This document shows positions 1-64,000 of a stretch of 64,000 nucleotides of DNA, piece after piece. The notes under the pieces are model-generated. The model saw only the letters and a program-made list of their open reading frames with translations, made no database searches and had not been told where the DNA came from. A program made the position numbers and the translations under genes. Position 1 is the stretch's first letter; every line of letters begins with the position of its first letter. The stretch comes from Octopus sinensis (lineage: Eukaryota). The stretch spans positions 84,010,001 to 84,074,000 of the forward strand of contig NC_043002.1 of NCBI RefSeq assembly GCF_006345805.1. The letters are read 5' to 3'.

Positions 1-98
1 ACATTTGGAAAGTATCTTTTAGCATAGACTCAGATTAACCAATTACTTGTGAGTGGGATCAGAGAGAAAGAAACTTTATGGAAGATTGTCATCTATAT

Positions 99-311
99 CG
101 TGGCCGTTGCCAACCTCGCCTGGCCCCCGTGCCGGTGGCACGTAAAAAGCACCCACTACACTCACGGAATGGTTGGCGTTAGGAAGGGCATCCAGCCGTA
201 GAAACATTGCCAGATCAGACTGGGCCTGGTGCAGCCTTCTGGCTTCCCAGACCCCAGTTGAACCGTCCAACCCATGCTAGCATGGAAAGCGGACGTTAAA
301 TGATGATGATG
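99..311 (+). mobile_element. RTE-LINE 3' UTR fragment with (GAT)n tail
   Basis: Same sequence as the 3' end of the LINE at 45337-47150. Confidence 0.8.
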
Positions 312-569
312 ATATGTATAAGTGTATGTGCATGTGTCAGGGTATCTATCACAGATGTATACTTACGAAGGATATAAACGACAGCAAGAAAATTGATGCT
401 TTACAGACATAGACCCTTGAGATATGTATTCTGCATTGAGTTACAGATACTCCCATGTCTCTTTCACCATCAGAAACATAGTGGACCAGTGACTGGCCCC
501 TCGGCTACCTGCAATCAATAGCATTGCTGCTGTTCACTAATTGCAATATAAAATAGATAAGTACAAGCT

Positions 570-775
570 GGCAGAATCATTAGCATAATGGACAAAATGC
601 TTAGTGGCATTTCATCCACCTTTACATTCTGAATTCAAATTCCATTGAGGTCAACTATGCCTTTCATCCTTTCAGGGTCAATAAAGTAAGTACCAGTCGA
701 GCACTGGGGTCAATGTAATCGACTTATGCCCTGCCCAAAATTGCTGGCCTTGTGCCAAAATTTGAAACCAATAAA
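570..775 (+). mobile_element. Nin-domain SINE (OK-like)
   Basis: Contains the gtcaactatgcctttcatcctttcagggtcaataaagtaagtaccag core; many copies in the window. Confidence 0.75.
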
Positions 776-934
776 TGGAAAACTGTTAAATAAGACAATA
801 TGCTCTCAATCTCCAGTTGAAACCATTTCAATTCCCTTATACCATAATATCTTGAATATCACATTCTTCTATTTTCTTCTCCTAGAACACATAGTATTTA
901 TATCTACTTAGAAAAGAAACCAGAATTTAGCTCT

Positions 935-1325
935 CTTATTTCTTTACTGCCCGCAAGGGGCTACACACAGAGGGGACAAACAAGGACAGACAAACAGATT
1001 AAGTCGATTATATTGACCCCAGTGTGTAACTGGTACTTATTTAATTGACCCCGAAAGGATGAAAGGCAAAGTCGCGGCAGACAAAATACCTATTTCTTTA
1101 CTATCCACAAGGGGCTACACACAGAGGGGACAAACAAGGACAGACAAACGGATTAAGTCGATTATATCGACTCCAGTGTGTAACTGGTACTTATTTATCG
1201 ACCCCGAAAGGATGAAAGGCAAAGTCGACCTCGGCAGAATTTGAACTCAGAACTCAGAACTCAGACGAAATATCGTTAAGCAATTTGCCTGGCGTGCTAA
1301 CATCTCTGCCAGCTCGCCGCCTTAG
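935..1325 (-). mobile_element. Nin-domain SINE, dimeric form
   Basis: Full unit at 1086-1325 plus a partial second unit at 935-1085. Confidence 0.8.
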
Positions 1326-1600
1326 CTCTCTTTTCTGTAAAAATGCTGTTTTTTTTTTAAGAGGCGCATTGTGATTTAATACTTTGGTATTCATATTACT
1401 TTGCCAAATGTAATGCTTATTTATTCACATTGTTTTGAATTATTTATGCATTATATCTTGTAGCGTTGAGACTTTGATGACATGGTTGTTTATCATTAGA
1501 ATGACACTGTAGTGTAGATGTGGGAGGTCAGATTTGGCTAGGTTGAATACAAAACACGTACAATATTTGGGCCAGATATGGATGGTTTAAATGCCAAAGG

Positions 1601-1939
1601 CTCAGTGGTTAGAGCGTCGAGCTTATGATCGTGAGGTTGTGAGTTCGAATTCTGGACCGGGCTGCGTGTTGTGTTCTTGAGCAAGACACTTTATTTCACG
1701 TTGCTCCTGTTCACTCAGCTGTAGAAATGAGCTGCGACGTCCCTGGTGCCAAACTGTATCGGCCTTTGCCTTTCCCTTGGATAACACTGGTGGCGAGGAG
1801 AGGGGAGGCCGGTATGCATGGGCGACTGCTGGTCCTCCATAAACCACCTTGCCCAGAATTGTGACTAGGAGGGTAACTTTCTAGGTGCAATCCCATGGTC
1901 AGTGCCGTGACCAAAGGGGATCCCCCGACCTGATCCCCG
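1601..1939 (+). mobile_element. tRNA-derived SINE inserted in a TTAA-type MITE (~1375-1956)
   Basis: A/B-box head (ggctcagtggttagagcg...gagttcgaatt). 12-bp TSD aaatgccaaagg at 1589-1600 and 1940-1951. Confidence 0.85.
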
Positions 1940-3769
1940 AAATGCCAAAGGGTTAAATACAAAGACTGCCAGTGATGGAATAAGGAAACTTCTAATGGTC
2001 TACAGCTAAGTAGATAAGAAACATTCTATAATGTGTACAGTTTATCATCATCATCATCATTTTAATACCCATTTTCCCATGCTTGCATGACTCGGACATT
2101 GGTATTATGCAGACTTTCTACAGCCAGATAAACCTTCATGTCAACAATCCTTACCTGTTTCGAGGCAAAGTAATAATTATTTCCCCGTAGCCAGACATGT
2201 TTTGACAGAATATTGAAATGGACGACACTGCTTGTATGACAGTGACACTCATTTACAATAACCATGTGATATCAAGACAAGGAGACACAAACATTCACAC
2301 ACACACACACACACATGGGCTTCTTTCAGTTTCCATTAACCAAATTCACTCACAAAGCTTTTGTCGGTCATGCAGAACTAAACTCAAAACCATGTAGTTG
2401 GGAACCATATAGCCATGCCTGCTTTTTCTGTTTCAATCATGTATCAACAAGCAAAACTATACCATAGGTAACAATTTTAACCTTTTTATTACCATATTGG
2501 CCACATGGTTTTGGGTTCAGTTCAGCTGTGTGGTACCTTGGGCAAGTGTCTGCTATAACCTCTAGCCAACCAAAGCCTTGTGATTGAATTTGGTAGGCAG
2601 AACCCTCATCTGTTTTCAAGTGAGGTAATATTTCCCCTATGACAAGACATGTTTTTAAAGAATAGTGGAAACAAAGAAGATTGCTTGCATTATGGTGAGA
2701 CCTGTTTTACAACTATCATGTGCTGTCGAGGCAATAACATAGTAACCCACAAACACACACACACACACGTCAGGCCTCTTTCAGTTTACATAACCAAATC
2801 CACTTATAAGACTTTGATCAACCCAGTGCTATAGTAGAAGCAATTTGCTCATGGTGGCAAGCAGTGGGACTGAACCCAGAAGCATGTGGTTGAAAAGTGA
2901 ACTTCTTACCACACAGCCACAACTGCACCTATAAGTTATCCTTCAAAATATCCCAAACGTGTTGACTAGAAGGTGAAAATCAAGCTTAAGGTAAAATAAT
3001 AATATTGAACCTTTGTATTCTAATTCCCACCAGCCCCAGCCTCAACTGTGCCAGTCGAGCTATCTTCATTGGCCCTTCAATTATGCAATTGAACGCCTAA
3101 ATAAAATTATAATTCTTAAAATAACTAGGTTTTTAATTTACAGTCATTTTTTTTTATTTAAGTTACTTGGTGATCCTGCCAGTGTTGATGCCCTGTAAAA
3201 TGCATCCCTTCCACACTGTATAGTGGTCAGCATTTGGAAAGGCATTCAGCTGTGAAAACCTTGCCAAAACTGACCTCGCCTGTGCTTTATCATCATCATC
3301 ATCATCATCGTTTAACGTCCTTTATATTTCTTTATTGCCCACAAGGGGACAAACAAGGACAGGCAAAGGGATTAAGTGCGTAACTGGTACTTAATTTATT
3401 GACCCCAAAAGGATGAAAGGCAAAGTTGGCCTCAGTGGAATTTGAACCCAGAATATAACGGCAGACAAAATACCGCTAAGCATTTCACCTGGCATGCTAA
3501 TGTTTCTGTCAGCTCGCCTCGCCTGTGCTTCTGCCATGTAAAAAGTACTCAATCCACTCTGCTGGGTGATTGGTGTTAGAAAGGGCAGGCAGCCGTAAAA
3601 ACCTTGCCAAAAGAGACACAGCAGTTTGGTGCAGGTTCCTGTCAAACCTTCCAACCTATGCCAGCATGGAAGGTGGGCATTAAACATGATGATGAAGGTT
3701 CATTTACAATATGTCCTTACTAACAACATATCGTAAGCTTATTTGATCAGAGCCAATCTAGGGCTGCTG

Positions 3770-4140
3770 TTGCTGTTGAGCGAACAGTCTTTGTCCCAGA
3801 GCTCGCAAGATGGGAGAAGTCCGAAACATGGTCCTTTGCTAGTCATAAGACACGCAGAAGAGAAAGCAGGTCAACCCCCGACATCGAGAGCATCGACGGA
3901 TGGGTGAATGTGCATCCAGGCTCAGCGGTTGCGTAGGAAGTCGGGGACAAGAAACAGGAAGAGTGAGAGAAAATTGGAACGAAAGAGTACAACAAGAGTC
4001 GCCACCCACCCTGCCAAAGCCTCATGGAGCTTTAGGTATTTTCGCTCAATAAACACACACAACACCTGGTCTAGGAATCGAAACCGCGATTCTCCGACTG
4101 CGAGTCCGCTGCCCTAACCACTGGGCCATTGCGCCTCCAC
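3770..4140 (-). mobile_element. tRNA-derived SINE
   Basis: Minus-strand head ggcgcaatggcccagtggttagggcagcggactcgc...gtttcgattcc and a (CAA/CAG)n tail. Confidence 0.75.
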
Positions 4141-4240
4141 TTCCTACTGCTGCCACTGCTGCAGTTACTGTAGCTGCGGCATTTGATGACTAACATTTGA
4201 TGACTGAGTGATTAACGGTAAAAAGAGTATTCAGCTTTAA

Positions 4241-4664
4241 CCCTCTGGCATTCAGAGTACTTTTATCAAATATAATACTTATTGATTTACATTGTATCCA
4301 GTTACTCATGCATTCTTTCATAGCTTCAAGATTTCAACAGTGTAATTGTGTATTTCTAGAATGACATTGTCGGGTAGGTGTGAGAGATCAGATCAGGTGG
4401 AATATTTAGGTTGGATATGACCGGTTTAACCCTTTTGTTACCAACCCAGCCAAAACCAGCTCTGGCTCTGTGGTAAAATGTCTTGTTTTTATAATTTTTG
4501 AATTAAAATATTCCACCAAGCTTTAGTCACAATTTACATTCCTAAAACTAGCTTAATGATAACTAGGTTATTTTACTATACTCTTTGTTATATCTAAAAT
4601 AATTGAAAGAAACACAGAGCATCTCAAAATAAATACAGTAGCGAAAGGGTTAGGTGCTAAAAGG
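4241..4664. mobile_element. TTAA-flanked MITE with a second TTAA MITE (4430-4649) nested in it (piggyBac/Kolobok-type)
   Basis: Outer TTAA|CCCTCTGGCATT...GCTAAAAGG|TTAA; inner TTAA|CCCTTTTGTTAC...GTAGCGAAAGGG|TTAG. Confidence 0.7.
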
Positions 4665-4677
4665 TTAAAACAACTAA

Positions 4678-6303
4678 TCTCTTATTATAAAAGGCAGATT
4701 TTATCTGCCTCCCTTTGTCAGTTATAGAAATCTACAATATAGGATTTCTTCAATTACAATTTACCTAGCATTTTTAAGAGTAGAATGCATCGGGTCGTGC
4801 CAGGTCCACTTTTTAAAATTTCAACCCCAATTAAGCAAAATTTAGAGAAAACTCACATTGTGGTGTATGAGTCAAATGCTTCTCTTAGTGTGGGATACAG
4901 CACACGCAAACGCACACACACAGTGTGCAACGAATAAAGCGAAAGTAATTCACTTTCTGTAGTGAGTGACTCTTTCACTCTGCCTCCCACTTCCTCTTTA
5001 CACACATAGACACGCAAATATAAATAAAATGTAAGCTAACATGCGTGTGTGTGTGCGTGTGTGTGAGGGTGCGTGTGTGTGTGTGTGTGCGTGTGCGTGA
5101 GTGTGTGACAGGAAAGTTTTTTACGACGAATATAAGACCTATATCCAAGTAGCAGAAAGATCGCCCAAAAGTGTATATAGATATTTAAATGTATTTATAT
5201 ATTCATCTATACACAGATGTATGTATAATGTGTGTGTATATATTTCTATAGACGTAACCATTCACTCCATACAAAGTTTTTTAGGATGAAAATAAGATCT
5301 AAAGTTATCTCTAAGAAACAGAAAGATCGCCCAAAAGTGTATATAGATATTTAAATGTATTTATATATTCATCTATACACACATGTATGTATAATGTGCG
5401 TGTATATATTTCCATAGAGGTAACCATTCAATCCATACAAAGTTTTTAGGACGAAAATATTTATATATAAAAGAAAGGTTGTGTGTCTGTCTACTCCGAT
5501 TTAGATTCCTAACTACTCCCACATTTTGCGATGCAGTTTAACCAAAACCGGGTATCTTATAGTCGTCATTCATATCGAGCCCTTCTGGGTATTAGCGCGC
5601 GTCTACGATGAGTCTATGATTTTACAAATAATTTACCATCATTTTTTTCCATTTTAATGCATATTTTTTTAATAAAGGGAAGTAACTCTCAAACTTCACA
5701 CCAATATGCGTGCTCATATGCGACGTAATATCACATCAGCAGCATTTCCTCACACCCTCCTTGCACTTGGCGAAGCCAAAATACCAGGGGATGAAAATGG
5801 TAATATTGCCATCGATTCCATTTGTACCATTGTTAAGACGCCTTCTGATCTCAGAGATGCAGTGTTCCCAGATCTACAAGCTAATTATCAGAATATGGAT
5901 TGGATTGGCAAAAAGGCTATACTGGCCCTGAGGAATAAAACTGTTCACCATATTAATGATGAAATGCTAAAACTCATTCCTGGGGAAGTCTATGTATATC
6001 AGTCTATCGATACAACTCCTGACCCAGAGGACGTCATCAACTATCCAATAGAGGTACTCAATTCCTTTGAGCACCCCGGACTACCACCACACTTTCTCAA
6101 ACTTAAAGTTGGTGCCCCTATAATGCTCATCAGAAATTTGGTTCCCCCAAAACAATGCAACGGCACACGCTTGATCGTTAAGTCCTTATCTCCCACCGTA
6201 AACTTATATCAATATTTGCCTGAATAATCATCATAATTCAGTGCAATCATTAACAGTACTTTCAAGCAATTCAGCCCCGAGCAACGCCGGGCAATTCTGC
6301 TAG
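4678..6303 (+). mobile_element. Non-autonomous composite Helitron
   Basis: A|TCTCTTATTATAAAA 5' end; CCCGAGCAACGCCGGG hairpin then CTAG|T 3' end; carries a helicase fragment. Confidence 0.85.
5706..6227 (+). pseudogene. Helitron RepHel PIF1-helicase C-terminal fragment
   Basis: AIL..RN.TV..IN...IPGE...YQSID...P.E.LNS....GLPPH.LKLKVGAPIMLIRNL...CNGTRL motif; truncated at both ends. Confidence 0.9.
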
Positions 6304-6426
6304 TGCTTCTATAAAAACTGTACTATCTATAATCAACAGAAATTATAACAAAGCAATGAAAGTGAAATTTTAAAAATGAACTTTTGTTTTCATGCAATGG
6401 TAATAAATAAATACCAAAATACTGAC

Positions 6427-7512
6427 CAGAATATTCGGTTGCGTGTATCACATCGTTAGGGTTGTTGACACTGTCAGTTAATAGGGAGAACTTTTCTTCA
6501 TCAAGACAATGCTTCACATCTTCAATTTTAATATCCGTAACAGGCACATTATTAGCAGATTCTATATTTTCCAAATCCAATTTAATTATATCACTGTTAT
6601 TACTATTATTATTATTGTTATTGTTGTTATTGTTATTATTATTATTATTATTATTACTAATATTATTAACCTGGTTAGAATTTGAAAAGTTACCTCTTTT
6701 AGCAGGTACTGACAAAAGAGGTAAATGTTTATCTTTATTGCTTTGAAAGTTATGTGAAGTGTTATCCTGAACCGTAGCGGAAGAATTGCTGTTCCAGTTG
6801 TCAGTGGAATAGTCTTCATCAATGACAACATCCATTAATAATTCCATTTGTGATTCATCCCTCGTGAGACAAGTATTGGTGTTAGCTTGGTTTTCATGTC
6901 GACCATCAACGTTCGGTGAAGATATATTTATGATACCTCGCCCGCCAGCTTCACTGCCAACACATCCTTGTAATAGTGTTTTTTGATGATGATGATGATG
7001 ATGATGATCACTCGCTGAAAAATTATTTTCATTATTGTTTGTTTGGGATTGATTTGATGTGATGTTACGTGAATGTACCAAACCAATTTTCTGATTGTTG
7101 TTAACTAGTTTAGGTTGACTTTCATGATCTAAATACTGAGATGGCTTTGATACATTTCTAGAATAATTATAGCTGCTAGGAGGACTAGCAGGACTTTCCA
7201 GATCAATAATTTGAGAATTTCGGGTAAAAATATGATTGGTTTGTTGGTTGGGTAACTGAACATGCGTTACTTCTGAATCTAATTCACAGTTTGTGTTACA
7301 TGTTCGAGAAAATCCACTTTGTGAAGAAACGGTAGTTGGAGGACTGTCACTGTCTAAAGTGATGACAGAACTCGGAGGAGAAATCATTGATGGAGCAGTT
7401 CTTAAATGTGTTTTTGCTGTATTTATATCCGATTGCTTAGATGTTGAAGCATTTCTGCAAGGGTGTTTCTTTAGTTCAGCAGGAAAAAGCTTGTTTAACC
7501 GGTCCTCATAAT
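6427..7512 (-). CDS. Uncharacterised protein, large low-complexity exon (poly-His, poly-Asn, SIM-like motifs)
   Basis: Lies within the 439-aa ORF. Acceptor gtctttatag| at 7512 (phase 1) and donor G|GTCAGT at 6427 (phase 1); 1086 nt. Joins the 11843 exon as ...YMILD-YEDRLNKLFPAELKKHP... Confidence 0.8.
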
Positions 7513-7699
7513 CTATAAAGACAAATTTATATAAAATACAGTAACACAAATATAATAAGGTCTCAAGAAGTGAGATTTTCAGAGAAAATTGATTACATAA
7601 AAAAAATACTAATTCTCTGTATTTTAAACCTTTTGTTACCATATTTCTGTTGAAATATATTGGTTCAATTAATTTTGTAAAGATTCTTTTTCCTTTTTT

Positions 7700-8100
7700 T
7701 TTTATTTTACTTGTCAGTCATCTGACTGTGGCCATGCTGGAGCACTGCCGTGACGGGTTTTAGTTGAACAAATCGTCCCAAGGACTTATTTTCTAAGCCT
7801 TGTACTTATTCTTTCAGTCTCTTTTGCTGAACCACTAAGTTAAGGGGACATAAACACATCAGCACCAGTTGTCAAGCTGTGATGAGGGGACAAACACAGA
7901 CACAAAGACATACACACACACGTGTGTGTATATATATATATATATACACACACACATATATGATGGGCGTCTTTCAGTTTCTTTCTACCAAATCCACTCA
8001 CAAGGCTATGGCTGGCCCAAAGCTATAGCGCTACACAGTGGGACTGAACCCAGAATCGTGCGGATGGGAAGCAGGCTTCTTACCACACAGACACGCATGT
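7700..8100 (-). mobile_element. tRNA-derived SINE (OR-like family with a central GT/TA microsatellite)
   Basis: Family consensus; further copies near 12990-13390, 16665-16900, 19305-19650, 20905-21205, 23160-23400, 54465-54880, 61310-61520 and 62970-63130. Confidence 0.8.
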
Positions 8101-9142
8101 ACCTCTATGAAAAATTTATTAAGATAAGTGCTTCAATAATAAGATGGTGTTAAGCGTTTGAGCTGGCAGAATCATTAGCACACCAGCCACACATGACCTT
8201 TATAACAGTGCAGATGATCAGTGGGCGGAAAAGAAAAATAAGGGATTTTAAATGGGTTATTTCCCCTTGGCTATTAAAGAAAAGTAAAGGCTATATCTTG
8301 AGAAAACATTCCTACATGTAAAAACCATGTAAACTGTATGAATACAGTGCCGACTGCAATGTTATCGATAGATAAATGGCGATTTCTGTCTGCTTGTGTG
8401 GTTGGTTGTTACATAGAGTACATCGTTGCAAAATATTAACACATCTATCAATATAAATTAAGAAGTTGTTCCTAGATATAAACAGGGTGTGACCTTTGTG
8501 ATGACAGTGCATTTGTCTAAAAGCAGAACAGTTCTTCATGCAGTGCTTGTCAATTGGCTGAAGTGACACGAAAGGCATCATCATTCATAGTATATCTGTG
8601 AATTAAGTTCTTGTAAGAAAGTCCACGTAATGTAGAATGCTTGTTTAATAAATCAAGAATTATTCTATATATTTTTTCATTTATTATATATAGGAAAATG
8701 AAGGGGTTACTTCCCTTGGCTAGGAAAATGAATGGGTTATTTCCCCTGGTTGTTAAAGGGAAAATATATTGGTTATATATGTGGATCCCTTCTAGGAGCC
8801 CCAACTATCCAATTATAGACTTTTATTAAACTTCAATGAGTCTAGTAACAAACTGGATGCTACTTTAGCATGTTTGCAAAGTTTCATGAAAATTTGTTAA
8901 AGGGCATAAATGGCAACTTGACACAAACAGACAACTTGCTTTGTTCTCATCTTTAATTCTCTCAAGAAAATTTTTTTAGGGCACCACCTATTGGGAAGCA
9001 CTCAGTCTTATTGTTAAAGGTGCAAAACTGAATATTACCAGTTAGTCAATAACTGATGAAGAATTACGGACCTCCTGTTTGTCTCCCGTTTATTTTTACA
9101 TTCAGTATATGTTATGTCGTTTGTTTATTTACCATATATATA

Positions 9143-10967
9143 CTAGCTGGTGTACCCAGAAATTCCAGGGGGTAAAGATGTTCTGTTGAAATACCTTATT
9201 ATTCTGATATAAGAAAGCAATTTCGTTTTAACAGCCACAAAAGTACAAAAACTATCAGCTGGAGGAGGGAGAATTTGTTGGAGGTTGGCGAGAGAGGTTT
9301 TTGGAGGTTTGCAAGAAAGTACTCTGACTCATCGTGGCATTTTAAAGGTGAACTTTATGAAAGCTGATTTATTAACGGTAATATATAAATGTAGTATATA
9401 CGTATGTAAATATATGAATGAAGTGTTTAATGTCTAAGAATAAAATGAAGAAAGTGCAATAATAATGTTCACACTCACTGATGGTCAGTCTCAGTAACTG
9501 CCTTTAGTTTACAGAGTTTTTATAACTATTTATAACTATCAAAAAGCAGCCAGAAGGATAACAGAACAAATGATTTCATTGGAGGTCTGTTATCTCCATT
9601 CCAGCCCCTGGTGGCCTAGAAGAGGTTAGAAGGGTCAAGTAGCAAAGACATTATTCTACTTAGCGAATGCATCTGGGAAATGTATAACTGCTGTCATTCA
9701 CAGAAAAACTATTGTTTTATCATAAGAAAAGCACTGTTGAAGTGTTTAGTGAAATTTGGCAATTGAGGATTGAATCCATGCTATGCCTGCATGAAACCAC
9801 TACATAAAAATGTAGAATTATTGGAGTAATGGCCATGAAAAAAAATATGTATGTATAGAAATGTATTAATGAAGTCTTTAAGGTTTAAGATTCAAATCAA
9901 TGAAGTACAATAGTAATGTTTAGCAGTTCAAAACTGAGTAGTGAAATGCAGAATTAGGTCGGCTGAACGTGAGAATCAAATATTGGTTGCTTCACTAAAA
10001 ACTGCAGATGGTATGGGTTATTTCCCTTGGGTTGTTTAAATAAAATGTTAGTAATATGTAGTAGATAGAAGGATCCATTGGAGGGGGCCCTATTATCGAT
10101 TTTTTTCAACAATCTAAGTATGTCACAAGGTTTCCAGACATGAGTTCTACTCACATGTCAAATAAAATATAAAAGTGATATTGTCTGCAAAAATTAGAAA
10201 TTGGACACACAAAAAATCAATATTCAAAGTAATTGAACATAAACAATGAAACCTGTAAAATATTTCTAAATTCAATGGCTCAGTTAGTTTCATGAAATTG
10301 TTGTATGAACTGTAAATAAGCAATAAATATTATGATTTGTAAAATAAGTATAGGTGATACAGGGTGTCCCAACTGAATGTGGTGTAGAAGTTTGGTTTCA
10401 TTTTTAAAAAATTTTAAGCCTTCAAAGTATGAGTTCCTTGTATTGGGACACACTTATTACATACATTCTGGAATCAAAAATTTATGTACTATCATCGAAA
10501 AATTTTAACTGGAAAAATGCAGAATTATTGGAATTATGGGCATTGAAAGTGTACATGCATCAAGAAAATGCAATAATACGGTTTAGCAGTTGAAAACTCT
10601 GAGTAGTGAAATGCAGAATTAGGTCCGCTGATCGTGAGAATGAAATATTGATTGCTTCGCTAAAAACTAACAACTGTAAGTGCAAGTGCTATGGGCTATT
10701 TCCCTTGAGTGTTTAAAAAATATTATGTAGGTACTATGGGTTATTTCCCTTAGGTGTTTAAAAACAATTAATTATATGAGGTAGATATAAAGATCCCTCC
10801 CAGGGGCCGTATTATTGATTTTTTTTCAACAATCTAAGTATGTCACAGAGTTTCCAGACATGAGTTCTACTCATGTGTCAAGTTTCATCAAAATCGATAA
10901 AACGATGTAGGAGGAGTTAACTAACAACGCCACAAACAAACACACACCGGTTTTCCACATATGTAGT

Positions 10968-10970
<3 letters not shown>
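9143..10970 (-). mobile_element. Non-autonomous Helitron, family 2, with internal tandem duplication
   Basis: Minus strand A|TCTACTACATATG ... CAGCTAG|T. Homologous to 15476-16259; segments ~9800-10170 and ~10500-10880 are duplicated. Confidence 0.75.
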
Positions 10971-11016
<46 letters not shown>

Positions 11017-11038
11017 GATATATACATATATATATATA
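10969..11038. repeat. (TA)n microsatellite
   Basis: Direct inspection. Confidence 0.95.
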
Positions 11039-11204
11039 GCTGCTGCTAACTACCTAGAACCCATAAGAGTGAAAAAGAGAGACAGTGACAGGCAGAAAAA
11101 AGGAAAGTGTCCCTTGCATTTGAAAACTATGGAAATATACTTTTTTTTTCAAAAAACATTTCATTTAATTTTTCCATTATTTGTTTTTCAGTCACAATGA
11201 CTAA

Positions 11205-11670
11205 AACCGATTCTAAAATGTTCTTCTGGAAGACCCTACGTCTTGCAACAGGCTCTGCACCATGCCACACAAGCAGGAGAACTCAGTTATGGCTTTCAGA
11301 CAATTTCTGCGACCACATCATCACCCCTCACATCTGGACACATAACTCCCCAGACTGCAAACCTCTTGTGTGGGGCACAGTTGAGTGAGAGACCAACAAA
11401 ACTCCTTGTAATGCCAAAGATGAACTGAAGGAGAGGATTATGGCAGCATTCACCAACTTAAACAAGGAGACAGTCCAGAAGAGTTGCAGGACATTCCGAA
11501 ATCATCTGGAAGCTGTGGCTGAAGCCAATAGTGATTTTTTTAAATAAATTTACTCCTTAGTATTTCAAGATATTTTTATGTAATTTTGGTAAATATATCT
11601 GTTAAAATGAGATGCAAGTGTTATTTTCATTTCTGCATAATTTAGACAACAGTTTATTCACTGTACCCTG
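11205..11670 (+). mobile_element. Degenerate Tc1/mariner transposase 3' fragment with right TIR
   Basis: W.(H)NSPDC.PL..VWG.VE motif followed by a broken C-terminus; ends ccctg|TA. Confidence 0.75.
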
Positions 11671-11842
11671 TATATAAAATAAAGGAACCTGTAATGAACA
11701 TTTACATCACAGCTCTGTTTTTTACCAATCTTTCCCCACCACCCTGTAAATTCAACATGAAGACAAGACACCCTCAAAACATAGTCTCTTATTAAAAGAT
11801 TAATTAAATAAATATGAATCTGGCAATAAAATCCTTACTCAC

Positions 11843-11981
11843 CCAAAATCATGTAGCCATGGACTTTATATTCAGCAACTTTCAAATCTAACCACATTAC
11901 AAACTGTGATAATGTCCATGGTTGCACCTTCTGGACCATAACAGCAAAGTCTTCTTTCACAGTATGCAGATCTAGCGTCAT
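11843..11981 (-). CDS. Uncharacterised protein, start-codon exon (exon spans 12017-11843)
   Basis: Acceptor tttttttgcag| at 12017 and donor G|GTGAGT at 11843. In-frame upstream TAG, then agaATG: MTLDLHTVKEDFAVMVQKVQPWTLSQFVMWLDLKVAEYKVHGYMIL, phase 1. The track ORF 11872..12090 is a different frame. Confidence 0.75.
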
Positions 11982-14029
11982 TCTTCCAGCTCTCTTGCTT
12001 TCTATACAACACTAAATCTGCAAAAAAAAGTTGAAAAAAAATTATTATATTTGTTGGCATATAAAATACACATTTTTTTTTTCTATACATGTCAAAATAT
12101 TGCCCTGCATCTAATGTGGGCCATATTATAGATGGGAGATTGAGTGTTGTGGGATAGGAAGCTGGATAAGCATAAATCCACTAGACACAATAACTGTAAC
12201 TAATAATAAAATTTTGATTTCAAATACTGATAAAAGACCAGCATTTTGGGAGTCAAGGGGTAAGTCATTTACATCAACCCCAGTACTCAACTAGTGCTTA
12301 TTTTATTGACCCTGAAAGGATGAAAAGCAAAGTTGAATTTGAACTCAGAATGTGAAGATGGACAAAATGCCACCAAGCATTTTGTCCAGTGTACTCTAAC
12401 TCTTTTACTTGTTTCAGTCATTTGACTATGGCCATGCTTGAATAAGAGATAAGATGGTGATGGAATGTACATAGGCCTCCTAAATCAGGGTCAATTACAG
12501 GCCAGTTGTAGCAGGGTTGAACTGAATCTAAACAGCAATGTTGAATTGAATAGATAAATAAGGGTCTTGCACTTGTCTTCCTAAAGAAAAAATAAAACTA
12601 GTTCAAGTAATCAAATCAGTTAAAACAATTATTCTTTGCTTCAATTAGATATTTTACAAATGAAAACAACTGTGTTGCAACAATTGTGTGTGTGTGTGTA
12701 TCTGTCTGTCTGTGCATGTAAGGATACACTCACAAAACAAGCACATATGGACATATGCATACATATACAAATACACAGAAATATGTGTATACTAAACTAT
12801 TATACAAAAAACATTTAAAACAATAAGCACATGAAAACAATCCCAGAGCAAAAAAAAAACCTATGAACTCACATGAATAATTTGCCTTTCAGTTAATTAG
12901 GACACACACAGTTAATAGAGCATTATCTAATAAATGAAGCATATCCAATAGCTTGTCCTGTTGTATAGTTAAACAAGAAACAAAAGAAATTCACAAAATA
13001 CAGGCATGACTGTATGATAAGAAGCTCGTTTTACAACCACATGATTTCAGGTTCAGTCCCACTGGGCAGCACCTCGGGCATGTGTCTTCTACTATAGCAT
13101 CAGGCAACCAATGCCTTCTGAGTGAATGTGGCAGACAGAAACTGTGTGGAAGCCCAGTGTGTGTGCACACGCGTGCATGTGTCTCTGTGTTTGTCCCCCT
13201 ACCACTTGACAACCGGTTTTGGTTTGTTTACATCCCTGTAACTTAGTAGTTTGGCAAAAGAAACTGACTGAATGAATACTAGGCTTAAAAATATAAGTAC
13301 TAAGGTTGATTTGTTCAGCTAAAGCCTTCAGAGCAGTGCCCCAGCATGGCCACAGTCAAATGACTGAAATAACTAGAAGATAAAAAGTAAAATTGGAAAC
13401 CTGTTTTGTCAACATTAAAAACAAGTAAACGACAGTTCACAAAATCTCTGATGTAAGAATACCTCAATAAACTATTGCTGTACATGCCAGGTCAATCTGG
13501 GCTGATAAGACTTATAATCACAGGCATTCCAGCCATGGACATCCAGTCTATTTAAGGGTTTCTAGGACTATATTCAACAAGTCAACTTTCCCTTTTAAAG
13601 ATGACAGGATATAGTTTGAGGGAGATTTACTCTAAAATGTTAGGAAGATGAATCACCATGAGAGCCCGTACAAGGTCACATAACTTGTTAGAAATAGAAG
13701 CTATCCTACAATCATATAAAAAAAGAAAAGCGTGGCTGGCCTAGATATATGAATTTTTTTTTTAATGGGATATTCATGGCTGGCTGCCTCTGATCATGGT
13801 TCAGCATTTGTTCATTTGTTCAAAAGGGCAGCCAGTGGGTTGGATCATAATCACTGCGATTAAAAAGGCTGTCATAGCTGAGAGTGGTAGTGGGGGATAA
13901 GCTCTCACTGCCTACAAAGTGCTCCCACGGCACTGCTCTGAAGGCTTTAGCTGAACAAATCAACCTTAGTACTTATATTTTTAAGCCTAGTATTCATTCA
14001 AGTCCAACTCCTGGCCTTCCTGCGGCGAA

Positions 14030-14410
14030 ACTGTTCCCACTGACAGGAGAAGGGGCAAAGGTGAGAAACTGGTGCCTTAAAACCAGTTGCTTTGGGTAGT
14101 TGGGACGCGATAGCCTTGACTGGCAGCCCAACTAGGAGAGGGAAACTCCGATTTCAAACCTCCGCTACCTTGCGGCAAGACCCCCTCCTGGGGAAGGCTA
14201 AGGGAGTAAACCCCGACATAAAATCCGGAGCTGGAGTCCCTAAGGCGGCCTGACATAACACGTCATCACCAGCAACCCCTGCGACGCATCTGGTACAAAG
14301 CTGTATTGACCCGTCGTTCCCTTGGATCTACCAGCTGCATGGAGAGGGGGGATCAAACTGTGTGGGCAACAGCTGATCCCTCATACAAACCTGCCCAGGC
14401 CTTGTAGCTC
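14030..14410 (+). mobile_element. RTE-type LINE 5' UTR-like fragment
   Basis: The ggagagggaaactccgatttcaaacctccgc...aaatccggagctggagtccctaagg motif resembles RTE 5' UTRs from recall; 14270-14400 resembles the SINE body at 1730-1860. Confidence 0.45.
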
Positions 14411-14469
14411 AACCACCTTTTCCAAGCTACTACATTATCTCTCGAGATGGACGGATGCCGCTGCTGACA

Positions 14470-14940
14470 ACGACATCAAAGTCACTCAAATGTGATGATT
14501 TTCTTTTTCTGATTGGAAGGTTTATCATTCCTTGTGAGTTTGTTCCACAAGATCAGACAATCAATAAAGCATTTTACTTAGATGTCCTGAAGTGTTTGAG
14601 AAAGGCCATTTGAAGGAAGAGAACTGAAGCATGGACAGACAAAACTCAGGTGCTTCATCGCAACAATGCACCTGTTCACAAATCACTCCTTATCCATGAC
14701 TTCTTGGCAAAGCAAGTAATGACTCCAGTCCTGCTCGCTGAATAAGGACTGCTGTGGACTTTTTCCTTTTTTTCTCTTAAAGTTGGAATCACACTCATCC
14801 ACTCTAAAAGGTTACCAATTTCAGATGATAGATGATAGTGAAAAAAATCAGTAAGGAAACTGCTTGTCATCCCTGAAAATGCATTCCAAAATATTGGGAG
14901 TGGTGTATAAATAGTGAATGGGACTATTTTGAAGGAGACA
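14470..14940 (+). mobile_element. Degenerate mariner transposase fragment
   Basis: H..NAPVHKSLLIHDFLAK... DFF.F..LK ... G.YFEGD C-terminus, with frameshifts. Confidence 0.75.
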
Positions 14941-15475
14941 TCATCATCATCATCATTTAACACTCATGTTCCATGCTGGCAAGGGTTGGACAGTTTGATG
15001 GGATCACATGGGTCTAAGGACACCAACTACTATACAAAGTGTATTCAGTGCCTTTTTCATGCCATCATCACTAATGAGGTTGCCTTACATCTTGCAAGAC
15101 TACAAACCACAAGTAGGGAGGGGGAACTTTATACTAGAAGAATAAGGGGTAGATAGAGAGGGCTAAAGTATGGGCCACAGCAAAACAAGCTTCTTGCTGA
15201 AGATGGGGTACATGGCTAGACGTCAGATTAAATTATCTTTTATCTTTCATTACTTGCTCCAGTCACAAACCTGTAGCCATGCTGAGACACTGCTTTGAAG
15301 GGCTTAGTTAAACACATCAACCCCAGAATTTATTTTTAAGCCTAATACTTATTCTATTCATCTCTTTTTGCCAAACTACTAAGTTACAAGGATGTAAACA
15401 AACCACCAGTTGTCAAGCAGTAGTGGGAGGCAAACACAAAGACACACACACATACATTATATATATACACACACA

Positions 15476-16259
15476 TCTACTACATATGTGGAAAATCAGT
15501 GTGTGTTAGTGGCGTTGTTAGTTAACTCCTCCTACATCATTTTATTGATTTTGATGAAACTTGACATGTGAACTACATATCTAGAAACCTCGTGACATAC
15601 TTAGATTGTTAAAAAAAAATCAATAATAGGGCCCCTCCAATGGATCCTTCTATCTACTACATATTACTATTTTATTTAAACAACCCAAGGAAAATAACCC
15701 ATACCACCTGCAGATTTTAGCGAAGTGATCAATATATGATCAGCCAACCTAATTCTGCATTTCACTACTCAGTTTTGAACTGCTAAACATTATTATTGCA
15801 CTTCCTAAATTTGAATCTTAAACATTAAAGACTTCATTCATACATACTTTTTTGAATGCCCATTACTCCGATAATTCTGCATTTTTACAGTTACAGTTTT
15901 TCCATGACAGAAAATAAATTATTTATTCCACAACAAATTTGTAGTGGCTTCATGCAGTCATAGCATGGATTCAATCCTCAATTGTCAAAATTCACTTAGC
16001 ACTTCAACAGCGCTTTTCTCATGATAAAACAATAGTTTTTTTGTGAACGACAGCAGTTATACTTTTCCCAGATGCCTTCACTAAGTAGAATAATGTTTTT
16101 GCCTCTCGCAAACCTCCAACAGACAGTTTTTTATACTTTTTCATGATGGAAAATACACCTTTTGTGGCAGTTATAACAAAATTGCTTTCTTATATCAGAG
16201 AAATAAGACGTTTCAACAGAACATCTTTACCCTTGGGAAATACCAGGTACATCAGCTAG
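15476..16259 (+). mobile_element. Non-autonomous Helitron, family 2, inserted in a SINE microsatellite
   Basis: A|TCTACTACATATG ... CAGCTAG|T; splits an OR-like SINE (15235-15470 and 16320-16470). Confidence 0.8.
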
Positions 16260-17599
16260 TACTTATATATATATATATATAGATGTGTATATTTTACCCT
16301 TGTTAACAATTGACATGGAATATATGATGGGCTCTTTTCAGTTTCTGTCTACCAAATCCACTCACTAGGGCTATAGTAGAAGACAATTACCTAAAGTGTC
16401 ACATAGTTGAACAGAAACCTGGAACCATGTGAGAAAAAAACTTCTAACCACACAGCCAACCAGCACCTATTGTAATTTGTTTTTAAAAAGCCATTTCATT
16501 TTTGGCTGATCTTATATTCAATTTGCATTTGTAATATTTTCATCCTCAATAAATTGAAAGTGAAACAACGGTATCTTTAATTTTCAGAAAAAAATGAAAC
16601 AACCAATACTTTCAAATGTAAACAAAATATATTTACAAACTTCAAATGCAAACTAAATGTATTTGTAGGAGTGGCTGTGTGGTAAGTAGCTTGCTTACGA
16701 ACCACATGGTCCCCCACTCCAACATTGCTTGACAACCGATGCTGGTGTGTTTATGTCCCCGTAACTTAGCGGTTCGGCAAAAGGGACCGATAGAATAAGC
16801 ACTAGGCTTACAAAGAATAAGTCCTGGGGTCGATTTGCTCGACTAAAGGCGGTGCTCCAGCATGGCCACAGTCAAATGACTGAAACAAGTAAAAGGGTAA
16901 AAAGAAAAAAAACTACTGCAACTCAAAAAAATCTAAACCTCAACAGTTTCTGCTTATTAAGACTGATTACATTCTAAATCCTTTAATAATTTAAAATCTT
17001 TAATGATGTTTCTTTTAATTAATGTATTATTATTGTTGTTGTTGTTCTACCTTTTCGGTTTGAAGCACCAGATCCGATTTATTTTTGAAAATTTCTGTAG
17101 GTCTTGTTTTCTTTCTTTATTCATGCTAATTACGAAATCATAACTGTCTTCTGTTTTTATAGAGATATATATACTTTTTGAACTTAAGACAGCGAAATGG
17201 CAGCATCGTTGCCCACCGGGGAAAATGCTTAGTGGCATTTCGTCCGTCTTTATGTTCTGAATTCAAATGATGTCGACTTTGCCTTTCATCCTTTTGAGGT
17301 CAATAAATAAGTGCCAGTTGAGCATTGGGAGTTGATGTAATCGACCAATCCTTCCCCACCAGAAATTGCTGGCCTTGTACCAAAACTTGAAAGCAATATA
17401 TATAATTTCTGAACTTCTGAAGTTCAAAGCATAGGAATCCGAAGAACTTTATACAACGAACGAACAAACGAAAGAAGTAAAAAAAATTCGCATAAAAACA
17501 ATAAGTGTCTGGAAAAAATGGGTGAAAAACAAACGTAAGGAGGAGATTTAAAAAAACCACAAAGAAAACCTAGAAAAGATTATTATATCAATAGTTAAA

Positions 17600-18008
17600 G
17601 GATCTTTTCGGTGTGACCGGCAGTTTTTTTAAATAATTTCCACGTAACTAAACACTTTTAAACTTTGTATACTGGTAGAATGTGTTTATAAAACATCTTT
17701 TTCTCTTGGCGTTATTGAGAAAATTCTATAGTTTGTAAGATATTTGTTGTTTTTTTTTCCTTCAATTTCTGCAAGTTCAACCAATCAATGACGTCTATTA
17801 AAGGTGAAAACATTCTGTACCATATGAACATGTCCCTTGTTTAAGAAACAGAATGGGTTTATTTACATTTCTGAAAAAAAAAAAAATACCCTTCCCCCCG
17901 CCCCTAAAACAGATTGAAATGCAATAGATCGATACTAGGGTCATAATTATGGGTGACAATTTTATATGACACCGCTAGAAAAAACTGCTGTTCAAACCGA
18001 AAAGATCC
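17600..18008 (+). mobile_element. GGATC-ended MITE (probably Merlin-type)
   Basis: ~28-bp TIRs GGATCTTTTCGGTTTGAACGGCAGTTTT; no TSD visible for this copy. Confidence 0.8.
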
Positions 18009-18871
18009 TGAAATTTCCTTGATCTTGTTATCTTGTTAGATTTTAGTGAAAGTACATGGCTTGGTGGTTAGGGTATTCGGCTCACGATTGTATGGTCATG
18101 AGTTCAATTCCCAGCGGTGTGTTGTGCTTGTGAGCAAGACACTTTATTTCACGTTGCTCCAGTCGACTCAGCTGGCAAAAATTAGTTGTACCTGTTTTTC
18201 AAAGGGCTAGCTGGTCTCATGCCGATGGCACGTAAAAAGCACCATCCGATCGTGGCCGTTTGCCAGCCTCGTCTGGCACGTAAAAAGCACCCACTACACT
18301 CACGGAGTGGTTGGCGTTAGGAAGGGTATCCAGCTGTAGAAACACTGCCAGATCAGACTGGGCCTGGTGCAGCCTTCTGGCTTCCCAGACCCCAGTTAAA
18401 CCGTCCAACCCATGCTAGCATGGAAAGCAGACGTTAAACGATGATGATGATGATGATGCTGAACCTCTCTGTATTTCAAAGAGCCAGCTTTGTCGCATTC
18501 TGTGTTACGCTGGACCACGCTGAGAACTATGTTAAGGGTTTGCCTGTCTGTGAAGTTCTCAGTCATTTGCACGTTAATTTCACGAGCAGGTTGTTCCGTT
18601 GATCAGATCAACTGGTTGTCGTAACCGACAGTGTGTCAGTCTATTGTTAGTTTTGGAATTGTGGTTATTTTGGCAAGGGATTTTACACTAAGACAATTAA
18701 TTGCATTATGGGATAGGCACGATAGTCATTTTAACATACAGTATACTATTATATTAATTTAAGAAAATTAATGATAGTTCTGTCAAATAATTTTGTCATT
18801 CATTGTAGTTATATGTAACTTGAGAAAAAGTAATTATTTGTATATATACGTTTTTGAGTTGAGTTTAACTA

Positions 18872-19273
18872 GGATCTTTTCAGTTTGACCGGCAGTTTTT
18901 TAAAATAATTTCCACGTAACTAAACACTTTTAAACTTCATATACTAGTAGAATGTGTTTATAAAACATCTTTTTCTCTTGGCTTTATGGAGAAAATTCTG
19001 TAGTTTATAAGATATTTGTTGTTCTTTTTCTTCAATTTCAACCAATCACTGACGTCTATTGAGGTGAAAACATTCTGTGCCGTATGAATATGTCCCTCGT
19101 TTAAGAAACAGATTGGGTTTATTTACATTTCTGAAGTAAAAAAGATACCCTTCCCCCCACCCCTAACCCTAAAACAAATTGAAATGCAATAGATCGATAC
19201 TAGGGTCATAATTATGGGTGACAATTTCATATGACACTGCTAGAAAAAACTGCCGTTCAAACCGAAAAGATCC
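18872..19273 (+). mobile_element. GGATC-ended MITE
   Basis: Same family; both TIRs present. Confidence 0.8.
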
Positions 19274-19990
19274 AAGACGTGACCCTCATGAATGTTTGCA
19301 ACACAGGCGCAGGCGTAGCTGTGTGGTAAGAAGCTTACTTCCCAACCACATGATTCTGGGTTCAGTCTCACTATGTGGCACTTGGGCAAGTGTCTTCTAC
19401 TATAGCCTAGGACCAACAAAAGCCTTGTGAGTAGATTTGGGCCTACCCCACTATAATATGTGTGTGTGTGTGTTTGTCCCCTTGCCATTGTTTGACAACC
19501 GATACAGCTGTGTTTATGTCTCTGTAACTTAGCGCTTCAGCAAAAGAATTCAATAAAATAAGTACTAGGCTTGCAAAGAATAAGTCCTGGGGTCGATTTC
19601 TTTAAGGTGGTGCTCCAGCATGGCCGCAGTAAAATGCCTGAAACGAGTAAAATAATAAAAAAAAAATGTGTGCATGTGTGCCCCCTCTACCACTGCTTAA
19701 TTGGTGTGCATGTGTTTACGTCCTTATAACCTAGCGGTTCAGCAAAAGACAACTTCTGGGGACGAGTCTTCAAGTCCATGTTCCTGCATGGCTGCAGTCT
19801 AATGACTGAAACAAGTGAAAGATAAAAGATAGGATGTATATTTTATCTTCAATAAATTGAAAATGAATTTTTTTTTCCCCACCCAGAAATTTAAGCAATT
19901 AAATACTTGAATATGTTGACATATTTATAGACTCCTAATGCGAAATAAATACATTTTATATACGCAAATATAGCACTGATGTCGTTAATC

Positions 19991-20396
19991 AGATCTTTTC
20001 GGTTTGACTGGCAGTTTTTTTAAATAATTTCCATGTAACTAAACACTTTTAAACTTCGTATACTGGTAGAATGTGTTTATAAAACATCTTTTTCTCTTGG
20101 CTTTATTGAGAAAATTCTACAGTTTGTAAGATATTTATTGTTTTTTTTCTTCAATTTTTGCAATTTCAACCAATCAATGACGTCTATTGAGGTGAAAATA
20201 TTCTGTGCCATATGAAAATGTCTCTCGTTTAAGAAACAGATCGGGTTTATTTACATTTCTGAAAAAAAAAAAAATACCCTTCCCCCCGCCCCTAAAACAG
20301 ATTGAAATGCAATAGATCGATACTAGGGTCATAATTATGGGTGACAATTTCATATGACACCGCTAGAAAAAACTGCCGTTCAAACCGAAAAGATCC
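19991..20396 (+). mobile_element. GGATC-ended MITE flanked by long direct repeats
   Basis: Same family; flanks 19928-19990 and 20397-20440 are direct repeats. Confidence 0.8.
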
Positions 20397-21299
20397 TAGA
20401 CTCCTAATGCGAACTAAATATAGCACTGATGTCGTTAATCCTCTCACCCTAACGATTTTCTGGATGAAACGAATGAAAAATTAATATAAGATTTCTTTGT
20501 TTTTTTTTTTGGTCTTTGGTTAATGTTTACATTATTAGCCGGAAAGAAAGTCAAAATTTTAAAAAATAGTGCAACGGATGTAAAAAGAAAAGGTGTAGGA
20601 AACGATTATGCAAACAAAAATGCCCGGAAAGGAACAGAGAGTGGGGAGAGGCCTTCGGAAAATTCACAGGATCCGATGTTTTTTCCCTCATAACTTCTAG
20701 GAAAATGGGGTTTTTTTAATGAAATTTTATATAAATACCTTTCAAACGGTATAGATTACGATATTAAAGAAATTTGAAGGGAAAATCTTTTCTGAGGGGA
20801 TGGAGAGAGGACTTCGAAAAATTCACAAAATCCGAGTTTTTCCCTCGTACAGGACTTAGATGCTAAACATCCCTTTGAAGGCTTCAGGCCCTTACTTCTA
20901 CGATGGATGGCGTGGTTATGTGGTATGAAGCTTATTTCCCGACCACATGGTTCCAGGTTTGGTCCCACTGCGTGACACTTTGGGCAAGTGTCTTCCACTA
21001 CAGCCTCGGGCCGACCAGAACCTTATGAGGGGACTGAGTAGAGGGAAACTGAAAGAAGCCCGTCGTGTATATGTGTGTGCGTGTGTGTGTGTGTGTGTAT
21101 CTGTGTTTTTCCCCTACCACCGCTTGACAACCGGTGCTGGTGTGTTTATGTTCCCGTAACTTTGTTGTTCGGTAAAAGAAACCTAGAAAACAAGTACCAG
21201 GTAAAGGCGGCGAACTGACAGAAACTTTAGCACGCCGGGCGAAATGTTTAGCGGTATTTCGTCTGCCGCTACGTTCTGAGTTTATGATTCATGTGTGAG

Positions 21300-21800
21300 T
21301 GTGTGTTCTTGATACTCGTTTAGAACAAGTAGTTTTACACCAATTACACTATTTTTTCTTAGTTTAAAGGCCGTGGACTGAAGATGTGAAATTTCCGAAG
21401 CCTCTCCCCCACCCCCCTTTCGCGAGCGCGCATTTTTTTCATGATAGTCGTTTAGAGCAAGTTGTTTTACACCTATTACGCTGTTTTTGTTTTTGTTTTT
21501 GTGCCCGGTTCAGACGCTTTCGGAAATTCCCGATATAAATTTTCCGAGGCCTCTCCCCCACCCCTCTTTCGCGAGAGCGCATTTTTTTTGTCATATTCGT
21601 TTAGAGCAAGTTGTTTTACACATATTACACTATTTTTTTTTTGTTTTGGTGCCCGGGTCAGCTCCTCAGACGCTTTCGGAACTTCCCGATGTGAATTTTC
21701 CGAGACATCTCCCCCACCCCCCTTTCGCGTGCGCGAATTTTTTTTTTCATATTCGTTCATAGGAAATTGTTTTACACCTATTACACACATTTTTTTTTTT
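21300..21800. repeat. Degenerate ~130-157 bp tandem repeat, 3-4 units
   Basis: tcgtttagagcaagttgttttacac recurs at ~21316, 21447, 21597 and 21754; tttccga..c.tctccccc recurs in phase. Confidence 0.8.
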
Positions 21801-22563
21801 TGATTTTCTGATAATCGTAACGCCCTATATTAACCGCCGAGGTCGACTTTGCCTTTCATCCTTTCGGGGTCGATTAAATAAGTACCAGTTACGCACTTGG
21901 GTCGATGTAATCGACTTAATCCCTTTGTCTGTCCTTGTTTGTCCCTTCTATGTTTAGCCCCTTGTGGGTAGTAAAGAAATAAGAATAAGTAGCAGGCTTG
22001 ATTTAAAAATTAAAAAAAAATAAATAGTGAGGTCGATTCATTCGGCTAAAATTTCTTTAAGGCGGTGCCCCAGTATGGCCGCAACCTAATGACTGAAACA
22101 CGTGAGAGATAAAAGGCAAGAAAGAAGATTCACATGGTTATGATTTTTCGAACTGCTAACATATATAAAATATGGAATTTTTTTTTCTTTTCTGTTTACA
22201 AGTGGTACATCAATACTTTATGAAACATTTCACTTGAGTACATAAAAATAAATATTCAAAAGATCCAGAACAATTCAATAATGGACAATTAGTAAAAGCA
22301 AGCAACAAGAAAATGGCAACAGAAAGAGATAAGGGATCGCTAATGAAAATAAAGAGGCATGCCACGGATCCTTCATTTATTACATCATGCCAGGGGGCCA
22401 TAGATGTTCCCTTCCAAAACTGTAATATTTCAATATTTCCCATTTACTTGTATGCATTTTATTTTACATTTCTACGGACGAGATTTTACAAGAAAAACAA
22501 AATGCATAAGCGCAAGTGTGGCTGAGAAACTTGCTTCCCAAGTCCCACTGCGCACCACCCTAT

Positions 22564-23146
22564 GCTGAAATCTGGTTTAAGTACCCTATTATAACCCCTC
22601 ATAACCTTTATATTATTTTTTTTGAATTTTCAGAAAATTTTTGCAAATTTGTGTTCTACGCACGGCAAGTCATACAATTATGAAAAAAAAAAAAAACGTT
22701 TTTGTTTTTTTTTTCAATTTTTAATCCCTTTGCCCACCCACTAAATCCTAAAATTCCCACTCTTTCGAATTCTTTTAAAAATCAGTTTTTAGATCAGTGC
22801 GAATCTTTGGCTTAAATCCCAGCAATGGACCAATAAATGTGTTTATGGGGAGAAAAGTAATGAAAAACATGAAAATATGTTTGTCTCAGACTGACAAACA
22901 AATGAGAAAGGTATCAGGTGGTCATGTGATATGCTAAAAACAACAGCTAAATCGCCCTTAAATCACAATTTTTTTGGTATTTTATAATCGTATGAATTCC
23001 CGTGTATAAAACACAAATTTTTCTGAAAATTCCAAAAAAGTGCTTAAACCACAATTTTTTTGGTATTTTATAATCGTATGAATTCCCGTGTATAAAACAC
23101 AAATTTTTCTGAAAATTCCAAAAAAGTGCTTAAACCAGAATTCCGC
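22564..23146. mobile_element. MITE with GCGGAATTCTGGTTTAAGCAC-type TIRs; internal exact 86-bp duplication
   Basis: TIRs at both ends; units start at 22964 and 23050; a diverged second copy lies at 24805-25302. Confidence 0.6.
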
Positions 23147-23935
23147 CCAAATATCTTCTACTAAGGTCGACCAAAGCTTTGTAGAGTGGATTTGATAGAC
23201 AGAAACTAAAAGAAGCCCTTTGTGTATGTGTGTTGGTTTGTTTATGTCCCCATAACTTAGCTGTTCGGCAAAAGAGCCCAACAGAATAAGTACCAGGCTT
23301 TAAAAAAAAGAAACAGGTACAAGGGTCGACTAAACCCTTCAATGCGGTGTCCCCAGCACGGCCGCAATCCAACGATTGAAATAGGAAAAAGAGAAAAAAT
23401 ATAGCCGTCATTCGCAAGCGTGTATGGCATGGTAAACGTATTTTCGCCGATTGTTTTAAGTACTTCTGCAGAAAGCAAGCCGACACAGACAACCTTCTCG
23501 ACTCTGCTGCTTCTTGGCCCGGCAGAACATAGAGGATATGAGAGCTAATGGAAAGAAGTGATGTACCACATCAAGCCGGTGCTCATTTTCAGCTGAATAG
23601 ACTGGAATGGCGTGAAATAATGTGCCTTGCTGAAGGCCACAAAATAACTGCACCGTCCAGGGACCACACCCACGACATAATGTTCGTCAACCCAACATCC
23701 TAACCATTAGCTTATGCACACTTATAGACGAGATTTATAGCCCGGAAAGAAATTTAAATATTTATTCATTTGCATCGCTGTAGAGTCATTAAAAACATAC
23801 ATACACTTTGTTATATTCACTTTTGCTTTTAAAGCTGTAATAATTCTATCACGATGCAATCGTCAAACGATACCAGATTGGAATATATCCAGCTCTAAAA
23901 TATCCATCGATTAATAAATTAGAATTACTCTACAA

Positions 23936-24272
23936 CAGGTGTTCTCAGCCATTTTTAATCTATGGACCCCTTTGATTACTATTTTATTCTGGTGGACACC
24001 CCATAGCCATTCGATGTTTAAAAACTAGTTTTATAGAAACTTCTTTCAAAATTTCTATTTTGTTTTTCGCACATTAATTTGTGTAGGTTGAACTATGTAA
24101 AATGTTAGAGAAAGAAACCTCAGTTTCTTGCAATACATACATCCAAAACAAAATTTTTCCAAGGGCCCTTAAAATACTATTGTGGATCCCTAAATTACTA
24201 TTTTGTTGCGTGGACCCCAAAAATCTTATATGGACCCCCAGGAGCCATATGGACCTCGGTTGAGTACCACTG
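23936..24272. mobile_element. hAT/Charlie-type MITE
   Basis: CAGGTGTTCTCAGCC / GGTTGAGTACCACTG termini; degenerate 8-bp TSD ctctacaa/ctctagag. Confidence 0.7.
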
Positions 24273-24804
24273 CTCTAGAGGAATGCCTAGTTATTTTCGG
24301 CCTACCTATACAAGTGTGACCCACACAGACTTTGTTTCCTCATGACTTTCAGAAAAATGGATATTTTTTTAATGAAATTTTCTACAAGTACGCCTCAGAT
24401 GGTGTAAATTCCAACTATATCGGAATTTGTTGTGAAAAACTTTTTCCGAGAGGAGTTTCGGCTCTGTTCCCTCATAACTTTCAGAAAAATGGCGGGGGAG
24501 ACATGAAATTTTCTACAAATATCTTGCAGAGTGTGTAGATTATGATTATATCCACTATTTAATGAGGAGGGAAATGGTGGACACACACATCACAATTGTT
24601 TTCGAAATTATTTCTCCGTGTTAAATTCCGATATAATCGTGATCTACACACTCTGGAAGGTATTTGTACAAATTTTCTTTAAAAAAAAAAAATAACTATT
24701 TTTCTGAAAGTTAAGAGGAAATAAAACCGACTCGTGTAAATTTTCCGCAATTCCTCTCCCAACAAAATCATTTTTCAAACCAAATTCCGATATAATCGGA
24801 ATCA

Positions 24805-25302
24805 GCAGAATTCTGCTTTAAGCACCCCATATAACCCCTCGTAACTTTTTTGATTTTAGGAGTTTTCAGAAAAGTTTTGCGAATTTGCTCTCTCCACATG
24901 TGAGTTCATACGACTATGAATTTTTTTTCTTTAACTTTTCGAAATTAAAAATTATTTTAAAGTTTTCGAATTTTTTTTTAATCAGTTTAAAATACAGCCA
25001 GTCCGAATTCTTTGCTCAAATCCCAACAACAGACCATTAAATGTGTTTATGAGAAGAAACATATTGAAAAGCATCAAATACGTCAGTGACAAACAAACGA
25101 AGGTATCAGGTGGTCGTGAGATGTGCTTAAAAATATAACTGCTAAATAGCATTTAAATCACATAATTTTTTTTTCCGGATTTTGCATACTCTTATGAATT
25201 CCTGGGTGTAGAAGACAAATTCGCAAAAAAAAAAATTCTGAAAATTCCCCAAAATAAAGAAGATGTAAAAGGTTATATGGGGTGCTTGGAGCAGGATTCC
25301 GC
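24805..25302. mobile_element. MITE, same family as 22564-23146
   Basis: TIRs gcagaattctgctttaagcacccc / ggggtgcttggagcaggattccgc and a shared internal sequence. Confidence 0.55.
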
Positions 25303-27364
25303 TTCGAAAAATATTCATTTCTCTGAAAGTTATGAGAAAACAAAAGTGGTGGTGGGACACAATTGTGTAGGTATACTTTAAATTCTGAAATGCAAGTCAA
25401 TGTAACACTGAAATAACCTTCATTTATCCATAAATTTAAAAAATTGTTAATTACTAAATAACAAAAAAAAAACACGCAACTTTTAGCATGACATTATAGT
25501 TTTCTATTAGCGATATAAAGGTTTTTTGTTGTTTTACATGAGTGCAAACTTATATAATTTCCCTCTCTCTCATATAAGTTGCCAAAGAGCTTCAGCATGG
25601 TCGCTCAAGTACTAATAATAACAGCCAAATCGTCTTCAAATTACATCATACCGTTTTAGAAGAGACAGTAGGTAATATAGAGTTGCGTATATACAGTGCA
25701 TAGCGAAAACGGGGTGGATGTGGTTAGAATGCCTATGATAGGCCTGGCCGGGCACATCTCACCCGAAGCTAAACAACTGCATCTGTAGACGTAGATTCCG
25801 TTTACAGCGGCATTGAGAGCCATTTTCTGATCATTCGGGGTCGTTTTCTTTTTAGATACTTCATCAAAGGAGGAAGGGCAGCATCCATGAAACTTTTCAG
25901 GACCACGGAGACTTGTGGAATAAAATTATCCCTGACTGGATACCTGACCTGAGTGCTCGCAATAGACTAAACCCGCTAAATGCACCCAAGGAGCAGATGG
26001 TGGTGTTAGAGCAGATAAACTGATTAGATTTACTAGCCAAAACAGGAACGGATCCCTTACAAGCTTCCTCGGGACTTCCGTCTACTAAATTTAATTCACA
26101 AAGCTTTGATTAACTCCAGGATTGAACCCAACACCATTTAGTTACGAACCGAATTTCTCAACCATGCCTGCGAACAAGTTGATCGACAACCAGATGAGCA
26201 GAGGTGGGGGAAAAAAACGTTAATTTTAGAAAATATATGTTTAACAGTAAAATAACATTTATGTTCTTAAACTTTTTAGAAATATTACTTTTACTATTTT
26301 TCAGAAAACTATAAAATAAATCAAAATGTTACTTCTAAATATTTTATAGCATTTCTCACTGGTGTAAAGTTGTCTTTTGACATAAAACTATAATAAAATG
26401 AAAATACTCGAGAGCAACAATTACTGTTCTGGCTAGGCGGATATAATAATAAACAAAAGTAAAATTAATAGGTGAAAGCAGCGATAAAAAGCTATAAAAA
26501 AAGCTCACAATTTATGCATTAGGTTAAAAACTTAAATAAATATCGGATCTATTGTCTGTTTGTTCCTCTCAATAATTTCAGCTAAATTTATTTACAGGAT
26601 TATACTTGAAATGTTATGAAAAGATTAATTACGAAAATGAGGAACGAACAAATGTTAACACCGATGTTTACCCCTTTTTTTTTTAATATAAAAATGACGA
26701 AAATCAAAAATGTTTTTACGACAATAAGAATCTATGAGTATTCTAATCGCTTCAGAAAAATAATACAGTTATCAGAATTATGTAAAATACCTGGGGGAAG
26801 CGATAAAATCCCAGTTTAAAGTGTAAGCATCAACATAAACATAACAGCTTGTTAGATCGACTGCCATATTATTTCCGGTTTGTTGTATAATACCGGTGTA
26901 AGAACAAAATTTACCACTGTAAAATTTATTACCAAATCATAAATCTTTTTTTTTTTTTCCGTTTCTTTTCTTCCAGCTATATCATCTTCTATTATCCAAG
27001 ACTTCGGTAAATGTTATGATGCTTTATTAATCTCAGCTAAGTTAACTTTTCTTTTATGTAAAATCTTATGTTCTGACGACAACTGAAGTGGGAGCTGGGA
27101 CTGAGTCGCATTAGGCCGAATTAATGTTAAACGATAGTATCGGTTAAAAGTTTAGAGATGTAAATAAAAGCTGAGAGTAGATTTAGTGTTGATAATTAGT
27201 ATAGTTATTGGATTAAGATTAGATTAGAATTCTGTCACGGTTTGTTTGTGAAAGGTTATCATACGTAAAAGAAATTGGAAGTTCAATTTATAGTCACGCT
27301 TTTTATAAAAAAAAAATAATGGGGAAATAAATTTCATATACCTCAGCAGATTATCTTGTGTGGT

Positions 27365-27935
27365 TTAGCAAGGAATTTTAACCTATAGATAAACATTTCT
27401 TTGATAGCCATATAAAGAAGCTGTTTGGAAGATATTTTCATATCTTCCATAAACGTTCCATAGACTACAACTACAGTCCTAATATGAAAAGCATCATTTC
27501 ACGCAAGCTAACCAAAATGCTCACTCCAAAATACAACTATAGGAACCCAGATACGTGCTCGCTAGTCCAGGGATGCATGAGTAGATCAGTCGTTTATGAG
27601 GCTGAAGTTGCCTCTGTTTTGGCAAAAGAAAAAAAAACTTGCATTGTGCAAAAATGACTTCAAAAAGTCTTCTTTCAAGTATGGAAACAAAAGGAAAAGC
27701 ACAGAGCTAGCAAGCTATATCAGGGACCTGAAGAACTGCAGTATATTACATACCATCCAGAGGAAGACTGTAGAGATATAACAACATTAACAGACACAAA
27801 ATGCAAGCGTTGTAAAGCTGAAATAACACACGTCTTAATTAAATCAAAGAACTGCACCCGGCCTGCTAAACTCGAGATCAGAGATTTTTATAAGTTGTAT
27901 TGCATCTCAACCAAGTTTCTGAAAGCAAGATAGAA
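27365..27935 (+). mobile_element. Penelope-like element, degenerate linker and GIY-YIG fragment
   Basis: IDKHF...YSPNMKSIIS...C....C.SRSVVYEAEV...STELASYIRDLK motifs, with frameshifts. Confidence 0.75.
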
Positions 27936-28394
27936 GATATTCCTCCACCTCACCAGATTAGACTCAGTTTCATGTATTTTAGCTATAAATGTATGGGAAT
28001 ACTCATGCATTTGAACATTCCTATTAGACATAATCTTTTTATATGTAAATACTCAACATTAACAATATTCTTCATTTAACTGGCTAAGTGAACATAACCA
28101 TCGTCTTCCCTTTCCCTTAAAAAGTTTCTTAACGACTTTTTTTTCCTCATAATTTTTGTTCATCTTTTTCTTTCTTCTCCCGAAGGAGGTATCTATATCA
28201 TCTGAACCTAAACGATTGCCAGATCGTGCATGGTATGCTACACGAACTTGTCCGATTACTGCACTATCCAAACATGAACCTTGAAGTAGCTCACATATAT
28301 TTCCTATACTAATTAAATTGTATGTATATGTCCATCTATCTGTCTATCAAATAATTGTACACATATGTACTAACAAGGACTGTAATAGCCCAAA

Positions 28395-28752
28395 AACACA
28401 TAATTTCTAGGTAACTAAACACTTTTAAACTTCGTATACTGGTAGAATGTGTTTATAAAACATCTTTTTCTCTTGGCTTTATTGAGAAAATTCTATAGTT
28501 TGTAAGATATTTGGGGTTTTTTTCTTCAATTTCTGCAATTTCAACCAATCAATGACCGTCTATTGAGATGAAAACATTCTGTGCCGTATGAATATGTCCC
28601 TCATTTAAGAAACAGATTGGGTTTATTTACATTTGTGAAGAAAAAATAGATACCCTTCCCCCACCCCTAACCCTAAATCAGATTGAAATGCAATAGATCG
28701 ATACTAGGGTCGTAATTATGGGTGACAATGTCACATGACACCGAAAAGATCC
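28395..28752 (+). mobile_element. GGATC-ended MITE, truncated, with a 3' internal deletion
   Basis: Body matches the family; the right TIR is shortened. Confidence 0.75.
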
Positions 28753-28806
28753 CATATGTATCCACCATAAAAATCTCTTGATTTAGCAAATCGCTACACG
28801 CGCGCG

Positions 28807-29015
28807 CGAGGGATTGGCTGAAAAGTTCCTGGCTTTGGGTAAAAGAAAATACAGGAAGATCAGTTAATTATGATTTTATTCAACATATTCCCCTCTCAGA
28901 TTCACACAACATTCCTTCAGTTTTTCTAACCCCTGTAAAATAACTCGGAAGGTTGGGCCTCCAACCAGAACCTTCATGACACCCTTAAAAACAAGAACTT
29001 TTCAGTACCCCCTCG
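28807..29015. mobile_element. Mariner-derived MITE
   Basis: CGAGGG..TGAAAAGTTC / GAACTTTTCAGTACCCCCTCG termini; TA TSD degenerate. Confidence 0.6.
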
Positions 29016-29280
29016 TGTGTGTGTGTGTAACAAAACTCTTTATCTGAAGTACAGTTTTGTAACGCCTATTAGCAAATGAAACACGTGTGATTGTGAATAA
29101 ATAATACCAATATTTTTTTCCTCAACCCCCTGTTTTGATATGTAATAACTCGGCAAATACTATTTTCCAGCATTTTTCAACTATTATGTCTGCCTTACGC
29201 AATTACAACATCTACATACAACTTTGGAGAACCAGAATATGCAGATGTGCTTATAACCATATCTACATACTATATAAATA

Positions 29281-29307
29281 CGCACGCACACACACACACA
29301 CGCACAC

Positions 29308-29347
<40 letters not shown>
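29281..29347. repeat. (CA)n microsatellite
   Basis: Direct inspection. Confidence 0.95.
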
Positions 29348-29349
<2 letters not shown>

Positions 29350-29596
29350 TTCTTTGATGCTGTCACTGCAGATTGTATAAGCACTGACGTTGTAATATTC
29401 CTGAATTGGAAATGTGATAGTTAAAGCTGCTTACTTAACAATGGTTTTAATTATAGAAATTATTCTCACAGCCTTTTTTTCATCTGTTAGTCCGGAAAAA
29501 GATCTTTTCGGTTTGAACGGCAGTTTTTTCTAACGATGTCATATGAAATTGTCACCCATAATTATGACCCTAGTATCGATCTATTGCATTTCATTC

Positions 29597-29970
29597 TTGA
29601 CAATGGTGTTTGAAGAGCTAGGCACTTCTTGGTAATGGTGTTTCTGGAACCTGACAAGAACTTTTTTCTGACAATCGTGTTTAGGTTACTAAGCAAACAC
29701 CCATTCAAGGTAATGGTGTTTAGGAAGCTAGACAAATGTCTATTCTGTCGACGGTGTTTAGGGAACTAGGCAAACATCAGTTTTTGTCATTGATGATTAA
29801 GGAGCTAGGCGACATCCATTCAACACAGTGAGGGTTAGGGAACTAGGCGGACACCTATTCTAGACAATAGAGTTTAGGGTCATATGGTGTTGAGATAATG
29901 GAGTTTAGAGAGTTAAGCAAACACCCATTTTGCACAATGGTGTTTGAGAAAGCACGTAAACATATTCCTA
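29597..29970. repeat. Degenerate ~38-bp minisatellite, about 10 units
   Basis: Consensus approximately tgacaatggtgtttagggaactaggcaaacacccattc. Confidence 0.7.
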
Positions 29971-30644
29971 AATTAAAGACTGCGTTGAAGCTATAGGAGC
30001 TATTCATCAGTAGCATGCTTTACACCGAGATAGCAGGATAATTGCTATTGTTTAAAGTAATTAATCAAATAAGTTTATTAAATGACAAACACTTGACATG
30101 TATACGATGACAATAATTTATACGATGGCATTACACATATGAGTGTGTGCATTTGTATGAGTATGTGTGAGTATACATGTGAGCATCCACGCACACGTGC
30201 TTTAACTGTACCCCCACCTCACCTCGGATTAATATAAATTATTCTCACAGCCTTTTTTTTCATGTTAGTCCGAAAAAGGATCTTTTCAGTTTGAACGGCA
30301 GTTTTTCTAGTGGTGTCATATGAAATTGTCACCCATAATTATGACCCTAGTATCGATCTATTGCATTTCAATCTGTTTTAGGGTTAGGGTTAGAGTTAGG
30401 GGTGGGGGGAAGGGTATTTTTTTTTCTTCTAAAATGTAAATAAACCCAATCTGTTTCTTAAACGAGGGACATATTCATACGGCACAGAATGTGTTTTTTA
30501 CCTCAATAGACGTCAGTGATTGGTTGAAATTGCAGAAAAAAAAACAAACAAATATCTTACAATCTGTAGAATTTTCTCAATAAAGCCAAGAGAAAAAGAT
30601 GTTTTATAAACACATTCTACCAGTATACGAAGATTAAAAGTGTT

Positions 30645-32018
30645 GGATCTTTTCTATTCTGAAGCCAGGACCACAGATCTTTCTACTTAACTAAATAATC
30701 TGAAACTTCGTATGCTGATAGAGTCTAGCAAAACAAGACACAGGTTGGAACTAGTTTATTTGAGAAAAATCTATTTTATGACTTTAATCGTAGATTAAAA
30801 CTGCGAATTTTAACCAATCAGATTGTTTGTTTTCATGTGTAAAACTTGACTGCATTCTATTAGTGTGACGTAGAAAGCGCTTTTGTGACGTACTAACGTT
30901 CGGAAAACTGTAAACAAACACGGCAGACGAAATACGGCTACGCATTTCGCCCGGCGTGCTAACGTTTCTGCCAGCTCTTTGCTTTTTTAATATTAAATTT
31001 CGGCGAAGTTTCGCTTGTCGTAGCACAAGTTTTCCGTCGATTTCCGTAAAAAACTTTTATTTTTTTACATAAGTAATGAGAGCGAAAGAGACTAAGAGGA
31101 AGCGATTTTATGACGAGGAAGTTTGTCTTTGAAGTTACCGTCTAGGGCAGGGGTGGGCAAACTTTTTTGATCGCGGGCCGCACAGTGCGTCTTTCGAACC
31201 TTGGCGGGCCTCATTTATAAAAATCAAGTGAAAATATTGTGAATTACCGTACAGTTACGAAGTATCTGCATAGAAGTTGGGATTCATAAAAGCTCTCGGC
31301 GGGCCGCATGAAAACCTATGGCGGGCCGTAGTTTGCCCACCCCTGGTCTAGGGGAAGCATTGATGTACATGTGTGTGTGTGTGTGTGTTTGATGGGGTGT
31401 GGGAGACAGTATGTTGTGCAAGTGAAGTGCTTCTGTTAGTGTGTGTGAAGAGACAGAGAGAGTAATGTGTGAAAGAGAGAGATAACTGAAATTTTTTACT
31501 CGGTGTATGTGTATATGTATGTCTGCATGTATGTGTGTGTGTGTATGTATCTATGTATGTATGGCCAATTCATCGTAATTACGATTACGATGAATCGGCT
31601 ATACATACATACACACACACACACATACATACACACACACACATACTTACACATACATACACACACACATACATGCAGACATACAGAATGGAAACATTTT
31701 CAATTTAATACATGTGGCTTATTAACTAGTTTTAAATATTGTTATTAGAAGGTGGCTGACTTGTTTACATTTAAGATGTTAAATACGTCACGAAATTGGT
31801 GGTCGAGACGGAGTAAATAAAATAAAGCCGAATGACGGAATATCATTGGTTAAAATTCTAATTATTAAACAACGTTAAACTTAGAAGTTACAATTCCGTT
31901 TTCATTCTGGTTTACAATTAAGTTTACTTTTGACACATTCTACCAGTATACGAAGTTTCAAATTGTTTGGTCCAGTAGGAAAAATTTGAAAAAACTGGCC
32001 TCAAAATAGAAAAGATCC
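30645..32018. mobile_element. Nested long-TIR DNA element (probably Merlin-type, non-autonomous)
   Basis: Termini GGATCTTTTTCTATTCTGAAGCCAG / CTGGCCTCAAAATAGAAAAGATCC; perfect 8-bp TSD AAAGTGTT (30637-30644 and 32019-32026); diverged inverted arms of ~270 bp. Confidence 0.8.
31148..31345. mobile_element. hAT/Charlie-type MITE
   Basis: TIR CAGGGGTGGGCAAAC at both ends; perfect 8-bp TSD GTCTAGGG. Confidence 0.9.
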
Positions 32019-32447
32019 AAAGTGTTTAGTTACGTGGAAATTATGTAAAAAAACTGCCGTTCAAACCGAAAAGATCCCCGAAAAGCAGTAAACATAGCAT
32101 TTTAGAGAATGGTGGGAAGAAGAAAAGTATCTTCAAACCAGAGACCTCAACCGAATGCTTGCGTTGACACTGCTGAGAACACTCAAGGTGCCAGATGATT
32201 GTGTTAAACTAGGCGAGTCTACAAACTAAATTTGCCCGATAAAATATCTTTAACTGCTGTTACTCAATTGTTCATTTGCTTCTTTTCTGATGCTGTTACA
32301 GCTTTCAATTCTTTTAATCTTGTTCTAATTGTTTTCAAATTTGATGTACTAATGTAGTTTTTATATGCTAATTACAGGAATGAAATTCATTTTTGCAATG
32401 ATATAAATAAATAGCTTTTAAAGTTTGCAAATTTTGAGTAATTTTAG

Positions 32448-32492
32448 CCAATCGAAAGCCACAGACACATTGGTGTCTGTTTCTATAGTAAC
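32448..32492. promoter_or_regulatory. CCAAT box, 8-bp hairpin and RFX X-box-like motif
   Basis: CCAAT at 32448; acagacac-attg-gtgtctgt at 32461-32480; GTTTCTATAGTAAC at 32479-32492. Confidence 0.3.
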
Positions 32493-32671
32493 AAGCCTAG
32501 GTCTAGTCTGCTTATTTTCTAAATGCTTGTACCTCATTTTTGTCATTTTCCGGTTAATTTTTTTTTTTTTTTTGAGAAACGAACAGATGTTTTCGGTTGC
32601 TGTCGTGTCACTATCTCATTTTCATAATTTCGAACCGTGTTTTCCTGGACCTTTTCAACCTAAATAGAGGT

Positions 32672-32758
32672 ATGTCTGCAACCAACTCGTTTAGCCTTTC
32701 GAATATGTTGGAGAAATTGAAAACTGAAGAGGGTGCGGTTTCTTACTTGCAAGAGAAA
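32672..32758 (+). pseudogene. Possible Merlin/IS1595-type transposase N-terminal remnant
   Basis: MSATNSFSLSNMLEKLKTEEGAVSYLQEK resembles the E..A..YL start of ISXO2-like transposases (from recall only). Confidence 0.3.
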
Positions 32759-34994
32759 ATTATGTACAAAAAGAATTCATTGAGGAGTTTTTCCCTTTTT
32801 GTATTGTATACATGACTGTTCCAATATTTGACATGACTTTATTCATTAAAATTTCAAAACTTCATACAAGTTTATCGTCGTATTGTTATCATAGACAGCT
32901 ATCACGCATAAAATGTTAGCTTCCAAGTCGTTTTCTAATTAGGTAAAAATGATCAAGCTTTAAATCTAACATTTTACTAATTTTTTTTCCAGACACAAGT
33001 GAATAATAAAACCAGATTCGGCGTGAAAAATTACAACAACATACCAAATTTGAAAATTTTCACTAAATTTTAAAATTTCATAAACTGTGACGGCAACAGA
33101 AAAGATTTTTTAATTTTATAATAATAAAATGCTGTTACGATTATAGTTAATACAAATATTGCATTATTAATAACGCTCATATTAAAACAACCACCACGAA
33201 TGTTATTCTGATCGAAATTCATGGTTTGATACTGTAATTTTAGGATAGAGAGCTAGAGCTGACGAAGTGAACGAGTCGAAATCAGTTCTTCATATATTTA
33301 TAAACATTAAAAAGAAAACCCAGATGCGACGGTCATGTAGAGCAAAAAAATGAAGAAAAAAGAAAAGAAAAGAAAAAGAGTTTATTTCACAATATCATGT
33401 AAAGTTATTATATAACTAATATTTTTCTTTAGTCAAGCAAGTAAGATAAATGCAGCCTAATAAAGTAGCAAGGTTTTGAGTTATCTCCCTTCCTAGCTCT
33501 GCTAAAGAATTAAGTTGGCCAAAGACGTTTCTTTTTCGTAACGCATTCAACCATACTACAGTCATTTGTGATGTTAGAAACATTGGGTATAATTAAAAGA
33601 ACCCTTTTACATCCTTTAATTATGTTATTTTCAGTATTTTTGAGTCTCCTAATAGGTACATTTCAATCAGACCCAGTGTGACATTCTCACGGTCTGATTA
33701 CAGAGGTACAAGTTCTTGTTGCAGCTAATCTCACTCAGATTATGACCCAGACTTACTCTGAATAGAACATTTTGGATGATGAAAGATCAAAATCCTTTTA
33801 CATGTAGCAATATAACAAAGAGGCATATTTTGTATTGAGACAGTTGATTGATTCCTACCAAAGAAATAATGAACATAAACACAATTCAATTTTTTAATTC
33901 TTCTTCACTGCAAAAAAAAATTCTTTTGTGGAAAGAAACCAAGGATAGATTCAGTAAGACATGATGGTATGTGACCATCCACACTTTAATCTATAACTGC
34001 AACCAAGAATCTTGAGGAAGGAGCACTATTAATTACCCTGCATAATAATAAATGTGTGGAATACAAAGAATCTTGAAGAATATTTTCCCAGAAAGCCTCA
34101 GGCACAATTTTTTTGAAACAGTGAAAATTGCAGTTTTCCAAAGAATACAAATGCAGTAAGGATTGCCAAAAGAATATGGAAGTGTTGACTTGTACTTACA
34201 TCTGTACTTTCACATAATTTTGAGTCCTTGAAATATAAATGTCTTCATGGAATGATTAAATCTAGAAACTGTAAAACAACTGAAACATTCATGGATTTCA
34301 AATAGACTTCTTAGACTGTAATTTCATTTACATTAAACCAGCTTTACAGCAAAAAACCTGTTCCGTTCTGGCTCCTCTTCTCTAAGCATAAAGCTGCCTT
34401 ACATAGTTTTCCAAGCTGCGTGGTGACCGCACTAATGCTGATAGCACAAACAAAGCAGTAAAAGCATTTAGTATGCACTATAAAGTGGTTGGCAATACGC
34501 AGGGTATCCACTAAGTGAAACCATACCAAAGTAGACCGTGAAGCATAAAGCAGTCTTCAAAACCCTGGATCTTGTCAAACCATCCAACCCATGGAATATG
34601 GATGTTAAATAATGGTGATGATGATGATAATTATGCTAATGACTTAAGATAGAATGCAATTTCAACAGATTGGTGCTAATGTAGCTGTATGTTCTTTGAA
34701 GGCTAGCATTAACAGATTCAAGTATCTTCTTCACAAATGCCAAAATATGATCTGGATGGAAATATAAAGACTCAAATCTCTGACTCTCTTTTTTATCCAC
34801 ATAAAACTATATTTAAATGGCCAGAATCTCTGATTTATCAAAAAAAATGCTGTTTCAATGAAATATTAATGCAAAATTAACACACTAAATACTCTTGTAA
34901 TTAATGGTTGTTAATGAGTGCAGGTATAGCTGTGGGGTTAACAAGTTTGCTTTGCAACTGTGTGGTTCCGGATTTGGTCCCAATGAATAAGACC

Positions 34995-36343
34995 ACCACC
35001 TGGTCCTTACATGTCTTCAGCCAAGTTCACTCTATTGAAAGCATTCTGAACAAATCTATGGCTTGAAAATAACTTCTCCTAACCTCCTGCTAGTCTTATA
35101 GTATCCATAAAAAGTCAAAAACCCTAGTTTTTCCCCTTAGACTATGCCATAAAAAAATAAAATTATATATAACTGAGACATCAATAAAAGTGGTAAAATA
35201 TATTTAATTTATCTTTAATTCTTATAATATCAAATTAAAATATAATTTTATATAAATGTATGGTTACTCTTATATGTATGTAAGAGTTAACATTAGAGTT
35301 GAAAGTTAACTTTCCATTACTTCAGATGGATAAAAAGTATCCTCTTCAGTATCCCCGTTATATTTATCCTCTTCAGCACAGTTATCGTTGTTGTAATTAT
35401 CAAGTAATTTTAGGTCTAGAAGTTTAGGCTTAGGTCTCTGAAGAATATAGCACCAGGACATAAAACTATTGTTGTTGGAAATAACTGATATCTTTTCACG
35501 TTTGTAGACATCTGGATGTAGTTCAAACTCATCAAGTTGCTTGAGCATTTTCTCATCTACTTCATAGACTTCACCAGAAATAAACTGCAAAGAATACAAA
35601 AGTTATTGTAACACCACCAAGGAAAAGCAATTCTTGAAACATGTATGTTGATATTCATTGGTTAATCTCATCACAGCCCTAAGGTAAATTTTCCAGAAGT
35701 TCCAGAATACAGCAATTTTTAGACAAACACACAGAGAACAAGACTCAGTAAATTACCACTGACCAAATACCATTCATAAAACATATGTTGACTAACACAG
35801 TGCAATTTGGAGAGTGGAAACTTTGTTCTGAAGCCAGATATGTGTATGTGCATACACATGTGCATCTGTAAACTACTGTATATCAGTGTTCAGGAAATAC
35901 ATTGATGGACACTTCAATTTTCATTGTACCAATATGCATATATGTATACAAGCAAAACACAAAATCACAGCATAAGTACTTTTGGCATGACTCCTGTCAC
36001 AAACATTCTGTCAATTATGCAAATACTACTTTTATTCTTTCACAAAGTTGTCTTGTTTCACAAACTACAATCCTAGATTCCAAAATACCTTATTATTTGG
36101 ATGATTAGAGAAACACTGTTTCTAGCATGGGTGCAAGGCAAGAAATTTCAGGAAGGGGTTTGATTACATCAACCTCATTTCTTGACTGGTACTTTAATTT
36201 TATTGGTCCTGCAAAGATGTAATGCAAAATTGACCTTAACAGTATTTGAACTCGAATCATAAGAAGTGTGAACTGAATACTGCAAAACATTTTATCCAAC
36301 ACATTTTCAATTCTGCAAGTCTTTGCATGCTTAGAGACATAAG
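34995..36343. repeat. Tandem segmental duplication, copy B (GGACT last exon, 3' UTR and upstream intron)
   Basis: Aligns to 41794-43162, from ACCACCTGGTCCTTACATG to GCTTAGAGA. Confidence 0.92.
35306..35584 (-). CDS. GGACT: GGACT terminal coding exon, distal duplicate (2B): probable alternative last exon, or orphan exon
   Basis: Acceptor ttctttgcag|, phase 0, same length (279 nt), no stop or frameshift: FISGEVYEVDEKMLKQLDEFELHP... The putative catalytic Glu is retained. No exon-1 copy was seen between 36.3 and 41.8 kb. Confidence 0.8.
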   Translation of the reverse strand, partial: FISGEVYEVDEKMLKQLDEFELHPDVYKREKISVISNNNSFMSWCYILQRPKPKLLDLKLLDNYNNDNCAEEDKYNGDTEEDTFYPSEVMES

Positions 36344-36364
36344 TCTTTCTGCTACAAGCTCATT

Positions 36365-36866
36365 TTACAAGCTGTTCGCAAAGATGATTGCTGAATGGTT
36401 ATCTCTACAACTGGTTTAACAGCAGCTAAGAGAACAGGCAGGGTTCAGAAAGAAGTACAGCACTATAGATCATATTTTTACTCTAATGCAGTTGCTGGAA
36501 TGAGCAAGAGAGTACCAGTTGTCTCTATGCATTGTGTTCATTGATTATGAGAAAGCCTTTGACAACATCAAAATCAACACAGTACTGCAAAGCTCTCAGT
36601 AAACATGATGTGATGATGCAGAACGTCATCCTCCTTAGGGAAGCAAATACTGGGTGCCTAATGTTTGTGACCTGTTATCCTCAGTAGTGAATGTTCTGGT
36701 GAAGAAGGGTGTCAAGCAAGGAGACACCATCTCTCCTACGCTTTTCATGCCATGTCTCAAAATGGTCATTTGAGACATGAAATGTAATGGAAGCATAAGG
36801 ATAAATGGAGAGCTGCTCACCCATCTAAGATTTTCTGATGACATAGCGCTGATAGCATCACCCAAG
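36365..36866 (+). mobile_element. Degenerate RTE-clade RT fragment
   Basis: EQAGFRK..STIDHIFTL..FIDYEKAFD..GVKQGDTISP.LF..LRFSDDI motifs, with stops. Confidence 0.85.
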
Positions 36867-37290
36867 CATGATCATTGCCAGGGACACTGACTGGCCCCCA
36901 TGCTGGTGGCATGTAAAAAGCACCATTCAACCGTGATCATTACCAGCATCACCTTATTGGCACTTGTGCTGGTGGTATGTGAAAAACAACATTCAAGCGA
37001 GGGCATTGCCAGTGCTGCTGGACTGGCTCCTGTGCAGGTTACACATAAAAACACCATTTGAGTATGGTCACTGCCAGTACCGCCTGACTGGCCCTCATGC
37101 TGGTGGCATGTAAAAACACTCACTACACTCTCAGAGTGGTTGGCATTAGGAAGGGCATCCAGCTGTAGAAACTCTGCCAGATCAGATTGGAGCCTGGTGC
37201 AGCCATCTGGCTTACCAGTCCCCAGTCAAACCGTCCAACCCATGCCAGCATGAAAAGCGGACGTTAAATGATGATGATGATGATGATGAT
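36867..37290 (+). mobile_element. RTE-LINE 3' UTR fragment with (GAT)n tail
   Basis: Family 3' end; similar copies at 37810-38330 and 18228-18458. Confidence 0.75.
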
Positions 37291-40200
37291 TGAAAACTCT
37301 GTTCAAGAAGTAAGTAAAGAATATGTTCCAAAATTTTAATTCTGAATTTAATTTTTATTATAAAATTACATCTCTCAACAGCTAAATGCATCTGTTTTGG
37401 CTTTAGAATTATTGCATATATGTTCAAATGTTTTTCATTAAATCAAACCTTTTACTTTCTTTTTTCTATTTTTCATCATTCTGTCAAATACTTGAAATAG
37501 GAAAGTGGGACAAAATGAGTAATTTCCAATTTCTTGTAATTTTTACCCTATCTGTTTGAAACCATTACATTGCAAGTATTGCATGCCAATTCCATATCCC
37601 AAAGGCCTCATCTTTGGGAGTAAAAATTGGTCGGTATAGTTGTTGAAGTTGTGAGAGTTTGAAACATAAGATGACAGATACTCTTTTCCAAAAGTTTTGT
37701 GTCGACTTTGAGTTGACTGTAACTGAAGTTGTTAATAGAATATCTGGATAATTTTTGGTGGTTGAGGCAAGTGAAATCAATCAAAAGCAAAATCGAAATC
37801 AAAATCAAATTCGATGACTGGCATCCGTGCTAGCAGGGTGCAAAAAGCACCATACGTGATCATTGACAGAGCGGCTAAGCGGCTTCTGTGCCAGTGGCAC
37901 TTAAAGGGCACCATTCGAGTGTGATCGTTACCACTGTCGCCTTACTGACATTTGTGCCCGTGCTAGTAGGGCGCCAAGAGCACCATCCGAGTGTGATCAT
38001 TGCCAGAGCAACCAACTGGCTTCCGTGCCAGTGGCACGTAAAAGGGCACCATTTGAGTGTGATCATTACCAACGTCGCCTTACTGGCACCTGTGCTGGTG
38101 GCATGTGTAAAAGGATTACCAGTACTGCCTGACTGGCCCCCGTGCCGGTGGCACATAAAAAGCACCCACTACACTTTCGGAGTGGTTGGCATTAGGAAGA
38201 GCATCCAGCTGTAGAAACTCTGCCAAATCAAGATTGGAGCCTGGTGCAGCCATCTGGTTCGCCAGCCTTCAGTCAAAATCGTCCAACCCATGCTAACATG
38301 GAAAACAGACATTAAACGATGATGATGATAATTCTTTTCTCACTTGGATTCCACATCAATTTTTACCCACACTAATTTCAATTTCATAGTTTTCAAGTAT
38401 CAAAAAATGATGTCTAAAATGGGATAAAATGAGTAATATCTAATTTCAATAATTTCCTCTCTTTAATTACATTGTGCATAAATATATATGGAAGAAAGCC
38501 ACTCCAGCAGATCATGAAGAAGCTATAGTGAATATTTTATGTTGAGTTTTAAGATTTAGTCAAGTTTCATTAATTTCATATCATGTGTCATTTTTCTTTG
38601 TTTCTCTTTCATTTGATCAAGATATTTTACACTTTTTTTGCATTTCTGATGTCTAAGGATGGATACAGATGTGTATAAATCTTTTTCAAATGTAATTCCA
38701 GAGAAATGAAGAGGCTAATTTACCTTATCTTGTCTTACTCATTTTGTCTTTTATATGCTCAGAGAACAGTGATAATTTTCTGAAATAATGTTTTGGATAT
38801 GTTAGAGTGCTTTTACTGAATTTAGAGAAGGTCAATTTGCTTAGCTGATATTTTTTTTTTTTGTAAGATAGTGAACATTCTCTCATGCACCAAATGTCAA
38901 TTGCTAAAAAGCATTCGTGAAGTAAAATCATGTAGCAACACCGAATGGCAGTGCCCCAGCATGGCCACAGCTCGTGAGCTGAAACTAGATAAAATGATAA
39001 AATGATTCATAAGAAATATATTTGTTTTCAAAGTTAAAACTGCTGTAAATATTACTCATTGTGCACCCCCAACCACTCCTACTAGAAAGTGAAAAAGCAG
39101 ATTTTTATGGGAATAGCTGTCCCATATAAGTTTGAATTTCTGTTTCTATCGGGTTTTTCCCCTTCTTTTGTGCATTACAAAACAATGAAGGGAAGACTTT
39201 TGAAAAAAAAAATCTTTAAAAATCCATGTCTTTTAAATGTTGGTTTCCCCACCCCTTCACACACACATGCATTGTGCCTTTGGAACAGCAACAACCACTA
39301 AAATGACTTTCATTCTTTTTTGTAATATTCTATCATTTAATCATATTCTACATTCAGAAACATTTGAAAAATTTTAGCACCTCTCCTTCCTTCATTGTAC
39401 TTTTCACAATGAAGGAAAAGTCAAACACTGCAAGTGGATGTGTGGAAAACAAAATTTGAATTTTTAAACATGTATCTTATAAAGTGACATTTTCAGTTGT
39501 TTATTTAAAATAACTCATCAAATTCAATTACACTGAGATTTAAATTTGGTAATTTTCCAAGACTTTAATTCTTCCATATAAGGGGCCCACCAAACTTGAA
39601 GTGCCTCAGACCACCCATTGTTTAAATCCAATCTTGACTGTAGAACAACTGAAAGATTCATGAATTTCAAATAGTCTTCTTATATTGTAATTTCATTTAC
39701 ATTTAGGAGGCTTTGTAAAAATTCTATTGCGCTATTATCAGTTTCAGCCAGAGGTTGTGACCATGCTGGGGCACTGCCATTACTGCTAATGTTTGTTTAT
39801 TTTAGACTCACTTCCCAGTCCTGTTTTCAGAATTGGTCCTGGTGAAGAAATGAGTTGATCAGGGCTGTTCTTCTTTGCGTTTCTTGCAGTGATGTGTGAT
39901 GGGGATTTATCAGCTCTATCAGATAGAAATTTGTTTAATTTGTCTTTGAACACATCCATATCTACATCTGAGGCTTTTTGGCATAGTATTGAAAAGTTGC
40001 GAGTCTATGAAGCCTATTCTGATACAATAATGGACTTTACTCTGCGCGCCTTTCATCCTTCCAGGGTCGATAAATTAAGTACCAGCTACGCACTGGGGTC
40101 AATGTAATCAACTTAATACCTTTGTCTGTCCTAGGAAGATATGTGATGAAGTGGTGAAGCCTGATTTCAGGATTCTCAACCATATAGAGATGACAAGGGA

Positions 40201-41793
40201 CCAGTGACTGGTGATTTGTGGTTCTCAAGAAGACCCACCAAATTCAGCAAAACTAAGTTCTAGAAGCACAGTGTGAGCACATGTATGCACAACTGGACCT
40301 TTGCCCAATTTCCTCCTCAAAACACCACCACCAGTCATCTGCCTAATTACACTGTTTCCTTGATATCAGTAATCTTTTAACTACCCAAAATCATTTCACT
40401 CAGTATGCATCTTTTATGCTTAAATTGTTCTTCCCAACCCACCTTTTCTATCACCATATTTTTCACTCTCCCCATGTGCTATACCTATCTCTGTTCCTAC
40501 ACACTCTGGCAACTGACCCCACCATATGTCATTTCTCTCTGTTACCCTTTCCCTGTCTACTGTCTCATAATTATTATTCTGTTGCTATTCATTCATCTAT
40601 TCCTCAACACCTGTTTATCATTCTTTACACTGTGTAACAAAATTTAAAATTTTTTAAAATCTTTTTGGCTTATCAGTAAGTGCTATTTCCTATTTACTTC
40701 TATCTAGAATTACTATTATTCCCTTCAAACTTTGCTTATGTAACCAGGACATCAATGTTTTGAAACTAACCTATTTTCCATTACATTTCAGAGAGATTCA
40801 GCACTGAGTTGCTGAAGCAGAAATATCATTGTAGCAAATATTCTGTTTAATATCACAGACTTGCTTCACCTTAACCACTTGAGTATGTCCTTTAGTGGCT
40901 GACAATATATACATCTCTGATCATGAGCAAGAGTAGTGAGAGAGCATTATGGCCATGTATTGAGAAGGATTCTTTGGGATTTGAATAAACATAACAAATG
41001 CAAAGTTTGAAGGAAATATTAGCCATTTTTCATACTTTCTAGGAATAGGCAAATAGGAAATAACAGTTGCTACCCAAGGACAAAACTCATGTTACACAGT
41101 GTTATATTCATCCTTGGCAGCGAGTTGGCAGAATCGTCAGCACACTGGGCACAAAACTTAGAGTGATTTATTCCATCTTGTTATGTTCTGAGTTCCAATC
41201 CTGCTGAAGTCAACTGCTGAAGAAGCGTAGTTTTGTGGTTAGTTTATTCAGCTTATAATAATAAAGTTGTGAGTTCAATTCCTAGTGGCACATTGTGTCT
41301 TTGATCAAGACACATTACTTCATGTTGCTGTAGACCTCTCAATCAGCAAAAATGAGTTGCATCTGTAATTCAAAGGGTCAGCCTTTGTGTGTCACACTGA
41401 ATCTCCATGAGAACTACATTAAGGATAAACAAGTTTGTGGAGTGTTCAGTCACTTGCATGTTAATTTCACGAGCAAGCTTTTTCACTGATTGAATCAACT
41501 GGGCACCTTATCATCATAAATGATGGTGAACCAGTTATTATAGTCATGCCACTTAACTCATTCCCCATCCCTCACTTTCCCATAGAATGTCTATCCACCT
41601 ACACATTTCTTGTCTCCATTCACTTCATACCTGAAGGGCCACCCAGACACATTATCCTCAACATTTGTATTTTTTCCCCAGCTCCACCCAGATCATCACC
41701 ACCTTCTCTTTCAAAATATGAGTAGCTAAGAAACCTACTAGGGGGACTGTTCTTGTTGGGTGGCAGATTTAATCAGTCACCCAGTTTAATACT

Positions 41794-43162
41794 ACCACCT
41801 GGTCCTTACATGTCTTCAGCCAAGTTCACTCTATTGCAAACATTCTGAACAAATCTATGGTTCGAAAATAACTTCTCCCTTTCTCCAACTAGTCTTACAG
41901 TTCCATAAAAAGTTAAAAACCCTAGTCTTTCCCCCTTAGACTAAGCCATTAAAAAATAAAATTATATGTAGTTGAGACGTCAACAAAAGTGGTAAAATAT
42001 ATTTGATTTATCTTTAATTCTCATAAAATAAAATTAAAACATAATTTGATATAAATGTATGGTAACTCTTATACGTATGTAAGAGTTAACATAACATTAG
42101 AGTTAGAAGTTAACTTTCCATCACTTCTATTGAATAAGGAGAATCATCTTTAGTACGCCTCATATATTTATCCTCTTCAGCACGGGTATTGTTGTTGTAA
42201 TTATCAAGTAATTTTAGGTTTAGAAGTTTAGGCTGAGGCCTCTGAAGAATATAGCACCAGGACATAAAACTATTGTTGTTGGAAATAACTGATATCTTTT
42301 CACGTTTGTAAGTATCTGGATGACTTTCAAGTTCATCTAGTCGTTTGAGCATCTTCTCATCTACATCATAGACTTCACCAGATATAAACTGCAAAACATA
42401 TAAAAGTTATAATACTACTAAGGAAAAGCAATTCTCGAAACATTTATTTTGATATACATTACTTAATTTTATCCCAAATTTAAGGCATTTATATATATTG
42501 TGCTTAACTACAATCACTCAGGTAAATTTTCCATAAGTTCCAGGATACAGCAATTTTTAGACAAACACACAGAGAACAAGATTCAGTAAATTATCACTAA
42601 ACCAAATACCATTCATAAAACATATGTTGACTAACACAGTGCAATTTGGAGAGTGGAAGCTTTGTTCTGAAGTCAGACATGTGTATGTGCATCTGTAAAC
42701 TACTGTATATCAGTGTTCAGGAAATACATTGATGGACACTTCAATTTTCATTGTACCAATATGCATATATGTATACAAGCAAAACACAAAATCACAGCAT
42801 AAGTACTTTTGGCATGACTCCTTTCACAAACATTCTGTCAATTATGCAAATACTACTTTTATTCTTTCACAAAGTTGTCTTGTTTCACAAACTACAATCC
42901 TAGATTCCAAAATTCCTTATTATTTGGATGATTAGAGAAACAGCTGTTTCTAGCATGGGTGCAAGGCAAGAAATTTCAGGAAGGGGTTAATTGATTGCAT
43001 CAACCTCATTTCTTGACTGGTACTTTAATTTTATTGATCCTCCAAGGATGAAAGGCAACAGTATTTGAACTCAAATCATAAGAAGTGTTAACTGAATACT
43101 GCAAAACATTTTATCCAACACATTTTCAATTCTGCAAGTCTTTGCTTGCTTAGAGAAATAAA
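41794..43162. repeat. Tandem segmental duplication, copy A
   Basis: Direct repeat of 34995-36343, about 6.8 kb apart. Confidence 0.92.
42110..42388 (-). CDS. GGACT: GGACT terminal coding exon, proximal copy (2A)
   Basis: Acceptor ttttgcag|, phase 0, 92 aa plus TAA: FISGEVYDVDEKMLKRLDELESHP... Matches the GEVYxVD...LDxxE catalytic region; joined to exon 1 it gives 157 aa. Confidence 0.93.
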   Translation of the reverse strand, partial: FISGEVYDVDEKMLKRLDELESHPDTYKREKISVISNNNSFMSWCYILQRPQPKLLNLKLLDNYNNNTRAEEDKYMRRTKDDSPYSIEVMES

Positions 43163-44203
43163 CTTTTCTACAACAGGCACAAGGTGTTGAATTTTGTAGG
43201 GAGAGGAGAGTTGATTACATTGACCCCAGTGTTCAAGTGGTACTTAATCTATTGACTTGGAAAAGATGAATGGTAAAGTCAACTTCAGCAAAATTTGAAC
43301 TCAGAATAGAAAGCCAGAAAAATGCTGCTAAGAATTTTGTCTAGCTTGCTAACAATCCTGGCAGCTCACCACCCATTGCTTAGAGAGACATGATGAAATG
43401 ATTTGATATAAAAATAAAATTAAAATGACATAAGACTACAATAGAAGACACTTTATCAAAGTGATGCTCAGCAGGATTGAAATCAGAACCCTATGGTTGC
43501 AAAGTGAAATTCTTAATGACGTAGACATGCTACAAGTTTGTACTTGCCACTTGTAGTGGACAGAGCGATCATTGTAACCACCCTGCAGAGATTTTCAAAC
43601 TGGACCCTAAAACCTATGCATTTCTGCCTTTTATTAAGAATTATAAATTCCAAGAGGAGTGTACCAGAAACATTGGCACATCAGCAAAAATGCTTGGCAG
43701 TAATTTTCCAACCCTCTCATGTTCTGAATTCGAATACCACCAAGATCAACTATGCCTTTCATCTACACGGTGTCTATAAAATAAAGTACTGGCCATCTAC
43801 TAGAGCTGATGTAATCGACTTACTCTCCTCCTCTAATACTGCTGGTCTTGAACCAAAATTTGAAGCTGTTAAAGATGGCAAACTGGCAGAATGTTAGCAG
43901 GCTGAAAATACTTAGTAGCATCTCTTATGGCATTACATCCTAAGTTCAAAGTCTGCCAGAGTTAACTTTCCTTACATTCTTTCAGGATTGATAAAATAAC
44001 AATAGGTTGAGCATTGAAGTCAAGGTAATGTACTAGGCCATCCCCAAAATTCAGGCCTTGTGTCTATCGTAGAAAGGATTATGAATTATAAATTTTCATC
44101 TTGTTAACATTTCTGCTTGCAAGTTCAAGTTTGAGAAAATGCGCACCTTTCCACTTTTTGTTTTAACATTTATTCTCCCTTCTCTCCAAAGACTTGTTTC
44201 CAA

Positions 44204-44510
44204 CTAGCAGTATCGCCCGGCGTTGCTCGGGTTTGTAAGGGAAATAACTATATAAGCATTTTTAGAGAGTTACTTCCCTTATATAACCCGAGAAAAAAAT
44301 CATTAAAAATGCGGAAAAATGATGGTAAATTTTTTTTTAATCGTAGACTCATCATAGACGCACGCTAATACCCAGAAGGGCTCGATATGAATGATGACTA
44401 TAAGATACCTGCTTTTGGTTAAACTGCACCGCAAAATGTGGGAGTAGTTAGGAATCTAAATCGGAGGAGACAGAGTCTCACACACACAACTTCAATTTTA
44501 TATATAAAGA
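44204..44510 (-). mobile_element. Short non-autonomous Helitron
   Basis: Minus strand A|TCTTTATATATAAAA ... CCCGAGCAACGCCGGG..CTAG|T; body matches ~5458-5690. Confidence 0.88.
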
Positions 44511-45336
44511 TATCCTCTTGTTTGGTTTCACTCCAAATGTTTTATCTTGACATTAAGGAAGATAGATGTCATTTAGAACATATATTATTTGCTTCTGATA
44601 GACATTAATTAAAGGCCAAAATTTTAGCACCGACTGTCAAAACTAAAAGGCTGATAACTTATTCTTTTTAACTTGGTTTGACAAGCTATAAACTATAGTA
44701 GTTCTCTTGATTTGAATGGCTAAACTACTTCTGATATTTTGATTCTTTTATCAAGAAAAGTATTTATAAAAAAAATTTTATGAAGTAAATCTTAGTAAGT
44801 TAAGCAAAGTGTTGCATTGTTAATCTTTGTACTGATAAAATCCTATTTGTAATCAACACTTCTAGATATAGTTTGAGCTATTCTTCAGATGATAACACTA
44901 TTTATGTATACTGTTTATATTAGGCGGATTGATGTCTTCATCTTTCCTGTTGATTTCACTGTTGTATCCTCCAGCCTTCTTCAGGTGTCTTGTGTTGAAC
45001 TCAGTTGTTTTATCAGAATTTTGAACCCATCCCTTTATTTGATCTGCAGAGGTCCACTATTCTCATTACACTCTCTGTGTTTTCTGACTTTCTTTTATTT
45101 ACTTCACTCTCTTTACTCTTTTACTTGTTTCAGTCATTTGACTGCGACCATGCTGGAGCACCACCTATAATCGAGCAACTCGACCCCAGGACTTATTCTT
45201 TTGTAAGCCCAGTACTTATTCTATCGGTCTCTTTTGCTGAACCGCTAAGTAACGGGGACAAAAATACACCAGCGTCGGTTGTCAAGCAATACTAGAGGGA
45301 CAAACACAAACACACAAGCACACACACGCATATATA

Positions 45337-47150
45337 TCATCATCATCATCATCATCATCATCGTTTAACGTCCGCTTTCCATGCTAGCATGGGTTGGATG
45401 GTTCAACTGGGGTCTGGCAAGCCCGAAGGCTGCACCAGGCCAGTCAGATCTGGCAGTGTTTCTACAGCTGGATGCCCTTCCTAACGCCAACCACTCCGAG
45501 AGTGTAGTGGGTGATTTTATGTGCCACCGACACAGATGCCAGACGAGGCTGGCAGACGGCCACGCTCGGATGGTGTTTTTTATGTGCCACCGACACAGGT
45601 GCCAGACGAGGCTGGTAGACGGCCACGCTCGGATGGTGTTTTTTATGTGCCACCGACACAGGTGCCAGACGAGGCTGGCAGACGGCCATGCTCGGATGGT
45701 GTTTTTTTTTGTGCCACCGACACAGGTGCCAGACGAGGCTGGCAGACGGCCACGCTCGGATGGTGTTTTCCTATGTGTCACCGGCACAGGTGCCAGACGA
45801 GGCTGGCGAACGGCCACGCTCGGATGGTGTTTGTTACGTGCCCTCAGCATGGAGGCCAGTCGATGCGGTACTGGCTACGGTCACGTTCAGATGGTTTTCT
45901 TATGTGCCACCGGCACTGGTACCATAAAAGGATACAAATAGGATACGAATTCCATTGATGTACATCTATTTTGATTTGGTTTTGATTTTGATTTTCACTT
46001 GCCTCAACAGGTCTTCTCAAGTGTCACAATAAGGAAGGTATGCACAGGTGGACTGACTACGTCCCAGGTAGGGGCCACGGGATATGGCTTCACTAGTCTT
46101 GCCAGGTCTTCTCACGCACAGCATACTTCCATAGGTCTCGGTCTCTAGTCATTTCCATGGTGAGACCTAACGTCCGAAGGTCGTGCTTCACCACCTCGTC
46201 CCAGGTTTTCCTGGGTCTACCTCTTCCACGGGTTCCCTCAACTGCTAGGGATTGGCACTTTCTCACACACCTATCTTCATCCATTCTCGCCACATGACCA
46301 TACCAGCGCAATCGTCTCTCTTGCACACCACAACTGATGCTTCTTAGGTACAACATTTCTCTCAAGGTACTAACGCTCTGTCGAGTAAGTACACTGACAT
46401 TACACATCCATCGGAGCATACTGGCTTCATTCTTCACGAGCTTACGCATGTCCTCAGCAGTCACAGCCCATGTTTCACTGCCATGTAGCATAGCTGTTCG
46501 TACACATGCATCATACAGTCTGCCTTTTACTCTGAGCGAGAGGCCTTTAGTCACCAGCAGAGGTAAGAGCTCCCTAAACTTTGCCCAGGCTATTCTTATT
46601 CTAGCAGTTACACTTTCAGCGCACCCACCCCCACTACTGACTTGGTCACCTAGATAGCGGAAGCTATCAACTACTTCTAGTTTTTTCCCCCCGGAAAGTG
46701 ACGGAAGTTGTTTTCTGCAGATTTTCGGAGGTCAATGCTCCTGAGCATCTGCCACATACAAAAACTATCTTCCCAGTTAGCCTACCTTTGACATTGCTGC
46801 ACCTCTTATGTGTCCATAGCTTACACTGGGTACATCTTATAGAGTTTCTACCTACACCTTTTCTACAGATCGAGCAGGGCCATCTTCCTGAGGATATTTG
46901 TGGATTGTCTACCTTTCTACTTATTAGTACTTTGGTTTTAGCTAGGTTGACTCTAAGGTCCCTCGATTCTAAACCCTCCTTCCACACCTGGAACTTCTGC
47001 TCCAGTTCTGATAGTGACTCAGCAATTAGAGCGAGGTCGTCAGCATAGAGGAGCTCCCAAGGGCAGCCTGTCTTGAATTCCTCCACAATTGCCTGGAGGA
47101 CTATGATAAATAGGAGGGGGCTGAGTACTGAACCCTGGTGGACCCCAATA
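45337..47150 (-). mobile_element. 5'-truncated RTE-clade LINE, relatively young, in the GGACT intron
   Basis: GVHQGSVLSP, LLYADDL, an internal Cys-rich segment and LHGSETW..RRLRWYGHV; 3' UTR and (GAT)n tail; catatata TSD. Interrupts a SINE (45115-45330 and 47150-47315). Confidence 0.92.
45515..45835. repeat. 63-bp tandem repeat (x5) in the LINE 3' UTR
   Basis: gtgccacc recurs at 45521, 45584, 45647, 45711 and 45775. Confidence 0.9.
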
Positions 47151-47985
47151 CATATATACAACGGGCTTCTTTCAGTTTCCGTCTACCAAATCCACTCACA
47201 AGGCTTTGGTCGGCCCAAGGCTATAGTAGAAGACACTTGCCCAAGGTGCCACGCAGTGGGACTGAACCCGGAACCATGTGGTTGGTAAACAAGCTACTTA
47301 CCACACAGCCACTCCTTCAGTCGATTTTTTTTGTGAATTATTTTAATGTCTTGCTTGGGATTGAACTCAAAACCTCTAGGTGGCTGTACAGCATTAACCA
47401 ATTCGTTTTGACTCGAAAAAATGTACACACTGAATTCTGTAGTTTTCGTGGGGTGTTACTCTGAAAATTTACCCTTGTTTTCCGCGAAAAAAAAAAATCC
47501 GATTGTTTTTGTTTTTTTCCTTAAAGAAAATTGTGCTGGTGAAAAGATCAATGGGGTTGGGGGTGAAATTTCTGAGGCTTCCACCTCACCCTGTTTTTCG
47601 GACCAAAACGGTTTTCACAACTCATTAGCTTTCTCTTCTCATTCTCTTGTCAACTGACACGTGATCACGGAATCAAGTCAAAACGAAAGAGAGCCATTAT
47701 TTCTATCATATATCGCAATAAAATGAACAAATATAATAAATTTTATTTTTAAAAAATAGATTAAAAACAATCAAGAATTCACAGAGGAATCGTTAAGTCA
47801 ATATTTCGGGACCCTTGTATTGGGCTGGTACCACGTAATTTCCCTACACACACTGAGTTCTTAAAAATCTAAAACTTTTTAGGGGCGGAGGTATAGAATA
47901 CTAACCGTTTCGCCAAGAAAATTAAAATCAATTTTATGTTTAGATTATTTTGTGTTTCGAGATTCACTGTTCCAAGAAATATATA

Positions 47986-48478
47986 CCGTAAATCCTCAAG
48001 TATAATCTGCATTTTTTCCCCAAAATTTAAAGGTCAAAATCTCTAGTGCGTATTATACACGAGGTTAAAAAAATTATTTTCTAAGCAATGTTCAAGCCTC
48101 TATTTGCTGTCCGGCAATGTTTATTCAGACACAAATTTTGTGATGTTGGGCGCGAAAATACCTTAAGCTAAGCCTGAAAGCAATGAAGTCATAAAAGAAT
48201 CATCTATAACTTGCAGTAAGCAACATTTATTAAACATTATTACTGTTATTTCTTTATTTTCTGCAAACAAAATGCACAAAAAAGCTATACGTTTGCATTA
48301 TGTTATATATACAATAATAATAAAGGACGTTATCGTATACATTTTTACAAACCAAGGACGTTATATAGACCTCCTTGACTCAAGTTAGAGAAGGGGTGCG
48401 TATTATACACAAGGTTTAGGCTTTTCAGAGGTACAGCCCCCTAAAAATCCCCTGCGTATTATACTCGAGGATTTACGG
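47986..48478. mobile_element. Tc1/mariner-superfamily (Tc2/pogo-like) MITE
   Basis: TA|CCGTAAATCCTC(A/G)AGTATAAT TIRs at both ends. Confidence 0.8.
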
Positions 48479-49293
48479 TGTTTATAAAGTAACAAGTTTC
48501 AAAACGAAGCAAAAATTATAAACTTTTCAATAATTATCAAGCACGTGTAATACTATATATACATCTAAATTGTTACCATATACGAGTCATGTATTGTCAA
48601 TTTGTAAGTACATTATTGTTTCAATACTTTATAATTTATATTTTACTGAAATGAACTGTTTGCCTTGTGAGAACCACCAATGGATATCACTGCTTGTTTG
48701 GCAAACTTAATGGCAACAGGTTGGCGAGGCACGTTGGGAACTATTATCCCTCCACTTCCAAGTTCATTTCTGAATTTGGCAGGAGTTATAACCAAAAGAC
48801 GGGTTCACATGGGGCCATTATGGTAATTGTTCCTGACTGCTATTCAGTCACAGTATAAAAACAAAAAAAGCTGATGACAAGCTGGAGTGTTGACATCATT
48901 TATTTAAACTTTACACGTTTTCATTCATAAAATAATAATAATAAAAAAATCAAATGAAAAATGTCATGTATATTATTGAAATATAATATAGATGGCATCT
49001 GTCATTCGTGTGATTTTCTGAATTTATTTACTCGGTAAGTTATAATCCAGAAAAAGTCACCAATTCGGTGAACTCCGTTACAGTACTTCGGTCGATCAAC
49101 CATTTATAACTATGGTAAATTTACTTCCTGGTTCGTCAAAATTTACAAGTCAAAGAATAAAATATAAATAAAACAAAGAATAAAATGTTAAATCTAAATT
49201 TCTCAAAGTTGTTAAGCGTATTTTTATTTCCTGTAACTGTTTAATTTTTTGTTTACTAGAAATAAGGGATAAATGGCAAACCGAGGAGTTAAC

Positions 49294-49730
49294 TTATTTC
49301 TTTATTGCCCACAAGGGGCTAAACACAGAGGGGACAAACAAGGACAGACAAATGGATTAAGTCGATTACATCGACCGCAGTGCGTAACTGGTACTTAATT
49401 TATCGACTCCGAAAGGATGAAAGGCAAAGTCGACTTCGGCGAAATTTGAACTCAGAATGTAACAGCAGACCAAATATTTATTTCTTTACTACCCACAAGG
49501 GGCTAAACACAGAGAGGACAAACAAGGACAGACAAACGGATTAAGTTGATTACATCGACCCCAGTGCGTAACTGGTACTTAATTTATCGACCCCGAAAGG
49601 ATGAAAGGTTAAGTCGACCTCGGCGGAATTTGAACTCGGGGCGTAACGGCAGACGAAATACTGCTACGCATTTCGCCCGGCGTGCTAACGTTTCTGCCAG
49701 CTCGCCGCCTTAAAAACAATTACGAACTTG
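49294..49730 (-). mobile_element. Dimeric Nin-domain SINE in GGACT intron 1
   Basis: 13-bp TSD ccgaggagttaac (49281-49293 and 49731-49743). Confidence 0.85.
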
Positions 49731-50075
49731 CCGAGGAGTTAACCGACAAGAAAAAGTTGGAAGATTACTGCATTAGATTATTAGTCTTGTTACGGTTGGA
49801 GCATCTTTGATCACATATCGAGAAAGACCCAGGGCTAAACAACAACGTAAACACGAGTGACGTATATATATATATCGAAACTATGTAAAATGCATCGGCA
49901 TTCGTACATTGTTTAATGTCTCATTTTTCAAAACTGAAATTACATTAATTTAATCTTGAATGGGATCGTGGATTTTTTCGGTTTGAACGGCAGTTTTTAA
50001 CATAATTTCTAAGTAACTAAAGATCCTGGATCGTTAAAAAATACAATAAAATAAATTTGGTGTATTAACACTTAC

Positions 50076-50270
50076 GTTTCCTTTCCCTTCAAATGGTAAC
50101 AGAAAAGGGATGTTATATTGAGAAGCAACGACCAACGGGTATCGAAGGGCAGTAGTTGCATCGCCTATAAATTTAGCCAAACCATGTGTTACATTTTCTA
50201 ACACAAAATGATTGGGTTGACCACGTTTGAGTGTACCATAGACGAAGACACGTTCCAGTTGAACCGTCAT
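50076..50270 (-). CDS. GGACT: GGACT-like (gamma-glutamylamine cyclotransferase / AIG2-like), coding exon 1
   Basis: ATG at 50270 gives MTVQLERVFVYGTLKRGQPNHFVLENVTHGLAKFIGDATTALRYPLVVASQYNIPFLLPFEGKGN (65 aa), with the VFVYGTLKRGQPNH and YPLVV...NIPFL motifs of GGACT/A2LD1. Ends at a phase-0 donor AAC|GTAAGT. The longer track ORF starts at TTG, not ATG. Confidence 0.95.
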
Positions 50271-50817
50271 GATCAGAAGTAAACATACAATAAAGGATAG
50301 GGCGATGTTTCGCAAAACTTGTGCTACGACAACCGAAACGTTGCCAAGGATAGTAAACAAATTAGAGCAATCCTTCGATATAACTCGACAAAACTTTGAC
50401 AATTCTACACTTCTTTTCGGATATCTTCGTGACCTCTGTAACAGCTACTGCGAACTCTGTGTGTGTGTGTGCGCGCGCGCTTGTTCTTGTCTCTGTGTGT
50501 GCCTGTTCTATCACGAAGATATCCGATGTGAATTGTCGAATTGTCACGGAAACAGCCGAGTGTTTGTTTTGGTTTTGTGGAAGGAAACATTTGCTTTGAA
50601 GTGAGAGAGGAAAGTGAAAGATGTATGTACGTGTATATGAAGAATAGTGTGTGTACGTGTGCGCGCGCGCGGTTTTTCTTTTTATCAGCACACAAACACA
50701 TACACCCATTATCTTTCATATACATGTACATACATATGCATGCACCTTTTTTGTATGTGTATGCATATGTGAGTGAAGGTGTGTGTTCTTGTGTATGTAT
50801 TTTTTGACACATTTGTG

Positions 50818-52110
50818 TCATCATCATCATCATCATCGTTGAACGTCCGTTCTCCATGCTAGCATGGGTTGGACAGTCCGATCAAGGATCTGGGAAGCCG
50901 GAAGGCTGCACCAGGCTCCAGTCTGATCTGGCAGTGTTTCTACAGCTGGATGCCCTTCCTAACGCCAACCTCTCCGTTAGTGTAGTGGGTGCTTTTTACG
51001 TGCCCCCGGCACAGGTGCCAGGCGAGTCTGGCAATAGCCACGATTGGATTGGTGCTTTTTACGTACCACCGGCACGGAAGCCAGTCAAGGTGGTGTTGGC
51101 ATCAGCCATGTTCGGATGGTGCTTTTTATGTGCCACCGGCACGGAAGCCAGTCAAGGCGGCGCTGGCATCGACCACATTCAGATGGTGCCTTTTAGGTGC
51201 CACCGGCCCAGGGATCACAACTACAGTTTCCATTGATTTTTGATGTTGGTGTACTTGACTCAATAGATCTCCTCAAGCACAGGGTCGAAACGGTGTTTCT
51301 TTACTTGCCACCTGCACAGGAGTCAGTCCAGCAGCACTGGCAACTGCCGGGTGCCAGTCATAGGATTGGTTCAATTTCGATTCCGATTTCACTTGCCCCA
51401 ACAGGTCTTCACAAGCAGAGTTTAGTGTCCAATGGAGGGAGGTTGGCATGGGTGCCAGTCATCGGATGAGGTTCGATTTCGACTTCACTTGCCTCAACAG
51501 GTCTTCGCGTGTCCAAGGAAGGAAAGGCATGCATAAGTGGGCTGGCTACATCCTTGGCAAGGGACATGGGATGGACTCACTTGTCCTGCCAGGTCTTCTC
51601 ACGCACTGCATATTTCCAAAGGTCTCGGTCACTAGTCATTGCCTCGATGAGACCTAAAGTTCAAAGGTCATGCTTCACCACCTCGTCCCAGGTTTTCCTG
51701 GGTCTACCTCTTCCACGTATACCCTCAACCGTTAGGGATTGGCACTTTTTCACACACCTATCTTCATCCATTCTCGCCACATGACCATACCAGCGCAATT
51801 GTCTCTCTTGTACACCACAGCTGATGCTTTTTAGGTCCAACTTTTCTCTCAAGGCACTTACACTCTGTCGAGTATGTACACTGACATTACACATCCATCG
51901 GATCATACTGGCGTCATTCCTCGTGAGCTTACGCATGTCCTCAGCAGTCACGGCCCATGTTTCACTGCCATGTAGCATGGCTGTTCGTACACATGCGTCA
52001 TACAGTATGCCTTTTACTCTGAGCGAGAGGCCTTTAGTCACTAGCAGAGGTAAGAGCTCTCTGAACTTTGCCCAGGCTATTCTTACTCTAGCAGTTACAC
52101 TTTCAGCACA
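50818..52110 (-). mobile_element. 5'-truncated RTE LINE
   Basis: CAESVTARVRIAWAKFRELL...RWYGHV...GRPRKTW, 3' UTR and (GAT)n tail. Confidence 0.9.
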
Positions 52111-53119
52111 CCTAAACACTGAAGATGTACAGAAAACAAGATTCCATCACATGCCAGGGGGAAAAACTAGAAATTGTTGATAGCTTCTGTTACCTAGGTG
52201 ACCAAGTCAGTAGCGGGGGTGGATGCTCTGAGAGCAAAACTACTAGAATAAGATAAGAATAGCCTGGGCAAAGTTCAGAGAGCTGATAACAAAGGGCCTC
52301 TTGCTCAGAGTGAAAAGTAGACTTTGATGCATGTGTGCAAACTGCCATGCTACACGGCAATGAAACATGGGCTGTGACTACTGAGGACATGCATAAGCTT
52401 GAAAGAAATTAAGCTAGTATGCTCCACTGCACGTGTAATGTCAGTGTACATGCACAACAGAGTGTAAGCACCCTGAGAGAAAAGTTGGACATAAGAAGCA
52501 TCAGATATGCGCTGGTATGGTCATGTGTTGCATATGGATGGGGACAGTTGTGTGAAGAAGTGTCACACCCTAACAGTGGAAGGAACCTGTGGAAGAGGTA
52601 GACCCAGGAAGACCTGAGATGAAGTGGTGAAGCACAACCTTCAAATGTTGGGCCTCGCAGAGGCAATGAAAAGCGACCGAGACCTTTGGAGATGTTCTGT
52701 GCTTGAAAAGACCCAGCAAGCCAAATGAGATTGTAGCCATGGCCGATGCTATTAGAAGACCTGTTGAATCAAGTGAAATTGTTGTCATGGCCGATGCCAG
52801 TGCTGCCTAGTTGGTACCTGTACTGGTGGCACATAAAGCACACCATTCGAGTGTGGGTGATGCCAGTGCTGGTGGCACGTAAAAAAGCACCATTCAAGAG
52901 TGGTCGGTACCAGTGCCACCTGACTGGCTCCTGTGCTGGTGGCACGTAAAAAGCACCACTACATTGCCGGAGTGGTTGGTGTTAGGAAGGGCATCCAGCT
53001 GTAGAATCCTTGCCAGATCAGATTGGGGCCTGGTGCAGCCTCCGAGGTTGCCAGTCCTCAGTCAAACCATCCAACCCATGCCAGAATGAATAGCAGACAT
53101 TAAACAGTGGTGATGATGA
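52111..53119 (+). mobile_element. 5'-truncated, more degenerate RTE LINE
   Basis: Same region of the family on the opposite strand, with stops and frameshifts; has its own tail. Confidence 0.85.
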
Positions 53120-53745
53120 CTAGTTACAAAATCATTAAATTATGCAATTATCTTTTCCCATTCAGTTTTTTCACTGTAATTAAGTAGGTCATAATTGTTC
53201 CCTTATCTTATATGAAAAGGTTAAAATCCATTTCTTATTTGATTTTGTAGATTATACACTTTTTTTGTTGCTTCATTATTACAGGTATATCTCATATTCT
53301 TATTTAGTGATTAAAGAAGCAACTTTTTTTCTTGAAATTCAGAAATCAAATTAATGTATAATTAGAAATGGATTTTCTTTATGACGTTTTGGAATAATTA
53401 TTCTTCCTGCAAGTCCCATACCTGCTTGAGAAGGAAGACAAGTTCTCATGCTTGGCTTGTTACTATGGAAACAGGCATGAATGTGTCTGTGGTTTATGAC
53501 TGTTCTAAAATTACCCAAAATTTGCAAACTTTAAAAGCTATTAACTCTGTATTGATTGATTTATGGTAAAAATGAATTTGAAGTCATTGATTAACATATA
53601 GAACTATATTATTACACTGAATATGATATCAATTCAAACAGAAATTGAAGAGATTGAAAACTGGCAGTCAAAAAGATCCCAGAACGGTGATTAAAGACAT
53701 GTTATCTCATCTTTTATTCCGATATAATGTACCTAGGATTATATA

Positions 53746-54307
53746 TTGGGTTGTCCGGAAAGTTCGTGCCAATTTTTAAAGGAAAGAAAAAGTTCAATAA
53801 ATACTTGTCATTACATTTTTAATCAACCAAATATGAACCATTTTGTTTCACAATGTGTCTCCATCTTTCCTTAACTTGAAAATACCCTCTTCCCAGAATT
53901 GAGGTGGTTTCATGGCAAAGAATTCAAGATATTTTTTTATGTCATCCAAGAAATTGAAATTTTTACCATTAAGACTATTTTTCAGAGACCTGAATAAGTG
54001 GAAATCCAAAGGAACAATATCTGTTGAATATGGAGAGTGGGGTAACACATCCCAGCCGAGTTGCAGCAATTTTTGTCTGGTTCCCAAAGCATCAAGTGCC
54101 GAAAATGAACTTTCTTATCTTCCATTTTAAAGGGTTACAGAATTAACACAGGTTATAGGAACATAAATCTTCTTCCACAAAAAGATAGCTTAAACTGTGC
54201 TCTAAATGGAGGTGTAGTAAAATCCTATTTTATGGACTCAACCATGTTCTAAAATAAGTCAAAAGGTAAGCTACTATAAATCGGCATGAACTTTCCGAAC
54301 AACCCAA
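53746..54307 (-). mobile_element. Internally deleted mariner element
   Basis: TA|TTGGGTTGTCCGGAAAGTTCGTGCC TIRs with TA TSD; HSPYSTDIVPLDFHLFRSL (YSPDL-type motif). Confidence 0.9.
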
Positions 54308-55074
54308 TATTATACTATAAAATGATTGTGGTGAGATATATGAATATCTGCTCTTCGTTTTTGATGGAGAAGAGAACAAGTTGTGCTGGAAGTAACAGTT
54401 AAAAATAATATTTCATGCAAGCGTTTCATATTTTATATAGCTAGTTTAATTTCACTTAAAAAAATACCCAGCTGGAGAGGCTGAATGGTAAGAAGTTTAC
54501 TTCCCAACCACATCGTTCTTGTGTTTGTGGTACCTTGGGCAAGAGTGTTCTACTATAGAAACTGAAAAAAAGCCCATTGTATATACATACATACATGTAT
54601 ATACATACATACATACATACATACATTGTATATTCATACATACTTATGTAATTACGTATGCACACGTGCATACATATATACACACACACACACATGAGTC
54701 TGTGTTTCCCCCCTACCACTTCTTGAAAATCAGTGTTACTGTATCTATGTCCCTGTAACTTAATGGTTTGGCAAAAGAGGGAATAAGTACTAGGATTGAG
54801 AAAAAAAAAGCACTGGGTTTGATTCATTCAACTAAATTTCCTCAGACCAGTGCTTGACTATGGCCGTAGTCTAATAATAACTTTTAAATAATCATACCTA
54901 TGAAAGTGCACTGCCCACGTACCCACTAACTTTGTTTCCTCATAACTTTCAGAAAAATATCTTTCAGATAGTGTGGATTACTTTAATATTGAATTTGGTT
55001 GGTTGGTTGGTTGGCATCCTTTTTGTCTCGGGAAACAATGGAGTTGCACATAAAATAGTCTAGTCCGGCTTTTA

Positions 55075-55395
55075 CATTTCATGTCCTAATACATTTCCTG
55101 CTGTAGCTGTGTAGTCCTATCCTGGACAAACACTCCCTCTGGCAGGTGCCGCAAATGTAGCGAAGACTGTTTCTGGCTGGTTGTAATGTCATAGTTTCTT
55201 GTTGACGTCTTTTCTTGTCTTTCCATTTCTCCTCTCTCTCTCTCTCTGTCACTCCTTTGTATTCCCTCTTTTACGGTACGTTGCCAATCTCCACGATTGC
55301 TGGCAACTGCTTCCCAATTGCTAATATTGATATTGCAGGCCTTCATGTCCCTTTTGCAAACATCCTTGTAACGTAAGAACGGTCTTCCCAATATT
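55075..55395 (-). mobile_element. RTE-BovB-like LINE 3' end
   Basis: GRPFLRYKDVCKRDMKAC...WE.VA..R..W and a C-terminal C..C.R.C.SRIGLHS motif. Confidence 0.8.
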
Positions 55396-57965
55396 GAATT
55401 TAATGGGGAAATAATGGTATGCATGCATACAAGCATACTGATACACATCCCATATATCTACAGGGTGGTACTTGAAATTTTGAGAAAATTTACAATGTTT
55501 GTCAGTAGGTAATGTGTGCACGTCGTCCACCTTTTTTTTTCTTTTCCACATGAAAGTCCATTATAATCATAATCTATGTAAGCTGAAAGTGCTTGTAGAA
55601 AATTTTATACAAAAATCCTTATGTTTCTGAAAGTTATGAGGAAACAAAACCAACATGTGAATTTTCCAAAACTCTTCTCATCCCCGCAAAAAATTTTGCA
55701 ACAGAATCCAATAAATTCAAAATCTACGCCATCTGAAGCATATTTGTGAAGAATTTCATTACAAACTATCCATTTTTCTGAAAGCTACAAGTTTATTCAT
55801 TGCTGATTATCAACAATTATGATTTTCATTCAACTTTCATTAGTTGTATTTCCCCTCATTTTCTCTCACTTTATCATTATATGTACATAAATCGAAAGAT
55901 CACATTTTTAGTTGGCCAAATAACCATGAAGAGATTTTTTTCATTGATTCAAAGAGAAACGGGTGATACCTGGATTGCAATGGTGGAACATAGGCTTTGG
56001 TCACCTTGTATGATGGCCAAACGGGCTGCTCCCCTCCTTAGATGTATCATATCTTTAACTACAGGAAACATACATATATAAAAATGGTCACCTTTTGCAG
56101 TCCATATACACTACACACCCAACATCTCACTATTGCGGTGGCAGCATAGTTAAAACAGGAATGACTGCTGCTTCTCTTCAGCACATTCTTTAAAAAAATT
56201 GCACCTTTTTAACAACTTTTTAATCCACTCATTCCTTTGTAATATAAAAGTCAAATCTCTTTTTTATTTATTTATTTTATTTTATTTAAAGGCCTTGGAA
56301 GAGCTTTCTGGATTCATTACTTAATTTGACCTATTCCCCTCGTTTTGAACTATATGTTCATTCTCCTATAATGTGTTTGAGACCAATGGCATCTGGGGAG
56401 TGAAAACAGTGACATCATAACTTCCTATCTGCATATATTAACAGAATATTTTGCATGTGTTAGAAGAATTGAGAATACATTAACACAACTCATTTGTTGA
56501 TAACTGAAAGTGAAAAAATACATAAAGTTTATTAACCCCAGGCTCTGTTGTGGCATAAACAAACATAATTACCTCATGAATGTCTGGTGCAATACAGTTG
56601 TCTCCTATAATTTGTAGATGATAGTCCATTATATATTGCAAAAAAGAAAGTTTTATTTATTTATTTATTTATTTATTTATTTTTGTGTTTATTATGAAGG
56701 TATTATTAGGTGATAGGTTCACAGAATCTTTAGAGTGCCAACCAAAAGGCTTTGTGGTTTTTATTCCAGTTTGTTACATTCCAAGTTCAAATCCTGTCGA
56801 AATAAACTTTGTCTATCACCCCTTCTAAGATTAATAGAATACCAGTCAAGTACAAGGATTTATGTAATTGACTAACATTCTCCCCAAAATTGCTTGTTTG
56901 TACTTAAATTGCAAATAATTATGGTGTTATATCGTATGTGTCATTGAGATTGCCTACAAAAACTGATGGATTTTATATTTTCTGTTAAGGAATGTCATGG
57001 AGGAAAACTAAGAAAAAGAAATTATTTGTGTGAAGCAGAAAAAAGATATAAGAAATTGCAAATTGTAACCAAGAATCATCAAAATCTATCAGATGGGGCA
57101 TCATTTATTTTTTGTTTGACAACTGTACAGCATCCACTCTGCATCTTTAATGACTTGCTATATACCTTCAACCCAGGAAGTAAAGACAGTACTCAGGTCA
57201 TCCAAAGTGGAATCCTCTGGATCAGTGTTTCATCAGCAAAGCCATCATCTATATCCACTGGGTTCCCTCTTGATAGATGATCAACAAAGAGTACTTTTTG
57301 TAGGTTTTGAGGGAGTTCAAGAAGAGATTTTGTTACAAAAGGCCAGAGATCTACACCAGGGCAAAGCACCAGTCCACGATTCCATCCTAGCAACCAGCTA
57401 CATGATTGGGATCCTCACCTTCCTCTCTCTCTGAGTTTTTGGTTGTTCCCCAAGCTGAAGAGAAGATGAAGGACACTGTGACAAGGGTCCTGGGGAGCTA
57501 CTGTAGGGTTTTCGTGATGGAGCACTACAAGTGCATTGAAGTCAGAGTTTTGTACTTTTTTGAAAGTAATAAATGTCTCCTGAAAACATTTCCAAAACTC
57601 TGGAATGCGCCTTGCATATGTAAATAAATGTGTTTGGATCTACTTTTTCCTTTTTGAAACTAACTCCCAAAGTTTAATTTGCGTATATAGTAGTTCTAAT
57701 TTCACTCGATTATCCCACCCTCTCAATTTTGAATAGCTCTTGAAAACGTTATAACTTTGGTTAAAAAGTAGGAGCAAAAAAAAGTACTTTTCCTCATCTT
57801 CTCCCATATGGCTTGGTGCATCGAATATGTGCCTAAGACCTAAAAAAAAGTCTAACTGGATGGTTTGAAAATAAGAATAAATTTAGTGTAACATATATTT
57901 TGTATTTTCAATAGATTTTAGAACCTTAATTTGATTTCCTAAAGTTTTTATACGAAAATAAGAAT

Positions 57966-57990
57966 GTTACTATGGATACTGCCGCCATAA
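57966..57990. promoter_or_regulatory. RFX X-box-like motif adjacent to a YY1-like motif
   Basis: GTTACTATGGATAC at 57966-57979 and GCCGCCAT at 57981-57988. Confidence 0.3.
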
Positions 57991-59043
57991 TTGACAACAG
58001 CCGAAAATGGATTCCATTCGATACATTTGCTTACATTTCTCTAATTAGCGCTTTTTTAATCCGCACATAATTCGATGTTGACTTCATTAAAATAGGTAAG
58101 CTTAATGATAAATTATATACAGAAATAGTTTGCCTCAGGAAATTATTAAAACTATTAGGTAACCGTGCTATTTATATTTTGAATATAATGGTTGTTTAGA
58201 TTTAAGTTGGCTGTGATCGAGCTTAGTTAAGGATAACAAAAACTTCCAGCCTTGACTATCTCGTCTTTTTGCATATCTAGAGCAACATTATCGAACGTAT
58301 CGTTCATTGTTTTAAGACGGGAGTGAGTAATCAAAGGGGGATTTGGCTGAGTAAATGCAACAGGTGAGCGATCGCGTATAGACTGCTCCTACAGCACGTT
58401 TAACAGTCATTTCAACCGTGGGTTTTTTTTTTCATTGAAAATAAAAATGAATGAAAAATTTATTGATAATAGTTATTAAGTAGATATATTAAGCATTTTG
58501 TCATCTAATTTGAATGTAGTGAGTGGTAAATAAGACGTTCATTGATTGAAATAATTTTTTCAAAATGGAATTAACAATTAAAAAAAATTCGTATCGAAGT
58601 TTTGGGATAGCTCTCAAGGAATTTTGTGTGTGTGTGTGTTTTAGTAATCCTGTGTTTCATACAAGAATTATATGTTTCTCTCACCCATATACATCCCACT
58701 TTTTCACTCAGATATTTTTCTTTATCATTCTCCTACATATATTTTAGTTTTCCCTTCGCTCATATATACGTGTTTCTCTTTCTATATGCATCATTGTACA
58801 TACGCAGCTGGCTCGTTCTCGCTCATATATACACACACACACCCATGTCACAAATGTTTGCATTTTCCCAGAAGAGACTATTGATCTAATCGATTTTCTG
58901 ATTATTCATCTGAAAATATGGTAGTTTATATCTCGTCACGTAGGTGACCCAAATGAACAAGATCAATAGATCTATGGTTCCAGAGATATCCCATTCAACC
59001 ATAGGGGCATTTGTGCTAAAGAAAGTGATGATGATCGACACCT

Positions 59044-59045
<2 letters not shown>

Positions 59046-59085
<40 letters not shown>
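59046..59085. repeat. (CT)n microsatellite
   Basis: Direct inspection. Confidence 0.95.
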
Positions 59086-59088
<3 letters not shown>

Positions 59089-59319
59089 GATGAAAAGCAA
59101 GAGACATTAGGGAACTAATAGCATACCTGCACAAGTGCCCCGCCCCTAGCTTTGTTCCTCATGACTTTCAGAAAAATATTTTTTAACGAAATTTTCTAGA
59201 AATACCGTTCAGATGGTGTAGATTACGATTACATCGGAATTTAATGTGTGTGTGCGTGTGTATAAAATAGTGGGTGTGCTGACAGTTATTTTTTTTACAA
59301 AATTTCAAGTTTCATTTTT

Positions 59320-59815
59320 ATAATAATAATATAATAATAATGAAATTATTGTATACAGTGCTCAGGTGCACCACAACTTGTCAGAAAGTGCGTATAAAGC
59401 ATATGCAGTAATGTAGAAATGTCTGGAAAGTGAACAATGTATGAGTCAGATACATGCTTGTGTGTGTATGGAGGGGAGAAAATCAGGTGTAGTGTTGGCG
59501 AATCTCAGGAAGCATGGAAGTTTTGAAGGATGCAGTGCTCCGACAACTAACAACCGATGCCAGCAGTTTGTTCCATGCTTCAGCAACTCTCAGCGTGAAA
59601 AAATGTTTCCTGAAGTCATGGGAGCTGTGCTGTTTTCTTACTTTGTAAATATGTCCACGGGTGTTAGACGGGTGGAGTTTGAAGAGGTGCTCAGAGTTAT
59701 TGTTTGTGCGATGGTTGATAATTTTATGGGTGTCTGCCAAGTCAGCTGCCAGACGTCGGAGTTTCAATGTGTCCATGCAAAGGGAAGTAAGGCATTCAGG
59801 ATATGGCAAATATAT
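59320..59815 (-). mobile_element. CR1-clade LINE 3' end
   Basis: Y.E.L..L....L..RRL..DL...HKI...TRGH..K......RKHFFT.RV..AWN.L...VV motif; (ATT)n tail. Confidence 0.85.
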
Positions 59816-60894
59816 TTATGATGTGGGATCAGTATGTAGGTGCGTGCGCCTATCAAATTATAGTTGTTGATTTTTTTCCACATTAAATTCCAATATAATT
59901 GCTATCTATACCATCTATCAGGTATTTGTAGAAAGTTTCATTTAAAAAATATCAATTTACTGAAAGTTATGAAGAAGCAAACTCGGGGTGGAGGCACACT
60001 TGTGTATTTATTCCCTGATACTTGCTCAAACTCTCCTATGAACTAAGTGTTGCCAATGTAGTCCAGCACTAGTTTCTGGATCATACCCAGTTATGCCTTG
60101 GCTCTGCTTTGCCGATGTCTACACTTCTCATTCTGACATACGATGTTTAATCTTATGAAGTGCATTGAGACCTTGCTGCATTCTTACCTCTGTCCAGTTT
60201 CTGTATATCTTTAGATTCTGATGGTGGCCACAGTAAAAGTAGATATAAACTTGATCTGAGGGCAACAGTTGTTATTCCTTTGCCCTTAGCAGTGGGTGCT
60301 ATGCATCGCAGCACAGTGTTTTAGGGTTCTTACTAGACTTAACAATTTTATCTATATTAAATACTTTTTCTGAATTAGAATGTAAGACAGGGTCACAGAA
60401 TTCAATATAGTTGATGTTAAGAAAAGGACTTACAATACCTATGGCTAATGCTTTTGCTCCACACTACAGAAAATAACATAAAAAGAAAAAACTAAGCAAA
60501 ATAAATAGGATTTCTATTATCAATTCAGTCAAATGTAATTGGAGGCAGTTGCAAACTAGCTTTCTGCCAGCATTTTTAGATGAATTTTTTCCCCTTTTAT
60601 TGAAGAGAACCACTTCAGTATTCCTTATGTTGATTTATTTAATTATTCTTTGTCATATGGCAGAGTGGTTAGAACATCAGATAGAATGCTGATTTTGTTC
60701 TGAAGCTCAGTCCTCTGAAGTCAGCTTTACTTTACATCCTTTCGAGGTTGATAAAAAAAAGGTATCAATCCAGGGCAGTGGATTGGCAGAACTGTAAGAA
60801 CATAGAGCTGCACAAGCCTTCTAGGATTTTTTCTGGAAAGGTAGCAAGCTGGTAATATTGTTAGGACACTGGACAAAAAGCTTAGTGGTATTTC

Positions 60895-61300
60895 TTTTCG
60901 CGAGCTGGCAGAAACGTTAGCACGCCAGGCGAAATGCGTAGCCATATTTTGTCTGCCATTATGTTCTGAGTTCAAATTCCGCCGAGGTTGACTTTGCCTT
61001 TCATCCTTTCAGGGTCGATAAATTAAGTACCAGTTACACACTGGGGTCGATATAATCGACTTAATCTGTCTCTCTGTCCTTGTTTTATCTCCTCTGTGTT
61101 TAGCCTCTTGTGGGTAGTAAAGAAATAGGTATTTCTTTTGGCAGTATGTTCTGGGTTTAAATTCTGCTGAGGTTGACTTTCTCTTTCGTCCTTTTGGGAT
61201 CGATTATAATAAGTACCAGTCAAGCACTAAGGGTGGGGAAGGGTCTTGATGCAGTTGACTAGCTCTCTTTCCCACAAATTTCAGTCCTTGTGCCTATATT
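60895..61300 (+). mobile_element. Dimeric Nin-domain SINE
   Basis: Full unit followed by a second partial unit. Confidence 0.75.
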
Positions 61301-61542
61301 CTTTTATTCTTTTACTTGTTTCAGTAATTTGGCTGGCTATGCTGGAACACTACTTCAAAGGGTTTTAGTTGAACAAATTGACCCCAGAATTTTTTCTTTT
61401 TAAGTCTAGTACATATTCTATCAGTCTTTTCTGAACCACTAAGTTGTAGAGACATAAACACACCAATACTAGTTGTCAAGCAGTGGGGGTGGGGCGAAAA
61501 CACAGACACAATGACATACATACATATATATATATATATATA

Positions 61543-61573
<31 letters not shown>

Positions 61574-61742
61574 CTCAAAATAAGTAACAAGAATGACTCT
61601 GGTAATTTGGAAAACCTCTATAATTGGCTGATGAGTACTCAGCATTTTAAAACTGTTGTAATACTTACAACATTTAATAAAATGATGTAGTACGAAACGA
61701 TCGTACCAAATTACCGGAGTCATTCTTGTTGCTTATTTTGAT
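61574..61742. mobile_element. Small TA-type MITE
   Basis: 35-bp TIR caaaataagtaacaagaatgactctggtaatttgg / ccaaattaccggagtcattcttgttgcttattttg. Confidence 0.75.
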
Positions 61743-61877
61743 TATAATCACCCCAAGGATTTTTATGGATAACACCATACAGAATTCTGGTGCATCTAAA
61801 TTAAGTACCATATTCATTTGAATCTAAATTTTTGCTGAACTTATATATATATATATATACACACACACACATATATA

Positions 61878-62086
61878 CAGGGTGTCCCAGAAGTCACGCA
61901 TCACCCTGGCTTTTTAAAAGAATACACCCTTACTGATTTCAAAAACACGTTATTGAAATTAATCATAACAAATGCTCAAATTGAGCACTCTCTACAATAA
62001 AATATGCTGAAAAAATATAATAAAGTAAAATGCTTTAATTATTTTAAATAAAAACTAGAATGGTGTGTAACATCTGGGACACCCTG
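61878..62086. mobile_element. Tc1/mariner MITE
   Basis: TA|CAGGGTGTCCCAGA ... TCTGGGACACCCTG|TA. Confidence 0.85.
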
Positions 62087-62107
62087 TATATATAATACAA
62101 AGTAGAG

Positions 62108-62826
62108 GAATTCCCAAACGCATAAGTGAAGATATTCAATCAATGCATTTGAATCAGATATATTTACATACACCAACATAAATCATGCATGTATAGGCAT
62201 AAAGATTCTCCAAGGGTAGAAAGAGTACAACCAAACATACATAAATATATAGGAGAGATATAAAAGCATATAAAAATACATATAAAATCACATATGAATA
62301 AGGATTACCTGTATAAAGTTATGCGTGATAAATATACAAGGTACAAAATGAATGAGAGTACGTCATCTTGATGATGGGGACATCACATATATGTACTCCT
62401 GAAACAGCCGTAGATGGAACACCCTCCTATTTTTCGGATCCTTTATATTTATTTTTCTTAACCTTGGTATCTTGTGTCACTTTTATCTCATATCTTAGAT
62501 GTCTTAGAAATTTTAGACGATTTAGGTGATCTGCCATTTTGAAGATTGCCATTTTTATTTCTATATTTATCAATCCCCCCATTCGCTTTGTGCCTCCTAT
62601 ATTTATCACGCATGGCTTTATACATGTAATCCTTATTCATATGTGATTTTATATGTATTTTTATATGCTTTTATATCTCTCCTATATATTTATGTATATT
62701 TGGTTTTACTCTTTCGACCCTTGGAAAATCTGTATGCCTGTACATGCATGATTTATGTTGATGTGTGTAAATATATATGATTTAATTGCATTGATTGAAT
62801 ATCTTCATTTATGTGTTCAGGAATTT
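62108..62826. repeat. Foldback inverted repeat (arms of ~250 bp), probably a Penelope pseudo-LTR remnant
   Basis: Arms 62108-62358 and 62576-62826 are reverse complements, roughly 85-90% identical; spacer ~217 bp. Confidence 0.85.
62364..62416 (+). ncRNA. Minimal type I hammerhead-ribozyme-like motif with a core mutation
   Basis: CATC-(T)TGATGA-stem II-GAAAC-AGCC-GTA-GATG; stem I CATC/GATG pairs; C3 is replaced by T. Confidence 0.55.
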
Positions 62827-63869
62827 GGTTGACTGCCTAGGGTTTGTGTTTTTATTTTCCTTTACTTTTTATTATTTTGTATTGGCTCTTTACAATCACT
62901 CCATAAATAGCCCATACTTTCTATAACATACTTAATATTATATATTTATATAGATATACACATATATATGAGAGGCTTCTTTCAGTTTCCATCTACCAAA
63001 TCCACTCACAAGGCTTTAGTCAGCCTGAGGCTATAGAAGACACTTGCCCAAAGTGCCATGCAGTAGGACTGAACCTGGAACCATGTGCTTGGGAAGCAAG
63101 CATCTTACCACACAGCCATGCCTGCATTTATAGAAGAAAAAAAAGAATATTTGTTCTGGATTTTTGTGTTCGAAGTTCAGACCCTACCAAAGCCTATTTG
63201 GGTTGAAAACAATCTGTCACCCAGTTTAGTGCCACCACCTTGTTGCAGGCTTTTGGACTAGATTTCCAGTTTGATTATCCCTTCTCTCTCTTCCTCTTCC
63301 ACCAATTCTTGGAAGCCCTTTGAAAGGTCATGGGTGTTGATATCTATCCTGACTAGAAAATATTTAAAAAAAAAAAATGTGGACGACATCTTATTATTTA
63401 ATTTTTATATAAATTCTTTTCTGTCCCAGAATTGAACAAACTGTGTACATCATCTGTGAGAAAAACAAAAGGAAAAGTGGGTTGAATGCAACTAGTGTAT
63501 TTAGGTGAAGGTTGTATTGAATTAACTATCAGCAAGGAATAGAGGCCATTGTAGAGAGAACAGTCTAACTGGGCCAGCTGGTGTTGTTTAGTTCTTAGTT
63601 AAACCTAATCAAAATGATCTATGTCAAAAGGCATTCCTGCTGTGTGTGTGTGGTTTTTTTTTTTTTTTTCTGAAATATCAGGTCATTAAGAATGACATGT
63701 CAGATTTTCTTCTGCACCAAGTTTGACAGTCATTAGCTCTAATGTTTTATATTGACAATTCTTTGTTTTACAACATTTAGTCAGCCTGAGGCTATAGTAG
63801 AAGGCACTTGCTCAAAGTGTCATGCAGTAGGACTGAACCTGGAACCATGGCATCACTTTGTCTCCAACA

Positions 63870-64000
63870 ATTCGGTGCGACACCAGTGCAGAATCACCTC
63901 CCTCCGACAAGTCATCCTAACGAGACGTCTGCATTGGCTGGGTCATGCCCTCCGTCGTCAACCAGAATTCATCTACGAGGCAATTGCCCCAGCTCCCCTT
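63870..64000 (+). mobile_element. RTE LINE C-terminal fragment, running off the window
   Basis: RRLHWLGHALRRQP motif. Confidence 0.6.

What the first reader, a model, noticed from the sequence alone, without database searches (positions are those of the whole stretch)
35306..50270. GGACT with one first exon and two intact duplicated last exons: a likely isoform switch by alternative last exon
Seen: one exon 1 (phase 0) and two 279-nt terminal exons, each with a strong polypyrimidine-CAG acceptor, an open frame and a TAA stop; no second exon 1 was found between them. Manual count: 19 of 92 aa differ and the LDExE Glu is kept in both. The C-terminal tail swaps charge, from basic YMRRTKDDSPYSIE (2A) to acidic YNGDTEEDTFYPSE (2B), and the residues next to the Glu differ (LESHPDT vs FELHPDV). 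Established: GGACT cyclises gamma-glutamyl-amines such as gamma-glutamyl-epsilon-lysine from transglutaminase crosslinks. Inference: one promoter could make two enzymes with the same N-half but a different C-half and 3' UTR, possibly with different substrate preference.
Basis: partly seen in the sequence, partly recalled or inferred. Interest (0 to 1): 0.75.

Follow-up and report, generated by a model that had tools for sequence, protein, structure and literature searches.

The report
Octopus GGACT gene, two alternative last exons
An octopus gene for a small gamma-glutamyl-amine-recycling enzyme has one first exon and two duplicated, interchangeable last exons that give two enzyme versions; this is real, but public genome annotation already lists both versions, so it is an ordinary case of a known kind.

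Summary
On the minus strand there is one exon 1 (50270..50076), two homologous 279-nt terminal exons (2A 42388..42110, 2B 35584..35306), 19 of 92 residues differing, and no second exon 1 anywhere in the 64 kb. The window is Octopus sinensis chromosome CM016864.1. E1+2A and E1+2B are exactly RefSeq "putative gamma-glutamylcyclotransferase CG2811" isoforms X1 and X2. O. bimaculoides (X1/X2) and O. vulgaris carry the same pair. Argonauta hians has a single last exon within 10 kb. The exon duplication is therefore Octopus-lineage, older than the sinensis/bimaculoides split, and not an assembly artefact. Both isoforms keep all nine GGACT active-site residues and fold as GGACT (TM 0.80-0.88 to the human and mouse enzymes). 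Twelve positions differ consistently between 2A and 2B, including L85F beside the catalytic Glu86. The segment after active-site Tyr140 has charge +1 in 2A and -4 in 2B in all three species. Exon 2B and exon 1 are under purifying selection (dN/dS 0.29 and 0.24). Exon 2A evolves near-neutrally (0.94). I saw no junction reads, and different substrate preference remains untested. Verdict: real, interpretation supported, already annotated, low interest.

The parts
50076..50270 (-). Exon 1 coding part (65 codons, phase 0, donor GTAAGT at 50075..50070). It encodes the N-terminal 41% of the enzyme, including active-site Y11-G12-T13-L14 and I54.
   Evidence: It is the only exon-1-like sequence in the window.
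42110..42388 (-). Terminal exon 2A (92 codons + TAA, acceptor ...TTTTGCAG). It has the basic tail YMRRTKDD and gives RefSeq isoform X1.
   Evidence: The ortholog is found in O. vulgaris (100% aa) and O. bimaculoides (79% aa). dN/dS sinensis-bimaculoides is 0.94.
35306..35584 (-). Terminal exon 2B (92 codons + TAA, acceptor ...TTCTTTGCAG). It has the acidic tail YNGDTEED and gives RefSeq isoform X2.
   Evidence: The ortholog is found in O. vulgaris (99% aa) and O. bimaculoides (91% aa). dN/dS is 0.29.
41787..43173 (-). Duplicated segment, copy A: about 780 nt of upstream intron, exon 2A and about 320 nt of 3' flank.
   Evidence: Self-blastn; per-region identities.
34988..36357 (-). Duplicated segment, copy B: about 770 nt of upstream intron, exon 2B and about 320 nt of 3' flank.
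35694..36039 (-). Intronic tract upstream of 2B (-110..-455). It is 97% identical to its counterpart upstream of 2A (about 42498-42866), which is more alike than the sinensis-bimaculoides orthologs (92.8%). It is absent upstream of 2B in O. bimaculoides. It is probably homogenised by gene conversion.
42013..42018 (-). ATTAAA hexamer 92 nt after the 2A stop, a candidate poly(A) signal. It sits at the same offset in O. vulgaris and O. bimaculoides.
   Evidence: This is weak evidence, because such hexamers are frequent in 63% A+T DNA.
35203..35219 (-). Two ATTAAA hexamers 87 and 98 nt after the 2B stop, candidate poly(A) signals. They are present in O. vulgaris but not in O. bimaculoides.
46667..47161 (-). 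Reverse-transcriptase fragment of a retrotransposon inside intron 1. It is filler, not part of the gene's function.
   Evidence: Pfam RVT_1 E=1.6e-13; a related copy lies at 51472-52112.

Best explanation
This is the single GGACT-family gene of Octopus sinensis (RefSeq 'putative gamma-glutamylcyclotransferase CG2811'). A tandem duplication of its last exon took place in the Octopus lineage, after the split from Argonauta and before the O. bimaculoides / O. sinensis-vulgaris split. It left two homologous terminal exons, each with its own 3' splice site, stop codon and 3' UTR. One promoter and one exon 1 donor (50076) splice either to the proximal exon 2A or to the distal exon 2B. This gives two 157-aa enzymes that share residues 1-65 and differ at 19 of the remaining 92. 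The swapped half carries the catalytic Glu86 and active-site Tyr92, Tyr111 and Tyr140, all kept in both. The choice is presumably made by competition between two routes: splicing to 2A with polyadenylation after it, or continued transcription and splicing to 2B. That is the ordinary alternative-last-exon mechanism. Shown here: the anatomy, homology, phylogeny, conservation, fold, and identity to annotated isoforms. Inferred: that both junctions are used in vivo (from annotation pipelines that need transcript support), the mode of choice, and any functional difference.
For: Anatomy. Exact identity of both spliced products to RefSeq isoforms X1 and X2 of O. sinensis, and the same pair in O. bimaculoides and O. 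vulgaris. The O. vulgaris alternative forms derive from PASA on Iso-Seq/RNA-seq: (PMC10700109). Argonauta hians has one exon 1 and one exon 2, with no second copy within 10 kb downstream. NJ tree: 2A clade 97% and 2B clade 86% bootstrap, both inside Octopus. Paralog dS is 0.21-0.39 against ortholog dS 0.13. Purifying selection on 2B (0.29) and E1 (0.24), jointly p=0.0036 against neutrality. All 13 family-invariant or near-invariant exon-2 positions are kept in all six copies. Pfam GGACT scores 89.5 and 87.9 bits against a cut-off of 22.8. AF2 models have pLDDT 82.6 and 85.2 with identical secondary structure. Best PDB matches are mouse and human GGACT, TM 0.80-0.88. Active-site residue list: (PMC2954230), mapped.
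Against: I could not inspect any junction-spanning read. No transcript-derived contig carrying either product is in the collection, only the genome records. Exon 2A shows dN/dS 0.94 between O. sinensis and O. bimaculoides (24.7 nonsynonymous and 6.3 synonymous changes, indistinguishable from neutral), so the X1 isoform may be under weak constraint. The poly(A) hexamers are weak evidence, and the one after 2B is not conserved in O. bimaculoides. GGACT activity has never been assayed for an invertebrate member, to my knowledge.
Confidence: 0.85

Rival explanations
1. Only one isoform matters. The distal exon 2B is the constrained, working last exon, and the proximal exon 2A is a copy under relaxed constraint. 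It is still spliced and annotated, but it is drifting towards loss.
For: dN/dS is 0.94 for 2A against 0.29 for 2B and 0.24 for exon 1. Fisher test of 2A against 2B+E1 gives p=0.039, and 2A is not different from neutral. 2A has the longer branches in the tree.
Against: 2A keeps an intact 92-codon frame with no indel, its acceptor and all 13 family-invariant positions in three species. With 19 changes, the chance of missing all 13 is 0.039. Its RRTKDD tail motif is identical in O. sinensis and O. bimaculoides. It is the product called X1 in two RefSeq annotations. The counts are small.
Confidence: 0.15
2. Exon 2B is the remnant of a whole-gene tandem duplicate, either with its own unrecognised first exon or not expressed at all. 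The X2 model would then be a pipeline artefact.
For: No read evidence was seen here. The spacer between 2A and 2B is 6.5 kb in O. sinensis.
Against: No exon-1-like sequence lies anywhere in the 64 kb. In O. bimaculoides 2B starts only 340 nt after the 2A stop, which leaves no room for another first exon. 2B is the better conserved of the two exons. 2B begins in the middle of a beta-strand of the fold (residue 66; strand 65-74), so it cannot make an enzyme without exon 1. Three independent annotations join E1 to 2B.
Confidence: 0.03
3. Assembly artefact: two haplotypes of one last exon were assembled in tandem.
Against: The copies are only 87% identical in the exon. The same two exon types, with the same diagnostic residues, occur in the same order in three species assembled independently. 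Each copy groups with its ortholog and not with its neighbour.
Confidence: 0.01

Closest known systems
Mammalian gamma-glutamylamine cyclotransferase GGACT / A2LD1 (PDB 3JUB, 3JUC, 3JUD, 1VKB, 2KL2)
   Same: Same Pfam family (PF06094) and the same fold (TM 0.80-0.88, 38-41% identity). All nine active-site residues listed for the mouse enzyme have counterparts in both octopus isoforms: Y7 G8 T9 L10 I50 E82 Y88 Y115 Y143 (PMC2954230) correspond to Y11 G12 T13 L14 I54 E86 Y92 Y111 Y140.
   Different: The octopus proteins run 17 residues past the last active-site Tyr. The mammalian sequence in the alignment (Microcebus) ends 6 residues after it. The octopus C-terminal 59%, catalytic Glu included, comes in two alternative versions. 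Enzyme activity was not tested for the octopus proteins.
Alternative last exons, and alternative exons born by tandem exon duplication (general phenomenon; from my own knowledge of the literature, e.g. Kondrashov and Koonin 2001, Letunic et al. 2002)
   Same: Two homologous neighbouring exons are used alternatively with a common upstream exon. Each terminal exon brings its own stop and 3' UTR.
   Different: Most described duplicated alternative exons are internal and mutually exclusive. Here both are terminal, so the choice is coupled to 3'-end formation rather than to a downstream splice.
Mutually exclusive exon clusters controlled by competing RNA structures (Dscam1 exon 6, 14-3-3 zeta type; from my own knowledge)
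   Same: Tandemly duplicated exons with duplicated intronic flanks. Here a 350-nt tract upstream of both exons is 97% identical.
   Different: No sequence in the gene is complementary to both upstream tracts. The best inverted matches are 11-40 nt with E about 0.004-3, and none is shared. No docking/selector system was found.
Argonauta hians ortholog (GAB1611133.1)
   Same: Same two-exon coding structure with the phase-0 intron at the same place (EGKGK|L), and 60% identity.
   Different: It has a single last exon. Its tail is basic (+2 over the 141-147 equivalent), like 2A and unlike 2B.

Membership tests
GGACT / AIG2-like gamma-glutamylcyclotransferase family (PF06094) | Significant match to the family profile above the curated cut-off | tested here: met
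   89.5 bits (E1+2A) and 87.9 bits (E1+2B) against a cut-off of 22.8.
GGACT / AIG2-like gamma-glutamylcyclotransferase family (PF06094) | GGACT fold | tested here: met
   AF2 models have pLDDT 82.6 and 85.2, pTM 0.80 and 0.81. Only the E1+2A model was put through Foldseek. Its top hits are 1vkb, 3juc, 3jud and 3jub, E about 1e-13, TM 0.80-0.88.
GGACT / AIG2-like gamma-glutamylcyclotransferase family (PF06094) | Catalytic Glu (human/mouse Glu82) and the other eight active-site residues (YGTL motif, Ile50, Tyr88, Tyr115, Tyr143) | tested here: met
   Y11 G12 T13 L14 I54 E86 Y92 Y111 Y140 are present in both isoforms and in all three Octopus species.
GGACT / AIG2-like gamma-glutamylcyclotransferase family (PF06094) | Cyclotransferase activity on gamma-glutamyl-amines and not on gamma-glutamyl-amino acids | not testable with these tools
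   This needs recombinant protein and an enzyme assay.
Alternative last exon gene architecture | One shared upstream exon with a donor, and two downstream exons each with an acceptor, an in-phase open frame and a stop | tested here: met
   The same holds in O. vulgaris and O. bimaculoides.
Alternative last exon gene architecture | Transcripts that carry each junction | not testable with these tools
   Support is indirect only. RefSeq X1/X2 models exist in two species. By my own knowledge, not checked here, Gnomon makes extra variants only with transcript support. PASA-derived alternative forms exist in O. vulgaris. No transcript contigs are in the collections searched.
Alternative last exon gene architecture | A separate polyadenylation site after each terminal exon | tested here: inconclusive
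   ATTAAA lies at +92 (2A) and at +87/+98 (2B). It is conserved for 2A in three species and for 2B in two. Such hexamers are common in A+T-rich DNA, and no 3'-end data were available.
Tandem exon duplication | Homology of the two exons and of their flanks, same orientation, adjacent | tested here: met
   1.37 kb of collinear homology. In O. bimaculoides the copies lie 616 nt apart, start to start.
Tandem exon duplication | Both copies kept by selection | tested here: inconclusive
   2B has dN/dS 0.29. 2A has 0.94, yet its frame and invariant residues are intact.
Mutually exclusive exons with competing RNA structures | A docking site complementary to selector sequences upstream of each alternative exon | tested here: not met
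   No shared inverted match was found within 34900-50300.

The most novel reading that the evidence does not exclude
The duplication has produced two catalytically competent GGACT enzymes with different specificity or partners. The 12 isoform-diagnostic positions include L85F next to the catalytic Glu86, position 134 in the segment that lines the active-site cavity in the mouse enzyme, and a conserved charge inversion (+1 against -4) in the flexible tail directly after active-site Tyr140. In this reading the fast evolution of 2A reflects adaptive change and not decay.
Probability: 0.2. Interest if true: 0.4.

Novelty: already known. Interest (0 to 1): 0.18.

Why it matters
The finding matters little beyond the gene itself. 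It is a clean, datable example of tandem duplication of a terminal exon creating two versions of the catalytic half of a small enzyme from one promoter. The isoform-specific tail charge is conserved across Octopus species. The two copies evolve at unequal rates, and there are signs of gene conversion in the intronic flank. If the isoforms did differ in substrate range, that would say something about gamma-glutamyl-amine (transglutaminase product) turnover in octopus. Nothing here shows that. Both isoforms are already in RefSeq, so the scan adds no new gene model.

Tried and rejected
- **Second exon 1.** I searched the whole window with tblastn (E up to 10) and blastn (word 7). None was found.
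- **Assembly or haplotype artefact.** Rejected, because three species share the arrangement and each copy groups with its ortholog.
- **Competing RNA structure (docking/selector).** I searched for inverted matches to both upstream tracts within the gene. Only chance-level hits appeared.
- **Transcript evidence in the protein and contig collections.** Clusters of both products hold only genome-derived entries, with no run-assembly contigs.
- **Literature.** No paper in the library mentions the accessions or discusses this gene in cephalopods. The hits for 'GGACT' together with 'cephalopod' looked unrelated by title and abstract, probably primer strings, and I did not open them.
- **Recurrence in other animals.** I tried to see whether 'isoform X' GGACT entries of other animals also use duplicated last exons. 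Aplysia and Bradysia were not on record. Branchiostoma showed one model only. This was uninformative.
- **N-terminal extension in O. bimaculoides.** The 22-aa hydrophobic extension in the O. bimaculoides models was considered as a possible signal peptide. The upstream ATG and the frame are not conserved in O. sinensis or O. vulgaris, so I treat it as an annotation choice within the 5' leader.
Full report
**Observation**

Reading the minus strand confirms the anatomy described.
- Exon 1 runs 50270..50076. It has 195 nt (65 codons, MTVQLERVFVYGTLKRGQPN...EGKGN) and is followed by GTAAGT.
- Exon 2A runs 42388..42110 and exon 2B runs 35584..35306. Each is 92 codons plus TAA, and each follows a pyrimidine-rich tract ending in GCAG.
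- tblastn of exon 1 against the whole window finds only itself; the next hit has E=1.3. A blastn with word size 7 finds nothing else inside the exon except one 14-nt chance match at E=4.7. So there is no exon-1 paralog between the two last exons or anywhere else in the 64 kb.
- The homology is not confined to the coding part. Self-comparison gives two collinear blocks, 34988-36357 and 41787-43173, about 1.37 kb at 87-92% identity.

**Identity of the locus**

- A protein search returned a 100% match for E1+2A and an 89% match from Octopus.
- An exact look-up shows that E1+2A is XP_029638373.1/XP_036360007.1, [quoted passage not shown]. It is also CAI9724073.1 of O. vulgaris.
- E1+2B is XP_036360008.1, isoform X2 of O. 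sinensis.
- The gene sits on CM016864.1 at 84035306-84070270 of assembly GCA_006345805.1. That range is exactly the finding's coordinates. Two models share one start, one ending at window 42110 and the other at 35306.
- O. bimaculoides also has isoforms X1 (basic tail) and X2 (acidic tail).
- O. vulgaris has two models that share exon 1. The paper describing that annotation states that alternative splice forms were added by PASA from Iso-Seq and RNA-seq alignments (PMC10700109).
- By my own knowledge, not checked here, NCBI's Gnomon likewise makes extra variants only with transcript support.
- I could not inspect reads. The collections hold no transcript-derived contig for either product.

**Age and mode of the duplication**

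Exon positions in the related loci:

| Species | Exon 1 | Exon 2A | Exon 2B | Note |
|---|---|---|---|---|
| O. vulgaris | 10001 | 16097 | 22218 | about 6 kb between 2A and 2B |
| O. bimaculoides | 10067 | 14035 | 14651 | only 340 nt between the 2A stop and the 2B start |
| Argonauta hians | present | one last exon | none | no second copy within 10 kb downstream |

- The phase-0 intron position is the same in all of them.
- A neighbour-joining tree of the exon-2 nucleotides groups the three 2A copies (97% bootstrap) and the three 2B copies (86%), with Argonauta outside.
- Synonymous divergence is 0.21-0.39 between paralogs and 0.13 between sinensis and bimaculoides orthologs.
- The duplication therefore arose in the Octopus lineage after the split from Argonauta and before the bimaculoides/sinensis split. 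This also disposes of the assembly-artefact rival.

Identity varies along the duplicated unit in O. sinensis:

| Region | Paralogs (2A vs 2B flank) | sinensis-bimaculoides orthologs |
|---|---|---|
| Last 110 nt of intron | 80% | 93% (2A), 89% (2B) |
| Exon | 87.5% | 89% (2A), 95% (2B) |
| Intron tract -110..-400 | 97% | 92.8% (2A) |

- The high paralog identity continues to about -455. The whole -110..-455 tract is missing upstream of 2B in O. bimaculoides.
- The middle third of the exon has 3 paralog differences in O. sinensis against 11 in O. bimaculoides.
- I read this as sequence exchange (gene conversion) between the copies in the sinensis/vulgaris lineage, plus a spacer deletion in O. 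bimaculoides. The alternative, a short ancestral unit extended later, is not excluded.
- The 6.5-kb spacer and intron 1 of O. sinensis are filled with dispersed repeats and a reverse-transcriptase fragment.

**What the protein is**

- Both products match Pfam GGACT far above the cut-off.
- By sequence, the nearest solved structures are mouse and human gamma-glutamylamine cyclotransferase.
- AlphaFold models of both isoforms are confident (pLDDT 82.6 and 85.2, pTM 0.80 and 0.81) and have the same secondary structure.
- I ran only the 2A model through Foldseek. It superposes on 1VKB, 3JUC, 3JUD and 3JUB with TM 0.80-0.88.
- The mouse active site is given as Tyr7, Gly8, Thr9, Leu10, Ile50, Glu82, Tyr88, Tyr115 and Tyr143, with residues 11-13, 79-81, 84, 133-142 and 144 lining the cavity (PMC2954230).
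- With the +4 offset of the HMMER alignment and the invariant columns of a 15-sequence alignment, these residues become Y11, G12, T13, L14, I54, E86, Y92, Y111 and Y140.
- The first five lie in exon 1. The last four, including the catalytic Glu, lie in the alternative exon and are kept in all six Octopus copies.

**How the isoforms differ**

- Twelve positions separate all 2A from all 2B copies: 73, 81, 85, 87, 134, 142, 143, 145, 146, 149, 151 and 152.
- Position 85 (Leu in 2A, Phe in 2B) corresponds to a cavity residue next to the catalytic Glu. Position 134 lies in the cavity-lining segment.
- The segment 141-147 directly follows active-site Tyr140. Its net charge is +1 in 2A and -4 in 2B in all three species. 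Argonauta is +2, so the acidic tail of 2B is the derived state.
- This tail is modelled with low confidence (pLDDT about 60). In the alignment, the one mammalian sequence (Microcebus) ends six residues after the equivalent Tyr.
- A difference in substrate or partner preference is thus structurally plausible but is only an inference.

**Selection**

Between O. sinensis and O. bimaculoides:

| Exon | dN/dS | Nonsynonymous : synonymous changes | Test against neutral |
|---|---|---|---|
| Exon 1 | 0.24 | 4 : 5 | jointly with 2B, p=0.0036 |
| Exon 2B | 0.29 | 8 : 6 | jointly with exon 1, p=0.0036 |
| Exon 2A | 0.94 | 24.7 : 6.3 | not different from neutral |

- 2A differs from 2B plus exon 1 at p=0.039 (Fisher test).
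- Against simple decay, 2A keeps its frame, its acceptor and all 13 family-invariant positions. The chance of that with 19 changes is 0.039.
- The counts are small. I leave a 15% rival that 2A is a weakly constrained, drifting copy and that 2B is the exon that matters.

**Mechanism**

- The best-supported account is the ordinary alternative-last-exon one.
- The exon 1 donor pairs either with the proximal acceptor, followed by cleavage and polyadenylation after 2A, or with the distal acceptor once transcription has passed 2A.
- Candidate ATTAAA signals lie at +92 after 2A and at +87/+98 after 2B. Such hexamers are frequent in this A+T-rich DNA.
- I looked for a docking/selector arrangement of the kind that governs some duplicated exon clusters and found none.

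**Comparison and novelty**

- The protein is a regular member of the GGACT family, and the gene architecture is a regular alternative last exon born by tandem exon duplication.
- No paper in the library discusses it. However, both isoforms are in RefSeq for two species and in the ENA annotation of a third.
- I rate it already known, with low interest.
- Beyond the annotation, this analysis adds five things: the dating of the duplication, the conserved charge inversion next to Tyr140, the unequal evolutionary rates of the two exons, the homogenised intronic tract, and the compact 616-nt arrangement in O. bimaculoides.

Noticed in passing
L001 (O. bimaculoides) 10001-10066, compared with window 50271-50420: The O. 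bimaculoides RefSeq models start 22 codons upstream with a hydrophobic, signal-peptide-like stretch (MSRFNLIVLISLLSFVLCLPLI). The upstream ATG lies in sequence that does not align with O. sinensis or O. vulgaris. O. sinensis also carries an insertion of about 53 nt in the leader relative to the other two. The extension is therefore probably 5' UTR.
   Followed up: partly
window 35694-36357 and 42498-43173: The intronic tract upstream of the two last exons is 95-97% identical between the copies. That is more alike than the exons (87.5%) and more alike than the sinensis-bimaculoides orthologs. The part beyond -455 (36040-36357) is missing upstream of 2B in O. vulgaris, and the whole tract is missing there in O. 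bimaculoides. Gene conversion is likely. Whether the tract has any splicing-regulatory role is unknown.
   Followed up: partly
window 6323-7642 (-): A 439-aa open reading frame with long poly-Asn and poly-His runs and no Pfam match. It could be a large coding exon of a low-complexity protein or a chance ORF in repeat-rich DNA.
   Followed up: no
window 5706-6227 (+): An ORF fragment with a Pif1 helicase 2B domain (E=2.6e-15). It looks like a remnant of a Helitron-type or Pif1-like element.
   Followed up: partly
window 45515-45924: A tandem array with a period of about 63 nt inside intron 1, open in several frames on both strands. It is flanked by copies of a short dispersed repeat, about 200 nt long, that occurs at 10 or more places in the window (for example 120-316, 18274-18458, 37088-37289, 38133-38332, 50818-51161, 52863-53119).
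   Followed up: no
window 17600-20400, 28400-28743, 30278-30644: A repeat of about 410 nt is present three times at about 1.2-kb spacing (17601-18009, 18873-19278, 19992-20397; 89-95% identity). There are two more copies, one of them inverted. It may be a satellite-like or composite element.
   Followed up: no
window 46093-47161 (-) and 51472-52119 (-): Retrotransposon remnants (RVT_1 E=1.6e-13 plus a PHD-like zinc finger). They lie on the gene's strand, one inside intron 1 and one upstream of exon 1, and are 89% identical to each other.
   Followed up: partly
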